Virus genome (UHGV): UHGV-1351772 | Source: a virus | Strand: one strand, 5' to 3' | DNA length: 64,000 bases | Shown: positions 1-64,000 of the stretch, piece after piece | Layout of the letters: each line of letters opens with the position of its first letter | Position numbering within the stretch: the stretch's first letter is position 1 | The notes under the pieces: generated by a model | The model's database searches: none | What the model was told of the DNA's origin: nothing | Seen by the model: the letters and a program-made list of their open reading frames with translations, nothing else | Program-made: the position numbers and the translations under genes

Positions 1-1184
1 TCGACGAGTGTCATACCGTGGACGAATTTTCGGTCAAACGTTTTAGGAAGTTCTTCAATATCGTAGAACACCTTAAAATGTTTGGTGTCTTGGTAAACCA
101 ACGCAACGTAGTGGGTGTCGTCCAACATAATCGGCTGATGGCGAAGCCCGCGAGCTTCCATTCGGTTGATTAAGGATTCAATCCCATCGTCGGTGGTGAA
201 GGTGTCGTATACACGACCACCTACTTCCAAGAATTCACGTTTAAGGGTTTTGGTGTTTACGCCGTAAAGGTTGCCATCACCGGCACGGATGTTACCGAGG
301 TAACGTTCACGTATCTGGTATTGGGCGACAGGGAGTAATGCTTTTAAACCCTGGTATAAACCAATTTTGGTGTCGGTAGGACGAATAGCGTCTTCACGAC
401 CCATGCACTTAGACCCCGTCGAGAACGAGGACAGTACGTTACGTGTCCCGTTCATTAATTTACGAGACGTCACTTTACGACGTTGGAAACCCCCTTTACC
501 GTCTTGGATGTTAAAGAAATACATCCAGATATCGTTGAAGGTTTGTTGCAGCTTCCAGCGTACGGGGTTAGTTAATTCAACACGGGTTGCCCGGTCAGGG
601 ATCGCCCTGGCGAGAGATACCAACCGACGATACATCCCGCCGATTTCTTCTTCCTGTTCTCTACCATCTTGTCGAATTACTAAATCGCGTAAACCCGCGG
701 GTAACACGAGAACGTATCGACTAAGACTAACGGGACGGAATTTCAAAAAGAAATCCACGGTTTCGTCACGTTGTAGGGACTCGTTACGCTTAGGTTTTAA
801 ATCGTTATAGTGATTGAGGAAGAAGTTAAAACCGGTATCTGCGCCTGGGTCTCCCGGCAAGGCCGGTTCGAAATCTTTTTCTTTTTCGCTCCACGTTGCG
901 TAGCGTTTTCCAGAACAAATTTCTTCGTAGAGTTGTTTGAGTTGGAATAACGCCAAACACACTGTCGGCGAAATGATATCGAGTTTAATATCGATATAAG
1001 AGAAAGTAGAGTCTCGCGCTTCACTCCCCGTGAGTCCAAATATCTCTGTAGAGTAAAGACCTTCGGGGTGAAAGTTTTTTGTTAACCCCTGGAAAGTATC
1101 CGTGGTCGTGACGGGTCGTAATCGCGACACAAGAGACTTGTTTACATTGAGCAGATAAAAGTCAACCCAATTAAGTTTATTCAC
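1..1184 (-). CDS. RNA polymerase beta-prime-like subunit, N-terminal part (partial; gene continues beyond position 1)
   Basis: Absent from ORF track because it runs off the window. Minus-strand GTG at 1184 with AGGAG 8 nt upstream (1192-1196); in-frame stop just upstream; open to position 1. Translation MNKLNWVDFYLL...; segments VLVLPAGLRDLVIRQDGRE..GGMYRRLV and DGKGGFQRRKVTSRKLMNGTRNVL align by eye to bacterial RpoC [27 protein letters not shown] and [24 protein letters not shown]. Confidence 0.6.
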   Translation of the reverse strand, partial: MNKLNWVDFYLLNVNKSLVSRLRPVTTTDTFQGLTKNFHPEGLYSTEIFGLTGSEARDSTFSYIDIKLDIISPTVCLALFQLKQLYEEICSGKRYATWSEKEKDFEPALPGDPGADTGFNFFLNHYNDLKPKRNESLQRDETVDFFLKFRPVSLSRYVLVLPAGLRDLVIRQDGREQEEEIGGMYRRLVSLARAIPDRATRVELTNPVRWKLQQTFNDIWMYFFNIQDGKGGFQRRKVTSRKLMNGTRNVLSSFSTGSKCMGREDAIRPTDTKIGLYQGLKALLPVAQYQIRERYLGNIRAGDGNLYGVNTKTLKREFLEVGGRVYDTFTTDDGIESLINRMEARGLRHQPIMLDDTHYVALVYQDTKHFKVFYDIEELPKTFDRKFVHGMTLV

Positions 1185-1260
1185 GCTAAATCTCCTGATA
1201 CGGATTAAACGTTATGGCTAAAAAGGTAAAGATGATTTCGATGAAATCGATCTTGATAAC

Positions 1261-4200
1261 ATGGACGACTGGGACGATTTTGATGAGCCCCCTCGTCAAC
1301 AAGACCAATCGCGTAACCCGGTCATGGACACATTTCGTGCTGCCCGTAAGTCGGCGTTGTCGACTATCTGGCCCGAAAACAAACGTGATCAGGTTATTTT
1401 AAAAGGGATGCCTAAACCTGCGGCAGAAGCCTACGAAGGCTATCAAAACGTTAAAGCTGCAGGTCAAGACATTCTGGCCCATACGAAAGACGAGATTGAA
1501 AAGACGTCTCGCGTCGTCAAGATGCAAGCGAGACAGTTAGGTCCAACACTGAAACGGTATTTACCGGAATCCGTAACACGGAAAATCGACAAGTGGGCAC
1601 GTAACGATCAAATCGACTATGGGAATTACGATCCTAAACAAGCGATGATGGATCGTGAGCTGGACAGCGTGTTCTCAGGCGCACCGCAAACAGCGGACCA
1701 GCAACGTGAGGCGCAAGAGGGGATGGTTGAAGACCGCTTGCGCGACACGATTAAGGACATGAAGTCCGACGCACTGTTCCAGACCGTAATCGGTATTGCA
1801 AAAGACGTCAACTTAACGACTAGCCTAAGTCGTGGCGTGTTGTTGAATGTTCAGCGTAAGCAGTTAGAGCTGCAATATCGGACGCTGTTTGCTTTGCAGG
1901 ATATTGCGAAACTCAAACAAGACGAGTTTGCACGCAACACCCCGGCATTAGAAGCCATCGTTAAGAACACGGCACTACCCGACTACGCGAAGGAAGAGTT
2001 TTCTGAAATTCGTTGGGCTAATGTAAAACGTAAAGCTGCGGAGTGGATGAACCCCTTACACTACGCAGATAATTTCATTGGCCAGATTCGCGAAAACGCG
2101 AAGAAGAAAATCTCGAACATCTTTAGTGATGGTCGTGGGATTCTAGAACAAGTTCTAGGGATGGCTCAGGAAGATGACTTTGACATGTCGGACAGCTCAT
2201 CGTTGTCTCCTGACCGTCGTAACACAAACTCGCGTAATAAAGCGGCAGGTTTTGCAGGTGGTTGGTTAGCAAAACGTCTCTTACAACCCCAGATCGAACG
2301 ACTTCAGAACTGGACGCGTGGCGAGCTAGAGAAAAACCCAGAAGTCATGAAACGCCTACAGTTGGCGAAGTATGGCTTTGGAAATTTGTCGTCTATTTCT
2401 AACTCGGCAATAGCGGGAGAAACAAGCGGTCCGTTAGCTGATCTGTTTCGACTAATGCACGATTTGGGACTAGTTAACCCGCTACGTCGCGAAACCTTAG
2501 CATTAGACGATCGTTCTGCGGAATCTCTTTCTGCGGCGGCGAAGTTCGATCGTAAAGCTTACCTTAGTATCACAGAAGTTATTCCGACGTTACTGTCCGA
2601 GATTAACAAATCTATTCGTCGTGGGTATGGCGAACACCACGATCAGGTTTATGACCTGACCACGCGCGGTATGGTGGATCGCAAAGTTATTGGTAATCGT
2701 GTACGTAAGGCCGTTGCTAATGACGATCAGCGCAAACGTTTACAGACGTACATCAACGACACTGTCGACTTTATCGATAAAGATAAAACGCTCGATAGGA
2801 AAACACGTCAAGCGTTAGCGGACTACATCGAGTCTCGTGCCTCGGAAGGGAAAGCGTTCGATGTAGGGTCTTTATTGAAAGACCCGATGCACATGTATCG
2901 ATACATGAACGCAAACGCTGTGGAAGCGATTCAGGGTGTTTTAGAAGCCCGTTCTGCGGAACTGGTTGGCGGACACCATGAACTGAGTAATGCGATTTCA
3001 AACAAAATCGCCGCTATCCAGTCAACGATTCGTGCACGTCAAGACACGGTTGATGCTGCGTCTGTGATTTACGGCGAGAACGCACTTCGTGATTCCGGTA
3101 TTTTTAAATACGATGCGAAGAAAGACATTTTCGAGGTCGATAAGGACATTAACGATCCCTATACGTTATTTAATGACCTGTCGATGGGTAAGACCCGCTC
3201 TGGACGTTCGTTAACCCGTGAGCAAGAGATTCAGCGTAAATTGCAAAACGGTTCTGCGCTGGGTGATTACTTGCGACGGATGGGTGCAGGCGCAGAGCCG
3301 AGCTTTGAAGACAAAGAACTGTCCAATGTACGTGGCGGTGGAAAAGGAGGTCGTGGTCGCGGTTTAAGCGCACGCCAACTCGCTGCGGTACTTTATGGAG
3401 AGAAATCCACTAACTTTGTTGAACTGTTAAGCAGTCGTCCAGACACGAACGCCGGGTTGGAACAGCAATTCGACCGTTTGATTGATGCTGTACGTAAACA
3501 GCCCGAATCTAGCACAGTGCAAGATATCCTCAAACACGTTAAGAACATGGATGAGGAAGGTATTCTCCTAGCCAGTTTAGGCGGTAGTCGTGATGACGGT
3601 GACGAATCTGAAAGTTCGAGTGACTCGGGTCGTAAACGTCGTCGTAAACGCAAACGTATTGTGCTAGGCGAGACAGGCTTGTTACGCCGTTGGGCTGGGG
3701 TGCTTTGGGATACCGGTTCAGGTGTAGGGCGGTTTGGTAAGAATCTGTTCCTACGTGGGAAAGATCGTCTGCAGGCTTTAGGTGGTTTTATCCGTGGGAA
3801 ATTCTCAGGCGGCTCCTCCGAAGGACCCGGTGTATTTAGCCGACTGAAAGGGTTAGTAACAGGTACTCTATCGACAGGTTGGAATTCTGCTGTAGCTTTC
3901 GGTAAAGGCGTTTTAGGTGTTCGTGATATTTACGATGAACGTGGCAACGTCGTATTACAAGGAAGTCGTTTAGAAGCTGGGGAATATTACCAGGCTGACC
4001 CGAAAACTGAGAAGCTGATTCAACTTAAAACCCTCGACGATATTAAACTGGGACGTGATATTGTCGATGAAGCGGGTAATTTAATCTTAGCTGCTGCTGA
4101 TTTGGCTGCCGCAGGTAAACTGCGTTTCTACAAAGGTGGTAAAGTTCAAGCGCTTTTCCAGTACATTTCTGGGAAAGCAGGAACGGCGGTAAACAAAGCT

Positions 4201-7200
4201 GTGACTTTACCGAAGAAACTTTTAGGCTTCATTTCACCTAAAGCGGCTTCGTTGTTCGAGAAAGCACGTGAGTGGCTAAATGAGGTTCCAGAGGGCGCAG
4301 AGAAAACCCGTTTACAAAGCATGATTTCCCGTGTAACGGGAATGCCAGCGCGTTTGTGGAACAATGCAAAACGCGGGTTTGAGAAGCTCAAAGAGTTGGC
4401 TTCTGATAACCCTCTGACACGTTGGTGGCAGAACCGTAAGGAAGGGGGTTCTGGTGGTGGGTTTAGTGTGTTCTCATGGTCGAACGGCCGTAAAACTAAC
4501 CACATCTTAATCCGTATCTACAAACTCCTTAACCGGAGATTGCCAGGTGAACCAGAAGATGATACCTGGACAGAACAGATGGAGCGGAATACGGGAGCCA
4601 GTTCAGTTAAAGGATTATTCCAACGTGCTAAAGACATACGCGATGGGTTCCGTGAACATTTTCAGGGGTTCCGGGATTGGCGCGGTCGGATGCGTGACAG
4701 AATGTCCCGTTATCGCGGTGCGGTAGGCGATCGTCTTTCTCGTTGGGGCGGTACCGCACGTGGTTGGTTTGATCGTTTCCGTGGCCGTGCAAGCGATATG
4801 GTCGATACTTTCCGCGATCCGCGTTACGATATCGGCACACGTTATCGAATGGAGAGTCGTTTAGCAGGACGCGATGACGATGTTGCTGAGTTTTATCGTC
4901 AACACATCTACGCAAGAGGTAAGGTGTCTAAAACACGTATCATCGATGCGGCAAAAGAAGACTTAGACACCGTAACGGATAGCGCTGGACGTGTGATTAA
5001 TAAAGGGAAACAGAAAGCCCGTAGCGTTGGGTCAGCTTTACTGGAACGCCTGAACCGAATGGTTAATCTTCAGGAAATGTCATGGTTTAACACCATGCGT
5101 GATTCTGCGGAAAAAGCAGGTGCTTCGGATGGTTTGTTAAGAACTATGTTCAGTAAGTTCGGCCAACGCAATAAACCGCCTGCCAGTGATGAAAAACGTG
5201 ATTACTTCCAGTTCTTCCGACGCCGTCGTCGTTCTAAGGAAGAGGAAAAGGCTAAGAAAGAAGCCGAGAAGAAAGGTGGTAAGCGCGGGGTGATGGATTT
5301 CCTTAAAGGACTGCCGTTGGTAGGACCGATTGTGAGTATTTTAGGCACAGTAGGTTCAATCTTAGGTAAAGTCGCGAAATGGGGAATCTTTAAGCCGGTT
5401 GGGTTTGCAGGCAAAGCGTTGTGGAACGTTGGTAAGTTTGCTGTGACTCGTTTGGCTGTCCCTGCGGTGAGTGCTGTCGCGACGGCAGCATCTGCAGTGG
5501 TAACTGCGGTTGGCTGGCCGATTATCGGTTTGGTCGCTGCAGGCGCTGCGCTATCTTGGTTTGCATATAAAACTGCAACCCGTGTGAATGCTCAGTATTT
5601 GGATAACATGCGATTGGCACAGTACGGATTTAGAGATCACGATGAGTGGTCTTCCGACGATGGCGCAAAAGCACGTTATTTAGAAGACAACTTGAAACCG
5701 TACATCTCTTATACAGAGAATGGCCAAGCACAGTTGCGTGGTTTGTCCGGTGACGACGTGAAGAAACTGGCCGAAGGGTTTGGTACTAACGTAGAAGACA
5801 AAGGCGAAATGCTGGCGTTTAGTGCGTTTATGCTACAACGTTTTGTGCCGATCTATTTACGTTGGATTACGGCACTGAAATCCATGGATAATGATATCGC
5901 GTTAGCAGATGTCGGTAATCCTGCGAAAGTGTCGAAGGCAGACATGTTGAATATCTTCAACAAAATGAAGATGTCGAAAGATGCGCCTGCATTCCGTGCA
6001 TTAGAAGATCCCCGCAAGGTTAACCAAGGTTGGTTCTCTAAAGCGTGGGATTTCGTAACGTTTACCCCGGCCGAGTTTTTGTCAGGCGAAGAAGTCGTTG
6101 AAGCGCAAGAACGCGTGCTTCGTTCGATTAACATGCGTCGTGATGAAAAACGTAAGGATGTAAATGCTACAGGCGGTGTGGCCGAAGGACACAAAGTTGC
6201 TTCTGTGGCAGAATCGACCCAAGCGTTGGCTCAAGCGGATGCGGAACGCAACAAAGAAGTTGCGAAAGTCGAAGGTTGGGAAGACGGCACCGAACAAGTT
6301 CAGGTTCAAGTCGACTGGAGAAGCTTACCTAAAGAAACCGATCTCCGTGATTTGGAGTCCGTAAGGTTGAAAGCTTATGGTGCGGTGAGTATTACTCAAA
6401 CAACCCGTAACCTCTATACGCTCTTGGAACGTCAAGTGTTGCAAGACACCGATGTGAAAAGCTGTACGTATAAAGGCGACTGGAAACGTGCGATTGCGGT
6501 GATTGCGCCTGACGCCATTGGTGGGCCAAAAGAAGATCGGTACAAGAACTGGTTCTATAACCGCTTCTTACCTGTCTTCATGACGTACGTGGTTGGGGTG
6601 AAACGTTATGTCCCTGCTGCCGATCCGATGGACCTACGCGTTACGGGTGGGTTCTTGTATGAAATCGCACTGATGATGCGTGGTGCATACAACCTGAAAG
6701 GGGGTATTCGTCAGTCAGTGTGGGAGGTACCGTTTAACCCGTTAGGGGGAGACGCTAACACCGACGCCGGTTCAGTTGCAACGGAGTTAGAGAACCTGAA
6801 AGAACTGTCTAAGGAAGCTGATTTGGCAGTACGTAAAACGCTGCGTGCTACGCCTTCTGCGGGTTTCCGTGTGAACTGGCAGCGAAAAGATCGCGCGACT
6901 CAGATGTTCTTGACCGACGATGAGAAGGAGCAACCGTCTCGACCACAGATGAACACCTCCTCCTCTTATCGTGACCTATTGCAACCAGCGGCAAACGACG
7001 GTGGGAATTACGGCACACCAAACGATTTGGCCGGTGCTTACGGTCAGATGGGAGCTAAGAATTACGCTGCATTTACTACCGGTAACTTCGGCGTGAAACT
7101 TGGCGATATGCAAGACGGTGACTATAAAACGTTAGCGGCTAAGTATCCAATTTCAACGTTGGGTGACGGATTGAAGCCTAACTTGAATGCGGTTGCAGCA

Positions 7201-8337
7201 CTGATTACAGACGTAGCGAAGATGATGGGTGTTCCTCCAGCGTTAGCACTGGGAATGGCACAAGCAGAATCTGGGCTTAGATACGGTATCAAAGCTAAAG
7301 GAAGTTCTGCGGCTGGCTTGTTCCAGTTCATCAACGATACCTGGGGTGCGCAGATGAAAGCTTATGCGAGACGTTATGGTATCCCGCAAACCAACCAGTA
7401 TGACCCGTGGGCGAATGCTCTGCTTGGCGTCCGTCATATTCGTGATAATATCGAGAAAGCCAGAAAGGATTTAGGTGGTATCGATCCTCCAGGTGCAGCT
7501 GTTTACCTCTACCACTTCTTAGGACAAGGTGGCGGTAAGAAATTCCTGCAAGAATGGAAGCGTGATCCGAACGGGCCATCGTCGCGTGGTGCGTCGGCCG
7601 ATCAAATCGCGGCAAACAGCACAATTTTCTACAAGAATGGAAAATTGCGTAGTTTGGATGAAGTGCTCAACATCATGGGTGGTAAGATTGGTGCTGTAGG
7701 AACAAACGCGATCGCGGCTAACCAGGCATCGCTGAAAGACTTGACGACAGGCGTAACACCAATGCCGTCTTCCCCGGCTATCGCTGCAGGCGCTGCTAAC
7801 GATCCGTCTATCACAGGCCCGGCAGATAACCTGCCAGCCGCGAACGAGGCGAATCGCGACTCCGCTTTAGCAGACAAAGGCGCGATGGGTGCTGAAGATA
7901 TTAAAGCTGCAACTGGTGGTGGTCCGGCTGTGCCGAGTCCTGGCGGCGATGTCACGCCGAGCGATGCGTCAGTTGTTGTAGAGACGGTGGGTCAAAATGC
8001 ACGTGCTGATGGCCTGGCCGAAGAAGAGGTTGCTAAAGTAAAAGAAGGTGCTAGACAGCAGATGGAGAAATCGGCCCGTCCTGCACCAACGGTAACTTCC
8101 GATGCTCAGAGCGGTTCTACAGTGAACAGTGGTGATCCGATCAGTGTACAACAGCTGGCGGTTGCAAAAGAGTCTGCAGGCTATCTGAAAGAGATTGTAA
8201 CAATTCTTCGCCAGCGGCCACAGGCTATGCAAAACGGTCCGGCTAACCCGGCGTCAACCGCTCCGGGTTCGGCGTCACGTAACGTGTCAATAACTCAACC
8301 CGCGCCGCAACTCGACGTTAGTCGTAAATCAGCGTAA
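1261..8337 (+). CDS. Giant virion-associated protein (2358 aa) with lytic transglycosylase domain; tail lysin / tape-measure-like
   Basis: Single uninterrupted ORF. Long helical N-terminal half with Gly-rich and basic RKRRRKRKR segments, hydrophobic cluster about aa 1335-1440, SLT motif near aa 1980-2100, Ala/Pro/Gly-rich C-terminus. Size and domain order resemble phiKZ gp181-type tail lysins (from memory, not searched). Confidence 0.8.
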   Translation: MDDWDDFDEPPRQQDQSRNPVMDTFRAARKSALSTIWPENKRDQVILKGMPKPAAEAYEGYQNVKAAGQDILAHTKDEIEKTSRVVKMQARQLGPTLKRYLPESVTRKIDKWARNDQIDYGNYDPKQAMMDRELDSVFSGAPQTADQQREAQEGMVEDRLRDTIKDMKSDALFQTVIGIAKDVNLTTSLSRGVLLNVQRKQLELQYRTLFALQDIAKLKQDEFARNTPALEAIVKNTALPDYAKEEFSEIRWANVKRKAAEWMNPLHYADNFIGQIRENAKKKISNIFSDGRGILEQVLGMAQEDDFDMSDSSSLSPDRRNTNSRNKAAGFAGGWLAKRLLQPQIERLQNWTRGELEKNPEVMKRLQLAKYGFGNLSSISNSAIAGETSGPLADLFRLMHDLGLVNPLRRETLALDDRSAESLSAAAKFDRKAYLSITEVIPTLLSEINKSIRRGYGEHHDQVYDLTTRGMVDRKVIGNRVRKAVANDDQRKRLQTYINDTVDFIDKDKTLDRKTRQALADYIESRASEGKAFDVGSLLKDPMHMYRYMNANAVEAIQGVLEARSAELVGGHHELSNAISNKIAAIQSTIRARQDTVDAASVIYGENALRDSGIFKYDAKKDIFEVDKDINDPYTLFNDLSMGKTRSGRSLTREQEIQRKLQNGSALGDYLRRMGAGAEPSFEDKELSNVRGGGKGGRGRGLSARQLAAVLYGEKSTNFVELLSSRPDTNAGLEQQFDRLIDAVRKQPESSTVQDILKHVKNMDEEGILLASLGGSRDDGDESESSSDSGRKRRRKRKRIVLGETGLLRRWAGVLWDTGSGVGRFGKNLFLRGKDRLQALGGFIRGKFSGGSSEGPGVFSRLKGLVTGTLSTGWNSAVAFGKGVLGVRDIYDERGNVVLQGSRLEAGEYYQADPKTEKLIQLKTLDDIKLGRDIVDEAGNLILAAADLAAAGKLRFYKGGKVQALFQYISGKAGTAVNKAVTLPKKLLGFISPKAASLFEKAREWLNEVPEGAEKTRLQSMISRVTGMPARLWNNAKRGFEKLKELASDNPLTRWWQNRKEGGSGGGFSVFSWSNGRKTNHILIRIYKLLNRRLPGEPEDDTWTEQMERNTGASSVKGLFQRAKDIRDGFREHFQGFRDWRGRMRDRMSRYRGAVGDRLSRWGGTARGWFDRFRGRASDMVDTFRDPRYDIGTRYRMESRLAGRDDDVAEFYRQHIYARGKVSKTRIIDAAKEDLDTVTDSAGRVINKGKQKARSVGSALLERLNRMVNLQEMSWFNTMRDSAEKAGASDGLLRTMFSKFGQRNKPPASDEKRDYFQFFRRRRRSKEEEKAKKEAEKKGGKRGVMDFLKGLPLVGPIVSILGTVGSILGKVAKWGIFKPVGFAGKALWNVGKFAVTRLAVPAVSAVATAASAVVTAVGWPIIGLVAAGAALSWFAYKTATRVNAQYLDNMRLAQYGFRDHDEWSSDDGAKARYLEDNLKPYISYTENGQAQLRGLSGDDVKKLAEGFGTNVEDKGEMLAFSAFMLQRFVPIYLRWITALKSMDNDIALADVGNPAKVSKADMLNIFNKMKMSKDAPAFRALEDPRKVNQGWFSKAWDFVTFTPAEFLSGEEVVEAQERVLRSINMRRDEKRKDVNATGGVAEGHKVASVAESTQALAQADAERNKEVAKVEGWEDGTEQVQVQVDWRSLPKETDLRDLESVRLKAYGAVSITQTTRNLYTLLERQVLQDTDVKSCTYKGDWKRAIAVIAPDAIGGPKEDRYKNWFYNRFLPVFMTYVVGVKRYVPAADPMDLRVTGGFLYEIALMMRGAYNLKGGIRQSVWEVPFNPLGGDANTDAGSVATELENLKELSKEADLAVRKTLRATPSAGFRVNWQRKDRATQMFLTDDEKEQPSRPQMNTSSSYRDLLQPAANDGGNYGTPNDLAGAYGQMGAKNYAAFTTGNFGVKLGDMQDGDYKTLAAKYPISTLGDGLKPNLNAVAALITDVAKMMGVPPALALGMAQAESGLRYGIKAKGSSAAGLFQFINDTWGAQMKAYARRYGIPQTNQYDPWANALLGVRHIRDNIEKARKDLGGIDPPGAAVYLYHFLGQGGGKKFLQEWKRDPNGPSSRGASADQIAANSTIFYKNGKLRSLDEVLNIMGGKIGAVGTNAIAANQASLKDLTTGVTPMPSSPAIAAGAANDPSITGPADNLPAANEANRDSALADKGAMGAEDIKAATGGGPAVPSPGGDVTPSDASVVVETVGQNARADGLAEEEVAKVKEGARQQMEKSARPAPTVTSDAQSGSTVNSGDPISVQQLAVAKESAGYLKEIVTILRQRPQAMQNGPANPASTAPGSASRNVSITQPAPQLDVSRKSA
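5305..5570 (+). other. Hydrophobic/transmembrane-like segment cluster inside the giant protein
   Basis: GLPLVGPIVSILGTVGSILGKVAKWGIF...AVPAVSAVATAASAVVTAVGWPIIGLVAAGAALSWFAY: several consecutive hydrophobic helices. Confidence 0.5.
7198..7572 (+). other. SLT (family 1 lytic transglycosylase) domain within giant protein
   Basis: GMAQAESGLRYGIKAKGSSAAGLFQFINDTWGAQMKAYARRYGIP ... LYHFLGQGGG: E-S catalytic motif and GLFQF..TW pattern typical of lysozyme-like lytic transglycosylases. Confidence 0.7.
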
Positions 8338-8345
8338 TAACAACA

Positions 8346-8373
8346 GGGGGGTAGGAAACTACCCCCGTTTTTT
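8346..8373 (+). terminator. Rho-independent terminator after giant gene
   Basis: GGGGGTAG-GAAA-CTACCCCC stem-loop followed by TTTTTT. Confidence 0.7.
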
Positions 8374-8384
8374 AGAGGTATAAC

Positions 8385-10556
8385 GTGGACGCTAGATCAG
8401 CTAACGACTCAAGCTGGGTCAGAAATCTATTTAAGGGAGAGTTGGAAGGCCGAGATGAACGTTTTCTGGCCTTGCGACGCTACTCTAACGGTATGATGTC
8501 TTTTGAAGATACGACCATGGGCGGTAGCAAAGCGATTAATAGCCCTCCACAGTTTACGTGGTTTGCAGACCCCCCATCAACAGGGGCATTTGCACGACCC
8601 GGTAATCGTGAAGCGGAGAAAAAGGCGTTGGCTAACGGTATGCCAACCTCTTCTTATCGCTTAGGGACGTATTATTACGAAAGCATTAACCAAAATTCGT
8701 TTTACGTACATTGTCGCTTCGGCAAGCCGAAATATCTGGGAATGGCCGCATTCTTTGCGAATATGTACGATTCCAACTTAGCGTATTTAGCGCGTACGGG
8801 CGATTATCCGGGAATGATCCGCACGATAGCAAGTTATATCGGTGCGGCAGCGATATGGGCCACTGTAGGCACTGTCGCTTTTGCGGTAATTTTAATTACT
8901 CCTCGCATTCTCGCAGCAGCGTTGAATAAACAAACGTCGCGTTACTATTACGTTAAACCGACGATGCATCTGTATTTGCGTGCTGTACAGAACATCTTGA
9001 ATACGCAGCTTGTTTATCGTCGTTTGGTTCCCACGGGTATCTTAGGTACCTTCCAGGTTAGTCAAGACGGCGATGGAAAAGGGAACAAAAAAGCACGTGA
9101 TGATGCTTTTGAAGCGTTGCCGGAGGTTTGGAAAAAAGACGGTGAATTCGATGTCTTTAAGATGATCAACCGTTATCAAACCCTGGCGAACTATCAGAAT
9201 CAACGTTTAAAAGAACTTCGTAAGCAGTCCTCAAGTGACGATGATTTCGCCGAGCGGATACGAAATTTCTATTTGGACAGCACATATGGTGCGGCTTCGT
9301 ATTCTGACGATGTGAGAAATTACGAAGTTTCTTTGCAAGACATGGAGCGGTTAGCTGCATCCGAGCGCGGTGGCTATGCGGCGAAAGACGCGTCGGGCAA
9401 AGATATTAATAGTGTTGATGAACTGGAAAAAGGGGTTCTCGATGCGTTTAGTTCCGGGCTACAAACTGGGGGAACGGCAAGCGACCTAGAGGCGCAGGCG
9501 GCAGAAATCCAAAACAAAATGAACGAGGATTTGGAAAATGCCGATGCGAGTAACCTCACCGAGGGACAACAGATTACGATACAGTCCTGGGCGGATAAAG
9601 GTAAAGAATCGACTATGGAGACGTTCTTCGGCGACTTTGTTAAAGTGGTTGGCGAACAGATTGAAGGGATTAAAGCACAGGCGCTGTCCGAAATCTACAA
9701 CGGTTCTCAGTGGGTAACCTGGAGAATCGATGGGAAGGACACCGTCTCTCGTTCGTTCTCTAACTCTACAAAAGAGCCGGAGATCTCTAGCACAGTTAAC
9801 TCAATGACAGCGAAAGCTCGTCAACTTGAAGTAAACTTGTCCGGCGGGCAAACCGGCTTCAACGCGGTCGATTCATTAATTACGGGCTTTAAGTCCGTAA
9901 TGCGTGGGTTAGCAGATACGTTGCATCTAACGGGGATTATGTCGTTATATAATTCATCCGTCATTGACTTCCCAGAGGTGTGGGACAGTTCAGATGCCTC
10001 GGGCGATGATATTAACTTGACAATACCTTTACGTGCATGGTCTGGAAGTGACCTGGATATCTTCCAGGAAATTCTAGTGCCACTATCCTTTTGGATCGCC
10101 GCAGTATGTCCAATTGCGACAGGTAAACAATCGTTCACTCATCCGTTTTATCTGGAGTGTTACTCGCAAGGTCGATTCTCGTTCCGTAATGCTATCGTAA
10201 CATCTTTGTCTTTACAATTCGGTGTGGGTGGTTTAGGTTGGCGACCAGGTGATTCTGTTCCACTGTCTTGTGATATCAATGTTACCATCCGTGATTTGTC
10301 GCGTGTGATGTATATGCCCATCGTTACAGACACAGGTGTTTGGGACGACGATAATAAATTCAGTGAGTTTATGGCGTGTTTGGGTGCAGCGACGTTGTAC
10401 GAACGTACGAACGGTATAGAGCGTGCCAAGATCCAAGGAAGCATTTGGGCGCAGAACTGGGCATCTGCGTGGTCACAGGGCAGTTTTATTAACTCTGCGT
10501 TTGATGTGCTTCCAGCACGCCAGATCGCGAACATCTTCTTGCCGCAAGCACGTTAA
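8385..10556 (+). CDS. Hypothetical protein, 723 aa, probable virion/tail protein (one predicted TM segment)
   Basis: GTG start at 8385 with AGAGG upstream; long ORF co-directional with and immediately after the giant virion gene; hydrophobic stretch AAIWATVGTVAFAVILITPRILAAAL. Confidence 0.65.
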   Translation: MDARSANDSSWVRNLFKGELEGRDERFLALRRYSNGMMSFEDTTMGGSKAINSPPQFTWFADPPSTGAFARPGNREAEKKALANGMPTSSYRLGTYYYESINQNSFYVHCRFGKPKYLGMAAFFANMYDSNLAYLARTGDYPGMIRTIASYIGAAAIWATVGTVAFAVILITPRILAAALNKQTSRYYYVKPTMHLYLRAVQNILNTQLVYRRLVPTGILGTFQVSQDGDGKGNKKARDDAFEALPEVWKKDGEFDVFKMINRYQTLANYQNQRLKELRKQSSSDDDFAERIRNFYLDSTYGAASYSDDVRNYEVSLQDMERLAASERGGYAAKDASGKDINSVDELEKGVLDAFSSGLQTGGTASDLEAQAAEIQNKMNEDLENADASNLTEGQQITIQSWADKGKESTMETFFGDFVKVVGEQIEGIKAQALSEIYNGSQWVTWRIDGKDTVSRSFSNSTKEPEISSTVNSMTAKARQLEVNLSGGQTGFNAVDSLITGFKSVMRGLADTLHLTGIMSLYNSSVIDFPEVWDSSDASGDDINLTIPLRAWSGSDLDIFQEILVPLSFWIAAVCPIATGKQSFTHPFYLECYSQGRFSFRNAIVTSLSLQFGVGGLGWRPGDSVPLSCDINVTIRDLSRVMYMPIVTDTGVWDDDNKFSEFMACLGAATLYERTNGIERAKIQGSIWAQNWASAWSQGSFINSAFDVLPARQIANIFLPQAR

Positions 10557-10572
10557 TGTTTGAGAGGAAATA

Positions 10573-11136
10573 ATGGCTAATACGCTATTAGGTAAATCAG
10601 GAAAACAACTGGTTTATGAGTTATTAGTAAAAAAGAATCCTGGTTTGGTAGAGAAAGGTATTACAATCGATAAGTTGAATTTTGGTACACCGTCACATAT
10701 TCCTGCGGTAGAAACACCAGAAACCCAATTTACACGATTAAATACCCAACTTAGCGTCCAGGGAATTATTGAACAGAAAACGTTTGGTAAAATCGACGTT
10801 ATTTATCGTCGATTGGATTTAGAGCACCTCTTAGGTGACTTTGTAGTTTCTGTTGCGGGTGTTAATGCGGCTACGGTATCTGAGGTACTACAGCTTTTCC
10901 GCAATAAGTACAATTTACAGATTACCGACGATGAAGTTGAGAACCCAACAGCTGCACCAGACAGCAAAGATAAAACCATCATTATCATGAATGGGACATC
11001 TTTGGCATGGACAGGGCGGCTGGAAGTGTACTTAACAGAGCTGCCGTCCGACGGTAAGGATATTTCGAAGTTGATTAAAGTCACTGAACTTGACGGTTTG
11101 ACGTATATCTCTTCTGGGATTGTTCCAGGCGCTTAA
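10573..11136 (+). CDS. Hypothetical protein, 187 aa
   Basis: ATG with GAGG upstream, 16 nt after previous stop; last gene of plus-strand module before terminator. Confidence 0.65.
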   Translation: MANTLLGKSGKQLVYELLVKKNPGLVEKGITIDKLNFGTPSHIPAVETPETQFTRLNTQLSVQGIIEQKTFGKIDVIYRRLDLEHLLGDFVVSVAGVNAATVSEVLQLFRNKYNLQITDDEVENPTAAPDSKDKTIIIMNGTSLAWTGRLEVYLTELPSDGKDISKLIKVTELDGLTYISSGIVPGA

Positions 11137-11157
11137 AAAAGAAAAAAAATAAGAAAG

Positions 11158-11192
11158 TCTACCTACCTCCGAAAGGAGGTAGGTACTTTTAT
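11158..11192. terminator. Bidirectional rho-independent terminator between convergent modules
   Basis: TACCTACCTCC-GAAA-GGAGGTAGGTA stem with T-run on plus side (CTTTTATTTATTT) and A-run upstream (U-run on minus strand). Confidence 0.75.
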
Positions 11193-12023
11193 TTATTTCG
11201 CCAGATCTGCTTCTTTTACAAAGATACCGTCGGCGTTCAGATAACCTTTACGGTCTTTGATTTCGTGCCAGGCCAAAGAGAAACAATGGCGAATGTTAAG
11301 ACGATAATAGAGAGCGAGTCGCGCAAGACGATGTAAAGCCCAACCTAACGTAACAGTACCCAGTTCAGTACGTAAGAACGCAGTAGCGAAGATTTCGGTA
11401 GCCTCTAAATACAACTGGTGTGGATATTTGGTATCGTTTAAACGTTCTTCAACGTCAGCGACATCATCTACCTGCAATTGTAAACCGCGTTCGATGACTT
11501 CAGCGGTTGTCATTCCGCCAGTCACTCTGTCCTTATCCAGTTCCAGGATGTTTACCAGAACCACCAACGCATCGCCGATGCCGTCCATGATCAGTTCAGG
11601 TTTGTTTTTGCTGATACCTGTTGCAATCTCACCAAATTCTTCATAGAACTTTGTGATTTGAGTTTCCAGTTTACCGTTGTCGAGAATACCACGTTCTTTA
11701 GACCAACCTTTAACACGTTCTACACAGTTTTCAATAGAGTAGACCGGAACAGATTCTGTATGCATTACCGTGCCGTTGTAAACAGCATCGGTAAGCTTAA
11801 TAGGCGCTACAATTGTTTCGATGTCCAGTTCTTGATTACCGGTGTGACGTTTACCTTCTACACGAATACGGTTGGTACCAGGGTTTACACCAATTGTGTA
11901 AATAGCATCGAACTGTACTGCATTCTCATTCAGAGCGCGCAGTTGTGCGTTAACTTCTTCCAGGTGCTGACCAGGATTAACCACGATGTTGTAAATAGTG
12001 TTGATGTCAAAACGTTCGCCCAT
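11193..12023 (-). CDS. Putative MazG-like all-alpha nucleoside triphosphate pyrophosphohydrolase
   Basis: 276 aa; EEFGE ... DGIGDALVVLVNILE resembles the EExxE...D motifs of the MazG/dimeric dUTPase-like family; GGAG SD upstream of ATG 12023. Confidence 0.45.
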   Translation of the reverse strand: MGERFDINTIYNIVVNPGQHLEEVNAQLRALNENAVQFDAIYTIGVNPGTNRIRVEGKRHTGNQELDIETIVAPIKLTDAVYNGTVMHTESVPVYSIENCVERVKGWSKERGILDNGKLETQITKFYEEFGEIATGISKNKPELIMDGIGDALVVLVNILELDKDRVTGGMTTAEVIERGLQLQVDDVADVEERLNDTKYPHQLYLEATEIFATAFLRTELGTVTLGWALHRLARLALYYRLNIRHCFSLAWHEIKDRKGYLNADGIFVKEADLAK

Positions 12024-12044
12024 CTTAAAACTCCATTAGTTTAA

Positions 12045-12084
12045 ACAAAAAGAATAAGGATTAGGGGTGCTACATAAGCACCCC
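12045..12084 (-). terminator. Rho-independent terminator (minus strand)
   Basis: GGGGTGC-TACATAA-GCACCCC hairpin followed on minus strand by a U-rich tract. Confidence 0.55.
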
Positions 12085-12092
12085 ATGAACTG

Positions 12093-12455
12093 TTAAATTT
12101 TGCAAGCCCCGCCTGAGCAGTTATCGTCTTCCGTGGTTGGATCAGCACCCTTCTCTACGGTAGCTTCCGGGTCTAACCCAGGGATTGCAAATTCGTCAGT
12201 TTCTTTAACGTTTTCTACTTTAACTTCTTCAGACATTTTAGTTCCCAAATTTCTTACAAAGGGGTTAACAGTTTTGATTTTAAGATTGGCAAATGGTGAT
12301 AGTAGCATTGCCAACCGTGGTAGACTTGGCGGTGCCTCTTTATATTGTACAACGCGCACCTTCGACCTACCAGGACCCTTACGTACACGGTTGTAGCCAA
12401 TAAAATATACAGTACCTGTAAAGTATCTAAGGCTGTGAAAGCGTGGTTTCTTCAT
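12093..12455 (-). CDS. Hypothetical small protein (120 aa from ATG 12455; alternative start 12236 gives 47 aa)
   Basis: AAGGAAG SD upstream of ATG 12455; basic N-terminal half, acidic C-terminal half ending CSGGACKI. Start uncertain. Confidence 0.35.
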   Translation of the reverse strand: MKKPRFHSLRYFTGTVYFIGYNRVRKGPGRSKVRVVQYKEAPPSLPRLAMLLSPFANLKIKTVNPFVRNLGTKMSEEVKVENVKETDEFAIPGLDPEATVEKGADPTTEDDNCSGGACKI

Positions 12456-12575
12456 CGCACTTCCTTTTCGACAACTAACCCATTAAATGTATTACGACGT
12501 CTTTAGTTACTGAGTTTGCCAGTAAGCGGAAGAACTTCATGTAACGGAAAATGCTAAAGAAAACCCCAGCGTTAT

Positions 12576-12920
12576 CTACAATAACAAGACTGTATTTTTC
12601 TTTTCTGTACCCATTTGGTAACCGATGATTTGAGTGATACTCTTCGGTAAGTCTTCGAGACCCAAACGGAATAGCACATCGTCCTCTAAGAACCCTTTTG
12701 GATTAACGAACAATACTTTCCCTTTATGGTTCTTAGCTAACTCGACAGCAAAGTCTGTAAGTCCTGTCTGTCTACCTGTACCGTAGCGGATAGTACGGAA
12801 CTCAGATAAAGCTTTGGCTCCATAACGATCGGTAAACGGATTATCTTTAGAATCCAGATCAGTTAAACCTTTTGATAATTCTTCTACTACGATGTTATAG
12901 TTAACATGAGTTTTAGACAT
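12576..12920 (-). CDS. Hypothetical protein, 114 aa
   Basis: ATG 12920 with AAAGGA SD; no recognised motif. Confidence 0.6.
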   Translation of the reverse strand: MSKTHVNYNIVVEELSKGLTDLDSKDNPFTDRYGAKALSEFRTIRYGTGRQTGLTDFAVELAKNHKGKVLFVNPKGFLEDDVLFRLGLEDLPKSITQIIGYQMGTEKKNTVLLL

Positions 12921-12954
12921 TTCATTGTTCCTTTTAATTACAAGCGAAATAACT

Positions 12955-13251
12955 TTATTGAAAATCTCGTTTGGCCTTGCTGATGATTTGAGATATTCGG
13001 CTTGGCGTCACTCCGTGTATTTCGGCCAATTTCTTGTTACTTAGGCCACCCAATTTACCAACAAGAATATTCAATACACGTAAGTCTTTTAACGTTGCCG
13101 AAATCTTTTCTAAGATTTCGATATCAGCTTGATCAAACTTACCTTTGGTCTGCAATGCTATCCCAGCACGCTCGGTAATAGTTTTTAGCTCAGCTAATCG
13201 ACTAATGCCGAAAGAAGTTAACTCCGCGTACGATTTCTCATTAATCATCAT
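12955..13251 (-). CDS. Small helix-turn-helix protein with sigma-70 region-4-like motif (putative transcription regulator)
   Basis: 98 aa; C-terminal LSNKKLAEIHGVTPSRISQIISKAKRD resembles the region 4.2 HTH of sigma-70 family and LuxR-type regulators. Confidence 0.5.
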   Translation of the reverse strand: MMINEKSYAELTSFGISRLAELKTITERAGIALQTKGKFDQADIEILEKISATLKDLRVLNILVGKLGGLSNKKLAEIHGVTPSRISQIISKAKRDFQ

Positions 13252-13258
13252 GTACCCC

Positions 13259-14293
13259 TTAGACAGCTATGGGAGCTTTAATTGTGTCGTGCGATTGATA
13301 TCCAACCAATTCGAAGTCTTCGAATTTGTAATCGAAGATGGAATCAGGTTTACGTTTGATAACCAGTTTAGGTAGCGGGTAAGGTTCGCGAGTAAGTTGA
13401 AGTTTTGCCTGCTCCAGATGGTTAGAGTAAAGATGAACATCTACGCCACTATAAACCAACTCGTCTGGAACCATATTGAGTTGTTGAGCAATCATGTGAG
13501 TTAACAACGCGTAAGAAGCGACGTTAAACGGTGCGCCAAGTAGGTAATCGTTGCTCCGCATCATGTAAAAACACGAAAGTTTACGACGAGGGATACCTTC
13601 ACGATCTAAGGTTTCATGAAGTCGTTCTTCGTTATCGATATCTTCGTGGTTAATAAGCGGTGCGTTCGCAAACTTTTCCGGTTCGTTTACTTCGTACCAA
13701 TCCAGTCGTTCAAGCAACGTCATTTCTGTTGTGTAAAATTGGAAATAGTTGTGACATGGATTGAGTGCCATATCGTCCAGGTCACCTACATTCCAGGCAC
13801 TAACGATAATACGGCGGGAGTCAGGGTCTTCACGAAGTTGTTGGATAACTTTACTGATCTGGTCATGTGCTTTTTCATAAACCAAATACGTCGTACTATC
13901 TTCCTTCATATTCCCGATATACTTGTAACCCCGCTGCATTAGTTGTTGTGTACGTCTTACGTCATGACACTCCACAACTTTACAGTCGCGCCATTCCCGC
14001 CACTGGTGTCCGTAGACAGGACCTAAATTCCCTTCTTCATTCGCCCAAGCATCCCAGATTTTTACCCCGTTCTCTTGCAGGTACTTCACGTTAGTGTCAC
14101 CGTTTAAGAACCACAATAGTTCATGAATGATACTTTTCAGGTGAACCTTTTTCGTAGTAACTAATGGGAAACCTTCTTTCAGGTCAAAACGTAGTTGACG
14201 ACCAAATACAGAAAGTGTCCCTACACCTGTGCGGTCTTTCTTGACAACACCGTTATCCAGAATGTCTTGCATTAACGCTAAATACTGTTTCAT
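13259..14293 (-). CDS. thyA: Thymidylate synthase family enzyme (ThyA-like) with two ~40-aa insertions
   Basis: 344 aa; near-colinear with E. coli ThyA: [37 protein letters not shown] catalytic Cys, [20 protein letters not shown] (Asn of PFN retained), C-terminal KAPIAV. Extra segments after HQWREW and after FQFYTTEM. Confidence 0.9.
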
Positions 14294-14610
14294 TTGTTAT
14301 TATTCCCCATTCGTTTCGTTAAAATGTCTAAATTACGTTGCGCTTGCTCAGGACTAAAAATAATGTTTTCCTGGCTATACGTTACATGGAAATGTTTTTT
14401 GTTAACAATCTCAACCTTAAGGCCACGAACTTCGAATTGCCGTTTAGCCTCTTCAACCTTTTTTGGTGAGATTCTAAGAAGACCCGGAAATAGTTCGTCT
14501 GCAGGAACGTAGTATTTGATTTCCTTAGTTTCGGGAATTAATTCGATTCTATCTAAACTGACGCTTATAATCTCGTCAATCTTTTTCTTTATATTGTCGT
14601 TCACAGTCAT
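14290..14610 (-). CDS. Hypothetical protein, 106 aa
   Basis: ATGA start/stop overlap with thyA-like gene (translational coupling). Confidence 0.6.
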
Positions 14611-14918
14611 TAGATTTTGTCCTTTTCGAGTTCAGTTAAAATTTCAAATAGGTCTGCGTTGGACTGCAGTACGATTTCACTGCCTTCTGCTACAACGGTA
14701 ATTGAAGGCTTCTTACCACGTAGCAAGAACTCCCAACGCATTGTTCTTACGTGGCTGTCGAGTAACTGCTTTAATTTGTGGTTAACTTCGACTTCCAATT
14801 TGCCCAGTAACTGAGGTGTAATAGCTTCGCCTGAGTTTTTGTTATAAAGTGTACGCACTAAAGAACGTAAAGAATAACCAATGCACTGCGAAATTGCCCA
14901 ACCCGAATAGTTTTCCAT
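14610..14918 (-). CDS. Hypothetical protein, 102 aa
   Basis: AAGGA SD; TAATG overlap with downstream gene. Confidence 0.6.
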   Translation of the reverse strand: MENYSGWAISQCIGYSLRSLVRTLYNKNSGEAITPQLLGKLEVEVNHKLKQLLDSHVRTMRWEFLLRGKKPSITVVAEGSEIVLQSNADLFEILTELEKDKI

Positions 14919-14919
14919 G

Positions 14920-15465
14920 TTAATCCTTCAAAATGTCTTTAAGCTTTAGTTTTGTATAGAACGGAGAACTGCTTAGTTCTTCTGTCCAACTTATACGTCC
15001 GTTCTGTAGAACCCGGTCGAAGATTAGGCCGTTCATCTTTACAATTCTAGCCAACTGATAAAAGAGCGTCGTGAGGTGTAGTCGACGCTCCATTTGTGCG
15101 CGTGCGGTACAACTACGTACCGCTTTGATAGCAAGTACCGCTTCCGGCATCAACGTCACCGCGATTGTCTCAGGATGTTCGTTTTTCCATTTCTTAATGG
15201 CTAGTAGTCTGTGTAACGATTTTTCAAGGGGACGTAAATCCCCGTTATTCATCACGTAAACCAAAGCAGCAAGATCCCACAAGGCAATACCTACTGCTTT
15301 AGCAACAAACAGCCCGTCGTGTGTTGTCGTGGATTCACAGACTTTGCCAATACTTCCGTAAACACGTGCAGTCCATGCGTCTGTCTGTTCGCCAGGTTTT
15401 ATACCCGCGTTATCCAGAAAGTGTTTAAACGCATTAACGTGTTCAGTTAACTGTATTTGTTTCAT
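14920..15465 (-). CDS. Hypothetical protein, 181 aa
   Basis: ORF in co-directional array; weak SD. Confidence 0.55.
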   Translation of the reverse strand: MKQIQLTEHVNAFKHFLDNAGIKPGEQTDAWTARVYGSIGKVCESTTTHDGLFVAKAVGIALWDLAALVYVMNNGDLRPLEKSLHRLLAIKKWKNEHPETIAVTLMPEAVLAIKAVRSCTARAQMERRLHLTTLFYQLARIVKMNGLIFDRVLQNGRISWTEELSSSPFYTKLKLKDILKD

Positions 15466-15479
15466 TTCCGATACCCGAT

Positions 15480-15944
15480 TTAGTCACGAGACTTTATTTT
15501 AAGGTACGCAACCGCAGCTCCCATGATTGCAATACCGGCACCCCAACCTATCTTTTCTATTACACTCATATCGTCCCATCTTTTCTCTACGTTACGTCGT
15601 TTGGCCTCTTCTGCCCGTTCTCTCCACATCGCTTCGCGTTCCAGACAGCTGGGATTTATTTCCTCTTCACAACGACGTTTCCGTTCTTCTTCCCCAATCA
15701 GTTCTTCTAAATAGAGTCTCGTTTCTTCCACAGCTTGTTCATAGACGTCTATGTGATCAGGAAGAACTCTCCTGTGAGCGGCTTTGTTGCGAACGGAAGC
15801 AATCATGTGGAGTTTCCGTTCGTATTTTGGTTCGAGAAGATGAGCTATGCTTTTGGTCTTCCCATGAAGCCCATGACCGGTACCGCCGAGTTTTTCCACA
15901 AGTTCTTCTACAGAAATTGCAAGATCGAGAATATATCCACGCAT
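15480..15944 (-). CDS. Putative HEPN-like protein with C-terminal transmembrane anchor
   Basis: Start moved to ATG 15944 (GGAG SD; MRGYILDLAIS...). Contains LHMIASVRNKAAHRR (R-x4-H as in HEPN RNase motifs), a charged coiled-coil-like stretch and C-terminal IGWGAGIAIMGAAVAYLKI. Confidence 0.35.
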   Translation of the reverse strand: MRGYILDLAISVEELVEKLGGTGHGLHGKTKSIAHLLEPKYERKLHMIASVRNKAAHRRVLPDHIDVYEQAVEETRLYLEELIGEEERKRRCEEEINPSCLEREAMWRERAEEAKRRNVEKRWDDMSVIEKIGWGAGIAIMGAAVAYLKIKSRD

Positions 15945-16004
15945 AATTGTTTCTCCGCTTAAACGTAGTCTTGGGAGACATAAGTTTGTTCCCAACTGTA
16001 AAAA

Positions 16005-16373
16005 TCATTTCAACAAAACAAGATGAATTTGGTATTCGTCATCCGCAGGAGAAGAATAATCGCCAGTTACAGGTAACGTTATATCTTCCAGTAGAGCGTG
16101 GAAGGGTAATCCACGAGCAGCCTCAACAATTCGTACAAGCGGAAAACCCGTTCTTTTAATCCAATTGTAATCGACAAACATAACACCGCCAGGATTTTCC
16201 GAACCTTCCCACACACGAATTTCCACAGTCTTTCCCGAAAAGTTGGCCAGAACGGTGCGCAGTCCTAATTGCACATAACGGGGGAAGGGTACTTCAATAA
16301 CTTGTTTTGGTAAAACAAATTCAGGGAATTTAAAACCGAAACCTTTGGGTGTACTAAAAAACTGAGCTTGCAT
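16005..16373 (-). CDS. Hypothetical protein, 122 aa
   Basis: ATG 16373 with AAGGAG SD. Confidence 0.6.
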   Translation of the reverse strand: MQAQFFSTPKGFGFKFPEFVLPKQVIEVPFPRYVQLGLRTVLANFSGKTVEIRVWEGSENPGGVMFVDYNWIKRTGFPLVRIVEAARGLPFHALLEDITLPVTGDYSSPADDEYQIHLVLLK

Positions 16374-16404
16374 GATAATTCTCCTTTAGGGTAAAAAATG
16401 AAAA

Positions 16405-16432
16405 TACCCTACTCCTAGTCAGGAGTAGGGTA
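16405..16432 (-). terminator. Rho-independent terminator, CCCTACTCC-stem family
   Basis: TACCCTACTCCT-AGTC-AGGAGTAGGGTA hairpin, U-run on minus strand downstream; sits 5 nt after stop of 16437-17096. Confidence 0.7.
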
Positions 16433-16436
16433 GATG

Positions 16437-17096
16437 TTACATACGGGTAACTGAATCCCAGTAATCACGAAGATATTCTTGGTCTTCTGGGTCTTTCGGT
16501 GTAGCAGGGATATGACCGTCAAACTCAAACGGAATCACAGACAGAACATCGGCAATCTCGTAACGTTCGACTTCCAGTTCAACTTTCACCCAGTCACCGA
16601 CGCTGGTACTGCTACGCATTTCGGTGAGGAGATCGTTAAAGTCACCCGAAACCTCAATTGCTGGGTGTCCGGTGGTGACAGTGAAAATATCAATATCCCA
16701 ATGCTTAGCACCCTTATCGGCTAATTCACCCGGTTCTAAGTGAATACGTTTCACCAGGTGCGCCAAATAACCGTCCTTGTAAAAAGAGAGTGCAGAACTA
16801 ATCCCGATATCCGAATTCTCTTCAACCTTTCCGTCCAGGAATTTACGCTTAAGCGTTAGCTGTGCTGTACCGTCTTCTTTAATACGGATACGGCGACGCC
16901 CACCTTCTATCGGCATGAGAATGTCCATGAACATCTTAGTGGACTGTGCGTGTAGCCAATCCCATCCCGCTTGCGTAGGTTTAACCCAGACGCAATATTC
17001 CTTTTCCACTTCGCGTTTAATGGATTCGCCCGCAACGCGAATAACCTCTTCTTCCTGCGCTTTTTCCAATTGCGCAAGGGTATCGAATAATCCCAT
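16437..17096 (-). CDS. Hypothetical protein, 219 aa
   Basis: ORF in array; TAATG overlap with upstream gene. Confidence 0.6.
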   Translation of the reverse strand: MGLFDTLAQLEKAQEEEVIRVAGESIKREVEKEYCVWVKPTQAGWDWLHAQSTKMFMDILMPIEGGRRRIRIKEDGTAQLTLKRKFLDGKVEENSDIGISSALSFYKDGYLAHLVKRIHLEPGELADKGAKHWDIDIFTVTTGHPAIEVSGDFNDLLTEMRSSTSVGDWVKVELEVERYEIADVLSVIPFEFDGHIPATPKDPEDQEYLRDYWDSVTRM

Positions 17097-17916
17097 TAGA
17101 TTAATCCCATACTTTCACTGACGCTCGTAATGTCGAACGTTGTGTCGTTAAAGTCGATGTTTTCTACAATAGAAACCACCAGATTAGGAAGCCATTCCGA
17201 ATGGGGTGGTGTAATAACCCGGCCGTTCATAACGTAGTAATGCAAGAACGGTAATCCCATCGAATGGCAGTACGATAACACATTACCTAAGCAGCTTCCG
17301 TCAAACTTCAAGAGTCGGAGCTTACGCAATAATGCGTTTTGAAATGCACCGTTCGCGTAATCGCTAAACTCGCCAGGCCGATAATCCGTGCCCCCGTAGA
17401 TACTCGCCTTTAATCGTCGTCCGTGTTGTATACATTCAGCCCCAGTCAGGGTGCGTAATAAACGGATGTCAGGATATTCAGTTTCCAAACGACCCAAAGC
17501 GTTTATTCCGTAGCCTTTGTAGAACAGATAGTCTACGATCCTTAAATAATGATAGTAGCCTTCTAACGTTAAAAACTGACCGTGAATTGTGTCGAATTTC
17601 GCACCGTTAGGTTGCGCGTAGAAGTTACTGATCATTTTCCCTACGGTAGTACGACCGTTAGAGTAAAGGTTAAGATGGTTGATACCATCGGTAAAAGGGA
17701 GTTTTTCGGGTAACGCACAAACGTAGCCTAAACGACGAAGGTATAGGACATAAACAAAGCGCTCATCAGGAGTAAGCACGATGTTTGACGCGTTAACGTA
17801 TCCATTAGGATTATTTCGCCCAGGTTGATAACCCAGCGTTAATGCCAAAGCTTGATTGTCTTCGCCCTGGCTTTTGATCTTCTTTAATACGGAACGCAGT
17901 AATTGTGGTTCGGACA
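17096..17916 (-). CDS. Putative NADAR (YbiA/DUF1768-like) domain protein
   Basis: Start moved to ATG 17916 (AAGAGG SD; MSEPQLL...). Segment VGKMISNFYAQPNGAKFDTIHGQFLTLEGYYHYLRI and later YANGAFQNALLRKLR resemble by eye the NADAR pattern G.FSNF..P....G..F.T.EHYFQA.K ... G.N.LG..LM.LR. Confidence 0.4.
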
Positions 17917-17927
17917 TAACCGGCCTC

Positions 17928-19202
17928 TTAAATTGCAAAATAGTCTTCCACGATTTTATCGGTAGACTGGTAACTTACACTGCCTGCAGCAATCACGTAA
18001 TTACGTTTCTCGGTGGTTAGTAGCGCCTGAATCGCATTTACGCCCGCATAGGTGTAAAGTTTAAGTTCAGTCATTTCTGGCGTGATGTTTTTCGCTTTGT
18101 CCCATTTTGCATCTAATCCTTTAAATAGCGTTAATAGACGAGTGCCATACGTTTTGAAACTGACACCGGGTTCAACCCGAAGGTTAGCCATAAGGTTCTG
18201 GATAACGGTGGTTGCGATCTGAGTCCCTTGCCCCGGTTGGAGTTTATCCAGATAGTATTCCGTTGAATCCAGATTACCTGTCGCTGCTGCCTGAATCATC
18301 AGCTCGCCGTACAGTACCTCTTTCGCTTGTGCATCAGTAATCGCTTGAAGCATCGGTTCGATTTTAGCCGGTAAACCATAACTGTTCAGTTTAGTAGACA
18401 GGCCATAAATCAGCGCTGAAGAGGTATTAATGTCTAACGTGGAGAAACTGTTGCTGCCTTTAAAGCTGTTAATCAGGTTATCGATGGCTAGGAAGTCGTC
18501 TAAGTCTTTGTAGCTGTCGAAAGTATGCTGTACGTCATCAACGATCGAGGTGATTTGATAACGCATACTGTTGACTTCGGACATAAAGCCGTTGACTTCT
18601 TGACTAACTTCCGAGGGGAGTTTAGCCAGTTGCCCAGCAATGTTCATCGTCCCTTCGAGACGTTTTTTCACTGAGTTAAAGTCGGTGCCGATACCTGATA
18701 AAACAGAGTCGGTTAAGCTGCCGATGCTGTCCCACCCTTTATTTAACAGTTTCCCCATCCCACCCGGACTTAGGTAGTCTAGCGCTTTTAGACCATCTTC
18801 ATCCTTTTTCTTAAAAGGTTCAGAAACGTCACGCTTTTGTGGATCGAGGACAGGAAGTGTTTCTTTGGTATTAGATGCAAACCCGGGAACTTTTTGTCCC
18901 GGAGATACACCGGAAGCCGAACTCCCAGCAGTCTTACTTCCGCCAACACTGGCGGTATCACTACCGCCAAAAAGGTTACCAATTTTGCTGGTCAGTTCGT
19001 TACCACCGCCAATCAGTTTGTTGAATGTTTCACCCGCACGTTCTGACAATCGGTTGACGCTATCGACCGTGCTTTTAATACCACGCTCCGCATTCTCCAC
19101 CGTCGATTGTACGCGGTTTGCGGCGTTCTTTGCCGTATTAACGGAATTATCGATTGCTGACTGACCTTTATTTATCTGACTGGTTATTTGGTCGATTTTC
19201 AT
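17928..19202 (-). CDS. Hypothetical protein, ~424 aa (Ser/Gly/Thr-rich N-terminal region)
   Basis: Start placed at ATG 19202 (GGAGA SD; MKIDQITSQ...); ORF track start 19229 is a non-ATG codon further upstream. Confidence 0.55.
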   Translation of the reverse strand: MKIDQITSQINKGQSAIDNSVNTAKNAANRVQSTVENAERGIKSTVDSVNRLSERAGETFNKLIGGGNELTSKIGNLFGGSDTASVGGSKTAGSSASGVSPGQKVPGFASNTKETLPVLDPQKRDVSEPFKKKDEDGLKALDYLSPGGMGKLLNKGWDSIGSLTDSVLSGIGTDFNSVKKRLEGTMNIAGQLAKLPSEVSQEVNGFMSEVNSMRYQITSIVDDVQHTFDSYKDLDDFLAIDNLINSFKGSNSFSTLDINTSSALIYGLSTKLNSYGLPAKIEPMLQAITDAQAKEVLYGELMIQAAATGNLDSTEYYLDKLQPGQGTQIATTVIQNLMANLRVEPGVSFKTYGTRLLTLFKGLDAKWDKAKNITPEMTELKLYTYAGVNAIQALLTTEKRNYVIAAGSVSYQSTDKIVEDYFAI

Positions 19203-20010
19203 TCTGGTCTCCAATTTGGTATTCGTCAAGGTTTACCGTGACCTGAACTTCGTAGATTTTATTGTCTTTCTGACGCCTTAAGGTCAGAAGGATTTCGAAA
19301 CTACGAACATCAATTGCCTTGAGTACCCTCATAAACCATTTCCAGGAAAACTTCTTTTTTAACCTTAGATTGTGCTGCATGTTGTGCCGCAAATCATTTC
19401 GTTTCGACGGTGTCTGCTCACAGTTAGCAGGATCGTTAACGAAGTTTGTGGAAAGACGGTACCACCAATCCGCATTCATTTTCATGTTTGCGAAGATAGT
19501 CCAAGTTAGCCGAGATAACGGATGCACCATCATCTTTGCGGTCTCACCACAGTTCTGGAAATAACGGTTCAATTGCGCAGTTGCAGACTCTTTAGGTCGT
19601 TCGTCGTTATCTTCGAACAAATCCCGAGCGAGATCTTCACGCACGCGTGTGGTAATTTCAGATACGGTTTTTGTTTTGAAGTGTCCTCGGTAAGTGGTTA
19701 CACAAATCCGCAGTGTCTCCACTCCGGTAATCACCAACCCTTCTGTAAAACCTCGCCAGGTAAGATCGACAGGTAGTGCAGGAATGTTACCTGAACTCAG
19801 CTTCGTGGAGATACGTTGTATTCGATCGTCCATCGTTGCTTTTGAACGTGTTTTAAATTCCGGAGACAGAATATGTTTGGCGACGGCGAGTTTATAATCC
19901 GAAGGCTTCCATCCGATCAATTCTTTATAATTCCAATATAGTGTTTGAAGTGGTCCGCCTGCACGTTCGTCTTCAGCGTCCACGACCACACTTACTTTTT
20001 TGCTATCCAT
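19168..20010 (-). CDS. Hypothetical protein, ~280 aa
   Basis: ATG 20010 with AAGGTGA SD; 3' end overlaps next gene start by ~35 nt. Confidence 0.55.
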   Translation of the reverse strand: MDSKKVSVVVDAEDERAGGPLQTLYWNYKELIGWKPSDYKLAVAKHILSPEFKTRSKATMDDRIQRISTKLSSGNIPALPVDLTWRGFTEGLVITGVETLRICVTTYRGHFKTKTVSEITTRVREDLARDLFEDNDERPKESATAQLNRYFQNCGETAKMMVHPLSRLTWTIFANMKMNADWWYRLSTNFVNDPANCEQTPSKRNDLRHNMQHNLRLKKKFSWKWFMRVLKAIDVRSFEILLTLRRQKDNKIYEVQVTVNLDEYQIGDQNENRPNNQSDK

Positions 20011-20043
20011 CACATCACCTTGTTACAAGGGGTTACTGGTTTA

Positions 20044-20592
20044 TTAAATAGGACGTTCTAAAAGGTAGTGTTCAATCAACGTTTCCAACTCCCGGAATAA
20101 ATGCGCAGTTTGATTTACCAGCGCTTTGTCTTCGTCGGACTCCGGTTTAAGGAACGCCGATTCATAGGGTTGAATTAGCGCGAGTAATTTACCCAGCTTA
20201 TAAGCGGCAACCTCAGGACTGGACGTCCCAAAATAAGTGTCTAGCCATCGGTATTCCGCCAAGTCGTTTCGTTTATTTAAAGCGTCAGGTAATGGCAGCC
20301 ATTCGATTGAACTCCTGTTAATTGCTCGTTGGTATTCATTAATGAGAAATGCCAAACGTTGATAAACGAGGTCAATGTTATTGATACGCAATTCGAGGAA
20401 ACCGCGAAGGCTGGGACGAAAGGGTTCTTCATTTATGTTTAAAGGCAACGTAAGCAATTGTAAGCCGGTAAAGACTCTGACATAGGGGTTGTGGGTGTTC
20501 TTATGGAACTCCTGCTTCAGAGACTCTCTGAGGGCTTTTAAACGATTATTCTCTAACCGTTGTTTAAAACGAGTTATTATTCCTGTTAACAT
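20044..20592 (-). CDS. Hypothetical protein, 182 aa
   Basis: ATG 20592 with AGGAG SD; first gene leftward of a 72-bp divergent intergenic region. Confidence 0.6.
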   Translation of the reverse strand: MLTGIITRFKQRLENNRLKALRESLKQEFHKNTHNPYVRVFTGLQLLTLPLNINEEPFRPSLRGFLELRINNIDLVYQRLAFLINEYQRAINRSSIEWLPLPDALNKRNDLAEYRWLDTYFGTSSPEVAAYKLGKLLALIQPYESAFLKPESDEDKALVNQTAHLFRELETLIEHYLLERPI

Positions 20593-20620
20593 AATTCACT
20601 CCTAAAGAATGTCTCACGTA

Positions 20621-20630
20621 GATAATATCT
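20621..20630. promoter_or_regulatory. GATAATATCT element in divergent intergenic region (candidate -10-like promoter element)
   Basis: Exact 10-mer also at 29737 and 39226; lies 29-38 nt upstream of minus-strand ATG 20592 and 34-43 nt upstream of plus-strand ATG 20664. Confidence 0.35.
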
Positions 20631-20663
20631 GTCTGACTTCTTTTTGAAATTGAGGTAGTAAGA

Positions 20664-21128
20664 ATGGCTGACGAAGAAGTGAAATATCAGGCGTTTGATG
20701 GAGATGTGGACGACGAAGAATCGCTTCTCCGCCAAACGCAACAAGCCCGTGTACGGATTGTGAATCTCATCTTAGACGATCCACAAGCACACAAAGACTT
20801 GAAAACGGTAGACCGATTAGGGTCTTTGCTTAACGACGTTGACAAACAAATCATTTCCAAACGTCGCGTCGCTGCTGCACAGAAAAACAGCGAAGCTAAC
20901 CAAGATTTGGCGAATGCACTTAATAGCATCCTCATGCAACGTGGTAATATCAAAATACGTCGTCACGATGAGGAAGTCGAAGAAACCCAGGGCTACCAGC
21001 CCCCCGTTCCTGTTATTCCGGATGTTGAAGTAACAGAAGGGGAGCTGGCACCAGTAGGCGAACAAATCGATGTTAGGTCCATTATGACGGCGGCGTTTGC
21101 ACGTCCTGAGCAGGGCGAGCAAGACTAA
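20664..21128 (+). CDS. Acidic hypothetical protein, 154 aa (plus-strand gene embedded in minus-strand array)
   Basis: GAGGTAG SD; N-terminus MADEEVKYQAFDGDVDDEESLL and acidic C-terminus; 3' end overlaps convergent gene 21082-21804 by 47 nt. Confidence 0.6.
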   Translation: MADEEVKYQAFDGDVDDEESLLRQTQQARVRIVNLILDDPQAHKDLKTVDRLGSLLNDVDKQIISKRRVAAAQKNSEANQDLANALNSILMQRGNIKIRRHDEEVEETQGYQPPVPVIPDVEVTEGELAPVGEQIDVRSIMTAAFARPEQGEQD

Positions 21129-21804
21129 ATAAAGCGGCATCTCGTGGGTCGACACCGACCCACTCTGCCATAAACCGGATATGTTCCTTAAACGGGTTAA
21201 CCCCGTCTTGTTTGATTTGTTCAACCAATTCCCCGGTCAGTTCTGGTGTGAGCATGGCAGGGTGTGTGATGGTAAAGCTCGGAATCGGTTTTTTCAAGTG
21301 CGTAGCATTAAGCTTAATCCACTCGAACCAATCGTACATTATCCAGCAATCCCACGCCAACGACAATCTCCCCGGTGTGAGATCTTCTAACGACCAAGAC
21401 ACTAATTCAACTTGTACGTTATTGTAGTACATCCGAAACAGATTCAAAAAGGCTTGAAGTTCTTCGCCCGTTAAATCCGTATAAGGCCACGTATTGATGG
21501 TCAGAGTGGGTTTTTCAATTGGCGAATGCATTTCGATTTCAAGCAACATACACTCGAATTCGTTTTTCATTGTTGCCAATAATTCAGTAGGCTGCGCATT
21601 AATCAACGCGCGCTTATCCCGCTTCCGCCACACTTCATCCCATTTTTCAAATCCAAGTACGCCAGCCCAAGCTTCTGTATAGCGACGACGATAAACGTCG
21701 TAGTCTAGCAATGTTAAGCTTTCAGGCTTAACGGCTTTTACCCAACCTAAACGCGTATCAAATAACGTATCAATATCGATTAAGAAACGCCGAGATAATC
21801 TCAT
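21082..21804 (-). CDS. Hypothetical protein, 240 aa
   Basis: ATGA coupling with upstream gene. Confidence 0.55.
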   Translation of the reverse strand: MRLSRRFLIDIDTLFDTRLGWVKAVKPESLTLLDYDVYRRRYTEAWAGVLGFEKWDEVWRKRDKRALINAQPTELLATMKNEFECMLLEIEMHSPIEKPTLTINTWPYTDLTGEELQAFLNLFRMYYNNVQVELVSWSLEDLTPGRLSLAWDCWIMYDWFEWIKLNATHLKKPIPSFTITHPAMLTPELTGELVEQIKQDGVNPFKEHIRFMAEWVGVDPRDAALFSLARPAQDVQTPPS

Positions 21805-22469
21805 GACGGATGGCCTATGTTGTTACCGATATGCATCGCTTTTAGGTACGCCGACCACGTACGCGTTGCTTTAGAACTCGTTCGCTCCGCCCCAGGCAAA
21901 TCAATACGCCCTTTACCGGTTTGGCGTAGCGACTGATAGAAAGCACGTTGTAATGCGTCGTTACCACCACGCGCCCACAAGAACTCTTTCAGCGTCCAGT
22001 CGTGACCATCGGAATACATGATGTATGCTTCTGGGAAGGACACCCCAGATGCTTTGGAAGGACCAACGACTTGACCGGAGAGCTTATCGCGGACTTTGTC
22101 GTTTTTCGCAACCGCCATTTTCTTTTCTTGCATCTGTGTCTGACGACGGACAGGCAAGCGTAAGACTAAGTGAGGGTAACGAGTACGGTGATAGACACCC
22201 GTTTTTGGTTCTGTTAACCAGAGTCGTTGCTCCAGGTTTACCCCGAGAATTTTGCACACCTCGATATTGCGCAGGTGGTCAATTTCGACTTTACTTCCCA
22301 CCGGGTTGTAAATAGGTAAACCGTTACGAAGTCGATTAAACTGTTCGTCGGTCATTCGTGCGAAGGCTTTCTTCGCGGCTTCAGCATTAATGCCAGAAGG
22401 GTCTACCAACTTTAAGATTTGTAAGGCGTAGGCTTCCGCCTTTTTACGCCGTGCTGGTTCGAGTTTCAT
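21801..22469 (-). CDS. Hypothetical protein, 222 aa
   Basis: ATG 22469 with AAGGCGG SD. Confidence 0.55.
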   Translation of the reverse strand: MKLEPARRKKAEAYALQILKLVDPSGINAEAAKKAFARMTDEQFNRLRNGLPIYNPVGSKVEIDHLRNIEVCKILGVNLEQRLWLTEPKTGVYHRTRYPHLVLRLPVRRQTQMQEKKMAVAKNDKVRDKLSGQVVGPSKASGVSFPEAYIMYSDGHDWTLKEFLWARGGNDALQRAFYQSLRQTGKGRIDLPGAERTSSKATRTWSAYLKAMHIGNNIGHPS

Positions 22470-22743
22470 TGTCTACCGCCTTACGTAAATTGGATAACGT
22501 TTCTGCTTCAAGCAGGTCAATCCAGTAGCTGATAGCTTCCGTGTTTTCAGGAAGTTCGGAACGTACTGGCGCATACCCGTAACGTACTAATAGATTCGAG
22601 TAATACTCAGCGACCTTTAAACAAAAAGATTCCAGATCGGGAAACGGAAGAGTGAAGGCTTCACGAAATTCGGCCGCTGTTTCTAAATTAACACTTGCCA
22701 ATCCTTCACTTAAGCGTTCCACAATCTCCGTTTGATAACGCAT
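22444..22743 (-). CDS. Hypothetical protein, 99 aa
   Basis: ATG 22743 with AAGGAG SD. Confidence 0.55.
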   Translation of the reverse strand: MRYQTEIVERLSEGLASVNLETAAEFREAFTLPFPDLESFCLKVAEYYSNLLVRYGYAPVRSELPENTEAISYWIDLLEAETLSNLRKAVDNETRTSTA

Positions 22744-22754
22744 GATGACTCCTT

Positions 22755-22783
22755 AGGTCGGGTAGGGTTTACCCTACCCGAGC
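22755..22783. other. GC-rich hairpin GGTCGGGTAGGG-TTTA-CCCTACCCGAGCC
   Basis: 12-bp stem between two minus-strand genes; T-rich tract follows on the plus strand only (TATTTATTTCTTTTT), so it looks like a plus-orientation terminator inside a minus-strand array. Confidence 0.5.
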
Positions 22784-22787
22784 CTAT

Positions 22788-24284
22788 TTATTTCTTTTTC
22801 GTCAGGAACTTCGGTTCTAGTCCATCGACAGCCATACCCAGAATGGTACGTGCAGTCAGTGTACGTTTACCACCTTTGGTTTCCTGGTCTTTAAACATCC
22901 AGTATTCTACCGTGTTGTCCAGAATTTCATTCCAGTCCCACTTCTCGTCAATCATTTTGTAAATCTCACCCATGCTGAGATGATACTTCATTTCAAGACG
23001 ATGGTAGTTGTTTTGCATATAAGCAATTGCCGCCGTGATCTCTAAAGCGCGACGTAAGCGTGCGTTATCAGAAATCATATCACGGATTGTCGTGCGTTGG
23101 AATTTCACACCAGGTAGAATGTCCAGTTCTTTGATGGAGCCGCCACTACCGCTTGACGTAAAACCAAAGTCTGACTTCTTCAGCGTGTCACTTAAATAGT
23201 GCCACAGGCTCAGGTGATATAACAGACCCATTTCCTGAGAGAAGATCATCTGGAATTTCACACCAGTGTGACCACCCTTCGCACGATACTGAGTAAAGGT
23301 GATAATCTTCAAGTCGTTTACCGAAGCATTCATCGCTTTAGAACGTGACGTCGGATAAAGTTCTTCGTTAACACCGGTCTGCGCGTTATAGCTCTGGTCT
23401 TTTTTCAGCTCCCCTGATTTCGTCGCGACGATAAAAGAGTTTGTTAAAAAGCTAAGCTGACGGCGAGGAATACCTGCGAATTTTAAATCGTCGTTGGCAT
23501 CGTCAAGAATTTTCGCATTTGCTTTTTGTGCCTGACGGCCACCTGCCATCGCTTTCCCAGAGTCATCGGCCATCTGTGCCACGAAGCCCATGTAAAAACC
23601 ACCACGTGCAAACGCAGACGGCCAGCGGCTCATCATATTCGATTTTTGCAGCGCATCGTGGGCGTTCAGGATGTTCTGATCAGAATCCCCAATATCCGTT
23701 TTTGCGTGCTTGTCTTCCAGCGAACTGGAATGCCACTCTGACAGGGAGTCGATAGAATAAAGCCAGGGGTCCAGGATTTCTTTTAACTTACGACGAACCG
23801 GATCGGGGAACGGTGTTACGCGGGTTTTACCAGACATATACTGTTTGAAGCGTTTTTCAACTTCATCACGAATATAATCACTGTAATACTGTTCCCCAGG
23901 CATTACGTCAGAACCGACCAGGTTATAACGACCTTCGTGGATAAGTTCCAGTACGGATGTTCCGTCGTCGATACCGTTGGCGTTCATGGCAGAGATGTAC
24001 CCAGTTTCTAAACGATCGAGGGCAGCTGACACTTCTGTATCGTACTTAGAACCCCACTCTGCTTTATAACGTTGCAGGATTTGGAAAATACAGAAATCTA
24101 ACAAGGTGGATTTAAAAGTGTTACCGCGCCCTGCGAAACCCATGATGTGGGCAAAACCACCGTTAAGGTAGTACAAACCATCTTCACCTTTTTCGTAGTT
24201 ACCTAAGGCATGATCCATGATGGTGTAAACGTTAAAACGTGGACGAATTACTTCACCGATAACTTGCTTAGTTGGGCCTGCCAT
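22788..24284 (-). CDS. Hypothetical protein, 498 aa
   Basis: ATG 24284 with GGAG SD; GRGNTFKST is not a canonical Walker A; no confident assignment. Confidence 0.65.
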   Translation of the reverse strand: MAGPTKQVIGEVIRPRFNVYTIMDHALGNYEKGEDGLYYLNGGFAHIMGFAGRGNTFKSTLLDFCIFQILQRYKAEWGSKYDTEVSAALDRLETGYISAMNANGIDDGTSVLELIHEGRYNLVGSDVMPGEQYYSDYIRDEVEKRFKQYMSGKTRVTPFPDPVRRKLKEILDPWLYSIDSLSEWHSSSLEDKHAKTDIGDSDQNILNAHDALQKSNMMSRWPSAFARGGFYMGFVAQMADDSGKAMAGGRQAQKANAKILDDANDDLKFAGIPRRQLSFLTNSFIVATKSGELKKDQSYNAQTGVNEELYPTSRSKAMNASVNDLKIITFTQYRAKGGHTGVKFQMIFSQEMGLLYHLSLWHYLSDTLKKSDFGFTSSGSGGSIKELDILPGVKFQRTTIRDMISDNARLRRALEITAAIAYMQNNYHRLEMKYHLSMGEIYKMIDEKWDWNEILDNTVEYWMFKDQETKGGKRTLTARTILGMAVDGLEPKFLTKKK

Positions 24285-24299
24285 TTAGCGCTCCGATAA

Positions 24300-24599
24300 T
24301 TAACGATTCTTGGTCGGAAGAAGAAGACGGCGGTTGTGCCAGAATTCAAAGTAGGTCTCTACCCACTCAGTAACTTCTTCCGCATTTTCAGGATAAGGGT
24401 TTTCAATAGACTCGAAACGGCGTTTATTACGCTCGTCAATTTCCAGTTCCATAACACGTTTACCGCTCGGGCACGACGTTACGCTCAAGACTTTTCCAAC
24501 TTGAATAGGTTTACCGTTCTGACCTTTTTTAACAGGGGTCAGATAAATTTCCGGTTCTAAACGCGGTGTGGTGTTTCGAGTCAGTAATTTGATTTTCAT
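24300..24599 (-). CDS. Hypothetical protein, 99 aa
   Basis: ATG 24599 with AAAGG SD. Confidence 0.55.
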   Translation of the reverse strand: MKIKLLTRNTTPRLEPEIYLTPVKKGQNGKPIQVGKVLSVTSCPSGKRVMELEIDERNKRRFESIENPYPENAEEVTEWVETYFEFWHNRRLLLPTKNR

Positions 24600-24697
24600 C
24601 GAGCTTTACCTTTATGGAAGAGTCTCGGTCATAAGGTTTGGGTGAACTGTAAAAAGACTTTACTATGTAACCCTGACTTATAATCCGAGGTTTTAGA

Positions 24698-25486
24698 ATG
24701 AATGTAAATCCACTTGCAGCGTTATCTAGCTTCGCCGCTAAAGCGTCTGCAATCTTACCGAAAGGGTTTAGTGGCCCTCAACAAGAGATTGCATTAACCA
24801 CTTATGACGAGATGTCGGACGTTTCCAAGTGGATGCAACAAGAAAAATTCCTACACTTTGCGGGAATGTTGGTTATCGTTCCACCTGGGTTTAATACCTA
24901 CGTGATGGATCACTTGAACCGCTTAGAATCTGTATGGAGTTCACTACAAAACATCTATACGGGTATTCTGCTACCGGTCGATAAACAACTTTCGGCCCTT
25001 ACACATGATGTGGGGGTACTGTCATTACCGATTGGTTTCCGTTACAAAAACGTTAATTTACCGTTACGTAATGTTAACCCGAAAGACCTGGTTAACTTAT
25101 TAGCGAAATCGTACACTAATAACGTTATTGACCAGCGACCAATTGAGAAGACGTACCACAGCGCGTCTGAGATTGACGTTGCGTTCAATCGTGCTAAAGC
25201 CCTGAACGTTGAAATTACGAAACGTTTACGGACGAATATCGACAAGTCAATCGAGTCCATTCGCACTACGTCAGAAATCTTGTCCGAACAAAACATTCAT
25301 CCGAATGTAGCAAAAGAACTGACGATGATGTTAGATTTTGCATCCGATTGGGTGGAGCTGTTTGGTCTGTTCATGAAACAGGTTAACGAGTTAATCGAAT
25401 GCCTGAACGTTACTGCCGAACGCTTAAAAGCGCTTAAGGCAAACAAAAATAAAAAAGTAAAGTTACCCCTAGACCGTGTGGTCTAG
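24698..25486 (+). CDS. Hypothetical protein, 262 aa (plus-strand gene embedded in minus array)
   Basis: GAGG SD; TTATAAT -10-like box about 15 nt upstream of the SD; stop codon lies inside terminator hairpin. Confidence 0.6.
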   Translation: MNVNPLAALSSFAAKASAILPKGFSGPQQEIALTTYDEMSDVSKWMQQEKFLHFAGMLVIVPPGFNTYVMDHLNRLESVWSSLQNIYTGILLPVDKQLSALTHDVGVLSLPIGFRYKNVNLPLRNVNPKDLVNLLAKSYTNNVIDQRPIEKTYHSASEIDVAFNRAKALNVEITKRLRTNIDKSIESIRTTSEILSEQNIHPNVAKELTMMLDFASDWVELFGLFMKQVNELIECLNVTAERLKALKANKNKKVKLPLDRVV

Positions 25487-25490
25487 GGGT
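25465..25490. terminator. Hairpin terminator between convergent genes
   Basis: ACCCCTAGACC-GTGT-GGTCTAGGGGT; U-run on minus strand (rc of 25441-25464). Confidence 0.6.
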
Positions 25491-25497
25491 AAACTAT

Positions 25498-26397
25498 TTA
25501 TTTCCCACGATAAAATCCAGAAATGTAACTCGGCGCTATCCATCGCCATTCGCGCCAGCGCATTTCTGACATCTTACCACACCATACACGCTTCCAATGC
25601 GCACGACGGATATGTGCGGCGCAATAAATCGCCAAACAAACCTCGTGTCCTTCCTTGCGTTGCTGTTCTATATCTTCCCATTGTACCGGACTTACATCTA
25701 AAACGACTGCTTCACTACGTGGGCGAATCTCTGTATCGGGAACATAACGAATGGTCCTTCCGCGAAATTCTTTCTTCTCACGTTCAGTACGTTTAATTCG
25801 TGACGAAAGGTATAGTCCGATATAGACAGCGTCGAGTAGTCGTTGATTCTCCTTAACCGAAATAAGGAGCGGCTTTAGCTCGACGAAATCATCTTTACTT
25901 TTATCGATTTTGTAAATCTCAAACTCCATGTATACCGATTCTTCACGTTCTTCGCATGACATCACAAAGAGAACTTCTTCGCCTTCGTAAAGACGTCTTC
26001 CGATAAATAACGTGATTGGACTTTCGTCGAGATTTACAGTAACCGAGAAAGTAAATGAAGGGATGGTTTCTATCCAGAAGTACGGGATGTTTTTTAGTCT
26101 CTCAGTTTTTGCTAAGAGTGCCATCAGTTCTTCATCCGAGATGATTTCAACAGCAGCGTATTGCCATCCTAGTCCCAGGGACTGCTTAATCAGTCTGGGA
26201 ATCTGTTCGGTAACGCCATACTCTCGATAGGTCGGATCTTTAACTGGCATAAACGTTACGGGTATTTGACGTTTATGCTCGTTAATGAACCGAATAAAGC
26301 GGCACTGATCTAATCCGTGAATTGTTTGGTGTGCCTTTTCTATTTGTTCGCTCATGCGTCTTAGCGCTTTCCCGTAAAGTCTATTATTCGTTGTCAT
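25498..26397 (-). CDS. Hypothetical protein, paralog A of a basic Trp-rich C-terminus family
   Basis: Start moved to ATG 26397 (AGGAG SD; MTTNNRLYG...). C-terminus AAHIRRAHWKRVWCGKMSEMRWREWRWIAPSYISGF matches paralog B. Confidence 0.6.
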   Translation of the reverse strand: MTTNNRLYGKALRRMSEQIEKAHQTIHGLDQCRFIRFINEHKRQIPVTFMPVKDPTYREYGVTEQIPRLIKQSLGLGWQYAAVEIISDEELMALLAKTERLKNIPYFWIETIPSFTFSVTVNLDESPITLFIGRRLYEGEEVLFVMSCEEREESVYMEFEIYKIDKSKDDFVELKPLLISVKENQRLLDAVYIGLYLSSRIKRTEREKKEFRGRTIRYVPDTEIRPRSEAVVLDVSPVQWEDIEQQRKEGHEVCLAIYCAAHIRRAHWKRVWCGKMSEMRWREWRWIAPSYISGFYRGK

Positions 26398-26422
26398 TTT
26401 AATACTCCTAAACACTTTTAGC

Positions 26423-27349
26423 TTAATTGTGGGGTACGTAGCCACGGACAAATGTAGGTGGAATCCAACAAAGTTTTCTCTTTCTTTCACCATTTCTAGG
26501 GCCGACCCAATATCTGCGCCAGTGAGCGCGACGGATGTGGGCAGCCTTAGCATGTTTGATACCCTGCATGGTTTTCAAGTCAGTGTTAAACCCTTTTAGA
26601 TAATTCACTTGTCCTGGCGTGATATCTATCTTAACATCGCGTTCACGAGGTTTAACGTCGTAGCTAATACTACCGTTCTTTTTGATTTCTTTGAACTTAA
26701 TATCATTAAAAGACTCCCTGTAATTGGGCGGGATTAGCGTACACAGAAATATCATCGAAGTAGCGGCTTTGGCCAGAGATAACCATAGCATCTTTTCTTG
26801 TTCGTTCTCCACACCGTCGGCATAGTCGATTTCCACAAGCCCGTTTCCTGCGCTACGAAGCTCTAACGAACAAGTGGCAATTGTGGTAACGCCTTCTGTT
26901 AACCCGTAATCAGTATTTGTAGCAATTATAATAAACCTTCTCTTCCCGTTTTTTCGATAGCCGAGAAAGAAAGTCTCATCCTCTTTACCTACGTCGATTG
27001 CTACAGTCCAAGTAGGTATAAAGTCCAACCATTCTTCAGGGAATTTACTGGGCATCTCAGTCTCGAAAACAAGTTCTCTAAGTGCTTGGTTGGATATTAA
27101 GGAAGCACCACCGTATAGCCATCCAATTGCCAATGTTTGAGCGTGAAGGGAACGGGGATCTTTGAGACCTAACTCAGCGTCGTAAGGTATAAAGGCATTG
27201 GTTAAATGGTTACGATTCTTTTTTATCCATTTCGAGACAGGATTTTCCTTTATTCGGTTTTCTTCCATGACATTTTCAAGATGCTGAGACCCCATTTGTC
27301 TAAGGCAGTCTTTAATACCTTTTACTTTTTTACTTTTGTACAAATACAT
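26423..27349 (-). CDS. Hypothetical protein, paralog B of a basic Trp-rich C-terminus family
   Basis: ATG 27349 with AGGAG SD; C-terminus AAHIRRAHWRRYWVGPRNGERKRKLCWIPPTFVRGY; internal similarity to paralog A. Confidence 0.6.
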   Translation of the reverse strand: MYLYKSKKVKGIKDCLRQMGSQHLENVMEENRIKENPVSKWIKKNRNHLTNAFIPYDAELGLKDPRSLHAQTLAIGWLYGGASLISNQALRELVFETEMPSKFPEEWLDFIPTWTVAIDVGKEDETFFLGYRKNGKRRFIIIATNTDYGLTEGVTTIATCSLELRSAGNGLVEIDYADGVENEQEKMLWLSLAKAATSMIFLCTLIPPNYRESFNDIKFKEIKKNGSISYDVKPRERDVKIDITPGQVNYLKGFNTDLKTMQGIKHAKAAHIRRAHWRRYWVGPRNGERKRKLCWIPPTFVRGYVPHN

Positions 27350-27365
27350 GGTTTATTCTCCTAAA

Positions 27366-27402
27366 ATGGTTAAAAATAAAGTAACCCTAGCCGAAGCTAG
27401 GG
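27366..27402 (-). terminator. Rho-independent terminator (minus strand)
   Basis: CCCTAGC-CGAA-GCTAGGG hairpin with U-run on minus strand. Confidence 0.55.
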
Positions 27403-27408
27403 TGTCTA

Positions 27409-27894
27409 TTAATCGATTTGGACGTAGTTCGGATAATTGGCTTTTAACCACTCCCACAACTGATATGCAAGTTGACTTTGATCGGCACTGATAAGAGCTA
27501 CTATTTCAAGATAAACGCTTTCATTACTCCAAATCTGGCTATAAAAGCGTCGCCATTCAGGAGCAGTGTAGGGTACTATTACGTCAGGCATGTACCCGTT
27601 GTGCCAGCCATTAACTATCGAACGTAGGGTTTCGATACGGATGTCGTAAAACCGACGTCTGATAGAAGTCCATGTAATAGGCCCTGGCTGATCGAAGAAA
27701 TTGTCCAGATTCATTAGTAATGTCGCACGATATCTCGCAACGATAACGCCAGCTGCCTGTGAAGCTATCCAAACAGCGTCCACTGTTTTTGGAGCTAACA
27801 AGTTACGTATCGACTGTTCCATGCGATCGCAGTGGTTCAGAAACTCATGGACAATGTCGCTATTAGAGAGATTGATAATTGCATTTACGTTCAT
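27409..27894 (-). CDS. Hypothetical protein, 161 aa
   Basis: ORF in array. Confidence 0.55.
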   Translation of the reverse strand: MNVNAIINLSNSDIVHEFLNHCDRMEQSIRNLLAPKTVDAVWIASQAAGVIVARYRATLLMNLDNFFDQPGPITWTSIRRRFYDIRIETLRSIVNGWHNGYMPDVIVPYTAPEWRRFYSQIWSNESVYLEIVALISADQSQLAYQLWEWLKANYPNYVQID

Positions 27895-27895
27895 T

Positions 27896-28420
27896 TTATT
27901 GTCCTAAAATTGGGGAGAGTTTGTCTGCGGTGTTTAACAACGCTTTTGTAATTTCGTGGTTGGTCTCTTTTAGGATGGCGCAACAGAGAGTGGTATAAAC
28001 CTCGATTGCTAACGCGATTTCTTGTTCAGTCAGGCACGGTTCGGTACCGTCAATCCCGTAACGTTGCGCCGCATATTCAATTTCAAGTTTCAAACGTTTT
28101 CGTAGTGCCTCATCGTTAGTTAAACGCGTACACGCCCGATCGAAACGTCTATTGTAAGCCTCGATCTTGTGGACAATTTCGCGTCGCAGTTGGTCGACAT
28201 TTACGTTATCATCAAGAGTGATGGTGACGTTGTCAACTAAACAGTAATGTACTGTGTGTCGTAAGTTGTGTAATGTGGCGACAGTAACGACCCGCTCCTG
28301 ATGGTCGCTAAAGCCATGAGCACCACAGAGCTTGCGTGCAACCGCGCCAGAGATTTTCTCCTCTAACGCTATCGGCGTGGCAATGGTTGTTTTCTTACGA
28401 AGCTGAATTAAAATATCCAC
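27896..28420 (-). CDS. Hypothetical protein, 174 aa
   Basis: GTG 28420 with AAGGAG SD. Confidence 0.55.
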   Translation of the reverse strand: MDILIQLRKKTTIATPIALEEKISGAVARKLCGAHGFSDHQERVVTVATLHNLRHTVHYCLVDNVTITLDDNVNVDQLRREIVHKIEAYNRRFDRACTRLTNDEALRKRLKLEIEYAAQRYGIDGTEPCLTEQEIALAIEVYTTLCCAILKETNHEITKALLNTADKLSPILGQ

Positions 28421-28422
28421 GA

Positions 28423-28965
28423 TTATACTCCTTTAGGTTGACCGTATTTTGATGACAGGTAGATGAGCTCGGCATGGCAGATTTTCTCAACTAACCCGAG
28501 TGTTTCAAGGAAAATATCCCGGATACGGGACATTGTTTCGTTGGTAAGAATATCGCTCCAACACGTTGTGTCTATTATATCCGTCGTTGAAGATTGCCGC
28601 TGCAATATGGCGACATACACTTCGTCGAGGGTATCTGGAGCATTATTCTGTAAGTAATGCGCGGCATGTAGAAAGGCTTTCTCAAGAATCAGGTGAATAT
28701 CCGTATCGGGATCAGTTACCCGCACCAAATGTGGGTATGTCATGGCCGAATGGATTTTTCGCTCTAACTGTTCAATGAGATTATTCACCATCGCTTCTGA
28801 ATCCAGGATAGTAATTTCGACCCCACTGTGTTCTTCAGAAATCTTGTTCTCATGTACTGCTATCGCGTCGTGCAGTTCAAACGCAACGCGGCTACGCATC
28901 CCACTTAACAGTTTGTTTAATTTACCCCGTGACTCGCTGAGTGAGAAATCGATAAGTATTTTCAT
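28423..28965 (-). CDS. Hypothetical protein, 180 aa
   Basis: TAATG overlap with upstream gene. Confidence 0.55.
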   Translation of the reverse strand: MKILIDFSLSESRGKLNKLLSGMRSRVAFELHDAIAVHENKISEEHSGVEITILDSEAMVNNLIEQLERKIHSAMTYPHLVRVTDPDTDIHLILEKAFLHAAHYLQNNAPDTLDEVYVAILQRQSSTTDIIDTTCWSDILTNETMSRIRDIFLETLGLVEKICHAELIYLSSKYGQPKGV

Positions 28966-29708
28966 TATGCATATTCCTGATAAATTGCCCGACCCCGATC
29001 TTCTCGAATCTGGCAGTAAGTTACAACAGCACCATTAGGGATTTGTGCTCCGCTGTCTTCAAGGTAAATAACGCCCGTAGCTTCACAGAGATAAAACGAC
29101 CACAATCGTGAGATACCAAGCCGTGCGTTCTCGTAGTCACTGAATGGCCAGAAACCACAGTGAAGCTCAACATAGTCTCCACGTTCTATCCCGTAAGCAA
29201 TCAATTCTTTTTCCCACAACGTACATTCGGCGTCGTAAATCGAAAACCAGAAACCAACGAGGTTCTTTGTTTGTTTAACGTTGAGCAAGTCGTTATAAAT
29301 GGGGAAGAGTGCTTTATTGAAACTTTCTAACATCTCTGGAGAGAATAGAAAATTCATGTAGTATTCTAGCCATTGATAAACGGCCTCCCAGACATCTTCA
29401 GAAGAGAAATGTTCGAATACAGCGTCATCGCAATCGTAGTTATCGAAGATCCCTGAGAGATCTATTTCGACTACGCCGCGAAGGTCAAAGTTTCGGTTGG
29501 TATTGACAGCCTCGATAACTTCGGAGATGAGACGAGTAAAGACGATTGTGCAAGCCGTCTGTGCGGTATAAAAGAATTCTCCTTGTACGGTTGACCACTT
29601 CGGGTCCTTCAAGTGTTCATTGAAGTATTGTGGCCAAATTTTATAAAAGATTCCCTCGAACAACGAGGGATTGATACGTTGTAATTGAGGGACATAAACT
29701 TTTAGCAT
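28965..29708 (-). CDS. Hypothetical protein, 247 aa
   Basis: ATG 29708 with GGAG SD; GATAATATCT element 29-38 nt upstream. Confidence 0.55.
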   Translation of the reverse strand: MLKVYVPQLQRINPSLFEGIFYKIWPQYFNEHLKDPKWSTVQGEFFYTAQTACTIVFTRLISEVIEAVNTNRNFDLRGVVEIDLSGIFDNYDCDDAVFEHFSSEDVWEAVYQWLEYYMNFLFSPEMLESFNKALFPIYNDLLNVKQTKNLVGFWFSIYDAECTLWEKELIAYGIERGDYVELHCGFWPFSDYENARLGISRLWSFYLCEATGVIYLEDSGAQIPNGAVVTYCQIREDRGRAIYQEYA

Positions 29709-29736
29709 TTTAATAACTCCAATGGTGTTACACCTG

Positions 29737-29746
29737 GATAATATCT
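29737..29746. promoter_or_regulatory. GATAATATCT element (candidate promoter -10 region for gene starting at 29708)
   Basis: Exact 10-mer; same spacing to the minus-strand ATG as at 20621. Confidence 0.35.
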
Positions 29747-30413
29747 ATCTAAGAATATTTTTAGCGAAAAAAGGATCGACTGTAAACTCCCTCACCTGTG
29801 AGTCATAACCCGAATGTATCTGATCGCTACTGAGCAAATACCCGTCTAAATCGTGTGGAAGAATCCAAGAATCGCCTTGTTTAAAAATACCATAATCTGT
29901 TGTTCCAGAGGAAAAAACGATTTCCTCTGGAGACGAATAGATGTGGCGTAAGGCAAGATCTGACGGCTTTAACACGATTAATCGAACGGGATGTTGACTG
30001 ACTGCCTCTTTAATAAACTGTTCACGATTAAACCAAATTATTTTTTCGGGGTAAGTTTCGAATTCAGCCCATGTCCGCGTGATAACTAATTTGGAAATCT
30101 TTCTCAATTCTTCAGAATGCTCTGCGTAGCCGATACACTCCTTGCGCACTTCATGATTTTCTACCGATGCTGTGAATTTTTGGAATAGGTGTTGTTGGAA
30201 AAAGCCGTTCTCCGGGATATCACAACCCGCGTTGTATAGTGCAATGATCTCCCACAACAACGAAAGAGAAAACACAAATGCTAACTTTTCCACAACTTCC
30301 CAATCTTCGGAGTAAGGGGCTTTAAAGCCCCAATACTGCCGTGCGTTATACATAAAGTGAGTTTGTAAAAACCGAGGGGCTTTTGACAAGACCTCACTAT
30401 AAACGATCAGCAT
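29745..30413 (-). CDS. Hypothetical protein, 222 aa
   Basis: ORF in array; 7-nt overlap with upstream gene. Confidence 0.55.
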   Translation of the reverse strand: MLIVYSEVLSKAPRFLQTHFMYNARQYWGFKAPYSEDWEVVEKLAFVFSLSLLWEIIALYNAGCDIPENGFFQQHLFQKFTASVENHEVRKECIGYAEHSEELRKISKLVITRTWAEFETYPEKIIWFNREQFIKEAVSQHPVRLIVLKPSDLALRHIYSSPEEIVFSSGTTDYGIFKQGDSWILPHDLDGYLLSSDQIHSGYDSQVREFTVDPFFAKNILR

Positions 30414-31927
30414 TCAAGCTCCTTATCCGTCAATATTCGTTTGTTTGAATAATAGCCGCACCACAACCCATGATATTTTTCCCCAATATAAACCAACGCG
30501 TACTCGATATACTGCCGTTCTGGACGCCGTACCGCCACGTAGAATCGTCCTTCTGGTTCTTTCATACGGTTGATTTCCGTACGCGTCGGTATGTCGATAC
30601 CACGAGTAAGGATAGTTTTAACCTTGTTTTTACTACCAGGGATATGGATGGTTACGTCAAAACCTTTATCTACGTTACGATAAAAATCTTTCTTCGGCTT
30701 ACCTTTCTCATCGTAAAGCAGGTCAGTAATGTCGTTCATCACGACTGAGTTTTTCCCTTCCATGGCATCGCGTAACCAACCTGCAAGCTCATCACGAATC
30801 GTAATGCAGCGATAAGACAATAACGCGGGACGAAGAATTCGTGTAATCGAAAGATCTTCAAACATCCATAGGTTTTTGTCTTCGCTAAAATGCATCCGAT
30901 CGACAGGAATACCGTTACCTGCGGCTTCTGCGAACTTCTTACGTTTTACGAATAAGTTAAAAACAACGGCGATGGGATCAAACTGACGTAAACGGGGCAC
31001 CCCTTCCCACGCTTTCGCAGAGTGGGTATTTACCAACTCGTATACGTTGTTCCATGGTTCTTTGGTAAACATTACGCAGAATTGCGCGTCTGGAATGTAC
31101 TTACCAACGAAGACGATATCGTCCTTCTGTTTTGCATGGTTCCCACCGAACATGTAATAAAGTTTATTACCGTTAACTGTAACAGTGGGATGCGGTTCGT
31201 TCACCATCGGGTAACAGAACTTCGTAACACAGATATCGGGAAAAGCAGACAAATTGACGCCTTCACCAACAACTTCTGGTTGCTGATCTTCCTCAGGCAT
31301 CTCGTCTTTTGACCAATACGGTGTATAGTCTAGCCCATCGCCTCGTGCCGAGATACTTGAACCCTTCCGTGCTAACTCGTCGGCACGCTCGTTTCCATAA
31401 CGTCCTGAATGCCCTTTAATTTTAAGGACACGAACACCTTTCCCTTCTTTCTTTAACCGCTGTTTAACCTCCCACATCCGTTGGATTAATTCCAAGTTCG
31501 CAATGGGCGTACCGTCTGCGCGACGCCAACCGCGTGCAGCCCAACCATCAATCCAATCGTTATACGTGTTGACAACGTAAGATGCGTCGATATAGATAAC
31601 ATAGTTTTTAGCAACGAAAGGTGCATGTTCGAAAACGGTCAGGAAAGCCACGAGTTCTGCAACGTCGGAGTGTGACATTTTTGGTACAGGCACAACACCG
31701 TCAATAAACTCCACAGCTTCTGGTAAAGATGGAAGTTTTTCATCCTTGTTTATCTGGCGGTATCCTGACGTCGTAATCCCCTCGGGAATAGAGGGATGGC
31801 GGTAAACCCGACCATCCTCAATCGTTTCACGATTAAATAAGTATCCATGAATCCCCGCTCCTGTACCGAGCGGGGAGGTCAAATGGCTACCATCCGTGTA
31901 AATTACTGCAACATCAACGTTCTTCAT
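30407..31927 (-). CDS. RNase HI domain fused to a ~310-aa C-terminal domain of unknown function
   Basis: 506 aa; N-terminal VAVIYTDGSHL..GTGAGIHGY, SDVAELVAF, IDASYVVNTYNDWIDGWAARGWRRADGTPIANLELIQR, KGHSGRYGNERADELARKG match the RNase HI DEDD plus His catalytic set and surrounding motifs. Confidence 0.85.
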   Translation of the reverse strand: MKNVDVAVIYTDGSHLTSPLGTGAGIHGYLFNRETIEDGRVYRHPSIPEGITTSGYRQINKDEKLPSLPEAVEFIDGVVPVPKMSHSDVAELVAFLTVFEHAPFVAKNYVIYIDASYVVNTYNDWIDGWAARGWRRADGTPIANLELIQRMWEVKQRLKKEGKGVRVLKIKGHSGRYGNERADELARKGSSISARGDGLDYTPYWSKDEMPEEDQQPEVVGEGVNLSAFPDICVTKFCYPMVNEPHPTVTVNGNKLYYMFGGNHAKQKDDIVFVGKYIPDAQFCVMFTKEPWNNVYELVNTHSAKAWEGVPRLRQFDPIAVVFNLFVKRKKFAEAAGNGIPVDRMHFSEDKNLWMFEDLSITRILRPALLSYRCITIRDELAGWLRDAMEGKNSVVMNDITDLLYDEKGKPKKDFYRNVDKGFDVTIHIPGSKNKVKTILTRGIDIPTRTEINRMKEPEGRFYVAVRRPERQYIEYALVYIGEKYHGLWCGYYSNKRILTDKELEC

Positions 31928-31929
31928 TC

Positions 31930-32664
31930 TTAATCCCTGGTTAATTGATCACGAATCTGCGGCGCAACATACTCGCCCGTTTTCAGTTCTTCGTGACAGG
32001 CTTTGGCGCGTTCAAACCCGTATTGGCGAGTGACCAAAGCGAGGTGATAAATACGTGCCGTGGTGTAGGCTTCTTTTGCTGCATCCCACATAGCGTGGTG
32101 CTCAAAAGCGGGCTTACCGCGTGTCCAGTAAATTTGCTCTACGGTTAGGTCAGGCTCGAAACCAAATGCAAAGGCTAAACGTTCTGCGGTACGATCGCTA
32201 TCCAGTGCACTGAATTTACGGAACTTCCCTGGCGGAATATCACATTGTGCGAACGCGTTCATGAAAATAGGTGCATCGAAGTCAGGACCACGCATGGTAA
32301 TAACAAACTCATGTTTTGCGGTGATCTCCCCGAGCCATTTTTGCATCGCCCACAGCGCGTCTGGCAATGCTGTCGTCCCACCCCATGCTTCCGCATAGGC
32401 TTCACGAGACGGTGCGTATTCGGGTTCGCCTTTACCTTCCCACCAACCAACGGTTTGTGGGTCTTCGTGGAAAATGGCTTTTGCTTTAGGATCGTTAGGA
32501 TCGATCCTGATGTATGAGGAACCGACCATTTTCAATGTAGGGACGTCAAAAGCCACTAAACCTGCACTTAACAGATAAGCATCGGGACGTAATGATTTGG
32601 TTTCAGCATCAGCGCCAATAACCAGCGTCGGTGTGTACGGGGTGACAATTTTTGGGTAGGTCAT
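31930..32664 (-). CDS. Putative DnaQ-like (DEDDh) 3'-5' exonuclease
   Basis: 244 aa; LVIGADAETKSL (Exo I-like D-x-E) and HHAMWDAAKEAYTTARIYH (Exo III-like H..DA); AGGAG SD. Confidence 0.5.
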   Translation of the reverse strand: MTYPKIVTPYTPTLVIGADAETKSLRPDAYLLSAGLVAFDVPTLKMVGSSYIRIDPNDPKAKAIFHEDPQTVGWWEGKGEPEYAPSREAYAEAWGGTTALPDALWAMQKWLGEITAKHEFVITMRGPDFDAPIFMNAFAQCDIPPGKFRKFSALDSDRTAERLAFAFGFEPDLTVEQIYWTRGKPAFEHHAMWDAAKEAYTTARIYHLALVTRQYGFERAKACHEELKTGEYVAPQIRDQLTRD

Positions 32665-32702
32665 GTTGAATTCTCCTGTTAGTCTACATTAAAATAGTTG
32701 CA

Positions 32703-32750
32703 AACGTTAAAAAGAAAGACCCTCCTGTACCACGAAAGGGTACAGGAGGG
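32703..32750 (-). terminator. Rho-independent terminator (minus strand)
   Basis: CCCTCCTGTACC-loop-GGTACAGGAGGG hairpin followed on minus strand by UCUUUCUUUUU. Confidence 0.65.
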
Positions 32751-32754
32751 GGTG

Positions 32755-33210
32755 TCAGTACAAACACGATGTCAAGTATTGGTTGTACGAATCGAGTAGT
32801 GTCTGACGGTCGGAGCGGTAATTCCACAACAAATTATTGAGTTTACGCGATAGGTCACGGCTAATCTCCTGGGGCGTTAAAGAGCTTTCGTCAAGAGATA
32901 AGCGTTCAGGTACAACATGTAACTTCGGTAACTCATAACGCTCACAAAGTGGAGCCAGCATTGGTGGGCTCCAGCCACGTTTAACGGCTTGTTGGTTTAA
33001 ATTTCGGGTGTAGACATAAACGTAGTAAGCATAGGTGTTGACATCCGCAACATACTCACGCATTGCGTTATTGTCAATTTTCCAATTCACCATTATTGGT
33101 GGTGTAGGAGGAAGTTCCAGTGGCCTATAAGCTGGACGTTTAACTTCGTCGCCGTAGCTATTACTCACCAACCCCACGAACACCATCATGATGAATAACA
33201 GCATTTTCAT
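32755..33210 (-). CDS. Secreted proline-rich protein (signal peptide, no lipobox)
   Basis: Start at ATG 33210 (AAGGAG SD): MKMLLFIMMVFVGLVSNSYG then PAYRPLELPPTPP. Confidence 0.6.
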   Translation of the reverse strand: MKMLLFIMMVFVGLVSNSYGDEVKRPAYRPLELPPTPPIMVNWKIDNNAMREYVADVNTYAYYVYVYTRNLNQQAVKRGWSPPMLAPLCERYELPKLHVVPERLSLDESSLTPQEISRDLSRKLNNLLWNYRSDRQTLLDSYNQYLTSCLY

Positions 33211-33213
33211 CAA

Positions 33214-33717
33214 TCACTCCTTAGAAGACGTTAACGTCTTTATGATCTCCTGTCGAAAACTGTTCGCATTTAAATTGCCAACAGGTCTCGCCGAAGCCTC
33301 TTTACGTTGTTCTGGTGTTGAAGCTGGATTAACAGGAGTTTCTGGTTTTGTCGAAGACAGATCCTTCGCCGTACCGCTCGCTTTCGATGAATTAAACGTG
33401 CTTTCATATGGCGGTTTCTGGCCGAGGCAAACGAAGAGCCTGTCGTATAACTTCCCATTATCTTCTTTTAGTTTATCTCGATCTTGTTTCATCTCTTGGT
33501 AAGACTGCGACATATACGTGTCATGAGACTGCACTGCAACGAGCGCGTGAAACTGTTGTACATAGGCGTAGGAGACGAAGCCAGAATACGACAACAAGAT
33601 CGTGATGATTAAAGTCATTATCTTGCTTGCTCTTGATACGTTTTCTCCTTCTCCTGGTTTAAATGCTTCCATTAACATCTGAAGGAAGAACGGAAGCACT
33701 TTAAAAAATGAACCCAT
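33214..33717 (-). CDS. Membrane protein with N-terminal TM helix and periplasmic coiled-coil-like domain (i-spanin-like architecture)
   Basis: 167 aa; TM IMTLIITILLSYSGFVSYAYV; then QEMKQDRDKLKEDNGKLYDRL; GAGGTGA SD. Confidence 0.55.
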   Translation of the reverse strand: MGSFFKVLPFFLQMLMEAFKPGEGENVSRASKIMTLIITILLSYSGFVSYAYVQQFHALVAVQSHDTYMSQSYQEMKQDRDKLKEDNGKLYDRLFVCLGQKPPYESTFNSSKASGTAKDLSSTKPETPVNPASTPEQRKEASARPVGNLNANSFRQEIIKTLTSSKE

Positions 33718-33742
33718 TGCTCACCTCGGAGTATTTTTAATT

Positions 33743-35116
33743 ATGTTAGACTTACAAGGTTTTATTCAGATACCGGCACTGTTTGACAATCAGGACGGCG
33801 TCACCGCTCCGGTGGGCGAGCTGTCGGATTTGACACTCTCGTACGCGAAGAGTAAACAGACGTTTACTAAAACCAATTTGCAAGTTCAATTGGTGACTTT
33901 TACGTCTAAACGAGAAAAACAGACGGTTGTTGTACCAGCCGAATTTTCTGATCATATTCTAACCGTTTCTCAATGGATTTACCAGCAAGCCATCTTGGGG
34001 AATCTGAGAAATGACGAACTCGAATTCCAGCGCCTGTTATTAGGCCAATTCCAATCAACCATTTCTGGTGTTCAGTCTGGTGCGATGATACAGACGAACA
34101 GTAACTGGTTCCCACGTTGGGTGAGCTGGAAATATGAAGTAACGGCAGATCAAGTACAAGATGACACTGATGTAGATAATCAGATCATTGTTTGGTTCTC
34201 GGATGAAGACTTCGATCAAGATTACACAGGGTTCGAAATCGAAGTACAGATGCCGATTTCGCCAATCGACACATTTTTGTCGACCAAGTCAGTCGTTGAA
34301 AAGGCGATGGAAGGGTTTAACCTTACCGAACACCATAAGAAAATCAATGAGTTAATGGCAGGGTTTCCTTATACCGCCATCCAAACCAACTACTATACTT
34401 GGCACGATCAAGAAAACTACGAGTCTACCCTAGTTGTCCCAATGTCGGTTATTATCTACGGACGTGCGGGAAAAAACCCAACGAAAATAAAGCAAGCGTT
34501 GCGAGAACATATTCTCGCTAATTCTAGCTTTACTGTCCCTATCGGGGTAAAAGTATTTCCCGAAATTTTCACTACCACGAAATTTACAATTGTCCCTGGA
34601 TGGAAAATTCGTGGGATACCCAATGAGGAAGATGTGGCGGCGCTTTATTCCCCCATCCTTCCATATGATTTCTGGGTCAAAGCTATCAGTCGGTTTGGAG
34701 AATGGGCAGACCAGACGGTAGCAGAAAGAAATACTAAAACGATCAGTAAACCTACAACAGACGTAACTGACTTACCAACAGTTTATAAATCATTAAACTG
34801 TGTTGTAATCAGTGGGCCGGAAAACGATACACGGAAAGCGACCTTACACGAAACTATCCCGGATTATGCGTTAATTGCGACGACTAACCCTGATATTGCG
34901 CGTATGTCGAAAACAACGACCGAATGGTTGGCGTTATTCTTCCAGGCACTTATTGCTGCGGAAGAATACCACCCGTATCAAACCAGCTTAGATGTTGTAA
35001 AACTGGTCGATGAGGCTGACCCTGATAACTACTTCTGGGTGTTTGAATACGACAACGTAGAATATCGTATCCTGTCTCGGAAAGCGAAATGGTACACCGA
35101 GTTAGACGAGGAGTAA
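33743..35116 (+). CDS. Hypothetical protein, 457 aa
   Basis: Plus-strand ORF starting 25 nt from divergent minus gene; no recognised motif. Confidence 0.6.
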   Translation: MLDLQGFIQIPALFDNQDGVTAPVGELSDLTLSYAKSKQTFTKTNLQVQLVTFTSKREKQTVVVPAEFSDHILTVSQWIYQQAILGNLRNDELEFQRLLLGQFQSTISGVQSGAMIQTNSNWFPRWVSWKYEVTADQVQDDTDVDNQIIVWFSDEDFDQDYTGFEIEVQMPISPIDTFLSTKSVVEKAMEGFNLTEHHKKINELMAGFPYTAIQTNYYTWHDQENYESTLVVPMSVIIYGRAGKNPTKIKQALREHILANSSFTVPIGVKVFPEIFTTTKFTIVPGWKIRGIPNEEDVAALYSPILPYDFWVKAISRFGEWADQTVAERNTKTISKPTTDVTDLPTVYKSLNCVVISGPENDTRKATLHETIPDYALIATTNPDIARMSKTTTEWLALFFQALIAAEEYHPYQTSLDVVKLVDEADPDNYFWVFEYDNVEYRILSRKAKWYTELDEE

Positions 35117-35119
35117 TGA

Positions 35120-35644
35120 ATGGCTACGCGTTTACCACTCCAGGTACCAGTCAACACCACGGGACTGTTTAAAGTAAAAACACCATTTACTTTGGCCGAG
35201 ACCGTCATTTATACGGTAGAAGCGTCACGTACCTTCCCAGATTTAGTACGTCAGAATATTGACGTTTATAACTCGTATTACCAGCCAGTAGGGCTAGGAC
35301 GTGAAGAATATTTAGCAGATGCGAATGTTAGTGCGTCGATTCTGACATTTAAATCTCGGGACGGTCAAGTTGTATACATACCTGACACCTACCTGGAATC
35401 ATACCCAGGTTTATCCGGGATCACGTATCAACGAAATGTGTTAGTGGTAGATTTGGCACTGGTACCGGATTACGTGAAAGTGTCGTCTATAACAAAAGAC
35501 GTTTCAGATATTCTCACGCATACACTAGGGATTGAGCCGAAAGTTGAAATTACAACGCTCGAGTATGAGGGGAAGGTAACGGAGGAACAACACTTGCAGA
35601 TGGAAGCGGCACGAAAAATAAAATTCGTGAATCTATTCCATTAG
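35120..35644 (+). CDS. Hypothetical protein, 174 aa
   Basis: Starts 4 nt after previous stop. Confidence 0.6.
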   Translation: MATRLPLQVPVNTTGLFKVKTPFTLAETVIYTVEASRTFPDLVRQNIDVYNSYYQPVGLGREEYLADANVSASILTFKSRDGQVVYIPDTYLESYPGLSGITYQRNVLVVDLALVPDYVKVSSITKDVSDILTHTLGIEPKVEITTLEYEGKVTEEQHLQMEAARKIKFVNLFH

Positions 35645-35748
35645 GTGAGAAAGTTGCTGCGTTGACAGAAGAGAACAAAAATTAAAAGAGTTAAACAACC
35701 AAATGTTAGAGATTCTTAAAGCTAACGGGTTAGTTAACTAAAAAAGAT

Positions 35749-35780
35749 TACCCTACTCCTTCGGGAGTAGGGTAGCTTTT
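35749..35780. terminator. Bidirectional terminator, CCCTACTCC-stem family
   Basis: TACCCTACTCC-TTCG-GGAGTAGGGTA followed by GCTTTTATTTT; A-run upstream gives a U-run on the minus strand. Confidence 0.75.
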
Positions 35781-35783
35781 ATT

Positions 35784-36335
35784 TTAAATGTCAACTTCTA
35801 GTTTACGGTAATCGATGACGCCTTGAGCAATCATAGCAGCAACATCGTTCCAGGTACGAAAAATGAAGTAAACTGTGTCTCCGTTTAAAAAGATGTTAGA
35901 TTCTTTATCCGGAAAATCGTCTTCGCTGAGGTAGTAGTAGGGTTTGTCGAAAGGGAAGTCGCGCTCATCAGAGGAACCAAGTACCGCATAACGATTGCCA
36001 CAATCAAAAAGAATCTTCCAACCAGACATTTCACTATTAGCGTCAATACGATCGTCGATTTCAACGGTAATAGGAGAACGATCAAGAAAGCTGATTGTAA
36101 CCTCCCCGTTATGCTGTCGTTTAAATCGACGAATATCCGTAGGCACAATTTCAGATGCTGCTATAAGGGAATAAAGTTGTGTTACGGTGATCTTTTTGTA
36201 AACACTATCGCCATCCCACAAACGATCAAATAAGAAATTAGCCAGGAAATTTATATCCTTTAAACGTGAACGGAAAACAGAACCACGACGAATACCGTAA
36301 GCCAGATGAGTTAAATATTCAGACGATGGAAACAT
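35784..36335 (-). CDS. Hypothetical protein, 183 aa (paralog of 36397-37329)
   Basis: MFPSSEYLTHLAYGIRRG vs MTFPSEVIYELANTLRRR; LNGDTVYFIFRTW vs LNGGVVYFILSNW; AGGAG SD. Confidence 0.6.
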   Translation of the reverse strand: MFPSSEYLTHLAYGIRRGSVFRSRLKDINFLANFLFDRLWDGDSVYKKITVTQLYSLIAASEIVPTDIRRFKRQHNGEVTISFLDRSPITVEIDDRIDANSEMSGWKILFDCGNRYAVLGSSDERDFPFDKPYYYLSEDDFPDKESNIFLNGDTVYFIFRTWNDVAAMIAQGVIDYRKLEVDI

Positions 36336-36362
36336 TTTAATACTCCTAAGGTGGAAAAAGAA

Positions 36363-36392
36363 TTAACCCTACTCCCGGAGGAGTAGGGGATT
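36363..36392 (-). terminator. Rho-independent terminator, CCCTACTCC-stem family
   Basis: CCCTACTCC-CGGA-GGAGTAGGG, U-run on minus strand. Confidence 0.7.
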
Positions 36393-36396
36393 TAAA

Positions 36397-37329
36397 TTAC
36401 TTTTTGGTTTGACCCAGGTTTTCAAGAACCAGTTCACGAATGTACTTCTGAGTACGTTTCTTCGGCGGTAAAGCCATAAGGGTGTCAACGATTCCCTGCC
36501 CACCGATAACCTTGCTGACGAGTTGTTGAACTTGGAAGAGTTCTGCTTCTTCGTCACTGATTTCATTAGCTTGGTCTTTCTGACACAATGCTTCTACCAG
36601 GTCAGCTACGGATATTTCATTTTCGTCACCAGGGAAATCCAGGTTTAACGATTCGAAAACATCACGCTTAACGAGCACAGATTTCAGATCATCGTAGTTT
36701 TCACAAACGGCGACTTCTGTGCCAGGTACCGTTTCTTCTTCGTCTTGATCTTCATTCTCAGCGGAGAGGTAACTTACTTCTGTTGCGTGGAATGTTGCGT
36801 CAGCTTTTCTCAGGACGTAGCTCACATGCGACCAATTGCTCAGGATGAAGTAGACAACACCCCCATTTAATCCGATATTGCCCTGGCGAAGTTCGAGAGC
36901 AATTTCCAGGCGGCGTGAAATCTGCCCCAAGTCAAAGAAAGACTCGTCGCGTGCCGCAACAACTTCGTACTGATTCACCCCTTGTTCTACAACAACGAAC
37001 CAGTTATCCGGGAGAGGATACGGGTTGCGCATGAAAGAAAGTTCGTTCCCTACGCCTGGGTCAACAGTAACGGATGTATGGCGCATTCCCATGGAGAAGT
37101 TGAACGTATCCCCATTTAGAACCGCAATTGCACCGTCAATCGGAAGAATTTTGGTGGTACGATCAATAGAGAAAATCTCTTTCTGCGTAATTGAAGGCTG
37201 ATTACTGCCTAGGAAGTGATTACGCAGAAAAGCAGCGGTTGGGCCTACGCTGGCTTGCAGTATATGGTGGTTATAACGACGACGCAGTGTGTTAGCCAGT
37301 TCGTAAATTACTTCTGATGGAAAAGTCAT
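36397..37329 (-). CDS. Hypothetical protein, 310 aa (paralog of 35784-36335), acidic C-terminal tail
   Basis: See paralog evidence; ATG 37329. Confidence 0.6.
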   Translation of the reverse strand: MTFPSEVIYELANTLRRRYNHHILQASVGPTAAFLRNHFLGSNQPSITQKEIFSIDRTTKILPIDGAIAVLNGDTFNFSMGMRHTSVTVDPGVGNELSFMRNPYPLPDNWFVVVEQGVNQYEVVAARDESFFDLGQISRRLEIALELRQGNIGLNGGVVYFILSNWSHVSYVLRKADATFHATEVSYLSAENEDQDEEETVPGTEVAVCENYDDLKSVLVKRDVFESLNLDFPGDENEISVADLVEALCQKDQANEISDEEAELFQVQQLVSKVIGGQGIVDTLMALPPKKRTQKYIRELVLENLGQTKK

Positions 37330-37382
37330 TTTAATAGTCCTCTTTTAGGTTTGTTCAAATCAACTAAGGGTTATGTAAAAAG

Positions 37383-37862
37383 TTAAAATAATGGCAAGTT
37401 ACGCCATTGTCCTACCGAGTAAAAAGCTTTTGGATGTTTACGGATATACGCTTTCGCTTCTTCTGGCAACCAACGGTCACCTACCAGTTTTTGTTGTGCA
37501 ACAATTACTGCCATCAACAAATAAGGGTTTTTCGCACCGGGAAACTTTGCATTGGTTTCTAGCGCAATATCCAACATTGACGACCAGCCCAGTAATTTAT
37601 GCTGCGCCGGTAAACGTTCTTCAATATACATCAGCCAGTTCATGATTTGTTTAGGTTTATACGGACAGGTATAATTCGCCCAACACACCATGACGAACTT
37701 AATAGCCTTCGCAATCACCCATACAGGGACAGTCACGAAAAGGCAGAAAATAGCCAACTGCGATGCGGGCGCTTCGACAAAAGTAATCGCCACAAGGACC
37801 ATAAACAATTCAAGTACCACAAACCAAAAACGCGTTGGATAACGCCAAATGAACTTTATCAT
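37383..37862 (-). CDS. Integral membrane protein, 159 aa
   Basis: Multiple hydrophobic helices (FWFVVLELFMVLVAITFV, LAIFCLFVTVPVWVIAKAIKFVMVCWA); AGGAG SD. Confidence 0.6.
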   Translation of the reverse strand: MIKFIWRYPTRFWFVVLELFMVLVAITFVEAPASQLAIFCLFVTVPVWVIAKAIKFVMVCWANYTCPYKPKQIMNWLMYIEERLPAQHKLLGWSSMLDIALETNAKFPGAKNPYLLMAVIVAQQKLVGDRWLPEEAKAYIRKHPKAFYSVGQWRNLPLF

Positions 37863-37895
37863 AACTCTGCTCCTTTAGGGAATGAAAATAAAAGT

Positions 37896-37930
37896 ACCCC
37901 TTACTCCACAAAGGGTAAGGGGTAGGGATT
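37896..37930 (-). terminator. Rho-independent terminator (minus strand)
   Basis: CCCTTAC-loop-GTAAGGG hairpin, U-run on minus strand. Confidence 0.55.
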
Positions 37931-38438
37931 AGAAGAACGGCTGATTTGGAATGACAGCGTACTCTAAAATGAACATGTGTTCTGGGGCGTCTTCTTTACG
38001 CCAGACCTTGTGTGTCGACACAAGTTTTTCCAGAATCGTTAGAAAACTACGCTGGCAGTATGTGTTTTCACCAAGCAGTAGATTTTGAAGTTCTACAGTA
38101 GCGTCCATATACGCCTGTTTAAAGACTAAATTACGGTTATACTGCCCGGTAAAATTCCAAAGCAAGACTTTCCCTTCTTCGGTTTCTTTTACCGTTGGTC
38201 GTAAACCACAAATCCACAGTAAGGCAAGGTTGACGTTCCAGTCAAACTCTAAACCTTCTTCTTCGTCATCACCGAATGCTGTGGGTAAAGCATCGTAAAA
38301 TTCGTGTTTCTCTGCGAATTCTTCATCCGACTTAATCTCGTCTTCGATACTGCTTCGGACGATACTGTAAACGTCTTTCGCGGTCAATTGTGCGGCTTTT
38401 GTAATGCCTTTATACCAATCGGTTACTACGATGCTCAA
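37929..38438 (-). CDS. Hypothetical acidic protein, 169 aa (TTG start)
   Basis: TTG 38438 with GAGGAG SD; TTGA overlap with upstream stop; no ATG until aa ~122. Confidence 0.5.
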   Translation of the reverse strand: MSIVVTDWYKGITKAAQLTAKDVYSIVRSSIEDEIKSDEEFAEKHEFYDALPTAFGDDEEEGLEFDWNVNLALLWICGLRPTVKETEEGKVLLWNFTGQYNRNLVFKQAYMDATVELQNLLLGENTYCQRSFLTILEKLVSTHKVWRKEDAPEHMFILEYAVIPNQPFF

Positions 38439-39133
38439 AGGGTAACTCCTCTATTGATTGGAAAACTCGTGTTTATCGTATCCCAAATTCTACTAACTTC
38501 CGCCAGTTGAATCTGACGTGGTGTTTTCTTCGCAAACGCAAGCTGACGTGGGGCCGAGCCCACAACAACAGGCACATCGATTTTCGCGCTATAGAACGCG
38601 GCGTCTTTCATAAAGCCTGCCATTTCTCGTTGTGCTGCTCGAGATTTGCTTTTGATTCGCGTGTGAGCGCCACTTTCACCCCAGTGGTAAGCTAACGCAA
38701 TTTCAGCCATGGTGGGCTTGCGTTTGAGTCGTTTGGTTAACCCCTTCTCAAGATGTTTAACATACGCGGCAGCCAGCAAAACAGCATTACGCGGATTATA
38801 TAAATCGGCGTTCTGACTAAGACCTAATTCTTTTCCATAAAGCCTTAGCAGATTACGCTTGGTACTTGGAAGCATCTGTACCAGGCTGTGTGCTCGTGAG
38901 CTTTTGTTGTAAGCCTTGGGATCAAAACGTGATTCGCGATAAATCAGCGTAATCATCAGCTTAGGATCAACGCCTTGCTTTCGTGAGATTTCCACAATTA
39001 ACGGGCTGACTTTTTCGAACCGATGTTGGATTTGTGCAAACTCACGCTGATGCTTAGAATGTGGCGTTGACGTTGACGCCTGTGCGTTAAACGCGAAAAG
39101 TGTTACCAGTAAAAGAAAGAAGATACGAAACAT
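38435..39133 (-). CDS. Secreted lytic transglycosylase (signal peptide plus SLT domain)
   Basis: Start moved to ATG 39133 (GGAG SD): MFRIFFLLLVTLFAFNAQA signal peptide; ESRFDPKAYNKSSRAHSLVQMLPST ... YNPRNAVLLAAAYVKHL. Confidence 0.6.
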   Translation of the reverse strand: MFRIFFLLLVTLFAFNAQASTSTPHSKHQREFAQIQHRFEKVSPLIVEISRKQGVDPKLMITLIYRESRFDPKAYNKSSRAHSLVQMLPSTKRNLLRLYGKELGLSQNADLYNPRNAVLLAAAYVKHLEKGLTKRLKRKPTMAEIALAYHWGESGAHTRIKSKSRAAQREMAGFMKDAAFYSAKIDVPVVVGSAPRQLAFAKKTPRQIQLAEVSRIWDTINTSFPINRGVTL

Positions 39134-39225
39134 TTTGTTTCTCCAGTTGGATTTATACATTTCCGTATTCCGTAAGACGAAATGACGGCGCGGACAGCTA
39201 ATACTCCTTTGTTGTGTGCCCTAAT

Positions 39226-39235
39226 GATAATATCT
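39226..39235. promoter_or_regulatory. GATAATATCT element
   Basis: Third exact copy of the 10-mer, upstream of the secreted lytic transglycosylase gene. Confidence 0.3.
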
Positions 39236-39731
39236 ATTTAAAAGAGTTTGGAATTAATGACTCTGCTTCTTGATACAACTTATCAGGTAAGTATAACGTG
39301 TAGCGTTGCCTCCTCGGTTCAAGTTTTTTGTAAAGCCACAAAAAGATTTCTTGTCTTTCCCAGGAATCTAACCACCCGTTTGCCATTCCAAGTGGAGGGA
39401 TAGCAACGCTGGTATCCAGATCCTCAGCACAATCCGCCAGTGCGGTAATGCCCGCAGTAACATAAGAAACCTGGGACTTTAAGCGCCAATGGGTTTTCGT
39501 GGGGAGCAAGATACACTTTTCGTCAGAGTAAACGTAAACGTTTCCAATCTTAATTTCGTTTTCACGACACCGCTTACGATAATTCTGGTAAAGGTTGGGG
39601 TAGCGTTCACGACACGCGAGTGCAATGCCGCGACCCATCGCTCCTACGCAGTTAATGGTAACGACTTTATAGTCTTCGGGCGCATTAAAAAGATCGTTAT
39701 CAATTTCAGATTCTTTACGTACCGTTAACAT
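39234..39731 (-). CDS. Macro domain protein, TARG1/OARD1-like
   Basis: Start moved to ATG 39731 (MLTVRKE...). NDLF...VVTINCVGAMGRGIALACRERYP and VAIPPLGMANGWLDSWERQEIF resemble by eye TARG1 GDLF..[25 protein letters not shown] and LSMPRIGCGLDRLQWENV. Confidence 0.55.
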   Translation of the reverse strand: MLTVRKESEIDNDLFNAPEDYKVVTINCVGAMGRGIALACRERYPNLYQNYRKRCRENEIKIGNVYVYSDEKCILLPTKTHWRLKSQVSYVTAGITALADCAEDLDTSVAIPPLGMANGWLDSWERQEIFLWLYKKLEPRRQRYTLYLPDKLYQEAESLIPNSFK

Positions 39732-39818
39732 AACGAAACGCCCGGAGTTGATGTGTAGTATTAAAACGTGTACCGCCGATTGATAGCTCGACAAGTATAG
39801 CGATATATGTTTTACCCA

Positions 39819-40187
39819 TTATCGATTTTTCGTAATCCATTGCTTGACCGCCGCTTCTAAACCCTCGTGTTGTAAGCCCAGGCGTTGCATAGTCAGTGCC
39901 AAGTTAAGCGTGTGTACGACCTGCTCACGGAACCGATGATCGTTCATACGGTCCCAGACCTTCTCTACTGAAATATTGTGTTTCCAGAGCAAATAAGCTT
40001 CACGACACGATGCACGACGAACTAAGCTAGGTTTAACAAAAGGCAACTCGATTTCAGGCAAGTAACCTAAAAGCTTAACTAACGGCGTTACTTGTGTCTT
40101 ACCGAAGTCGCCACACTGATAACAAATTTGTAGAATATCAATTTCATTCAACGGTATACCGTAAATTGATGGGTTCTCTGTGAACAT
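39819..40187 (-). CDS. Hypothetical protein, 122 aa
   Basis: ATG 40187 with GAGGAG SD. Confidence 0.55.
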   Translation of the reverse strand: MFTENPSIYGIPLNEIDILQICYQCGDFGKTQVTPLVKLLGYLPEIELPFVKPSLVRRASCREAYLLWKHNISVEKVWDRMNDHRFREQVVHTLNLALTMQRLGLQHEGLEAAVKQWITKNR

Positions 40188-40389
40188 TCATATTCTCCTC
40201 AGGCTCGAAATGTGTTTCGGGTGGCAACGTCCCTAAAGCCCCTTGGATACAAGCCGTCAGTGAAGGTTTGCCGAAACAGACCTTACCTATTGTCCCCACA
40301 TTGGGATGCTGTAAGAACGCTTTCGCACGTTCGTATTCCTTCCAACAAATACTCGTATCCAAACCACCCACTCCGTACGATTTTAACAT
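40144..40389 (-). CDS. Hypothetical protein, 81 aa (3' end overlaps next gene by 44 nt)
   Basis: ATG 40389 with AGGAGAG SD. Confidence 0.5.
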   Translation of the reverse strand: MLKSYGVGGLDTSICWKEYERAKAFLQHPNVGTIGKVCFGKPSLTACIQGALGTLPPETHFEPEENMNVHREPINLRYTVE

Positions 40390-40455
40390 AATTAGCTCTC
40401 CTGACGTAAATTTCTCACACTCATAGTGAGGTACGCCAAGAGAGCTTTATTGTTT

Positions 40456-40899
40456 TTAGAATGTTTTGCTAAAATCGACCCACTCACGATCGCGTGAGTA
40501 AACCGCCTGATAGCCGCGTCGGATGAAATACTCTTTTGCTTCTTTACATTTCGCATACATGCCAGTAACAATCTCGCCGAAAACTTCATCAGCTGCAATT
40601 GCTTTGAAAATCTCTTTCATTACACCCCGTTGACGATAGTCTGGGAGCACGTATACCGAACGTATCTTAAGTGAACCGTTACGATTCCGATAACTACAGT
40701 ATCCTACCGCGACATCATCCTGATACACCAGAACTATGCAGTTACCTTCGATCAGCTGTCGCGCATTTAACTTCGGCACCGACGTTTTGATTTTCAGTAA
40801 CGTGGCCTGGTGGTCTAAGTAACGGTAGTGTAGTTTGAGTAAATCGGCAGCTTGTCGCTCACCGACTTTAGAAGATGCGTTCAACAAATAAATTTCCAT
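40456..40899 (-). CDS. Putative GNAT-family N-acetyltransferase
   Basis: Start at ATG 40899; VGYCSYRNRNGSLKIRSVYVLPDYRQRGVMKEIF resembles GNAT motif A. Confidence 0.5.
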   Translation of the reverse strand: MEIYLLNASSKVGERQAADLLKLHYRYLDHQATLLKIKTSVPKLNARQLIEGNCIVLVYQDDVAVGYCSYRNRNGSLKIRSVYVLPDYRQRGVMKEIFKAIAADEVFGEIVTGMYAKCKEAKEYFIRRGYQAVYSRDREWVDFSKTF

Positions 40900-40930
40900 T
40901 TGCAAACCTTAGAGACGCAAAAAAAGTAAA

Positions 40931-41059
40931 ATTAAAACCAACGCGCGATGACGAAAGCCGCAGCGGCTAATATGGCTGTGGTGATTATTAATCCACCCCA
41001 TGAAAGTTCCGCGTCGTATAGTGCGGATATCGCTACATTCGTAGCGTTTATCGTGGTCA
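40931..41059 (-). CDS. Small membrane peptide, 42 aa (not in ORF track)
   Basis: ATG 41059 with AGGAG SD; MTTINATNVAISALYDAELSWGGLIITTAILAAAAFVIARWF. Confidence 0.45.
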
Positions 41060-41117
41060 TTTTCTGCTCCTGTCAATACCCTCACACCGGAGGGTATCTT
41101 CTGGATTATCTGGGTGG

Positions 41118-41216
41118 TTAATCTTCGAATGCCCAACGGTGACGTTTAATCAGCCAGTTTAAACCTTTACCAATTAACCACAACGAGCCAAGTGTTAACA
41201 GAACCCCTACAACCAT
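41118..41216 (-). CDS. Small membrane peptide, 32 aa (not in ORF track)
   Basis: ATG 41216 with AGGAGAG SD; MVVGVLLTLGSLWLIGKGLNWLIKRHRWAFED. Confidence 0.45.
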   Translation of the reverse strand: MVVGVLLTLGSLWLIGKGLNWLIKRHRWAFED

Positions 41217-41226
41217 ATTCCCTCTC

Positions 41227-41406
41227 CTAATTCCGCCATTCGCATTCGCGTTGACGCCAAATTGAACCCCACGATAGTTTAATCAGATAAGATGAAACTA
41301 CCCATAAAATCATCACCACACAAAACATGACATAAAGAACCGCTAGAATGGACATGAAGCCAAACCCTGCCGCATCCACAATATGACGGAACCAATCAGT
41401 TTGCAT
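41227..41406 (-). CDS. Small membrane peptide, 59 aa
   Basis: ATG 41406 (AAGGAG upstream); MQTDWFRHIVDAAGFGFMSILAVLYVMFCVVMILWVVSSYLIK...; overlaps stop of ATPase gene. Confidence 0.5.
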   Translation of the reverse strand: MQTDWFRHIVDAAGFGFMSILAVLYVMFCVVMILWVVSSYLIKLSWGSIWRQRECEWRN

Positions 41407-43900
41407 AAACAATTTTTACTCCTTCGTTATACACCGCAGGCAATGTCACCCCTTCCGGTTCGATGACACAGTACGATGCTTCATTAAGTTTAGAATGAAC
41501 CTCGGCTTCGTGGGAGACTACCAACAGTTGAGAAAATTCTCCCGAGTTTGCTAACGTTTTAATAAAGCCGACCAGGTTGTTACGGTGCTCCTCATCCATG
41601 CCTTCCGAAGGCTCATCCAAAAGCAATGGAAACTGATGCAACTTCAGCGCTTTGTACGCAGTCAGCCTGAACATCAGATTAAATATCGCACGCTGCGCCT
41701 TAGACCCTTTACGCACGTCAGGAACAGGCTCAGGATGCGTTTTTAGCTGGACAGGAAAAGTATAATCCAAATCGCCGTCAGTGAGGTCACAAGGCATAAC
41801 GCGCATGGGGTACGTCCAGACCTGTTCGATATAACGCGTCATTAACTCTGTGATTCTAACGATAGCGTTGTAAAAATACTTTCTAAGTACACCCTTTTCT
41901 GGAGAGAAGGCTTGAATCATCAGTTTGTTATTGAACTGCTGGGCTTGTAAGTCAGCAAGTTCGCGTTCCAAACTGTTGAGCTGATTCAATTCATTTTCCA
42001 TCTGACGATAACGTTCGCGTGCGGTTGTAAAAGCATCCAGCTTCCCTTCTCGTGCACGTAAGAGTTCCTCGACGACCGTATTTGTCAACGTAACCTTAAC
42101 ATCACTCTCTAACCGTTCGAATAACGCACTGAAATCATCTACAGCACGTTTAACATTCACCAGATAGGTAAGTGTCGTGTTAGCCAGTTCGTGCTCTCTA
42201 CGACGCATTGAGAGCATTTCTGTGGCTTTACCTAATCGTGACTGTTGGAAAGCGATTTTCTGTTGTAAAGCACCATCGACGTTACCAACGGCCGCCACGG
42301 CATCCTGCCATTCTTTTTCCGCCTTCACTAACCGTTGTCGGGTTTCATGGTACTCAATAGCAGAGTACAACTCGCTGTCAAACGCTGCGCATAGACTCCC
42401 GAACTGTTCACGTGATTCTGTGAAAACGTTACGTTCTTGCAAACGCTTAAAGAACATGCTCAATACCGGGTCCTTTGAATACGTCAGTACAATCTCACGA
42501 ACCTGCCGCATATAAGTTACATCAGATTCTAATTCAACACGATCGCGTAATAAGGTCTCTAACTGCGTTTGCAGTTCCGTGCGCTGCTGTTGTTGTCCGC
42601 GAATCGAAGACTCAAGTTCAGGTAAAGAACGCGTAACACCAGGCCGAAACTTAAACCGACACTGCGGGCAATCCACTTCCGCTGTTTCTAAGTAGTGATT
42701 ACGTTCGTGATTTAAATTCTGTAAAACGTTCTCCACTCGCTGGAGTCTATCCCGCAACCCTGCGGTTTTTTGATCCATCACCAGAAGCCGTTCTTCCAAA
42801 ACATTGAGTTTTTCAGTTGAATGAATTGCGTCCAGTGTTGTTCCTAACCGTTGCCCCCAGACACGCGCATCGGTAGCCGCACGAAGTTGGTCTAAATTGA
42901 CGTTGTCGTTAAATAGACCCGGAAAGAGATGCTCGGTGTCCCATTTGGTAAGTAACTCACGTAAACGCGCCAATGTATTCTTGAGACCTTCGTGATTCCG
43001 CATCAGGTAGTCTTGTCGTGTCGATTCATCCATCAATAACGACAAGTCTTTATTCAACATCGATACCTCTGTTTCAGTAGACACGACAGCTTCGCGGGCC
43101 GTCGCTTCGTTTTGTCGCGCGGCCAGTATCTGTTCATCAGTAGGCAGTCCACCACGATGTTGTAATATTGCGTCGATGGTTGGGCCCAAGCTGTTTAATA
43201 ACGCTTGGATTGTTTCGATGGTGACGGCACGATTTAATCCTGGCAACTGTTCGATTTCTCGGTTCAGTTCACGTAAATCCGATTCCAAACCTTTTAATCT
43301 CGTCGCCAACTGCTGCCGTTCTTCCTCGTTCTCAATAACACGCGTCCGCAATTCGGCGATTTTACGGCTGGTGATTTCAATACCCCCATTTAAGGCAGTA
43401 AGGTTTTTACGTAAACGTTGATAAAACCCTAACGCGTAGGTGAGGTCAGAGGTACTTAAACGGTAAAACCACTTACGACGCAGTTCCGTTCCTGCATCCG
43501 TTAAAAGCACTTCTCCGTTCAGTAGTTCTTTAATCTCTTTTGTAATGCCTGTGATTTCTTCAACACGGGAGTTGTAGACTTTCGCATTACCTTGCTCGAC
43601 GATCTTTGCCCCCGTGGTCAAGTTCTCAATATCACAAACCAGTGAGTTCCCTTTACGGGCAACTTTGAATCGATAGCGTTGATCACCAACTAAACAGTAG
43701 TTCGTGTAAGAACCGCCGTCCCTGAATTCGGTTTTGGCCGGTGCTAAGGGTAAGAATACAGACAGTAGACTGGTTTTCCCGCAACCGTTTCCACCCAGGA
43801 TAATTGTTGTTGGGGACTGGATAGTGAAATCGAATGTTTCAATTTCATGTAACCCCATCCCCGTAAAACCTTTGAGTATAATGCGTTCAACTTTTAGCAT
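41396..43900 (-). CDS. SbcC/Rad50-like SMC-family ATPase with coiled coil and CxxC zinc hook
   Basis: Start moved to ATG 43900 (GGAGGTG SD). Walker A GGNGCGKTSLL, long coiled coil, hook EVDCPQCRF, signature-like SKAQR, Walker B LLLDEP, H-loop VVSHEAE. Confidence 0.75.
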   Translation of the reverse strand: MLKVERIILKGFTGMGLHEIETFDFTIQSPTTIILGGNGCGKTSLLSVFLPLAPAKTEFRDGGSYTNYCLVGDQRYRFKVARKGNSLVCDIENLTTGAKIVEQGNAKVYNSRVEEITGITKEIKELLNGEVLLTDAGTELRRKWFYRLSTSDLTYALGFYQRLRKNLTALNGGIEITSRKIAELRTRVIENEEERQQLATRLKGLESDLRELNREIEQLPGLNRAVTIETIQALLNSLGPTIDAILQHRGGLPTDEQILAARQNEATAREAVVSTETEVSMLNKDLSLLMDESTRQDYLMRNHEGLKNTLARLRELLTKWDTEHLFPGLFNDNVNLDQLRAATDARVWGQRLGTTLDAIHSTEKLNVLEERLLVMDQKTAGLRDRLQRVENVLQNLNHERNHYLETAEVDCPQCRFKFRPGVTRSLPELESSIRGQQQQRTELQTQLETLLRDRVELESDVTYMRQVREIVLTYSKDPVLSMFFKRLQERNVFTESREQFGSLCAAFDSELYSAIEYHETRQRLVKAEKEWQDAVAAVGNVDGALQQKIAFQQSRLGKATEMLSMRRREHELANTTLTYLVNVKRAVDDFSALFERLESDVKVTLTNTVVEELLRAREGKLDAFTTARERYRQMENELNQLNSLERELADLQAQQFNNKLMIQAFSPEKGVLRKYFYNAIVRITELMTRYIEQVWTYPMRVMPCDLTDGDLDYTFPVQLKTHPEPVPDVRKGSKAQRAIFNLMFRLTAYKALKLHQFPLLLDEPSEGMDEEHRNNLVGFIKTLANSGEFSQLLVVSHEAEVHSKLNEASYCVIEPEGVTLPAVYNEGVKIVYAN

Positions 43901-43927
43901 ACCCACCTCCATAAAGACGGAGTGTGG

Positions 43928-43973
43928 TGTAAAAAGAAAAAAATAAAGAAAGGGAGAACCCGAAGGTTCTCCC
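43928..43973 (-). terminator. Strong rho-independent terminator (minus strand) upstream of ATPase gene
   Basis: GGGAGAACC-CGAA-GGTTCTCCC hairpin followed on minus strand by UUUCUUUAUUUUUUUCUUUUU. Confidence 0.75.
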
Positions 43974-43978
43974 AAACG

Positions 43979-44587
43979 TTATTTGGTGTACAGGTGATAA
44001 CCCATTGAAGTCCAATAATCGACGTTCTTCGTGTTTTCTACCCAAACCTGTCCCGCCTTTGTGGCTAAGACTTCCATTGTCAATGTACAGATCAGATTTG
44101 TTACCGGGATACAATTTCCAGGTGTAACATCATCCAGATAAACCGGATATAAAAACGGCGATTTAATGGATTGGTACGGGTAAGAATAGTGGCTACCGAC
44201 CTTCCACCCTTCTTCTACAGGACAGAGATTAAAAGTGCGTGTTTCAGGAACTGCGTTTTCAGAGATCCAGTTAACAACATCGGCTTTAATTCGATCGTGG
44301 TCGATATAGTAGAACACAACACGTTGTGGGATACTTGTGGTACCAGCCGGGTCTAAAGCCTCCAGCGCCTTGAAAGGCGACGTCAACAACGTTGTACTGT
44401 TTTCAAGCGCGTAAACCAACTTTTCGTAAGCGGTCGGCGTTTTGCGTTTAAAATATTCCCGTAAGCGAGGGTATGCCAGGAAGCCCTCTACTTCTTCTTC
44501 CATTAAGTCAATGAATAAAGGCGTATGTGAAAAGCGCTCTGCATTTTGCATCGCTTCAAGAAAACGAACTAATGTAATTTCGTTCAT
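43979..44587 (-). CDS. Hypothetical protein, 202 aa
   Basis: ATG 44587 with AAAGGA SD. Confidence 0.6.
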   Translation of the reverse strand: MNEITLVRFLEAMQNAERFSHTPLFIDLMEEEVEGFLAYPRLREYFKRKTPTAYEKLVYALENSTTLLTSPFKALEALDPAGTTSIPQRVVFYYIDHDRIKADVVNWISENAVPETRTFNLCPVEEGWKVGSHYSYPYQSIKSPFLYPVYLDDVTPGNCIPVTNLICTLTMEVLATKAGQVWVENTKNVDYWTSMGYHLYTK

Positions 44588-44602
44588 CTGGTCTTTCCTT
44601 TT

Positions 44603-44636
44603 AGATCAAAAAAAGAAGCCCCGAGTAAACGGGGCC
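44603..44636 (-). terminator. Rho-independent terminator (minus strand)
   Basis: GCCCCG-AGTAAA-CGGGGC hairpin plus U-run on minus strand. Confidence 0.6.
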
Positions 44637-44643
44637 GGGCTAA

Positions 44644-45120
44644 TTACAGCCCTAAGTGCGTGAGTGATAAAATAGGTTGTGTTTCACCTTTAATCGTCGC
44701 GAAGGAACGATACATTTCTGCGTTACTTGAAAAAACTTCGTTAGCAACGATACATTCACCCGTCTCTAAAGAAAGGAGATAAATGTAGTCGCTCCATACG
44801 CTTTGTACCAATACCCACTCAAGTGCGGTGTCATTTTCGCGTGTTGTTCGCAGGTGATGAAAGTAAGGACGGATCGCATCAACTGCCGCATTAAAACGAC
44901 GGTGATAAATTCGGGTTAAATCAAAGGTCCAGATTGTTTCCAGGTCGACTGGATGTAGTGTGCGCACCGTTTCGATAATTGTCGACTGATCGTTAAGGCG
45001 CGAGGCTTCGGCGATACGCAGCAGTTTCCAGGCCACCGTTAAGTTGTGGCGAATTTGTTCAGGTTTAGCCGACAGGTCATGATGAAATTGCGCAGCTTGG
45101 TAAACGTTAGATAATTGCAT
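44644..45120 (-). CDS. Hypothetical protein, 158 aa
   Basis: ATG 45120 with AAAGGAG SD. Confidence 0.6.
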   Translation of the reverse strand: MQLSNVYQAAQFHHDLSAKPEQIRHNLTVAWKLLRIAEASRLNDQSTIIETVRTLHPVDLETIWTFDLTRIYHRRFNAAVDAIRPYFHHLRTTRENDTALEWVLVQSVWSDYIYLLSLETGECIVANEVFSSNAEMYRSFATIKGETQPILSLTHLGL

Positions 45121-45144
45121 TTTAATACTCCTTTAGGTAAACAT

Positions 45145-45177
45145 GTCGTAAAAAGGACCCCGGACGTACCGGGGTCA
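45145..45177 (-). terminator. Hairpin terminator (minus strand)
   Basis: GACCCCGG-ACGTA-CCGGGGTC hairpin, short U-run. Confidence 0.5.
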
Positions 45178-45186
45178 AGACTACAC

Positions 45187-45576
45187 TCAATGATCTAATT
45201 CAATAGCACCAGCCATCTTGCCCCGTTCTTCGATAACAATCAGATAACGGTCGCGAGATTTGCTTTTAGCGAGAGTTAAGACAACAGTAGGGTCGCATGT
45301 TTTCGTGGTGATAGGAAGAACCTCTCTTTCGACGGAATCGAGCAGAAAGTAATAACCTGCGGGACACATTGTGCCACCGTCAGCTTTTACCAGAATATAG
45401 CGCCCGTCTGCGCCGACTTCTTGGCAGATTGTTTCACCGACTTCGCAAACTTCAAACCCCGGAGGATTGTACTGATAATCGGTATTGTTGTTTGGGGTTA
45501 GCAGTAAATCGTTAACTTGAGTAGATGCTGCTACACTCAGGGAGAAGAAGAATGCTAAAACGCAGACGAGACGCAT
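45187..45576 (-). CDS. Small secreted Cys-containing protein 1 (signal peptide)
   Basis: MRLVCVLAFFFSLSVAAS signal; CEVGETICQEVGADGRYILVKADGGTMC; AAGGAG SD. Confidence 0.65.
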   Translation of the reverse strand: MRLVCVLAFFFSLSVAASTQVNDLLLTPNNNTDYQYNPPGFEVCEVGETICQEVGADGRYILVKADGGTMCPAGYYFLLDSVEREVLPITTKTCDPTVVLTLAKSKSRDRYLIVIEERGKMAGAIELDH

Positions 45577-45586
45577 GAGTTACTCC

Positions 45587-45997
45587 TTAAATTTTAAGTT
45601 TATCCATAGCTACAACGATAGGTTTTTCCGAAGTGTCTAATATCCCTACCATTGGCACACCATCTACGACTTCGAAGAATGGTTTGTTATTACCAGAGCA
45701 TAGACGTTTGTCGTTGTATTCGAGACGTTGGGCCTTCCACGTTTCGAGGTTGAGTACAGACATTGGGCTGTCGTAGCACCAGGCACCACCTTGCTCAACG
45801 ATGAATACGTATCTGCTACCTTTGTATTTAAACAGACTCTTCGCCTGACAGTACAACCCGTCAATTTCCGTACAATAGAAATCATCGGTGCTATTGACGT
45901 ACTTAATATTGTCTGGCAACTGTATTGTCTTTGCTGTAGCGTTGACAGAGAACAGAACAGCCATTGCAATGAGAAGAGTATTAATGATAGTTTTCAT
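45587..45997 (-). CDS. Small secreted Cys-containing protein 2 (paralog of protein 1)
   Basis: MKTIINTLLIAMAVLFSVNATA signal; CTEIDGLYCQAKSLFKYKGSRYVFIVEQGGAWC. Confidence 0.65.
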   Translation of the reverse strand: MKTIINTLLIAMAVLFSVNATAKTIQLPDNIKYVNSTDDFYCTEIDGLYCQAKSLFKYKGSRYVFIVEQGGAWCYDSPMSVLNLETWKAQRLEYNDKRLCSGNNKPFFEVVDGVPMVGILDTSEKPIVVAMDKLKI

Positions 45998-46008
45998 GAT
46001 AAAAGTCC

Positions 46009-46494
46009 TTAGTATTTAGATTGTTCTACGTACTTCTTAACCAGGTAAGCGAATTCGGCAACACCGATATCACCGAACCAAATCAGGTAACCGGGGTCGA
46101 TGTTGTAGTAATAACCGACGAGTTTCTTGGTGTGTGGGTTGTATAGCGTTACGATGTATTCCCAACCACAAGCGTTAGCTTTACAACCACCGCTTTCAAT
46201 CCAGATTTTGTTGTTGATGTTTACCGGATACATGTTACCGCCAGGGCCATCCATGTAACCTTTAGAGCCGAACATACCATCCAGTCCCACAGGGTCTAGT
46301 GTTTTATCAACAACGGCTTTAAACGACTTATCGGTATCGTACAAGTCGTTGATGTTTGGGCACGCATTTGGCTGACCTTCCCAAGCGTTTCCATCACAGG
46401 TAAGCAATTCGTCTGCGGAGGCCGCATCTACAGTTGGTGTGACACCGATAAACAAGAAAACCAGAAAGAACATCAGTGCATGTAAACGTTTCAT
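46009..46494 (-). CDS. Small secreted Cys-containing protein 3
   Basis: MKRLHALMFFLVFLFIGVTPTVDAAS signal; six Cys in mature part; AAAGGAG SD. Confidence 0.65.
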   Translation of the reverse strand: MKRLHALMFFLVFLFIGVTPTVDAASADELLTCDGNAWEGQPNACPNINDLYDTDKSFKAVVDKTLDPVGLDGMFGSKGYMDGPGGNMYPVNINNKIWIESGGCKANACGWEYIVTLYNPHTKKLVGYYYNIDPGYLIWFGDIGVAEFAYLVKKYVEQSKY

Positions 46495-46512
46495 TGTAAC
46501 TACTCCTTTAGA

Positions 46513-46905
46513 TTATTCAGCAGGGCGATTCAAGGTAACACGTCCGATTAATTCGGCGTTGTGAAAGAAGTCCACAGCGGTATAGTTACCAACGGATAGC
46601 GGATGGATACTAACTGACATTACTTTTGGTTGTTCGCAGGCGATATCCGTCAGACGTTGGTAGACTTGCGCACGGGTGTCAGCAATGAGTAACCCCGTAC
46701 ACGCTTCACCACGCACTAAACGATAAACTTGCAGTTTACCGAAACTGCGCATTAACGTAGGCGTCTCATCCGGGTTGATAATCGGTGAGTCAGGAGCCGG
46801 TTCGTAATAGCGGACATCCGAATCACCGAAAGCATAAGTGCCAGTAATTCCGACCGCACAGAAAATAATGATGGTATAAAGTATAGTTCTGATATTCATT
46901 TTCAC
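46513..46905 (-). CDS. Small secreted protein 4
   Basis: M(K)MNIRTILYTIIIFCAVGITGTYA signal; start GTG 46905 or ATG 46899. Confidence 0.55.
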   Translation of the reverse strand: MKMNIRTILYTIIIFCAVGITGTYAFGDSDVRYYEPAPDSPIINPDETPTLMRSFGKLQVYRLVRGEACTGLLIADTRAQVYQRLTDIACEQPKVMSVSIHPLSVGNYTAVDFFHNAELIGRVTLNRPAE

Positions 46906-46927
46906 GCACTCTAAAAAAGATTAATAG

Positions 46928-47389
46928 TTATTTGTTAGGACGGGTGTGTCCACAGTTCTGGAAGAAAGTTTCAGACAGACGTTCGCCTTCTACGGTAAAG
47001 TTAGCGGTGTCGTTACCATTGATACTCACACTGAAAGTTTTGGCATTACCGATAGCATTAACGAAAGCAACCCAAGCGTGTTCTGCTTTGTCACTACCGT
47101 CCACGGTAGGGATGTTATAGGTCTTGCCGTTTACGACAATATCCAACGTGTTATCTTCCGCGTTAGTTGCACCTACGGGTTCACCGTAATACCAAACCAT
47201 GTGACCGTAAAATTTGCGATTCGCAGTTTCTGTGTCACAGTTGATAGACAGTCCGTTTCCGGCGGTGTCTTCAATTTCGTAAACTGCCTGGCCAGGGTTT
47301 TGTATTTGTTCCCAGCTGTTGATAGCGGCGTGTGCGCTATTGAGGCCGAAAGTTAAAATGGTTATTAAGAAAGTGATAAAGGTTTTCAT
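46928..47389 (-). CDS. Small secreted protein 5
   Basis: MKTFITFLITILTFGLNSAHA signal; AAGGAG SD. Confidence 0.65.
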   Translation of the reverse strand: MKTFITFLITILTFGLNSAHAAINSWEQIQNPGQAVYEIEDTAGNGLSINCDTETANRKFYGHMVWYYGEPVGATNAEDNTLDIVVNGKTYNIPTVDGSDKAEHAWVAFVNAIGNAKTFSVSINGNDTANFTVEGERLSETFFQNCGHTRPNK

Positions 47390-47435
47390 TGAAATGCTCC
47401 TTCGGGTTATGGGGAAATTCCCACAAATTATGAAA

Positions 47436-47807
47436 TTAAATAACTGTGTTGGGTAATGCTTTAATCTGTGTATAACTATCTCCGATACCTCTTATCATTT
47501 CCAGACGCTCTTCTGTAGAAAGGCTTTGGTTAATGTCTTTGTCAAGATTGAACAGTGTCAAGAGTTTTGCAATTGCAACCGTCAAGTTGTCGGACAGCTC
47601 GTTGTTTTTACGCCATTCTTCGTTACGGAAAATAGAGATAAGGTCTTTCGCCTGGCCTTCAGCGTGCGGTTTGGCTAACTGCGCGTCACGCTGTTCGATA
47701 AGGTATGCTTCGTTAGTAAGTAAACGTTTCAGGTTTTCTGGGTTAGTGGCAGCGCGAGTAACGATCATTAATACAACAAACGGGTCTTTAAATAATTCGT
47801 TTTTCAT
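47436..47807 (-). CDS. Hypothetical protein, 123 aa
   Basis: ATG 47807 with AGGAG SD; conserved hairpin plus 21-mer module upstream. Confidence 0.6.
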   Translation of the reverse strand: MKNELFKDPFVVLMIVTRAATNPENLKRLLTNEAYLIEQRDAQLAKPHAEGQAKDLISIFRNEEWRKNNELSDNLTVAIAKLLTLFNLDKDINQSLSTEERLEMIRGIGDSYTQIKALPNTVI

Positions 47808-47860
47808 CTTTAGTTCTCCTAAAATGGTTTTCGTTAAGTGAGAGCTTTTGTACTCTCACC

Positions 47861-47881
47861 TAAGTAATATATATCTGAAAT
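47861..47881. promoter_or_regulatory. Conserved 21-mer TAAGTAATATATATCTGAAAT preceded by hairpin (47838-47859)
   Basis: 20 of 21 nt identical to 52147-52167; contains GTAATATATA; lies 54 nt upstream of minus gene start 47807. Confidence 0.45.
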
Positions 47882-47896
47882 TATTTTTAATAATAA

Positions 47897-47932
47897 CGAA
47901 CAAAAAATAAAAGGTGGGGGTAAACCCCCACC
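47897..47932 (-). terminator. Rho-independent terminator (minus strand)
   Basis: GGTGGGGG-TAAA-CCCCCACC hairpin with U-run on minus strand. Confidence 0.7.
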
Positions 47933-47936
47933 GATG

Positions 47937-48515
47937 TTATACATCGAACCGGTACTGCCGGGAGTTAATGAGGAACTCGGTATTCAGCTCAATCCATTCG
48001 AGTAAATCGCCCAACGGTAATCGGTTTGGGTTTTCTAACTCAATAGACGCTACCGGATAAGAGTTTACTAATTCCGTAATTGCCTCAATACCCTCTTGCG
48101 TTCCATCGTCTTCTAAGGTGATTGTAAACGGCATATCGGTACGATCCGCATTAGGATTGTACAAACTGACTTTCGTTGCTTGGACAAACGCAGTCAGGTC
48201 GTCACGTATAATGCGTGTATCAGGCGCTAGAACTACCCAGAGATGTTGTCCAGGCTGGAGTTTACGTTTTGCGTAGTTTAAGAACGGATTAGCCGGTAAG
48301 CTTTCCAAACCACTGCAAATGTTCCGTAAATGAATACCTCGTGGGTCTTTATAGTCCACGCTGAAGATTCCTACCGGTTCCTTCGCTGCCTGTTTTATCA
48401 GAAAGACCAATACCGTGTCCGCTCTTTCTGGTAAGGAAAGCTCTATTCCCTCAAGCTCCCCATCGACGAGGTTTTCCAACCAAACGTCTTTTCGCATTTC
48501 TATTAATCGGTACAC
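47937..48515 (-). CDS. Hypothetical protein, 192 aa
   Basis: GTG 48515 with GAGGTGG SD. Confidence 0.55.
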   Translation of the reverse strand: MYRLIEMRKDVWLENLVDGELEGIELSLPERADTVLVFLIKQAAKEPVGIFSVDYKDPRGIHLRNICSGLESLPANPFLNYAKRKLQPGQHLWVVLAPDTRIIRDDLTAFVQATKVSLYNPNADRTDMPFTITLEDDGTQEGIEAITELVNSYPVASIELENPNRLPLGDLLEWIELNTEFLINSRQYRFDV

Positions 48516-48527
48516 GGTACCACCTCA

Positions 48528-49301
48528 CTATTGATTAAGTTTTACATCGGCAATAAACAGCAATTGTTTACCATGTTGCTGCACTTCTTTCCAACCCAGT
48601 TTCATAGCAGCGTCAACAACATCTAACATGCTGTAACGGGACATCAACGCGGTTGATTTTGTTCCTGACATTAAATAAAGTGGCTCATTAGGGCAACGGT
48701 CTCGAGCATCAGGAAGTTCTCGAATAACCACTGAGCCTTCGGGTACGGTAACAACATGAATCACGGTAAATGGTCTCTTGTGTGTTAAGTAGATACGGAA
48801 CCCAACGTGTTCAGATTCATGAAAGATTTTCTTCACGACCACATCTTTCAGTGTCGTCTGAACATCAGCCCCAGGTAATATCGTGGTTTCACGTGAAACG
48901 AAGCAACGACTATTTTCAATCGTGGAGAAATAATTACGTATCGGCAAACTGGCGTTATGATCGCGCAGTTTTTTGCTCAGTAGATCGAAGTTCAGTTCTT
49001 TAACTTTTTCTAACCACTCTTTGGCTTGTTGAATGTAATAACTACCGACAGCGCGATAAGTTAATACCTTACCTGTGCTCACTTGCCAAAGCTTGATGCT
49101 TAGTGAATTTGGCTTATAGCGACGATACTCACCCCGCGTATGGTTGATGCGCTCGTAACGCTCTACATCATCAACGGGTGCAGATTCGACCGATTGTAAT
49201 TGCAGCGTACGATCTAATCTATCGGCAAATAGTAGTGATGTTAGCGAACCTTCGATCATATACGGTTCGGTTTTAAAGATATCGTCTAAATGGACTTTCA
49301 T
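48528..49301 (-). CDS. Paralog family member 1 (C-terminal GW..V...G.QLLF motif)
   Basis: 257 aa; ends KLGWKEVQQHGKQLLFIADVKLNQ; N-terminus MKVHLDDIF similar to member 4 MRELLDDIF. Confidence 0.65.
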   Translation of the reverse strand: MKVHLDDIFKTEPYMIEGSLTSLLFADRLDRTLQLQSVESAPVDDVERYERINHTRGEYRRYKPNSLSIKLWQVSTGKVLTYRAVGSYYIQQAKEWLEKVKELNFDLLSKKLRDHNASLPIRNYFSTIENSRCFVSRETTILPGADVQTTLKDVVVKKIFHESEHVGFRIYLTHKRPFTVIHVVTVPEGSVVIRELPDARDRCPNEPLYLMSGTKSTALMSRYSMLDVVDAAMKLGWKEVQQHGKQLLFIADVKLNQ

Positions 49302-49309
49302 TTCTATTT

Positions 49310-49342
49310 CCTTCTTAACAAAAGCCGCGACTAAAGCGCGGC
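49310..49342 (-). terminator. Hairpin terminator (minus strand)
   Basis: GCCGCG-ACTAAA-CGCGGC hairpin plus U-rich tract on minus strand. Confidence 0.5.
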
Positions 49343-49368
49343 AGTTAGAGAAAGTGTAGTTTCACTTA

Positions 49369-50520
49369 TTAAATGTTGGCAACAAACAACAGTTGGCTGC
49401 CGTATTTTTGCACGTCAGCCCAACCGTAGTCTTTCCCGATTATAGGTAGATGTAAAGCATCCAGCTTCTCGTCTTTCGCCTTCAGTTTCGCCACTAACGC
49501 ATTGGACTCCTCAGCACCGAGCAGTAATGCGGGTTCTTTTTCAGTACGTCCTTCTGCGGTCGGGAAGAAATCGTAATAGCTGCGAGTAGGTAAATCGACA
49601 GAAAAACTACGATTGCCTATTGTGATGAAGAACGCAACTCCTTCACAGTTAACATCTACACTACACGACCACCCCGCCTCTGTTAAAAGGTCTTTTAACA
49701 GACACCACACTTTAAGTTGGTTCTTAGAAAGTGTACGGTAGATAGCAAGATGGTCAGGAAGTAAATGCACCGCCATAATCATGTTTTCACATTTCTCGTC
49801 AAGCAACCTTGGATGTTGAATCGGGAACAATAATTCACTGATACCCACGTTATCAATTTTGTTAACAAAATCAGTTAATTCATCTTTTAAGGTACGCACG
49901 GATTTTTCTCCTTCGACTTCAATAATCTGGTGGGGTTCGCCGCTAATTAAAATGTGGTAAACGATGTCGTCGGTAGAACGGTAAGTGAGTTTGATAGCTT
50001 TATCACTTAACATTTCGTAGCGGAAGAAACTTTCGTACCAAGTTGACCCGAAATCGTTTCGTGTAAGTTCCTGCTCAACTTTGATGGTTTTTGCTTCAAA
50101 GCCGATTAACCCGCTTAATAACGCGAGTTCTGGTTTAGTTAAAATGCCCGCACCGTGAAAGGGCACTTTCTCAAGCTGAAAACATAAATTACTGACTTTA
50201 CCACTTGGGAAGACCTTAAACATAATCTTCCGGCTGCTACTCTTTTCCCTAACAACGAGTTTACGGTAATTTAGTCCACAATTTGTGTAAACCGCGAACT
50301 TGTAACCTTCAATTTCTTCATCGTAAGTACAGACATCGACAGGTGCGATAATCTCATTGTATTCAGTAAGTACACAGCAGCCCAAGTTATAACCAAACAA
50401 CTCACGTTGTAATGAAGACTCGATGGTTAAGCTTGGTAGTGACCAAACCCGATTATAGCATCTGTCCATCAGTTCTTTTAGGATCTTGGCATGTCCTGGT
50501 TTAGAAATAATATTACGCAT
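49369..50520 (-). CDS. Paralog family member 2
   Basis: 383 aa; ends KDYGWADVQKYGSQLLFVANI; AAAGGAG SD. Confidence 0.65.
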   Translation of the reverse strand: MRNIISKPGHAKILKELMDRCYNRVWSLPSLTIESSLQRELFGYNLGCCVLTEYNEIIAPVDVCTYDEEIEGYKFAVYTNCGLNYRKLVVREKSSSRKIMFKVFPSGKVSNLCFQLEKVPFHGAGILTKPELALLSGLIGFEAKTIKVEQELTRNDFGSTWYESFFRYEMLSDKAIKLTYRSTDDIVYHILISGEPHQIIEVEGEKSVRTLKDELTDFVNKIDNVGISELLFPIQHPRLLDEKCENMIMAVHLLPDHLAIYRTLSKNQLKVWCLLKDLLTEAGWSCSVDVNCEGVAFFITIGNRSFSVDLPTRSYYDFFPTAEGRTEKEPALLLGAEESNALVAKLKAKDEKLDALHLPIIGKDYGWADVQKYGSQLLFVANI

Positions 50521-50550
50521 TTTTACTCTCCTTTAGTGTTTTTTCGTTAC

Positions 50551-51105
50551 TTAAGCAGGGTAAGCTAAGAACAACAGCTGCTGGCCGATTTTACGTACGG
50601 TATACCAACCGTGGGCTTTAGCGACCGCGATCAACGTTTCCCAGTCGTCAACATCGCACTGTTCATTCCGAAGTCTTGTAAAGAGTGCCTCGGCTTCGCT
50701 TTGGTTTAATAACTTACCTGGGTTGTCTGGGGTGCAGTCAGTAGGGGTTGGAAAGAAAGTATACTGACGCGCTAGGAGAAAATCGACCAGATACTTGGTA
50801 TTTTCTTTATAAACCAGCGTGGAAGACTTTCCTTCGTGGAAGAAGCTGCCTGTTTTCCAAGCGCTATCCCCCAGTAAGCTCTGAAGGTAATCTGTAAAGC
50901 CCGTTCTGAAAGGGATATGGTTTTTACGTGTGATGTTACGACGCAGCGGGGTTTCCTCTACAGCTTGTACACTTACCCCTACTATCATCGCACCTGGCTG
51001 AATAATGCTATTGGTCAGTACGGTATAAGGACGGACAAAGAAATGTTCGCCTACGCCCTTTTCAAGGGTTTGGATAATTTCATTTTTCAGTTCAGTTTGA
51101 AACAT
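50551..51105 (-). CDS. Paralog family member 3
   Basis: 184 aa; ends KAHGWYTVRKIGQQLLFLAYPA. Confidence 0.65.
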   Translation of the reverse strand: MFQTELKNEIIQTLEKGVGEHFFVRPYTVLTNSIIQPGAMIVGVSVQAVEETPLRRNITRKNHIPFRTGFTDYLQSLLGDSAWKTGSFFHEGKSSTLVYKENTKYLVDFLLARQYTFFPTPTDCTPDNPGKLLNQSEAEALFTRLRNEQCDVDDWETLIAVAKAHGWYTVRKIGQQLLFLAYPA

Positions 51106-51136
51106 GGTATATTCTCCTTTTTTTCGGTTTTCTTAA

Positions 51137-51874
51137 TTACGCAGTTTTAATTAACAGCAGATAGTCCTTCGTAATCTCAGCACAACTCCACCCTCTCATC
51201 GTGGCGATTTTACGAAGATCAATTTTCTCGTGATATTTCAATAAGGGATCGTCCGGGTTAATTTCAACCAGGTGTGTGGCTTTAGAAATCGTTTCCACAT
51301 CTGGGATCTGTTTTGCTAAGTCGGATGCAATCAGTTCAATAACGCGGTATCCCTTTAACACAGAAACATAGATGCGCAAGCCATATAGCGTGCCCTCGTC
51401 TTCTAATGGACAAAGATCGATGCCGGGTCCAAGCAGTGATAACTCGACGTTATCGGGAAGGTTTTCTGCATTTCGGAGTAACCCTATCCCATTTCTAAAC
51501 AGAGGGAAGTAAGAGAATAGTGGTGGTAAAGGCCAACCGTTCCCAATAAGCACATCATCGATACTAGTAGGCGTGTTCGCAAGAAGACGAATGTGGTCAG
51601 CCACAACTTCAAGTTCGGCATCACTGATCAACTTATAGATTAACATGACGCTGGTTTCGGTATTAAAAACAAAGAAGACGCGGTTGGCGTAACTACCTAT
51701 CACGTATTCGTCAATCAAGCAGTCGATAACGTCACTGTCTGGATAATCTTCAGGTTTAATTGTTCCAGCATCGATTAACTTAGCAGGTTGCGATTGTTTT
51801 ATTAGTTCGTTAACCACCGTAGAAGAAAGTTCTAAACTGGTATTGGTAAAGATATCGTCTAATAATTCTCTCAT
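51137..51874 (-). CDS. Paralog family member 4
   Basis: 245 aa; ends TMRGWSCAEITKDYLLLIKTA; first gene leftward of the divergent regulatory region. Confidence 0.6.
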   Translation of the reverse strand: MRELLDDIFTNTSLELSSTVVNELIKQSQPAKLIDAGTIKPEDYPDSDVIDCLIDEYVIGSYANRVFFVFNTETSVMLIYKLISDAELEVVADHIRLLANTPTSIDDVLIGNGWPLPPLFSYFPLFRNGIGLLRNAENLPDNVELSLLGPGIDLCPLEDEGTLYGLRIYVSVLKGYRVIELIASDLAKQIPDVETISKATHLVEINPDDPLLKYHEKIDLRKIATMRGWSCAEITKDYLLLIKTA

Positions 51875-51968
51875 GATTTACTCGCTAATCCCAATGAAGG
51901 GAAGGCTATTATTATGGATTGTAAAAGAGGTATAAGGAAGTCACTACGTTCCTCTGGGAAGAGTATGT

Positions 51969-52035
51969 CGGTATACTCCGTATACCTCCGCTATTTATAT
52001 CCGTATACATAATGCCCCTACCCCTACCGGTATCC
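51969..52035. repeat. Iterated palindromic GTATAC-core elements (c[cg]GTATAC x3 plus ccGGTATCC) in divergent intergenic region
   Basis: cgGTATACtccGTATACctccgctatttatatccGTATACat...ccGGTATCC; GTATAC is self-complementary. Confidence 0.5.
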
Positions 52036-52113
52036 CGAGTAGCAGAATAAAGGGTCATAATGTAATTTTTTAGTAACCTTTAACGAAAGGTACTAAAAGG
52101 GTAACGTGTCCGT

Positions 52114-52167
52114 AGGGACTGAACTGGTACTTCAGTCCCTATTCACTTAAGTAAAATATATCTGAAA
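52114..52167 (+). promoter_or_regulatory. Hairpin (AGGGACTGAA...TTCAGTCCCT) followed by conserved 21-mer TAAGTAAAATATATCTGAAAT, upstream of plus-strand tail module
   Basis: 21-mer ends 27 nt before ATG 52194; near-identical copy at 47861. Confidence 0.5.
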
Positions 52168-52193
52168 TCAATTCCGATCTAAGGAACGTCCCG

Positions 52194-53159
52194 ATGGAGA
52201 AATCCAGTGTTGATTTTTTCTCAATTGGTATCGTCGCGGAAGACAAACCCCGTGGTACAGATCGGGTAAAAGTGATACCAATTGAAACTAACTTTGCTAA
52301 CCCTACTGTGGTGCAATCTGTTTCTTCAGCAACTGAAAAGACGCATGAAACATCTGGTGCAACAGATAACCTAACCATTAAGACGGGAAACACGATAACG
52401 GCAAAGTGGTGGAAGTTTAACTCCAACCGAATTAATTCCCCTGACGTTAAACGAGAAGATTACGTTATCTTGTTACGTTTGGGGAAAACCGATATTTATT
52501 TTTGGATTGATCTGAACTTCGCTAACGTTAAGCGATTAGAAGATGCGGTTTATGCGTGGTCGGCTGACCCTGAAAACCAAATGGCGGATGACTTGTCCAA
52601 TGCGTATGTGTTGAACGTTTCGACGATTGACAAACATATCACGCTAAGAACAAGTATGGTGAACGGTGAGAAAGCGGCGTGGTTGTTTCAGTTTGATAAT
52701 GCAAACGGTACGTGGCAGTGCGTTGACCATAAAGGAAACAAGTATTACATTAACTCGGTTGAAGATGATCTCGGGTTTGAGAATGCGATGCTTTCAAAAG
52801 TGAACATCAACAAAGAAGATGCGTTCATTTATTCAAAGCGTTCTATTAACCTGGAAACGAAAACGATTAATGAAAAATGCGAAGTCCGCAATACGGAAGC
52901 AGCGAATTCCGTTACGTTTAAAACACAAACCTGGTTAACAGAAGCGGGCAGTTCGACAACGTTTAAAACGCCGAACTTTAAACAAGAAGGGAAGGAAGCG
53001 ATGTTCACCGGTAATTTGGAAGTCGCTAAGAACTTCAAATACGGTGGTACGGGTGAGGGTGTGGGTGTCTTTACGGTTAAAGATGCCGTTATTTCCGGTA
53101 TTACCTTTAGCGTTCACATTCACCAAGGTAAACATGGCCCGACATCACCTCCGCAGTAA
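52194..53159 (+). CDS. Putative virion (baseplate/tail) protein, 321 aa
   Basis: AAGGA SD; first gene of plus-strand module leading to tail fibres; no confident motif. Confidence 0.6.
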   Translation: MEKSSVDFFSIGIVAEDKPRGTDRVKVIPIETNFANPTVVQSVSSATEKTHETSGATDNLTIKTGNTITAKWWKFNSNRINSPDVKREDYVILLRLGKTDIYFWIDLNFANVKRLEDAVYAWSADPENQMADDLSNAYVLNVSTIDKHITLRTSMVNGEKAAWLFQFDNANGTWQCVDHKGNKYYINSVEDDLGFENAMLSKVNINKEDAFIYSKRSINLETKTINEKCEVRNTEAANSVTFKTQTWLTEAGSSTTFKTPNFKQEGKEAMFTGNLEVAKNFKYGGTGEGVGVFTVKDAVISGITFSVHIHQGKHGPTSPPQ

Positions 53160-53277
53160 TTCCCCTTTTTCTTACGTTGTTTTTATATATTGTGACCTGA
53201 CGTTGGTAAAGCTTTTTATCAACACTTTTCTTAAACCCATCGTTTAGTTAAGCAGGCCACTTTTTTCGCGCACTCTA

Positions 53278-53297
53278 CTCCTCCCTACGGGGAGGAG
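53278..53297. other. Hairpin CTCCTCCC-TACG-GGGAGGAG upstream of small gene
   Basis: 8-bp GC-rich stem; no U-run on either side. Confidence 0.4.
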
Positions 53298-53365
53298 CTA
53301 TCTTATGCTTCGGTTGTAACACACGTCGGTCTTAGACCACCTTCCTTTTGAAATGGAGAGCTGTT

Positions 53366-53575
53366 ATGTCTATTAAAGAGTTCTCTTCTGCTGAGCATAT
53401 TCCAGAAGAGTTTAAGAAAATCGGTAACGTTAGCGCTTTCGGCGACACCGTTGATCATGTAACGGGTAAGCTGGCTGCTGAAGCTGAAAAAATTGGCGGC
53501 GACGCATTCAAAGTTATCGGTATTTCCGGCAACAACAAACTGCACGGTAACGCAATTGTCTACAAAAAAGACTAA
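53366..53575 (+). CDS. DUF1471 (YdgH/BhsA/McbA-family) domain protein without signal peptide, 69 aa
   Basis: Start at ATG 53366 (GGAGAG SD). KKIGNVSAFGDTVDHVTGKLAAEAEKIGGDAFKVIGISGNNKLHGNAIVYK closely parallels E. coli BhsA QKVGTISANAGTNLGSLEEQLAQKADEMGAKSFRITSVTGPNTLHGTAVIYK (from memory). Confidence 0.7.
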   Translation: MSIKEFSSAEHIPEEFKKIGNVSAFGDTVDHVTGKLAAEAEKIGGDAFKVIGISGNNKLHGNAIVYKKD

Positions 53576-53591
53576 GCGAAAAAAAAACGTG

Positions 53592-53636
53592 CTACTCCTA
53601 CCCTCTTAGAGGGTAGGAGGTTACTTTATTTTTTTC
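53592..53636. terminator. Bidirectional rho-independent terminator
   Basis: CTCCTACCCTC-TTA-GAGGGTAGGAG with T-run downstream and A-run upstream; between convergent genes. Confidence 0.75.
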
Positions 53637-54888
53637 GTGCTCTAAAGCGATGCATTTCTAAATACACTTTTTCCCAGGGACCGAATGGACCGACGATTGC
53701 TTGCGCGTCGTTAATCTTCTTCTGATTATACCACCGGGCTTCACGAAAGACGTAGTTTTGACTGTCGAACTCCGTGGTGTTAAATACCCACTCACCCTCC
53801 TCCCATGTAGGCCAATAGCCCACCGTCTTTCCGAAGCGATTATTTAAGTACCCTAATGGTTTTTCAGAATCAGGATCGCTAGGGTCCTTGAGATAACAAC
53901 GTCCCCAAACTGCGTTATGTGATACACCCACAACCTCTTCTTCTAAATACGGATTATCTACCGTAAAGATAAACGAAGACTCGTGGAGTAAAAGCGCCTT
54001 TAATGTTTCGGGGTTGCGAATACGTTGGACATTAGTAGGTGTTGATAAATCCCCCACACCGATGGCGTCCCAGTCGTAATAGCGACGGGTTTCCAGAACG
54101 GTCCGTGCAAGATCAAAATTCGGTAAAGAAATCATGATCGCACGGTCGGAGAAATAACCGCCAGGAGGCAACCAACGTAATAGTCCACCGATGACGAAAC
54201 CCACCGTTTTTCCCGTGATAGATTCGGGCAGCGAAATCATTAACGTAGAGTAATAGTCGCGTGTAGTGTCGAGCTTGTTTAGGGTAAGGTTGGCAATGGG
54301 GTAAGTTTTAACATTCCCTAACTGACCAAAAACCATACAGCCGATATCTGGCGTACAGGCTCTTCGTACGATTTTACCGGCCCCGGGTAATCGGACACCT
54401 ACGGTATCTGTCTGGTGCGGTACCCATTGACCGTTAATGTTGTACAGTACACTATTACGGTATTTGTCCTTCCACTTGTCCTCACAAACGATGACAACGT
54501 CATCAGCATCGTCTAAGCTGAAATCTTGACTGTGGTGGTACCCAGGCGGACACAGATATGTTTCAACGGGTACGTCAGCATTAATCGATTGGTAATGTGC
54601 CCAACTGAATTCGAGTTTCGGCAATCCGGCTTTTAGAGTAGGGATGACGTTTCCGGCTTTTTCATTTAACCAATCTTGTAAAGTGTCTGTTCGGTTTTGT
54701 AGTTCGGCAAGATGGTATTGGCTGACTAACGTATAGTCTTTACCAAGTGCACTTAAACCGATCTCAAAGGTGTGGTAGTCTGAACACAACGTATTTAAGG
54801 GTTGCGTGACATCGATGGCTCCCCAGGTACGGGACTCTCGAGAGAAGCCAAAAGCGCTGTCGGGCCGCACTTGATAAGCAGTAGTCAC
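53626..54888 (-). CDS. Hypothetical protein, 420 aa (minus-strand gene inside tail module)
   Basis: GTG 54888 with AGAGGA SD; no recognised motif. Confidence 0.6.
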   Translation of the reverse strand: MTTAYQVRPDSAFGFSRESRTWGAIDVTQPLNTLCSDYHTFEIGLSALGKDYTLVSQYHLAELQNRTDTLQDWLNEKAGNVIPTLKAGLPKLEFSWAHYQSINADVPVETYLCPPGYHHSQDFSLDDADDVVIVCEDKWKDKYRNSVLYNINGQWVPHQTDTVGVRLPGAGKIVRRACTPDIGCMVFGQLGNVKTYPIANLTLNKLDTTRDYYSTLMISLPESITGKTVGFVIGGLLRWLPPGGYFSDRAIMISLPNFDLARTVLETRRYYDWDAIGVGDLSTPTNVQRIRNPETLKALLLHESSFIFTVDNPYLEEEVVGVSHNAVWGRCYLKDPSDPDSEKPLGYLNNRFGKTVGYWPTWEEGEWVFNTTEFDSQNYVFREARWYNQKKINDAQAIVGPFGPWEKVYLEMHRFRARKK

Positions 54889-54956
54889 AGCTCTTTTCCT
54901 CTATAGATTCAAGTCATAGTATGAACTTCGACGCCCACGGACTATAGGAGTAGAGA

Positions 54957-57900
54957 ATGGCTGTCGTCCTAGACCCACACTTCAAAAAACCGGGGAATAA
55001 AATAACCGGTGAAGCGGTCGCCGTCATTGGTACGAAATACCGAATGTTGGTACCTGCCCACGCCCCTTTTTTCACCACATCCCTGGTGGTCAAGAGCGGC
55101 GGCAAAATACTGACCTTAGGCGACGATTACGTTATTACACACCCGTACGAGACCGGTATGTTGCGCACAGCCTATCTCATTCACGGGATGATTTGGATTG
55201 TTAATGACAAATACAAATCGAATTTTACGGTAGATTACCACGCCGTTGGTTGTGGTCAGGCTACCCAACAACAGATTACCGCAGAACGCGAACTCAATAA
55301 AGATAAATACCCGTCTGCGTGTCAGTGGGACACCGTCATCGGGGACGTTTACTTTCCGCCGGTCGATATTCAGTTCGATTGGGAGAATTGGAAAGGTGAA
55401 CTGGAATTAATGCAGGCTATTGCTGGATTAGGCGATTCGTTAGGGGAAGTCGTGAGTCGGCTTAACCCCATCGCACGCAATACCCTGGATTTAGAATACC
55501 GTGCTAATAGCAAGGTTATCACTTCCGAGCAGTATGCCGTATACGACAATAAAGGTGGCTTCACCTACAACACTGCCCGTCATCGTTATAGCTTGAGTTA
55601 TAAAACTGCAACCTTTAACGACTACGCCCTGTCAGTGAAACACAGAATTCCTGCTATTCTGCCAGACATGACGAAATTGAATCCAAACGAACAGATCGAT
55701 TGGATGCTCTGTTATGCTAACGGCGGTGCAAGTATTCTACGGCTGCAGCTAAAACAGCGCAAAATCTCACTGGTCTTAACGGTCGCTATTGGTAGCGGTT
55801 CAACAAACTACGATTATACGTTAATCAACGGTTTAACTGACGATGAGTTAAAAAACGATATCGATTTTAGTGTAACCCGTCAACCCGGAAACGGTGTTTA
55901 CGTCATCGTAGTAAAAACAAATAAACAGACCATGGATTACACATTCAACGTCGATACACCGCCTGATGAGTTCTCGGCAGGGTATTCGAAAACGGATGTT
56001 GCTAAATGGTTGAAGTTTAAAACGAACATTAATTTAAACTGGTATGCGGCCGAAAACGATTATATCCAAATTCGTTCTTTACCCGGCGCACCAGAACCTG
56101 ACGTCGATAACGATGTTTACCAGTTAATAGTTAAATATCATCAGTTAGTTGAGCAGCTGTATCGTAACGCGCCTGCACACGAACACGTTACACGTAAGGA
56201 CAACCCGCACACCGATACGTGGGGTCCGATCCGTGCGTTAGAGCTGAATGGTATTGCGTCGGATGCCGCGTTAGCTTACGGGAAAACGAAACAACAGTTA
56301 ACGGATTACGTTAATGCTAAGTACCCAACACAAGCAACGTTAACCGCACAGAAAAAATTGCTTCGTGAATCGGCGAGCAAGAACGTTAACGGCACGATTA
56401 CCACACTTCCGGGTTTTACTTCGTTCACGACGGAAGTTGATCCGGTTTCGATGTCGAAATACGTGAGTCCTTATTTTAGCGAAAGCTATGTTAGTAGTGG
56501 ACACAGATATCACGGTGCGCTTCGTTACACAGGAACGAAAAACGGTTTCAGTGCTAACTTTAATGCGGTGCCTGCCAACCTGCAAGATATTGACTTTATT
56601 GTTACTGGACGTAAGACAGCATCCGGTAATGAAGCGGTCGGTAGGGTTGGTTTACGTTTCTACGAAAACCCGGGTAGTAACTCCGGTAAGTTCGTAGAGA
56701 TTACTGGCCAAATCTGGGGTGGTACCCTTACTATCAGTCTGACATTGAACGGTTACGGGAGTCCGTTACCGTCAGTACGTTATATTTCTCAAGCTCCTAA
56801 TCCGGCAATACCGGATGGGGATTTTACGCTACGTTTTCAACTGAAGCGTACAGGGAACGTGTTTAACGTCGTTATTACCGTAAACGGTAAAACGTATAGC
56901 GGTCGGATTAACTTCGATAACATGGACGCTGCGTTAGAAGCATTAGAGAATCAGCACCACTTTAAATCGCTGATCAATAATGTTGCTGACGCCGTCACTA
57001 TTAGTTCGCAAAACAAAGGTAACACGGTTACCATTAAGAAAGCACCGGATGTTGTTGATGGGGTTCGCTTAGGTGCCCAGTTTGTCGTTGATCCGAAATC
57101 CATTAAGTTTATTGGCCAAGGTTCAACTGATGTTAACGTAGGAAATAACCCCGTAACGTTCCAAGCAGGTACTAACCAGCTTATGTTGTATCCTGATGAT
57201 CGTGGGTTACAGTGGCGTGGTAAAAAACTCTTAGACCCCACCACCGTGGCCCCGTATCTACCAGGCAATACCGCAGGTGGCACAGGTTTATTCTACGCAA
57301 GTTCGACAACAACGGTTACGATCACCGGTAGCGGGATAAAAGCCTCGCCGTTCGTAGCGACCTTTATTCTTCCTACCGCGACCGATACAACAGCTCTGGC
57401 AGCTTGGCAGTTGACCGATGAGTTCGGTACCGCTGAAAACCTTGCAGCAACGCCAGCACTGATTGAAAAACTCGATGCGGAGTTCACCGGTAAGTTAGTT
57501 GCAGTTAAATCGTACATTAACGACATGCAACTTACCAGCTCGGTTACTATCGATAAGATTACCTTTGGTTTAGGTAATGTTGCGAATACGCCCGATGCCG
57601 ATTTACCGATTTCTACAGCACAGCGTGCGGAGTTAGATAAATACTCGCCTAAAGTTCACCAACACCCGTTTACCGCTTTTGGTACTGGGAACGCAACCAC
57701 AGCGCAACGTGGTCTGATTAAATTTGGTCTGGATGTGGATGATGCGACTTTAGCACTCGATGGGAGTGTGGTAATGGCGCAGACTTCTCAGATTGAAAAA
57801 TTGGAGCGCGCTGTCAGCGGTGTTGACTCGGAGGCACGTCTTGACATTATACGTTTTGGTGAGTCTGGTAACGACTTAATAGACCTTACGGTCAAAGACA

Positions 57901-59279
57901 AAATTCTGGTCACGCTTCCAGCTTCAACGTATTTTATCGGTGGTGAAACATACGACGTTCCGTTGATGACGATTAACGTCAGTGAACGTTTTCCGAAATT
58001 GAATACAGAAATCTACGCAGGGATTTTTGTTGACATCGTTGACAACAAAGCGAAGTATATTGTCCACGACAGCTACAGTCAGGCTGAAACGGATACCATG
58101 ACGCGTGTAGGGTTGATTGGTGTTAACGACATTTCTGAGGTGTTCGTTACGGAGATGCGTAATGTCACACGGTTGGGTGATTTCCGTGAACTGAAAGATC
58201 ATAAAGCCGATGACAACGCACACATTCAGCGCTCCGCGTCACGTGCAGCGCTTGGGTTAGCTAACTTAACGGTAGGCGCGCCTTGCTGGGCTTCTGGACT
58301 CCAGGCAGTAGTACGCGGTGAAGCAGATTGGCGTTATGTTGCCGGTGGGCAGTATAAAGCTTTAGACGGGGTGAAATACGACCAGCTCGCATCCAAGTGG
58401 ATTTTTGACGCGAAAGGGGTAAGCGATAACCTTCACGGGTTTATCCACAACATGTTCCCAGCTTTTAAGAACGCAGGAATGCGAGTCAGTTGGGAAACAG
58501 AAAGCAACGCAAAAACCGGCACGGTGTTAGAAACTGTTTTAGGTTGTTGGAAAAACACCGACGGCGAGTTTATGCGGTTGTCGTTACTTATCACTCGTGG
58601 TTATCGTTTAACTGACAGCAACGGTGAATATTGTTACGCAGGGTTCGGTTTGAACTTCGGTAGCGGGAAATCGGTAGTGTTAGGTTTCACACCAACGAAG
58701 CATGTTACGCCTGCACCGTGGAATACGTTACAACCTGACGTAACGTTTACCCACACCCGTGCTGCAAATAACGCAATAACGTTTAACGCAACATTGACCT
58801 TAGCGGGCACTACGTATACCATCGTGGTGTTTTTATCTGCGACTGATAAATACGTAAGTTGCACGGCAGCAGGGGGAGCTACGCAGAAAATCCCTCTAAC
58901 TGACCGTTTAACTGGGTTCAATATCGCACCTATCGTTAACGATCCGTATACCCCTATTTACTACGGTTTAGGGGGACTTTATGAGGATGAAGTTCGTGCC
59001 AACATCCGTTCTACGGCAGATAGCGCAACCGCGAATAAAGTCTATGGTACGTTGTTAGACTATATTAGCAACTATTCCTCATTAAATCGTGTGCGCGTTA
59101 TGGAATTGACCGGTGTCAGTTCAGACCCCGAAACGCTTAATGCGTTAGTGGCAACTGAATTTAATAACAACCTGGCGGATTACGCTGCGTTACCGATACC
59201 TCCTTATCTTAACAAGGAGCGCGTAATGTCGTTTATCGACACCAACAATAAAGTGCAGGCGGTAATCATTCGCGATTAA
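54957..59279 (+). CDS. Tail fibre protein, 1440 aa
   Basis: GGAG SD; N-terminal region APFFTTSLVVKSGGKILTLGDDYVITHPY shared with next two genes; internal motifs ISTAQRAELDKYSPKVHQH and TTAQRGLIKFG resemble T4 gp12/gp34-type fibre repeats. Confidence 0.7.
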   Translation: MAVVLDPHFKKPGNKITGEAVAVIGTKYRMLVPAHAPFFTTSLVVKSGGKILTLGDDYVITHPYETGMLRTAYLIHGMIWIVNDKYKSNFTVDYHAVGCGQATQQQITAERELNKDKYPSACQWDTVIGDVYFPPVDIQFDWENWKGELELMQAIAGLGDSLGEVVSRLNPIARNTLDLEYRANSKVITSEQYAVYDNKGGFTYNTARHRYSLSYKTATFNDYALSVKHRIPAILPDMTKLNPNEQIDWMLCYANGGASILRLQLKQRKISLVLTVAIGSGSTNYDYTLINGLTDDELKNDIDFSVTRQPGNGVYVIVVKTNKQTMDYTFNVDTPPDEFSAGYSKTDVAKWLKFKTNINLNWYAAENDYIQIRSLPGAPEPDVDNDVYQLIVKYHQLVEQLYRNAPAHEHVTRKDNPHTDTWGPIRALELNGIASDAALAYGKTKQQLTDYVNAKYPTQATLTAQKKLLRESASKNVNGTITTLPGFTSFTTEVDPVSMSKYVSPYFSESYVSSGHRYHGALRYTGTKNGFSANFNAVPANLQDIDFIVTGRKTASGNEAVGRVGLRFYENPGSNSGKFVEITGQIWGGTLTISLTLNGYGSPLPSVRYISQAPNPAIPDGDFTLRFQLKRTGNVFNVVITVNGKTYSGRINFDNMDAALEALENQHHFKSLINNVADAVTISSQNKGNTVTIKKAPDVVDGVRLGAQFVVDPKSIKFIGQGSTDVNVGNNPVTFQAGTNQLMLYPDDRGLQWRGKKLLDPTTVAPYLPGNTAGGTGLFYASSTTTVTITGSGIKASPFVATFILPTATDTTALAAWQLTDEFGTAENLAATPALIEKLDAEFTGKLVAVKSYINDMQLTSSVTIDKITFGLGNVANTPDADLPISTAQRAELDKYSPKVHQHPFTAFGTGNATTAQRGLIKFGLDVDDATLALDGSVVMAQTSQIEKLERAVSGVDSEARLDIIRFGESGNDLIDLTVKDKILVTLPASTYFIGGETYDVPLMTINVSERFPKLNTEIYAGIFVDIVDNKAKYIVHDSYSQAETDTMTRVGLIGVNDISEVFVTEMRNVTRLGDFRELKDHKADDNAHIQRSASRAALGLANLTVGAPCWASGLQAVVRGEADWRYVAGGQYKALDGVKYDQLASKWIFDAKGVSDNLHGFIHNMFPAFKNAGMRVSWETESNAKTGTVLETVLGCWKNTDGEFMRLSLLITRGYRLTDSNGEYCYAGFGLNFGSGKSVVLGFTPTKHVTPAPWNTLQPDVTFTHTRAANNAITFNATLTLAGTTYTIVVFLSATDKYVSCTAAGGATQKIPLTDRLTGFNIAPIVNDPYTPIYYGLGGLYEDEVRANIRSTADSATANKVYGTLLDYISNYSSLNRVRVMELTGVSSDPETLNALVATEFNNNLADYAALPIPPYLNKERVMSFIDTNNKVQAVIIRD

Positions 59280-59292
59280 GGAGATTTTTTTG

Positions 59293-62200
59293 ATGAAAGC
59301 GTATCCTTACGATCCTCGGGGGACGAAAGCCGAGAATCACTTCTTAGAGGAGCGTATCATCGGGTCAGAGAACAACAACGATCGGGTGGTGATTTTAGAC
59401 CACCGCCCGTTCTTTGAAGATTTGGTCGTCAGACAACCAGGTTCAACCACCCCACTGAGTCGTGGGGTGGACTACGAACTGCAATATCAGCTGACGGAAC
59501 TGGATGACTCGGTAGCAGCCAACGTGTATTGTGGGGTACACCTTATCAACCCATCCATCAAGGGTATCGTAACCTTTGAAGGACAAATGCTCGGCGGTAC
59601 GTTCTACGACCCGTTTGTTGATATTCTCGATGAACTGGTGAAATATTTGAATAACCCAGTCAGTGCTGACTGGCTGTTATTAGACGGTAGACCATCGTTA
59701 TATCCAGCGACGCCAGCAGCAACGTCCTGGGCGGATTTGCTGAACAAAAAATATTTAGCGTCGGCAGTTCACGATATTGAATTGAAAACCGACGACGCTA
59801 ACCAGCTAATTAAAGACAAATTAGCTGAAGTTAAAGCGTTAGTGACTGCGTTGGGTAAAGAAATCGAAGCATTTAACTACCCGGCACATATCGCAGCGAA
59901 GAACCCGCACGAAACCACATCCGCGCAGATTAACGCGCATCCTGTTAACTTGAAAACACCCGACACCTTTATGGCGTACGGGTTAAAGTTGAAAGCACTG
60001 ACGGATGAGCTGAAAGCGTTTCGTTTACCGCAGTCGGTTATCGATACGTATATCTCTCACTGGATTTCTTCGGAAGTGCGGGGCGTGTTTAACTGTACGG
60101 TGTCAGGAAACCGCGCACAGTTCCGTTCGAAAAACGGTGAGTCCGAAATCATTTTTGCCAACGATGGTTTTACGTTAAAATCCAACGGTTCTGTGGTGTT
60201 AGCGGTAGGGCATCTGGAAGGCACAGGTGCAGGACGCTATATCAACTGGCGTGCCGGTAAAAACACATTACGCATCGAGTCAACAGGCGATGCTTTAGGG
60301 ATGAACAAACTCACCCTGAACGGTAACCCGTTACTGACTACCACGGCGTTGATGGAATACCAACAAGATCCAGATGCGGGTTCTGGTGGCGGTGGCGACC
60401 CTGATGACTCGAAGGTGTACATTGAAGGTCGTAATGGGATTAGCTTTACCGGTAAAGGTTCTCGCGCCGACCCTATCGTGGGGACTATCGACCCAACAAA
60501 AGCGACAACCGCCGAAAAAGGCGTCGCTAAACTTAAAACAGGTAAAGGTACAGAAACGACTGGGGTTGCTGCAACACCGGCTTCGTTAGCACCATACTCG
60601 ACTGACCTATCGGGGTATGTGGCTAAAACGACCATGATTAACGGTAAGCCGATGAATGACGGCTCCAGGACAATCACGAAAGCTGATCTGGGGTTAGGGC
60701 AAGCGGATAACACCGCAGACGTTGACAAGCCGTTGTCTACCGAGTTAAATACGGCGCTTAGTGGTTTAGCGGATGCGGGTCACCACCACGATTGGTCGGA
60801 ACTAGGCATTTATAAAGCCTCGCAAACCGTTTACGGTATCGGTCGTTACGCAACTAACCAGAACGGTTTGGTTGAAAACCGTGCTGTGGTGCCGAACATC
60901 TTAAAAGAACTTTCGGCGCGATTAGATGTGGTTGCTGCGGCAATTGCAAACGCGAAAGAAGGATCGGTAACGGATTTCGCTGCGGTAAAAGGCGCAGACT
61001 GGCGCTTTAATAGTCAGGGTACGGCAATTTCCGTTCAGGATTTGAAATATTTTTATTTGCTGAACGGTACGAAAGCTGATAGCACCGTTACTGGAGCGAT
61101 TGACCTGCAAACTACCCCGATGTTTAACTGGTTCTCGCCGAACAACCAAATTGAGACGACGTGGCCTACGGGGAAAGTGAGCGCTGGTAAGGGTATTAAC
61201 TGGACAGGTATTGAAGAACCGCCACTAATGGGTTTCCAATCTGTTCCTGTAGGTAAAACTGCCTCACAGATGGGTGACCAGTCAGTTGTTACTGTGTTGG
61301 CAAAAACACGGGTAAGGGCACGCCAGTCGAAGCTTTGGGTTTATGCCGCAGGGGGTGGTCCGGTTACAGTTTACATTAACGGTATCCAGGCAGCCACAGG
61401 CCAGTCTCCACTCGTTGCAGTGTACGAAACATCAGCAGACGTTGAAAACTACACCGTAGCGGTTAAAGCTGAGTGTAGCGACACGGCTAAATCCGCAGCG
61501 GTGCAATTCGAAATTTACGACGGTGACTACCCCGTTTATTTCAGTGGCCCTGAAACGCACGTAGAGCTTCTCCAAGAGTTTGTTACAACACACGTAGGCA
61601 TTCGTCATTATCTGTACGTTAACATGCTCACAGGCTCTCTGTATTCGCGTACTGAGCCAATTCAGAGTATTGCAGTTGACCCTGAGCGCGGTTATATCGG
61701 CTACGTTGATATTGTTGCCGGTGAATCTTACTCGAATAAAACCGTGAGTTTTGAAACCACGTTTGATTTCGGGAAAAGTACCGAGGTTAGTGAGCACATC
61801 GACGCTCGTAAAGCACACGGACTCAGTTCTGTAGACTGGACGTTAACGGATAACCCACGGTTGCCGTTATTAAATCGTGCGATTGCTGAACCGAGAACGT
61901 GTATTTTTAGAAAAGCGTTAACGGCCGGTACTGGTGATGTTTTTCATCTGGTAAGTCGTGGTCTTTATACCTACGCACACAACCAAAACGTGAAGTCCAG
62001 TCTTCAATACGTTGTGATACCTGAGGGTGCTACACCGTATTGCTGGTTTACACCGTTTAACCCGAAAGAAAACAACGCGCCGACGTTCGAAGGTTCGTTT
62101 GCGTTCGACGTTGACGATGTCGGTGGAACACAAGCGCTCACGGCTGCACCGGATTTGGTGCTGTGTACGTCAACACAAGGTAGCAGCGTTAAACGTCGTT

Positions 62201-63474
62201 ACGTACGTATTGACCTAACTGCCAAAGCGTGTAAGCTGGGGATTGGTTCTCGTTCAGATTCTGCTGTTACGGATATCCCGTTAGTGATGGAGGAATCTGG
62301 GGAAACGGCGGTGGTGGCAACGTTTAAGGATGTGTTGTTCAACGGCGAGGAAACCAACGCAGCGATACTCGACTTGATAGGCTGGGGTCCAAATAAAGAC
62401 AAAATCTCTGCAAACCATGCGCCACGTGGTATGATTCGTTATCGTTACAACGTAAACACTCGGGTATTACGTTTAGCACTGTCATTCTCACAGTTCGGAA
62501 CGACAACAGTTAAGCAACGTCAGTTGGAAATTCAATTCCCGTTTGATTTAGTGGATTACTTCACCGGTGACGGTGTAGGGTTGTCGTTTAAAGAACTGTC
62601 TGCGAAATGCCGTGTAACGATTAGCCACGCACTGATTGATCCGGTCACGACTAAAATCGATATTGATAAGTACCATTACTTACGCTCGTTATTTGAGTCG
62701 TATTTGGACGCATCTGTTGGTTATTTGGCTGATACCAAAGACGTCGACTTTAGTCAGTCTGTGATTGACCCAGCGACTTATGAGATTAGTCAGAAATACC
62801 GCGTTACCGAAAGCATTGCGCTGCCGACCGGCCAGGGAAGTGTTGCTGTTTCCCATGACGGCCAGTTACCTGCGCAGTTCTTTGACCGTAAGCTTTCTCG
62901 TGGTGCTTTGATGGCCAAGAAAGGTGAACTTCATGCCTCCTGGAACAATGAGTGGAGTACATCCAAAGCTGCCGCAAACCGGTATCGGCATAAACTCATT
63001 CTACGCTTTGCACAAGGTGCTGATAAACAGCAGTACCGTGTTGCAAAAGTGACAGGAACGGTGAAGTGTAACTGGCCGGGTAAGGTGATTATCGGTGATG
63101 CTGGGAAGGACGCGTATGTATCAGCTATTGATAGCGTGCCGTTTGCGCTTTCGACCGCCTCTGATACAGGTAAAGCAATTACTCTTACGCCAAAGGACTT
63201 ACGTGTAGGTCAGGACATTTATATTGTCTTAGAACCACCAGGCAATAATCCAGAAGGTTACGAGCTTAACTTTACCTGTTCGTTAGATGTCACTGACGAG
63301 AAAGGTGTCCGCCAAGATCAACTCAATGCGCAGAGCTTCGAACTCCGTAGCGGCGAAAGTCAGTTCTTAATGGAAAAACGCAATCCGTACCATATCACGA
63401 GTAAAGCGTGGAAGTGGATTTTGGCTGTACTGAAACGAGAACTTAACGGGAAGCAGTTAGGGGATCGTACTTAG
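59293..63474 (+). CDS. Tail fibre protein, ~1393 aa
   Basis: ATG 59293 with AAGGAG SD (track start is TTG 59290). ATTAEKGVAKLKTGKGTETTGVAATPASL, SQTVYGIGRYATNQNGLVENRAVVPNIL and LSTELNTALSGLADAGHHHDWSELG resemble T4 gp12 short-tail-fibre repeats. Confidence 0.75.
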   Translation: MKAYPYDPRGTKAENHFLEERIIGSENNNDRVVILDHRPFFEDLVVRQPGSTTPLSRGVDYELQYQLTELDDSVAANVYCGVHLINPSIKGIVTFEGQMLGGTFYDPFVDILDELVKYLNNPVSADWLLLDGRPSLYPATPAATSWADLLNKKYLASAVHDIELKTDDANQLIKDKLAEVKALVTALGKEIEAFNYPAHIAAKNPHETTSAQINAHPVNLKTPDTFMAYGLKLKALTDELKAFRLPQSVIDTYISHWISSEVRGVFNCTVSGNRAQFRSKNGESEIIFANDGFTLKSNGSVVLAVGHLEGTGAGRYINWRAGKNTLRIESTGDALGMNKLTLNGNPLLTTTALMEYQQDPDAGSGGGGDPDDSKVYIEGRNGISFTGKGSRADPIVGTIDPTKATTAEKGVAKLKTGKGTETTGVAATPASLAPYSTDLSGYVAKTTMINGKPMNDGSRTITKADLGLGQADNTADVDKPLSTELNTALSGLADAGHHHDWSELGIYKASQTVYGIGRYATNQNGLVENRAVVPNILKELSARLDVVAAAIANAKEGSVTDFAAVKGADWRFNSQGTAISVQDLKYFYLLNGTKADSTVTGAIDLQTTPMFNWFSPNNQIETTWPTGKVSAGKGINWTGIEEPPLMGFQSVPVGKTASQMGDQSVVTVLAKTRVRARQSKLWVYAAGGGPVTVYINGIQAATGQSPLVAVYETSADVENYTVAVKAECSDTAKSAAVQFEIYDGDYPVYFSGPETHVELLQEFVTTHVGIRHYLYVNMLTGSLYSRTEPIQSIAVDPERGYIGYVDIVAGESYSNKTVSFETTFDFGKSTEVSEHIDARKAHGLSSVDWTLTDNPRLPLLNRAIAEPRTCIFRKALTAGTGDVFHLVSRGLYTYAHNQNVKSSLQYVVIPEGATPYCWFTPFNPKENNAPTFEGSFAFDVDDVGGTQALTAAPDLVLCTSTQGSSVKRRYVRIDLTAKACKLGIGSRSDSAVTDIPLVMEESGETAVVATFKDVLFNGEETNAAILDLIGWGPNKDKISANHAPRGMIRYRYNVNTRVLRLALSFSQFGTTTVKQRQLEIQFPFDLVDYFTGDGVGLSFKELSAKCRVTISHALIDPVTTKIDIDKYHYLRSLFESYLDASVGYLADTKDVDFSQSVIDPATYEISQKYRVTESIALPTGQGSVAVSHDGQLPAQFFDRKLSRGALMAKKGELHASWNNEWSTSKAAANRYRHKLILRFAQGADKQQYRVAKVTGTVKCNWPGKVIIGDAGKDAYVSAIDSVPFALSTASDTGKAITLTPKDLRVGQDIYIVLEPPGNNPEGYELNFTCSLDVTDEKGVRQDQLNAQSFELRSGESQFLMEKRNPYHITSKAWKWILAVLKRELNGKQLGDRT

Positions 63475-63511
63475 GACAGACTGCCTGCGGGCAGTTGTGT
63501 GTCCGTAGGTA

Positions 63512-63550
63512 ACCCCTCCCTGTAACGGGGAGGGGTATCCATTTTATTTA
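63512..63550 (+). terminator. Rho-independent terminator
   Basis: CCCCTCCC-TGTAAC-GGGGAGGGG followed by TATCCATTTTATTT. Confidence 0.65.
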
Positions 63551-63568
63551 AAAGTAGGAGTCTTTACG

Positions 63569-64000
63569 ATGCCGAGAGAAGACGCGGCGCAGTTTAACGG
63601 TACGTTAAGCACAGCGACGTACCCTAACCGATTTAATGTGGTCATTCCGCCTGAAGGACCTTTTTATCGTATCGGATTAAAACTCACAGTAGCCGACGAT
63701 ACCGCGCCTAACGGACGTCGTACTCTGATTGAGGGGTTGGACTACTATTTAGGCTATTACTTTAAAGAACTCGCAGAAGCTGAACAAGATCAGATTTATG
63801 GCGGGTTCATGTTGTTAACCGCAACAGAAATCGAATATGAGATTTTAGGGGCGGCACGTCAGTATCGTGTACCGCAATCTGAAATCGGAAAGTTCTTAGT
63901 TCGTACTGACCTGGAAGACCCACGTAACGTGGATTGGTCAGAGTTAATGGCGTATGCGCCAGTTATTCAACCTATCGACCCGCCCGCTAACTTAGAAGAA
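63569..64000 (+). CDS. Tail fibre-like protein, N-terminal part (3' partial; continues beyond window)
   Basis: AGGAG SD; PPEGPFYRIGLKLTVADD...LIEGLDYYLGYYF shares the N-terminal pattern of the two preceding fibre genes. Confidence 0.6.
   Translation, partial: MPREDAAQFNGTLSTATYPNRFNVVIPPEGPFYRIGLKLTVADDTAPNGRRTLIEGLDYYLGYYFKELAEAEQDQIYGGFMLLTATEIEYEILGAARQYRVPQSEIGKFLVRTDLEDPRNVDWSELMAYAPVIQPIDPPANLEE

Follow-up and report, generated by a model that had tools for sequence, protein, structure and literature searches.

Five consecutive genes for small secreted proteins in a phage genome raise the question of what such a virus would do with a row of proteins placed in the periplasm of its host. 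The genes lie in a 64,000-nucleotide stretch of UHGV virus genome UHGV-1351772, which is the whole stretch of DNA that was analysed and is referred to here as the window. The preliminary description had reasoned that a lytic phage that appears to replicate its DNA in the cytoplasm has no obvious need for periplasmic proteins, and had proposed an envelope-targeted module. The premise of cytoplasmic DNA replication is loose, since SPN3US-like phages, to which the window is related (see below), belong to the phiKZ-related nucleus-forming group. Little is known of the effects of jumbo phages of the nucleus-forming type on the host envelope. A full-text literature search on SPN3US and signal peptides returned nothing relevant, and the operon is apparently undescribed.

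Architecture and export signals of the array

All five genes (w1–w5; 45187-47389) were recovered as first described, as tandem open reading frames (ORFs) on the minus strand (Table 1). The probable start of w4 is the ATG at 46899, which is the start used in its orthologues and gives a protein of 128 aa. Values of dN/dS between 0.03 and 0.19 indicated purifying selection on all five genes. The N-termini of w1–w5 carry one or two basic residues, followed by 10-18 uncharged hydrophobic residues (Kyte-Doolittle 2.5-3.3) and a small-x-small site, and neither a lipobox nor a later TM-like segment was found in any of them. This n-h-c pattern agrees with the Sec signal peptide and AXA-type site without lipobox that had been noted in every member, and supports the prediction, made from sequence signals, that the five proteins are exported and are not lipoproteins. 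A crude signal-peptide rule was passed strongly by 7 of the 69 non-overlapping ORFs of the window, five of them being w1–w5 in succession; under this crude rule, the chance of five consecutive passes among these ORFs is approximately 1e-4. Signal peptides were retained in all orthologues examined, which come from five phage genera. Conserved cysteines are even in number in all members and all orthologues; the counts for the mature parts (4, 4, 4, 2, and 2 for w1 to w5) correct the range of two to six first given to either two or four.

Table 1. Coordinates in the window of the array genes, the boundaries of their transcription unit, and a candidate lysis gene.
Feature	Position	Strand	Description
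SLT endolysin candidate	38435-39160	-	241 aa; PF01464 2e-14; N-terminal signal/SAR-like segment
Intrinsic terminator	45156-45176	-	closes operon; 8-bp stem, 7 GC pairs, then T-run
w1	45187-45576	-	exported-type gp183-like, 129 aa, w2 paralogue; cleavage site VAA/AAS before T; 4 conserved mature Cys
w2	45587-45997	-	exported-type gp182-like all-beta, 136 aa; cleavage site ATA before K; 4 conserved Cys
w3	46009-46494	-	exported-type divergent Ivy-like, 161 aa; cleavage site VDA before A; Cys33-Cys45 and loop Cys104-K-A-N-A-Cys109
w4	46513-46905	-	exported-type gp180-like, 130 aa from GTG; cleavage site TYA before F; 2 conserved Cys
w5	46928-47389	-	exported-type YfjT-family, 153 aa; signal peptide ~residues 1-21, cleavage site AHA before A; 2 conserved Cys
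Sixth ORF	47436-47807	-	heads the transcription unit of the array; 123 aa, non-secreted, variable insert
Intrinsic terminator	47913-47932	-	of upstream gene, 5' boundary of unit; 8-bp stem, 7 GC pairs, then T-run

The array had been placed between terminators, and strong terminators do lie on both sides, but the unit that they delimit also includes a sixth, non-secreted ORF. No signal peptide was found in this ORF, which matches PHROG 27024 (E 6.5e-11; function of the PHROG not known) and has no counterpart in L010 and L026, two contigs of related phages. A scan for sigma-70 promoters gave fewer sites than were obtained in shuffled sequence.

Relatives of the array in jumbo phages

When the region was compared by megablast with 50,697 phage records, the only matches were of 43-58 nt, and hence this set contains no close isolate. 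The window comes from a giant enterobacterial phage, newly recognised here as related to the SPN3US/phiEaH2-type jumbo phages. Its w4, w2, and w1 are direct orthologues of SPN3US gp180, gp182, and gp183, respectively (PHROG matches at E 1.6e-40 to 3.6e-31; blastp identity of 30-49% to the SPN3US proteins), and occupy the same genomic position, with conserved synteny upstream of gp184-gp185-SbcC. Synteny of the array was found in six phage genomes, with Seoulvirus, Erskinevirus, Machinavirus, and Wellingtonvirus represented, and orthologues of the SPN3US gp180-gp183 family (PHROGs 9424, 8968, and 5248) are present in phiEaH2, Asesino, Huxley, and Kwan. The array is not unique to the phage of the window; its conservation extends over the SPN3US-like genera, and it is shared with bacterial genomic islands. 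SPN3US gp180-gp183 and their orthologues are all annotated as hypothetical proteins. The lineage of the window differs from the SPN3US cassette in that the Ivy-like w3 stands in place of gp181, that one YfjT-like gene is added (two in L010), and that, for w2, the allele lies far closer to genes of E. coli islands than to those of other phage genera.

The first two genes had been described as paralogs. Their pairwise similarity is weak (blastp E ~0.02-0.03), but SPN3US gp181 bridges the two (E 8e-7 to gp182 and 2.5e-4 to gp183) and the PHROG cross-matches agree, w1 matching both PHROG 5248 (3.6e-31) and PHROG 8968 (0.009). w1, w2, and gp181 are one all-beta, four-cysteine family. By tblastn, w1 matched 53 records of SPN3US-like phages, with identities of 44-50%. 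No specific match of this family to a solved structure was obtained, and the fold of w2 was matched by generic propeller blades only.

The best PHROG match of w4 was to PHROG 9424 (1.6e-40), and its identity to SPN3US gp180 was 49%. An exhaustive phmmer search returned only 12 cluster representatives for w4 among 1.84 billion proteins; two long matches, to TPR and low-complexity proteins, were rejected as spurious. Neither a Pfam nor a PDB relative of w4 was found. As a weak lead, w4 may share the fold of w2, a 126-aa Kwan protein in BFVD connecting the two at prob 0.98 and w4 cross-matching PHROG 5248 (E 0.003). When the w4 and w1/w2 families were compared with hhalign, the alignment was confined to the signal peptides.

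No significant match to w1, w2, w4, or w5 came from Pfam (in a set without the PF27224 model), NCBIfam, or PADLOC; matches to AlgF, ATP-grasp, and DUF5114 (E 0.03-0.15) were considered noise. None of the five proteins matched a PADLOC defence model at E<=1. The PDB sequence searches, run with single sequences and with profiles, yielded nothing for w5, w4, or w1/w2. A PDB match to 'ThreeFoil' (E 2.6e-4) was discarded as artefactual, since its score is summed over the three repeats of a designed protein, no single stretch being significant. Neither a family HMM match nor an eight-stranded barrel fold match to MliC/PliC (COG3895) was detected, and the profile checks envisaged at the outset against MliC/PliC, Imm/Sp, and toxin families found nothing. 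A functional homologue is lacking for four of the five array proteins.

Ivy-like and YfjT-like members and exchange with genomic islands

The view that none of the five proteins can be explained by a recognised motif no longer applies to w3, which is Ivy-like, or to w5, which belongs to the YfjT family. Ivy is a periplasmic lysozyme inhibitor (PMC2267010), and the profile check against lysozyme inhibitors was positive for w3 only. Three independent lines of support led to its assignment as divergent Ivy-like, with all Ivy matches below curated thresholds. w3 scored 18.6 bits against NF007443 (cut-off 180; E 1.3e-3), and its E. coli homologue scored 16.8 bits against PF08816 (cut-off 21) and 20.3 bits against NF007443, likewise below threshold. 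The structural model of w3 is alpha/beta, of medium confidence (pLDDT 62), and predicts the antiparallel beta-sheet with flanking helices of the Ivy fold. In addition, w3 keeps the disulfide-closed hexapeptide loop that Ivy carries between two strands (CKANACG vs. CKPHDCG in K-12 Ivy); it shares with Ivy the architecture and spacing of this loop, the Lys, and the Gly after the loop, and both cysteines are invariant across 13 homologues.

The His of the Ivy loop plugs the lysozyme active site. In w3, Asn107 is found where Ivy has this His, and the Pro and Asp of CKPHDC are both Ala; because of these substitutions, canonical lysozyme inhibition may have been lost. The loop of the E. coli island homologues differs from that of Ivy as well, but as CKAHAC, with the His retained (Ec_160). 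Compared with Ivy (PF08816, NF007443; PDB 1GPQ/1XS0/1UUZ), w3 has an identity of only ~19-23%, with scores under the family thresholds, and an additional N-terminal Cys pair, and its family resides on a virulent jumbo phage and on mobile islands rather than at the chromosomal ivy locus. It was not found in the other phage genera examined, in which the slot is taken by gp181 or empty.

w5 is a homologue of YfjT of the E. coli K-12 cryptic prophage CP4-57 (blastp E 1.9e-14 over 133 aa), a protein itself of no known function. Orthologues of w5 that are 79% and 88% identical to it carry a precomputed PF27224 YfjT match, and w5 matches PHROG 3429 (E 3.2e-7); no match to it was found among phage records. 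A link to YfjS/YafY was no more than suggestive and was rejected as not significant (hhalign z=2.9, for the w1/w2 family, and 1.7 vs. shuffles). PF20494 (YfjS/YafY) was matched at E<=5 by none of 13 members of the w1/w2/gp181 family and none of 7 members of the w4 family. YfjS/YafY are lipoproteins, whereas the array proteins have no lipobox.

In CP4-57-type islands, a single slot houses tandem homologues of w3 and w2, of gp181, and of YfjT. Equivalent island slots hold the tandem exported genes yfjS-yfjT in K-12, gp181-like-yfjT in Yersinia, and Ivy-like-gp182-like in E. coli. The DNA of the last pair, with its junction, is collinear in phages and E. coli islands, the identity being 72% over 958 nt between the window and island L028 and 79% between phage L026 and island L018. 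In phage L026, the Ivy-like gene shares 86% identity with an island allele and 62% with w3, whereas its flanking genes are 76-92% identical. Similarly, the gp181-like protein of the Yersinia island is 70% identical to phiEaH2 gp105, vs. 45% between phage genera. Judged by these identities, alleles have passed between phages and islands on at least two occasions. The comparison showed w4, w2, and w1 to be a clade-wide core, and the slots of w3 (Ivy-like) and w5 (YfjT-like) to be variable and filled from a gene pool shared with CP4-57-type islands. The island neighbours of the array homologues are cargo of phage-defence type, including genes for a dynamin-like GTPase, a patatin, antirestriction, and toxin-antitoxin systems, and the cargo of the K-12 island includes abpAB and rnlAB. 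This link to defence islands is one of guilt by association.

Possible roles at the host envelope

The proposal of an envelope-targeted module is partly supported: the proteins are predicted to be exported, are non-structural, and are encoded outside a lysis cassette, and w3 is Ivy-like, but their function is inferred only. The array suggests an envelope-acting module. The reading that we favour, with a confidence somewhat short of even, is that of a conserved, modular accessory operon of small Sec-exported, disulfide-stabilised periplasmic proteins. These would bind or inhibit envelope enzymes in the periplasm of the infected cell, and w3 would block a peptidoglycan-cleaving enzyme with its disulfide-clamped beta-hairpin loop, in the manner of Ivy. 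The likeliest targets would be enzymes that superinfecting phages bring with them, namely their tail-associated lysozyme or lytic transglycosylase; blocking these would exclude superinfection as Spackle does and protect the cell against lysis from without, and the island homologues would serve their resident element in the same way. T4 Spackle (Sp) is a periplasmic inhibitor of the gp5 tail lysozyme with a cleaved signal and a disulfide bond (PMC7677548). Being small, phage-encoded, exported through a cleaved signal, and disulfide-bonded, it is the best functional analogue of the proposed mechanism. It nonetheless folds as a helical bundle and is related to the array proteins neither in sequence nor in fold; w2 is all-beta and w3 is modelled as alpha/beta, and no PHROG or Pfam match to it was obtained from w1–w5.

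The array might instead regulate lysis, either by restraining the SLT endolysin of the phage or host lytic transglycosylases until lysis, or by acting in the periplasm as antiholins or as sensors of superinfection, in the manner of T4 RI, a small secreted antiholin. The candidate SLT protein, which bears a signal-like N-terminus and adjoins the gene for a multi-TM protein of 159 aa, is encoded on the same strand ~6 kb downstream. An exported muralytic enzyme needs restraint, and Clarke et al., in 2010, are said to have reported inhibition of lytic transglycosylase by Ivy. However, two terminators, SbcC, and more than 10 genes lie between the array and the SLT gene, which bears out the observation that the array is not part of a recognisable lysis cassette, and the characterised phiKZ lysis cassette has no proteins of the array type (PMC12894885). 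The absence of w3 from the other genera and of lysis genes from the elements that hold the island homologues also speaks against such regulation, which we consider unlikely. A spanin-like nature was not indicated either, as w1–w5 have no lipobox, second TM, or coiled coil and the SLT gene lies at a distance, beyond terminators.

It is more improbable still that the proteins mask receptors or remodel the envelope, binding outer-membrane or periplasmic receptor parts and stopping re-adsorption or entry, like T5 Llp, Cor, and Imm, without inhibiting an enzyme. Their predicted periplasmic location would be compatible with this, and the family composition changes rapidly and in modular fashion between lineages, as is typical of genes for host range and exclusion. 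The known blockers of receptors, Llp and Cor among them, are lipoproteins, however, whereas a lipobox is present in none of the five array proteins, and no similarity of w1–w5 to such families was detected. Slightly more doubtful again is counter-defence or host takeover, in which host periplasmic proteases, envelope-stress sensors, or membrane-associated defence would be neutralised; export, small binder-like folds, and the lack of enzymatic motifs agree with it, but bacterial islands carry close homologues beside defence-type genes, which fits defence or exclusion better than anti-defence, and the missing PADLOC match is neutral either way. Chance ORFs or virion components, to which only small size and missing annotation point, are refuted, within the limits of the sequence data and of the SPN3US proteome, by the purifying selection, by orthologues in five genera, and by the virion-proteome comparison suggested at the outset, in which gp180-183 were not listed in the mass-spectrometry table of the SPN3US particle.

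Beyond the favoured accessory operon of periplasmic inhibitors, there is a slim chance that the phage and CP4-57-type islands share an actively exchanged pool of periplasmic entry-blockers (Ivy-like, four-Cys beta, and YfjT) that neutralise the peptidoglycan-cleaving tail enzymes of incoming phages, for superinfection exclusion in the virulent jumbo phages and for host defence in the islands. If true, this pool would represent a class of periplasmic anti-phage proteins not recognised before, and the Ivy fold would for the first time be seen in use by a phage. The gene flow with E. coli and Yersinia islands provides a functional hypothesis for y-ome genes, namely YfjT, the unannotated Ivy-like proteins, and the 136-aa island proteins. 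Should the array proteins block entry, they would help in understanding how phages compete with one another and why phage therapy can fail.

Exported-type genes of the array

The five tandem genes w1-w5 (hereafter the array) were spaced by 11-22 nt, and most were preceded by a Shine-Dalgarno sequence. Each encoded an N-terminus with one or two basic residues followed by an uncharged hydrophobic core of 10-18 residues (mean Kyte-Doolittle 2.5-3.3) and a small-x-small site: VAA/AAS|T (w1), ATA|K (w2), VDA|A (w3), TYA|F (w4) and AHA|A (w5). No later TM-like segment or lipobox was found in any of them, so that the preliminary description of predicted signal peptides with AXA-type sites and no lipobox in five adjacent genes held for all five; the predicted signal peptide was also kept in every orthologue examined. 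Under a crude signal-peptide rule, seven of 69 non-overlapping window ORFs passed strongly, five of these being the consecutive w1-w5 (chance of five consecutive strong passers ~1e-4). Mature parts contained four cysteines in w1, w2 and w3 and two in w4 and w5, all conserved in orthologues; the range of two to six given earlier is thereby corrected to counts of two or four. Their conservation fits predicted folding in an oxidising compartment. Strong terminators lay on both sides, as previously described, but the unit that they bound also holds a non-secreted ORF.

Features of the array, of other window genes and of related loci
Feature	Position	Strand	Description
w1	45187-45576	-	ORF, 129 aa; orthologue of SPN3US gp183 (47% identity); PHROG 5248, E 3.6e-31
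w2	45587-45997	-	ORF, 136 aa; orthologue of SPN3US gp182 (30% identity); PHROG 8968, E 2.8e-33
w3	46009-46494	-	ORF, 161 aa
w4	46513-46905	-	ORF, 130 aa from GTG (orthologues use ATG at 46899, 128 aa); orthologue of SPN3US gp180 (49% identity); PHROG 9424, E 1.6e-40
w5	46928-47389	-	ORF, 153 aa
Intrinsic terminators, strong	47932-47913 and 45176-45156	-	bound the array's unit
123-aa ORF, non-secreted	47436-47807	-	inside the unit with w1-w5; missing from related contigs
152-aa protein	32755-33213	-	strong signal peptide, no lipobox Cys; PHROG 8719/8165 pair
167-aa protein	33214-33717	-	N-terminal TM segment, charged coiled-coil-like region; PHROG 8719/8165 pair
Multi-TM protein, 159 aa	37383-37862	-	adjoins SLT gene
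SLT protein, 241 aa	38435-39160	-	lytic-transglycosylase domain, PF01464 2e-14; PHROG 4067 'transglycosylase'
Macro-domain protein	39234-39794	-	PF01661 3e-6; just upstream of SLT gene
Single-TM protein, 61 aa	41227-41412	-	directly after SbcC
75-aa ORF	53348-53575	+	counterpart of YdgH/BhsA-like (PF07338) gene in phage contig L010
Kwan gp203	L025 8083-8880		Erwinia phage Kwan; coordinates cover the extra exported protein gp203 and the non-secreted gp204
Ec_180/Ivy-like region	L004 7098-7640; L018 5316-5567; L017 5308-5985		E. coli islands

Families represented in the array

No close isolate of the window was found by megablast. By tblastn, w1 matched 53 records of SPN3US-like jumbo phages (44-50% identity) infecting Salmonella, Erwinia, Escherichia and Proteus. 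The SPN3US order gp180-gp181-gp182-gp183, followed by gp184, gp185 and SbcC-like gp186, recurred in phiEaH2, Asesino, SPAsTU, pEa_SNUABM_29, Huxley and Kwan, so that the synteny sought across related jumbo phages was indeed present. Exported genes per array numbered three in Machinavirus, four in Seoulvirus, Erskinevirus and Wellingtonvirus, and five in the window's lineage; metagenomic relative L010 had six, via a second YfjT paralogue. At the end of Kwan's own array, gp203 is an additional, very divergent exported four-cysteine protein, and gp204 (126 aa, non-secreted) carries a ParB/Srx-like 'DGHHR' motif. The Kwan counterpart of the 75-aa ORF was annotated 'multiple stress resistance protein BhsA', and the signal peptide of bacterial BhsA is seemingly missing from the phage copy.

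The w1/w2 paralogy proposed earlier was recovered through gp181, gp182 and gp183, which BLAST joined into a single family (E 8e-7 and 2.5e-4) with the common pattern F-x-C, C, beta-strand, G-G-x-x-C-P, then C; the direct pairwise signal was weak (E about 0.02-0.03). A Foldseek search on the w2-type fold also gave a Kwan protein of 126 aa (prob 0.98, TM 0.54), probably gp200, the w4 orthologue. This match, together with a cross-match of w4 (E 0.003) to PHROG 5248, the PHROG of w1, hints that w4 has the same fold as w2; in hhalign of the w4 against the w1/w2 family, signal peptides alone aligned. The w4 family is tiny: when 1.84 billion representatives were searched exhaustively, 12 matched, two of these spuriously. 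K-12 YfjS and the w1/gp183-like family had a local motif in common (C-x-G-G-x-Y-Y-x-L-V-D ... V-x-P ... C), and the island slot of YfjS, upstream of yfjT, is equivalent to that of the phage-family homologues. The phage four-cysteine family and the YfjS/YafY lipoproteins may be distantly related, with weak statistics (hhalign z=2.9; no PF20494 match).

Although it occupies the slot of gp181 in other genera, w3 is unrelated to gp181, and it had no match among 50,697 phage records. Three independent lines, including family models and profile comparison, tie it to Ivy, a periplasmic inhibitor of C-type lysozyme. The suggested lysozyme-inhibitor search was positive for this one member: NF007443 matched w3 (E 1.3e-3) and its E. 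coli homologue (3.9e-4), and PF08816 matched the homologue (E 7.7e-3), all on one segment and all under curated thresholds. The w3-family profile aligned with mature K-12 Ivy over 81 columns (score 28.2, z=7.5; 55 shuffles of Ivy: mean 10.9, sd 2.3, maximum 21.6). The invariant disulfide loop C104-K-A-N-A-C109-G of w3 aligned on C-K-P-H-D-C-G of Ivy, whose His is kept in E. coli island homologues (CKAHAC) but is Asn in phage w3. Given this substitution and the sub-threshold matches, w3 is filed as Ivy-like in fold and probably in ancestry, rather than as a validated Ivy family member.

The fifth protein, w5, matched K-12 YfjT (blastp E 1.9e-14) and is a member of that family; YfjT has no known function. 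PF27224 was precomputed on close orthologues of w5; K-12 YfjT itself had no match in the Pfam copy used, which therefore lacks PF27224.

Exchange with CP4-57-type islands

Three array families had homologues arranged in tandem within a single slot of integrative islands of the CP4-57 type. One flank of this slot carried either a YfjP/dynamin-like GTPase with YjcZ and patatin or else a WYL/YfjR-like regulator, and the other carried DUF932, an antirestriction protein, RadC, DUF987 and CbeA/CbtA. In E. coli the slot contained Ec_180 and Ivy-like or Ivy-like and gp182-like genes, in Yersinia rohdei gp181-like and YfjT genes, and in E. coli K-12 yfjS and yfjT. These islands also carry defence-type cargo. 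Ec_180 is a further exported 180-aa protein 5' of the Ivy-like gene, truncated or fused to it in many strains (gene calls of 223-227 aa), and truncated gp182-like pseudogenes occur beside IS elements in E. coli islands.

The Ivy-like and gp182-like pair was collinear in DNA between phage and island, intergenic junction included. The window was 72% identical to island L028 over 958 nt, equal to its identity to phage L026, which was 79% identical to island L018. The L026 Ivy-like protein was 86% identical to an island allele and 62% to w3, and its neighbours were 76-92% identical to those of the window; w2 was 79% identical to an island protein and about 30% to gp182 of other phage genera. The gp181-like Yersinia island protein was 70% identical to phiEaH2 gp105, against 36-45% between phage genera. 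These values indicate that alleles have been swapped between phages and islands. Across 45187-48515, compared with L010 and L026, the 192-aa gene, w5 and w4 were nearest to L026 (dS about 0.45-0.55) and w3 and w2 to L010 (dS 0.28-0.58), which makes the window a mosaic in which w4 and w3 lie on either side of a recombination breakpoint. The swaps and the breakpoint make the array a modular, recombining cassette, fed by a pool that it has in common with bacterial mobile islands.

Possible roles of the array

The observation of five exported-type genes is solid; for all five we infer the function, as periplasmic binders or inhibitors. Our tentative preference is that the array would control peptidoglycan-cleaving enzymes, most likely those in the tails of superinfecting phages (muramidases or transglycosylases), by analogy with T4 Spackle, which is signal-cleaved and disulfide-bonded and inhibits gp5 lysozyme in the periplasm (PMC7677548).

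Lysis control, the main rival, seems unlikely. The phage's own SLT protein, probably an exported endolysin with a signal/SAR-like N-terminal segment (MFRIFFLLLVTLFAFNAQA|ST), would need periplasmic restraint; however, terminators and SbcC separate its gene from the array, which had rightly been placed outside any lysis cassette, the island homologues lack lysis genes, and nothing similar occurs in the characterised phiKZ lysis cassette (PMC12894885). Elsewhere in the window, the 159-aa protein could be a holin, the 167-aa and 152-aa neighbours, both matching PHROGs of unknown function, could form an atypical spanin-like pair, and the 61-aa protein matches SPN3US gp187 as described in PMC5105663. 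Receptor masking by the array is a long shot, and counter-defence is just as doubtful. The data refute, as far as they go, the readings of w1-w5 as artefacts or structural proteins: dN/dS of 0.03-0.19 for all five (pairwise against two related phage contigs) marks real, constrained genes, and the suggested virion-proteome comparison identified gp180-183 as non-virion proteins, since the SPN3US particle mass-spectrometry list goes from gp173 straight to gp193 (PMC5105663, Table S4).

No earlier description of this cassette, of its Ivy-like member or of its exchange with CP4-57-type islands appears to exist. Small exported phage proteins are already known as a kind (Spackle, Imm, RI). The array yields sharp, cheap experiments, and control of peptidoglycan-cleaving enzymes would give a virulent phage and resident islands alike a reason to keep such genes.

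Follow-up and report, generated by a model that had tools for sequence, protein, structure and literature searches.

According to a review, all the jumbo phages that encode RNA polymerases have, near position -10, a conserved AT-rich stretch about 10 nt long in front of presumed early operons (PMC7598289), and conserved regions around -10, -20, and -30 have been described in jumbo-phage early promoters (PMC11512511). In AR9, dRNA-seq and primer extension disclosed early promoters of the form AAATATATATTAT-(6N)-G+1, and in phiKZ and phiR1-37 early transcription also starts 6 nt past the consensus (PMC5312081). For phiKZ, an early start site has been mapped at gp54 (PMC8244752) and a conserved terminator motif has been reported (PMC10914365). 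In the case of SPN3US, the virion packages an essential five-subunit polymerase (PMC5694885). A further organization to be considered is that of the PeSLs (promoter-early stem-loops) of T4-like phages, i.e., repeated cassettes, located between small genes, which consist of a stem-loop terminator, an early promoter, and a Shine-Dalgarno sequence (PMC2839356, PMC4122927). As for SPN3US-like phages, no transcription-start maps were found in the literature, and a literature search with TATATTAC-like strings retrieved only irrelevant primer matches.

The sequence analysed here (hereinafter, the window) is a stretch of 64,000 nucleotides from a jumbo phage that is related to phiKZ, belongs to the SPN3US/Erwinia group, and has its own multisubunit RNA polymerases. 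The 1440-aa virion protein encoded at 54957-59279 is about 54% identical to its counterparts in SPN3US and relatives, and the gene order of the window is colinear, in inverted orientation, with the region 150.8-212.3 kb of SPN3US. Two genes for RNA polymerase beta-like subunits are located in the window, both on the minus strand: a partial one at the left edge (1..~1150, phrog_2986), at the same position as the SPN3US gene beside the tail-fibre gene, and a second one at 21801..22469 (phrog_3233). A near-identical relative is represented by IMG/VR contig 3300029126_000001.

The element under study occurs in this window in two strong copies. Both of them are quite probably minus-strand early-class promoters of the phiKZ-related type, most likely read by the virion RNA polymerase of the phage; the identity of the polymerase, the exact start site, and the early timing are proposed by analogy with phiKZ, AR9, and phiR1-37. 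As in the early promoters of phiKZ, 201phi2-1, AR9, and phiR1-37, an AT-rich core (TATATTAC or ATATATTAT) is placed near -10 and a G follows after 6 nt. Additional conserved A/T positions lie near -20 and -30, as in the phiKZ-related early promoters, with which the element also shares its intergenic location, its co-orientation with non-structural genes, its frequent position after a terminator, and its occurrence in a phage with split multisubunit polymerases. Two differences can be observed with respect to phiKZ: the flanks of the core are CAGATA and YTAGGTGAGAG in the clade of the window, whereas they are AAACAG and TAACTTGA in phiKZ, and most sites of the SPN3US clade start with a covarying stem-loop at +1, unlike the seven phiKZ sites that were checked.

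The repeated element and its orientation in the window

The original prediction had described a hairpin joined to a 21-mer, repeated in the window and placed in plus orientation within an array of minus-strand genes. The repeat itself is confirmed. In copy 1, the inverted repeat GTGAGAG-CTTTTGTA-CTCTCAC (47838-47859) is followed by the 21-mer TAAGTAATATATATCTGAAAT (47861-47881); in copy 2, the plus-strand hairpin TAGGGACTGAA-CTGGTAC-TTCAGTCCCTA precedes the 21-mer TAAGTAAAATATATCTGAAAT, which is identical to that of copy 1 at 20 of 21 positions and spans 52148-52168, i.e., one base further right than the interval 52147-52167 given at first. No other match to the 21-mer with three or fewer mismatches exists in the 64 kb window, and none was retrieved from 100 shuffles, so that no such pair is expected by chance. 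On the minus strand, the similarity of the copies extends to the 26-mer ATTTCAGATATATWTTACTTARGTGA (47881->47856 and 52168->52143), within which the core AGATATATWTTAC is common to both. The AT-rich box that had been noticed in the reverse complement (TATATATTAC) does resemble jumbo-phage early promoters.

Also the minus-strand order of the parts at copy 1 (motif, hairpin, AGGAG, and ATG; Table 1) had been read correctly, and no credible plus-strand gene lies beyond 47881, as originally claimed. What did not stand is the orientation. Both copies are located on the minus strand, as are the genes that they precede, and thus there is no orientation paradox. The plus-orientation reading arose because the orientation had been taken from copy 2, which is located at a divergent junction and was assumed to drive the plus-strand gene 52194. 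This is a baseplate assembly gene lying 26 nt beyond the motif, and the upstream part of copy 2 overlaps its Shine-Dalgarno region (ATG 52194); five relatives have kept the copy at this junction.

Table 1. Features of the two copies of the element and of the additional sites in the window (every entry refers to the minus strand; promoter sequences are given from -34 to +4; bits are scores of the weight matrix derived from SPN3US).
Feature	Coordinates	Strand	Sequence and details
Intrinsic terminator of the upstream gene 48515..47937	47903..47932	-	GGTGGGGG-TTTA-CCCCCACC (47932..47913) followed by TTTTATTTTT (47912..47903); terminator scan
Copy 1, predicted promoter	47854..47891	-	ATTAAAAATAATTTC AGATATATATTAC TTAGGT G (+1, 47857) AGA; 26-mer core 47881..47856; 49.6 bits
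Copy 1, predicted 5'-terminal RNA stem-loop	47840..47857	-	GAGAGU-ACAAAA-GCUCUC; begins at predicted +1
Copy 1, Shine-Dalgarno and start codon of gene 47807..47436	47805..47820	-	AGGAG 47820..47816, ATG 47807..47805; sequence
First gene behind copy 1	47436..47807	-	123 aa, unknown function (phrog_27024); orthologues
Copy 2, predicted promoter	52141..52178	-	ATCGGAATTGATTTC AGATATATTTTAC TTAAGT G (+1, 52144) AAT; 26-mer core 52168..52143; 38.4 bits
Copy 2, predicted 11-bp stem-loop (transcript +4 to +32)	52113..52141	-	UAGGGACUGAA-GUACCAG-UUCAGUCCCUA
Copy 2, predicted 270-nt structured leader or non-coding RNA	51875..52144	-	from the copy 2 start site to ATG 51874
Weight-matrix sites	47852-47896; 52139-52183; 29726-29770; 20610-20654	-
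Weaker variant site upstream of gene 29708..28965	29730..29755	-	TTCTTAGATAGATATTATCCAGGTGT; 8 mismatches; 32.5 bits; shuffles 0
Weaker variant site in front of gene 20592..20044 (divergent junction)	20614..20639	-	AAGTCAGACAGATATTATCTACGTGA; 7 mismatches; 28.7 bits; shuffles 0

The region 46900-49400, in which copy 1 is located, was compared with 50,697 phage records. The only stretch with a DNA match is 47852-47907, and the DNA matched in phiEaH2, Stratton, Asesino, and SPN3US-like phages is intergenic and carries no annotation; a more sensitive search retrieved 250 places in 67 records, with several places per genome. In SPN3US, phiEaH2, and the window, the parts share the same order when read in the sense of the genes, i.e., a stop codon, a hairpin rich in G+C and followed by a T-run, a stretch of some 20 A/T-rich bases, ATTTCAGATATATATTACYTAGGTGA, a second and short hairpin, a Shine-Dalgarno sequence, and an ATG.

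In the window, the terminator of the upstream gene (47932..47913) has a stem of eight pairs, seven of which are G-C, with its T-rich tail on the minus strand, and position -34 of copy 1 follows 22 nt downstream. The IMG/VR orthologues of gene 47807..47436 have the same promoter upstream, and behind this gene come other small genes of the minus strand, as far as the SbcC-like gene 43975..41396. The genes behind copies 1 and 2 are small and of unknown function, and they are not virion genes.

Anatomy of the predicted promoter and distribution of the sites in related phages

In the whole genome of SPN3US, all the 13 good sites are located on the plus strand, in intergenic position, 50-135 nt upstream of a plus-strand gene. 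The site at 165682 is syntenic with copy 1 of the window, and those at 7385 and 15609 are located at divergent junctions, like copy 2. A weight matrix trained on the SPN3US sites only was applied to the window, where it found exactly four sites (Table 1), i.e., the two copies and two weaker variants, each of them lying on the minus strand and preceding genes of that strand, with no site in 20 shuffles. The four sites of the window are intergenic, co-oriented with the downstream genes, and placed at the head of operons of non-structural genes, as are the 13 of SPN3US. The density of the sites in the window (two strong and two weak per 64 kb) was counted against the promoter reading.

A pattern scan of IMG/VR yielded 61 non-redundant sites in SPN3US/Erwinia-type contigs. 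The pattern excludes G at one position, which removes chance coding matches (...FEDIYYVGEVK...) in small marine phage contigs, and it fixes 18 positions, whose invariance among the 61 sites is therefore not independent evidence of conservation. In every contig harboring at least two sites, all of them are on a single strand. The related genomes contain from four to seven strict copies each, in addition to weaker variants; hence, the restriction to two copies genome-wide, which had been named at first as a finding that would speak against the element, does not correspond to what is observed in these genomes or, with its four weight-matrix sites, in the window.

The position of the sites relative to gene starts was assessed by searching symmetric 200-nt flanks for a Shine-Dalgarno sequence with an open start codon within 90 nt. 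On the motif strand, such a start is present at 55/61 sites, at a median distance of about 50 nt from the motif edge; the predicted leader of copy 1 measures 50 nt. In the opposite direction, a start is present at 7/61 sites, five of which are copy 2 orthologues. A nearby start codon is absent at the remaining six of the 61 sites, copy 2 being among them.

As to the extent of the element, positions -34 to -20 of copy 1 agree with the consensus of the 61 sites, in which several positions outside the search pattern are conserved (-34 A, -32 T, -29 to -27 AAA, -23 T, -21 T, -20 C, +3 G, and +4 A). The conservation at these unfixed positions indicates that the element spans -34 to +4. The core TATATTAC-(6N)-G of the window copies is the same in the 13 SPN3US sites, in the 61 IMG/VR sites, and in seven sites of phiKZ. 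In the first 50 kb of the phiKZ genome, TATATTAC occurs seven times on the plus strand and never on the other one; all seven sites are just upstream of genes (gp54 included), and each is followed by a G 6 nt later. In both window copies, as in the phiKZ sites, this G is found exactly 6 nt past TTAC. Since TATATTAC-(6N)-G is common to phiKZ and to the window, the predicted +1 can be placed, by this analogy, at 47857 and 52144 on the minus strand.

Terminators are frequently associated with the sites. A perfect G+C-rich hairpin with a T-rich tail is present within 100 nt upstream of 25 of the 61 sites (41%), vs. 34 of 2000 random windows (1.7%), and the tails (TTTTATTTTTTGT) resemble the conserved terminator motif of phiKZ.

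The hairpin at the predicted 5' end and the putative leader of copy 2

When the element is read on the minus strand, the inverted repeat of copy 1 falls at the very beginning of the predicted transcript. The copy 1 leader folds with -11 kcal/mol (z -3.6), and a hairpin is present at the same position in most of the related sites, with differing stems. Over 55 sites, the first 34 nt from the predicted +1 have a mean MFE of -6.5 kcal/mol and a mean z of -2.4, vs. -2.6 kcal/mol for a control segment located 60 nt further downstream. In 35 of 54 sites the first paired base coincides with the predicted +1, and 35 distinct 5' arms can be recognized; across the related sites, the stems measure 5-11 bp and the loops 3-11 nt, and their sequences are unrelated. 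Chimeras in which the 5' and 3' halves are taken from different sites lose about half of the stability of the native folds (-3.4 vs. -6.5 kcal/mol, p = 2e-10). When the stem of copy 2 was compared over four orthologues, three of its 11 pairs proved to have changed on both sides in a compensatory manner, with pairing retained in 100% of the cells. The covariation, the loss of stability in the chimeras, and the diversity of the arms together indicate that the hairpin has been selected for pairing rather than for sequence. The stem of copy 1 is weakened by an A-A mismatch in L211, the closest relative, with an energy of -3.0 instead of -8.3 kcal/mol, so that the constraint on the hairpin is not an absolute one.

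On the basis of these folds, the hairpin is most likely a 5'-terminal RNA stem-loop, whose role would most plausibly be that of protecting the early transcript from 5'-end-dependent decay. The 5'-terminal stem-loops of the E. coli ompA leader and of the T7 gene 10 leader are mRNA stabilisers, with an effect measured in both T7 and ompA. The T7 phi10 promoter also runs into a purine-rich start (GGGAGA; GAGAG in the element studied here) representing the 5' arm of a 5'-flush hairpin. However, T7 makes use of a single-subunit polymerase and of an unrelated promoter sequence, and the stabilisation would be extended to the present hairpin by likeness of structure. The seven sites of phiKZ, folded in the same way, have no comparable hairpin (mean z -0.46, vs. 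-2.4 in the SPN3US-like clade), and the hairpin at +1 appears to be specific to the clade comprising SPN3US, the Erwinia phages, and the window.

The possibility that the copy 1 hairpin could be an intrinsic terminator, forming a plus-strand terminator-promoter module together with the 21-mer, was also considered and rejected: no T-run follows the hairpin, and 47838-47859 was not reported by the terminator scan on either strand, the terminator being the separate minus-strand hairpin at 47932..47913.

Between the predicted start site of copy 2 and the first ATG on the minus strand there are 270 nt, which are predicted to form a structured leader or a non-coding RNA (MFE -85.9 kcal/mol, z -4.44; none of 200 shuffles is as stable). 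No real match was found when this leader was compared with Rfam and scanned for tRNAs, the only hit being a weak one to rli47 (E = 0.57; 15 bits vs. a gathering score of 200), and a BLAST search against GenBank phages retrieved no match. A block of 123 nt within it (51932-52054) is almost invariant in the relatives, and no open reading frame is kept in this block.

Rival readings and the proposed explanation

The most serious rival to an early promoter of the phiKZ type is a T4-like early promoter for the host sigma-70 polymerase, with TATATT as -10, (T)TGATT as -35, and a spacer of about 17 bp. The host polymerase starts infection in many phages, the phiEaH2 site reads TTGATT-17-TATATT, and the consensus of the 61 sites (G/T at -35, A at -34, T at -33/-32, TATATT at -14 to -9) corresponds to 4/6 plus 5/6 matches with a 17-bp spacer, which would represent a moderate sigma-70 promoter. 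However, a scan for sigma-70-type promoters reported nothing at copy 1 or copy 2, with the matches in the region at background level, and the would-be -35 of copy 1 (ATTATT) agrees at only 2/6 positions. Moreover, the best-conserved positions lie outside the hexamers (CAGATA at -20 to -15, AC at -8/-7, TA at -5/-4, GTGA at -2 to +2), and a variant class alters the first T of the would-be -10 (GATATT), keeping the flanks. The TATATTAC-6N-G core is also that of phiKZ sites, and the early transcription of phiKZ is reported to be independent of the host polymerase (PMC7598289); SPN3US, in turn, carries a polymerase in its virion (PMC5694885). All this makes the sigma-70 reading quite improbable. 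The same low probability is assigned to a promoter of the middle or late class, recognized by the second, non-virion polymerase of the phage. The phage encodes both polymerase sets, and in 201phi2-1 the polymerase and structural genes have sometimes promoters of an unexpected class (PMC11512511); nevertheless, phiKZ-type promoters of the middle and late classes have short, weak motifs (TATG, or a weak AT-rich one at -24) that escape bioinformatic detection, the long and highly conserved AT-rich motif being the early one (PMC7598289). In addition, the downstream genes, as said above, do not encode virion proteins, and the core agrees with the early sites of AR9 and phiKZ.

The original prediction had favored either an orientation-independent operator or a plus-strand promoter for an antisense or non-coding RNA running into 47937-48515. 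The position of gene 52194 past copy 2 and the self-complementarity of the (AT)n core would fit this idea, to which we nonetheless attribute an extremely low probability. By inspection of the sequence, the motif has no dyad symmetry outside the ATATAT of its (AT)n core ATATATAT, the spacing to the start codons is fixed, and the strand use is strict, with four of four window sites on the minus strand, one strand per related contig, and gene starts at 55/61 sites on the motif side vs. 7/61 on the other. Nothing was found to support the antisense or non-coding transcript either: a transcript moving from copy 1 in the plus direction would meet the reverse complement of the terminator and then a gene in antisense, and no conserved feature was detected on this side. 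Only slightly less improbable is that the element is an RNA processing site in a long polycistronic transcript or a DNA-hairpin promoter of the N4 type. A conserved sequence beside a stem-loop is the anatomy of some RNase sites; however, copy 2 and the SPN3US sites 7385 and 15609, being at divergent junctions, have no co-directional upstream transcript to be processed, and 41% of the sites come after a terminator. The virion polymerase of coliphage N4 recognises promoter hairpins, and the two systems would have in common a virion-delivered polymerase for the early genes and a hairpin associated with the promoter. In N4, however, a single-subunit enzyme recognises a conserved DNA hairpin upstream of the start, of fixed dimensions (5-7 bp stem, 3-nt loop), whereas in the clade of the window the hairpin is downstream of the box, its stem, loop, and sequence vary as reported above, and the polymerases are multisubunit enzymes rather than N4-type ones.

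The reading of the two copies as early promoters of the phiKZ type can be put in the form of a mechanism. A multisubunit virion RNA polymerase would enter the cell together with the DNA and would recognise both copies, each of them offering an A/T-rich ATTAAAAATAATTTC-like segment, a core of the AGATATATATTAC type, six bases, and the initiating G. Since the hairpin lies after the 21-mer on the minus strand, it would be transcribed first and would be flush with the 5' end of the mRNA. At copy 1, the upstream transcription would be halted by the terminator, and the promoter would start a new transcript covering gene 47807..47436 and the small genes after it. Copy 2 would head the whole minus-strand array, its 270-nt structured leader being transcribed first. 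According to this scheme, the element is quite probably a promoter cassette of the early type, ordinary but well defined, in an SPN3US-like jumbo phage, and of a kind that is already known.

An apparently wrong-way module is thus replaced by a usable annotation, consisting of four predicted promoter sites in the window, and an explicit promoter model from -34 to +4 becomes available for an uncultivated SPN3US-like phage and its relatives. Such a model makes it easier to tell which genes are early and might therefore serve in host takeover and anti-defence, and the sites represent templates for the in vitro study of promoter recognition by the virion polymerase. Worth following up are the hairpin found at +1 across the clade, the indication that cassettes have been exchanged, and the structured leader with its conservation.

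A comparison with the PeSLs of T4-like phages is appropriate at this point. As in those cassettes, a terminator stem-loop is joined to a promoter, and the resulting small unit is repeated among genes of unknown function. The PeSL promoters are of the sigma-70 type and read by the host polymerase, whereas here a phiKZ-type core is found, with no sigma-70 match, and the cassettes of the window clade add a stem-loop in the transcript leader. PeSL cassettes serve as points of recombination at which the neighbouring ORFan genes are shuffled; one case, described below, hints that the cassettes of the SPN3US clade might mediate recombination as well. A broader proposal, which we regard as unlikely although worth stating, is that the clade, unlike phiKZ, uses self-contained cassettes made up of terminator, virion RNA polymerase (vRNAP) promoter, +1 stem-loop, and leader, in which the +1 hairpin would be a selected signal of early mRNAs; the cassettes would act as points of recombination in a PeSL-like but non-sigma-70 fashion, and copy 2 would give rise to an early RNA of about 270 nt, conserved and highly structured, which would have its own function. 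If this were true, the +1 hairpin could shield the early mRNAs from the RNases of the host, or be a mark for their handling or their export from the early-infection vesicle, and near-identical cassettes would move or convert the leaders of genes.

Two observations concern the cassette of copy 1. An unrelated gene (L143) is preceded by exactly the same promoter, hairpin, and leader, and in sister phages the orthologues of the copy 1 gene have a different leader, which might be a hint of an exchange of cassettes between loci.

Possible exchange of promoter cassettes at copy 1

The comparison of window positions 47816-47885, at copy 1 of the predicted early-type promoter motif, with positions 730-830 of L143, a stored locus of a close relative, revealed that promoter, hairpin and leader are identical except for a 2-nt indel, the identity extending from about -28 to the Shine-Dalgarno site. 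In the contig of that relative, the L143 cassette is located elsewhere and precedes a gene (MNFTKLDYT...) unrelated to the one headed by copy 1, while sister phages have another hairpin and leader (GAGCGTTGTAGAATTACACGC...) ahead of their versions of the copy 1 gene, which are its orthologues. On the sequences compared, the likeness between copy 1 and L143 looks like the outcome of gene conversion or of an exchange among promoter cassettes, and this apparent exchange recalls the promoter-early stem-loop cassettes (PeSLs) of T4.

The loop of the terminator at 47913-47932 reads TTTA in the window, against TAAA in a near-identical IMG/VR relative (loci L008 and L211 compared); both stem arms are the same and the loop alone is reverse-complemented, which is the signature of a flip inside a palindrome.

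Features of the window discussed in the text
Feature	Position	Strand	Remarks
Partial RNA polymerase beta-like subunit gene	1-1150, off left edge	minus	phrog_2986, E 5e-167
Weaker variant site	20614-20639	minus	variant motif class CAGAYAGATATTATCYAGGTGW
Weaker variant site	29730-29755	minus	variant motif class CAGAYAGATATTATCYAGGTGW
Second clean intrinsic terminator	49324-49342	minus	GCCGCG-CTTTAGT-CGCGGC + TTTTGTT; between genes 50520..49369 and 49301..48528
Non-coding 123-nt block	51932-52054	minus	inside leader 51875-52144

Leader and array of copy 2

The predicted leader that follows copy 2 (270 nt, folding z = -4.44 over its full length) embeds a block that is near-invariant across the relatives, whereas the adjoining 123-aa protein is just 57-60% identical there. 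No open frame is preserved in this block among the relatives, a 2-nt indel being present, and it contains two overlapping inverted repeats, GGTATAC-GGA-GTATACC and GGAGTAT-ACCGAC-ATACTCT; searches of Rfam and of GenBank phages gave no match to the leader. In relatives an ORF of about 25 aa (MSTEKKSGLDEVIELFKRYNPAIPR) separates the 5' hairpin from the block; the window phage lacks it. Further along, the second clean terminator falls inside the array predicted to be driven by copy 2, and no copy of the motif follows it.

Samples and motif searches

Loci L008, L010, L139, L143, L151, L186, L211 and L225 all come from IMGVR_UViG_3300029126_000001, which is exactly 225,000 nt as stored. It contains both window-type loci and loci near-identical to contig 3300045988_113438, as well as one gene in two diverged versions 57 kb apart. 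Two related phages may have been combined in it during assembly or binning, and because of this possible chimerism it is unfit for a clean census of a whole genome. Many small marine phage contigs (IMG/VR, L013-L217) have the string AGATATATATTACGTAGGTGA too, there within a conserved protein-coding region (...DPNFEDIYYVGEVK...), where its likeness to the promoter motif is a chance coincidence; such coding matches can swamp pattern searches for the promoter motif.

Variant motif class and SPN3US

The variant class occurs six times in SPN3US, where one of its sites, at 15609, is the head of the array holding an RNA polymerase beta-subunit gene. In the window, the variant site at 29755 lies upstream of a minus-strand gene run including the polymerase subunit gene 22469..21801. 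The partial polymerase gene at the left edge is divergent from the tail-fibre gene 1261..8337 (2358 aa), and SPN3US shows the same arrangement of polymerase subunit and tail-fibre genes at 212.3 kb.

The syntenic counterpart of copy 1 in SPN3US (L254, 165682-165780) has a full intrinsic terminator (GGCTACC-TTCG-GGTAGCC and a T-run) located after its promoter and 5' hairpin and ahead of the gene. This terminator may act as a promoter-proximal attenuator, or it may belong to the upstream gene and be sited behind the promoter, which begins just 4 nt past the stop codon of the upstream gene.

Follow-up and report, generated by a model that had tools for sequence, protein, structure and literature searches.

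A tandem array of four genes in a jumbo phage is organized around a small C-terminal domain, previously undescribed and seen only in phages, to which no function has been ascribed. As judged by sequence comparison, three of the genes (g257, g383 and g184) share this domain of ~70 aa at significant levels; the fourth, g245, is a remote member of the family, backed by comparison of profiles, by its predicted fold and by a structure search, with weak statistics (P ~1e-3) and a medium-confidence model (pLDDT 75). The array was found in a window of 64,000 nucleotides (the whole stretch of DNA that was analysed, from the UHGV virus genome UHGV-1351772), and the phage is a chimallin-encoding jumbo phage of the "Seoul-like" type, related to SPN3US. 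Expansion of the array took place at a fixed locus beside baseplate genes. In its proteins, the N-terminal regions evolve far more quickly than either the domain or the flanking genes, and they are swapped as cassettes between genomes. Because the domain is shared while the rest changes unusually fast and is exchanged between related viruses, the array genes are likely host-interaction genes.

The sequence-only reading of this DNA had placed at 48528-51874 four adjacent genes of 257, 383, 184 and 245 aa, all ending in a shared motif. The minus-strand open reading frames are present with exactly these positions and lengths, the four C-terminal strings that it quoted all agree with the sequence, and LDDIF, said to be common to members 1 and 4, occupies residues 5-9 of both proteins (Table 1). 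Start codons are proper in all four genes, strong Shine-Dalgarno sites accompany three of them, and no signal peptide or transmembrane segment was found in the array proteins. Multiple alignment and HMM building from the C-termini, which the same reading had suggested as a check, gave significant similarity for g257, g383 and g184: pairwise blastp among these three yields 30-50 bits across 63-108 residues, their profile-profile probabilities are 79-97% (hhalign), and the domain HMM, run against the 629 six-frame ORFs of the window, matches just these genes at E 1e-30 to 1e-36. Independent PHROG models match the C-termini of g257 and g383, and not g184 or g245. Given the pairwise blastp, HMM, PHROG and profile-profile scores, the similarity of members 1-3 is far beyond chance; the claim of a motif common to four genes thus holds strongly for three, with g245 a remote case missed by sequence HMMs. 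Domain identity between paralogs is only ~30-37%, with no sign of concerted evolution.

Two motifs characterize the domain, PDxxDR[ST]xNxPxxL[ML]S and GWxxVxxxGxQLLFxA. Among 53 representatives clustered at 50% identity, P...P...GW...G is invariant (all of these residues are kept in g257, g383 and g184) and R, L, V and Q are near-invariant. Members 2 and 3 have more in common than the domain: residues 72-181 of g184 align with residues 273-381 of g383 (hhalign, P=6e-11), a stretch of ~110 aa, and both proteins contain a second, partial GW-hairpin upstream of the domain. No further copy was found among the 629 six-frame ORFs of the window or in the complete 222-kb genome of a relative, and dispersed paralogs elsewhere in the genome were accordingly rejected.

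Table 1. Features of the array and its surroundings (positions in the window)
Feature	Positions	Strand	Basis
g257, family member 1, 257 aa	48528..49301	-	ORF; domain HMM E 1e-30; PHROG 26772/33648 C-terminal matches; orthologs
g257 C-terminal domain, aa ~190-257, PDARDRCPNEPLYLMS ... GWKEVQQHGKQLLFIA	48531..48734	-	hhalign vs family profile, residues 190-257, probability 99.6%
g383, family member 2, 383 aa	49369..50520	-	ORF; HMM E 4e-35
g383 C-terminal domain, aa ~314-383	49372..49581	-	hhalign vs family profile, residues 314-384, probability 99.0%
g184, family member 3, 184 aa	50551..51105	-	ORF; HMM E 4e-36
g184 C-terminal domain, aa ~112-184	50554..50772	-	hhalign covers 112-181, probability 99.4%
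g245, remote family member 4, 245 aa	51137..51874	-	ORF; hhalign to g257; AF2 pLDDT 75; Foldseek
g245 putative shortened C-terminal domain, aa ~184-245, ending RGWSCAEITKDYLLLIKTA	51140..51325	-	hhalign; AF2 elements
Terminator-like hairpin between g383 and g257	49324..49342	-	Consensus scan, 6 G-C pairs + T-run
Terminator-like hairpin after g192	47913..47932	-	Consensus scan, 8-bp stem with 7 G-C pairs + T-run
g192, conserved non-family neighbour, begins 12 nt after g257	47937..48515	-	SPN3US homolog is gp177
Divergent intergenic region between g245 and baseplate gene, 319 bp	51875..52193	.	Three TC(C/G)GTATAC repeats + several hairpins

The fourth gene is not detected by sequence HMMs even at E<10 (HMMER). 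In hhalign comparisons g245 matches the 53-member domain profile at P=7.6e-4, in register at its extreme C-terminus, against P=0.016 for the best of 19 window control proteins; its profile matches as a set fall at P=7.6e-4 to 2e-3 with probabilities of 12-25%, better than all 19 controls. Residues 184-242 also align with the full domain of family members of 200-236 aa (P=0.0011), and residues 1-242 are collinear end to end with residues 1-250 of g257 (P=6e-4); from such alignments g245 is probably a full-length paralog of g257. It keeps the GW and DDP..L elements, lacks the G and Q of G.QLLF, and has a linker shorter by ~11 residues. The AF2 model of g245 (overall pLDDT 75, ~68-87 in this region) has elements E200-204, H210-214, H220-226, E231-234 and E238-242, giving its C-terminus the same beta-alpha-alpha-beta-beta order as the domain, and a Foldseek search of BFVD with the full model returned, in nine of the 17 top matches, jumbo-phage proteins that the domain model also matches.

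For the domain itself a beta-alpha-alpha-beta-beta fold is confidently predicted: the AF2 model of the g257 domain (pLDDT 88, pTM 0.74; E26-29, H31-40, H43-52, E55-61, E64-69) contains a three-stranded sheet whose exposed edge strand would be the invariant QLLF segment. Neither Pfam nor the PDB holds a sequence-profile or structural match above threshold (the sequence-only reading, too, recognised the motif from no described family), and public records label all copies "hypothetical". Roughly half of the representatives of the family stand alone as proteins of about 70-135 aa, some of them in tandem pairs (L022 and L024/L025), and in PhiEaH1 gp105 the domain is at the N-terminus. The occurrence of standalone proteins indicates that the domain is autonomous and, together with its N-terminal location in gp105, that it has a function of its own; the conserved module of the sequence-only reading is therefore real, but the word "tag" used for it is too narrow. 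Standalone copies are located in early or nucleotide-metabolism regions, among genes for Dam, N6/N4 methyltransferases, Bro-N, RNA ligase, NYN nuclease, DEAD helicase and glutaredoxin. An origin of standalone copies by splitting from 279- and 280-aa upstream genes was rejected, since these two proteins have no relation to one another or to the family. Also rejected were an AAA+ ATPase partner (PF00004 occurs near standalone copies in L023 and L024; the 10 largest ORFs of the window, when scanned, and the 222-kb relative as annotated in RefSeq contain none) and, from the exhaustive search, giant SH3-repeat and Ig-repeat proteins, whose matches are repeat-driven. The family is confined to enterobacterial, Erwinia, Klebsiella and Shewanella jumbo phages and metagenomic phages. 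In phiKZ, PhiPA3, 201phi2-1 and Goslar no family match was found by tblastn, exhaustive HMMER search or Foldseek, so the domain is not core to Chimalliviridae.

A search for the same family in related phages, another check proposed at the outset, recovered copies in SPN3US, Phobos, Huxley and the clade relatives. Domain genes come after the baseplate gene in SPN3US, Phobos, Huxley and the window clade; the syntenic position, after baseplate, DUF1471 and tail genes, is found in SPN3US, Phobos, Huxley and eight clade relatives, and the array order is kept in these eight. Copy number at the locus is one in SPN3US (gp175) and Phobos (gp176), three in Huxley (gp185-187), and 3+1 in the window clade. 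SPN3US gp175 (SPN3US_0175, YP_009153469.1) is a true homolog with the same C-terminal domain, directly following the genes for the baseplate, DUF1471 and 420-aa tail proteins; it is, however, one 412-aa gene where the window clade has four, and the N-terminal regions have no detectable similarity. PHROG families 26772, 33648, 24489, 18480 and 21313, which have no assigned function, contain the same domain, and the domain HMM matches gp175 and the PHROG families at E ~1e-21 to 1e-24. Our literature search found no study of gp175 or its PHROG relatives (mentions of "gp175" all concern the phiKZ protease or PhiPA3 RecA). Huxley belongs to another genus (Machinavirus) and has three adjacent domain genes at the same locus, which shows that tandem expansion recurs; gp185-gp187 are shorter (201-235 aa) and unannotated, and their orthology to individual window members is not resolvable. 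Gene-family expansion is common in genomes of the SPN3US lineage, since SPN3US also has a 17-member family of head paralogs, described as virion (head) components in the main text on its virion and essential genes (PMC5105663); no search found similarity between that family and the array.

Diversification of the array can be measured directly. The N-terminal parts of g184, g383 and g245 are 32-58% identical across the clade, their C-terminal 70 aa 60-76%, and the flanking genes 86-94%. All array gene copies in the dN/dS comparison are intact, with values of 0.35-0.48 in the N-terminal parts of g245 and g383, 0.15-0.25 in their C-terminal domains and 0.03-0.06 in the structural flanks; as dN/dS is raised but below 1 gene-wide, relaxed constraint could explain part of the divergence. 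Discrete allele types reassort between genomes. For g383 these are at 98%, ~71-73% and ~40% identity, and intragenic identity steps reveal a mosaic in which two or more variable modules accompany the conserved C-terminal domain: the domain segment is 83-86% identical at the nucleotide level in every relative, and the upstream codons are undetectable or at 61-67%. There are two allele classes of g184 (87-95% and 42-46% identity), with a domain segment 79-89% identical in nucleotides in all relatives and an N-terminal coding part that blastn cannot detect in five of seven. The most conserved member is g257 (80-96% amino acid identity across the clade, omega ~0.14), which means that an arms race does not involve all of the members. 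The earlier picture of a shared C-terminal module on divergent N-terminal domains is borne out by identity, reassorting alleles and dN/dS, except that the N-terminal parts are not all unrelated, as paralogy between members 1 and 4 seems to extend over their full length and members 2 and 3 have their longer C-terminal stretch in common.

We hypothesize, tentatively and somewhat short of an even chance, that the array is a tandem, diversifying set of soluble, non-virion accessory proteins in which the conserved domain binds a common partner and the variable part gives specificity. The domain would bind one conserved partner, a host or phage protein; the variable N-terminal region would give strain-specific or target-specific activity; and the array would act as a polymorphic host-interaction set (for host takeover or counter-defence), kept diverse by an arms race. 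The standalone forms raise the rather unlikely alternative that the effector is the domain itself, acting as a small inhibitor or modulator whose target is a conserved protein of the host or the phage, with N-terminal regions that are accessory (for regulation, stability or localisation) and do not set specificity. Standalone forms of 72-100 aa are common, conserved and tandem-duplicated alone, and the most conserved residues include polar D, R, N and Q in an extended N-terminal segment modelled with high confidence, a pattern that fits an interaction surface; this alternative nevertheless leaves unexplained why purifying selection (omega 0.1-0.5) keeps the N-terminal regions long and intact, why these are exchanged as cassettes, and why a single genome keeps the identical inhibitor function in three or four copies. 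The domain might instead be a homo- or hetero-oligomerisation module, through which paralogs join by their C-terminal beta-hairpins into mixed complexes showing different N-terminal regions. Tandem co-transcribed paralogs in several genera, paired standalone copies, the exposed QLLF edge strand of the model and the second partial GW-hairpin in g383 and g184 are consistent with this, yet the divergence of the paralog domains speaks against it, and hetero-oligomers cannot be the general mechanism, as the syntenic locus examined contains just one copy in SPN3US and in Phobos; we regard this alternative as distinctly unlikely.

The location of the array suggests accessory proteins of the tail or baseplate, with roles in receptor binding or fibre assembly, whose conserved end would dock on the virion and whose variable end would track the host surface: the array adjoins baseplate and tail genes, the SPN3US homologs gp171 and gp173 belong to the tail or baseplate, and receptor-binding proteins typically exchange alleles in this mosaic, cassette-like way. 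The array is, however, transcribed divergently from the baseplate gene, the standalone copies are in replication or nucleotide-metabolism regions and not in tail modules, and annotated tail-fibre and receptor-recognising genes are ~40 kb away in the relative genome. Moreover, gp175 is annotated as hypothetical in records that mark its neighbours as virion structural, and it is unnamed among virion or essential proteins in the main text of the SPN3US paper (PMC5105663); from the annotation and the silence of that main text, gp175 appears to be outside the virion. Phobos gp176, too, is neither annotated nor, in the sources covered here, reported as a virion protein, unlike its neighbours, and a tail role is very improbable. 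We give hardly any credence to a sorting signal of nucleus-forming phages, directed to the chimallin shell, import machinery or early infection vesicle. Most multi-domain members do come from chimallin-encoding or SPN3US-related phages (Seoulvirus, Erskinevirus, Machinavirus, Derbicusvirus), but phiKZ, PhiPA3, 201phi2-1 and Goslar gave no match in any search, standalone copies are on contigs with a Dam/Bro-N/HTH early-region context that is not chimallivirus-like, and a standalone signal without cargo makes little sense.

A bolder form of the common-partner hypothesis, which we consider unlikely, is that the domain is a new phage-specific docking module that tethers recombining effector regions to a conserved hub (candidates being a protease or unfoldase, the machinery of transcription or of translation, or part of a defence system); persistent nucleus-forming jumbo phages would then have in the array a cassette locus dedicated to counter-defence or host range, and the standalone proteins would be minimal blockers of the hub. 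If so, the poxvirus Ank/PRANC families would have an analogue in a prokaryotic virus. These ankyrin/PRANC (F-box-like) host-range families are multi-copy, combine variable N-terminal target-binding regions with a small conserved C-terminal docking domain, and arise by duplication and diversification. The likeness would be one of architecture only: hosts and machinery differ, we found no sequence or fold relation, and the array domain occurs standalone, which to our knowledge is not normal for PRANC. The internal proteins IPI, IPII and IPIII of T4-type phages share a capsid-targeting sequence and are encoded at a hyperplastic locus, and one or more of them (IPI*) act as counter-defence effectors; they resemble the array family, by analogy, as polymorphic, fast-evolving accessory proteins with one short conserved module at a variable locus. 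The T4 module, however, is an N-terminal peptide of ~10 residues that is cut by the prohead protease, on proteins packaged in the head, in contrast to a predicted folded C-terminal domain of ~70 aa on proteins not reported in virions.

Jumbo nucleus-forming phages have hundreds of genes without known function, and identifying the host-facing ones is the bottleneck for understanding host range, resistance to immunity and the newly reported persistence in bacterial isolates. The domain is small, well predicted and undescribed, and can be expressed alone to identify partners; an allele series of the variable regions is present in hundreds of sequenced relatives, and copy number differs naturally between genera (1, 3, 4). 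Should a conserved hub prove to be its docking site, the domain would represent a new family of phage-host interaction modules, with the two motifs as a search key for related effectors in other large phages.

The hairpin between g383 and g257 would divide the array into g245-g184-g383 and g257-g192 units, which is only suggestive because the terminator scan gave no more sites than expected by chance. The sequence-only reading took the array to be likely expressed early, from its place beside the main divergent regulatory region; that place makes early expression no more than a candidate timing, and the intergenic region upstream of g245 also serves the divergent baseplate gene (late-type). 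The repeat 8-mer of this region, CCGTATAC, is not enriched window-wide. No shared promoter motif could be assigned to the array, with a sigma-70 scan at chance level, and no structured RNA was found on either strand; CCCCTAC elements were rejected as a promoter class (they are terminator stems), as was the GATAGATATTAT motif as array promoter, as it is not found preceding the array. The neighbouring g192 has no similarity to the family by pairwise blastp or hhalign, and was rejected as its universal partner because homologs occur only in the Seoulvirus and Erskinevirus groups and are not directly adjacent in SPN3US; across the clade g192 is 90-99% identical.

The four adjacent genes picked out in the sequence-only reading, encoding 257, 383, 184 and 245 amino acids (g257, g383, g184 and g245), were confirmed as minus-strand open reading frames at their coordinates, and the C-terminal strings quoted there are exact. 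They span 48528-51874 with intergenic gaps of 31, 30 and 67 nt. The four-gene set evolves fast and recombines, and its locus is a conserved one in a persistent, nucleus-forming jumbo phage. Shine-Dalgarno sites are strong in three of the four genes and weaker in g245. Structured RNA was not detected on either strand of the array region, and the short opposite-strand ORFs (50-77 aa) were treated as non-coding.

Coordinates of the array, its surroundings and compared loci
Sequence	Feature	Coordinates	Strand	Remark
Window	g257	48528-49301	minus	array member 1
Window	g383	49369-50520	minus	array member 2
Window	g184	50551-51105	minus	array member 3
Window	g245	51137-51874	minus	array member 4
Window	g192	47937-48515	minus	conserved non-family neighbour
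Window	Three direct repeats TC(C/G)GTATAC; perfect hairpin, 11-bp stem	51968-52008 and 52113-52141		divergent intergenic region; each repeat with palindrome GTATAC; hairpin just upstream of baseplate gene
Window	DUF1471/BhsA-like gene	53348-53575		
Window	g123 (123 aa)	47436-47807	minus	insertion/deletion polymorphism
Window	Five consecutive small genes (45187-47389)	46928-47389, 46513-46905, 46009-46494, 45587-45997, 45187-45576	minus	downstream of array; signal-peptide-like hydrophobic N-termini
Window	SMC_N/AAA_15-like protein gene (859 aa)	41396-43975	minus	closes leftward small-gene run
NZ_CP173450.1	Genes with GATAGATATTA[TC] 40-110 nt upstream of start codon	63926-64312, 83564-84574, 123694-125934, 148860-149300		
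NZ_CP173450.1	Gene with partial form ATAGATATGA upstream	33248-33727		
L022, L023, L024 (compared loci)	Standalone domain genes (adjacent pairs; AAA ATPase nearby on two contigs)	L023 5851-8231; L024 2496-5302; L022 134-784; L024 5051-5584		

The motif proposed to be common to all four C-termini is clearly present in g257, g383 and g184, while g245 went undetected by HMMER with the family models. Pairwise blastp scores among the first three are 30-50 bits across 63-108 residues, and an HMM of the C-terminus, run against 629 six-frame ORFs of the window, matches only these genes (E values of 1e-30 to 1e-36). At their C-termini, g257 and g383 are also recognised by independent PHROG models (26772, 33648, 24489 and 18480), which give no match to g184 or g245; profile-profile probabilities are 79-97%, and g184 and g383 have in common a longer region of ~110 residues (P=6e-11). 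Both of the latter also contain a second, partial GW beta-hairpin match, which lies ~45 residues before the C-terminal domain; in g383 this segment is AGWSCSVDVNCEGVAFFIT, which has GWSC in common with the C-terminus of g245.

HMMER was run exhaustively over 1.84 billion proteins; the resulting alignment of 53 cluster representatives (at 50% identity) has the consensus PDxxDR[ST]xNxPxYLMS ... GWxxVxxxGxQLLF[IV]A, in which P, P, G, W and G are invariant and R, L, V and Q nearly so. The AF2 model of the domain, built from a 21-sequence alignment, is compact and confident (pLDDT 88, pTM 0.74): an ordered N-terminal segment carrying the first motif is followed by beta-alpha-alpha-beta-beta. Its BFVD matches are uncharacterised jumbo-phage proteins only, and family members are annotated 'hypothetical protein' in every public source; the family is real, undescribed and restricted to phages. 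In about half of the representatives the domain stands alone as a protein of 70-135 aa, some of these in adjacent pairs (83+89 aa in the compared loci L024/L025, 79+82 aa in L022), and in PhiEaH1 gp105 the domain lies at the N-terminus. Because of these three arrangements we regard the domain as an autonomous unit rather than a mere appendage, and the earlier description of it as a 'tag' is too narrow. Standalone copies sit among early or nucleotide-metabolism genes (DNA methyltransferases, Bro-N, RNA ligase, NYN nuclease, DEAD helicase, glutaredoxin and dNK). On two metagenomic phage contigs, an AAA ATPase (PF00004) of ~406 aa is encoded 1-2 genes upstream of standalone domain genes; no such ATPase turned up among the 10 largest window ORFs or in the relative genome's annotation.

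The fourth gene, g245, is probably a diverged family member, as indicated by the agreement of four independent weak-to-moderate signals. By hhalign it aligns C-terminally and in register with the 53-member profile (P=7.6e-4, against 0.016 for the best of 19 control proteins), and against family members of 200-236 aa the whole domain is aligned (residues 184-242). It is collinear end to end with g257 (P=6e-4), LDDIF standing at residues 5-9 in both. Its AF2 model (pLDDT 75) has the beta-alpha-alpha-beta-beta order at the C-terminus, as in the domain model, and in a Foldseek search of BFVD with the full model 9 of the 17 top hits are uncharacterised jumbo-phage proteins already matched by the domain model.

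The window comes from a jumbo phage whose relation to SPN3US and phiEaH2 is distant; its clade, with genomes of ~220-227 kb, is abundant in Logan/ENA assemblies and in isolate assemblies of E. coli, Salmonella and Shigella. Two close relatives, NZ_CP173450.1 and NZ_CP134650.1, have RefSeq/PLSDB entries as circular 'plasmids' of ~222 kb from E. coli and Enterobacter ludwigii, and assemblies of Salmonella, Shigella and E. coli contain hundreds more. 'Seoul-like' chimallin-encoding persistent jumbo phages have been described (bioRxiv 10.1101/2024.12.31.630880), and the clade matches these phages, which persist in bacterial isolates. The array is syntenic with a single 412-aa gene, SPN3US gp175, at a locus directly after the baseplate (gp173), DUF1471 (gp172) and tail (gp171) genes; at this locus Phobos has one domain copy (gp176) and Huxley three in tandem (gp185-187). 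Gene order in the array is kept in all eight relatives examined, and a complete 222-kb relative genome holds no domain copies outside it.

Flanking genes are 86-94% identical in protein sequence to those of relatives; in some genomes g245 is 50-61%, g184 42-46% and g383 ~40% identical. The proposal of a conserved C-terminal module on diversified N-termini is borne out, the N-terminal parts of these three being 32-58% and their last 70 residues 60-76% identical; the N-terminal parts are not all unrelated, those of g257 and g245 being probably homologous by their collinear alignment. Alleles are discrete and reassort between genomes: relative L011 matches the window at 95-98% in g184, g383 and g257 and at 73% in g245, and relative L009 at 98% in g245, 87% in g184 and 40% in g383. 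DNA identity is undetectable in the N-terminal coding parts and returns to 79-89% in every genome where the segments encoding the domain, and the intergenic joints next to them, are reached. Even within g383 there is mosaicism, the first ~200 codons being 91-97% identical in nucleotides to some relatives and codons ~210-310 only 61-67%. Nei-Gojobori dN/dS is 0.03-0.06 in structural flanks, 0.35-0.48 in the N-terminal parts of g245 and g383 (unsaturated dS), 0.15-0.25 in their C-terminal domains and about 0.14 in g257, and all array gene copies in relatives are intact. Identity, reassortment and dN/dS thus indicate that the genes are functional, that selection on them is relaxed or diversifying and that cassettes are exchanged, a pattern typical of host-interaction loci. 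The array belongs with the multi-copy accessory families of viruses that diversify while keeping one module in common.

The simplest reading that fits all the data is a two-part model: the conserved domain would bind one conserved partner, and the variable N-terminal regions would give target-specific or strain-specific activity, so that the array would be a polymorphic host-interaction set serving host takeover or counter-defence. In its main rival, supported by the standalone forms, the domain would itself be the effector; a role as an oligomerisation module is less likely.

It is also less likely that the array proteins are baseplate accessories: SPN3US gp175 carries a hypothetical-protein annotation next to genes labelled as virion proteins, and the main text of PMC5105663 does not name it as a virion or essential protein. 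In the relative genome, genes for tail fibres and receptor recognition lie ~40 kb from the array, and the array proteins contain no signal peptide or transmembrane segment. Since no search gave a family member in phiKZ, PhiPA3, 201phi2-1 or Goslar, the family falls outside the Chimalliviridae core, and a nucleus-specific signal is an unlikely role for it, so a nuclear-sorting function ranks among the less likely readings. The family and the array are good candidates for experimental follow-up.

The array may be expressed early, as the sequence-only reading proposed from its position. The 319-bp intergenic region beside g245, with its three repeats and its hairpins, also serves the divergent baseplate gene; the repeats and the perfect hairpin are possibly operator or regulatory elements, and the rest of the window shows no enrichment of the repeats' 8-mer. 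Two transcription units are tentatively suggested by hairpins resembling terminators, one after g383 and one after g192. Promoter and motif scans assigned no promoter class to the array; the GATAGATATTA[TC] motif of NZ_CP173450.1, which may represent a phage promoter class, is absent upstream of it.

Among the five small downstream genes, one of 153 aa matches Pfam YfjT in relatives, and judging from sequence the five may form, with the DUF1471/BhsA-like gene, a cluster of exported phage proteins. Of the relatives compared, L011 alone shares the DNA of g123 with the window. The 859-aa SMC_N/AAA_15-like protein is syntenic with SMC-domain proteins of SPN3US (ACQ60_gp080) and Phobos (gp181).
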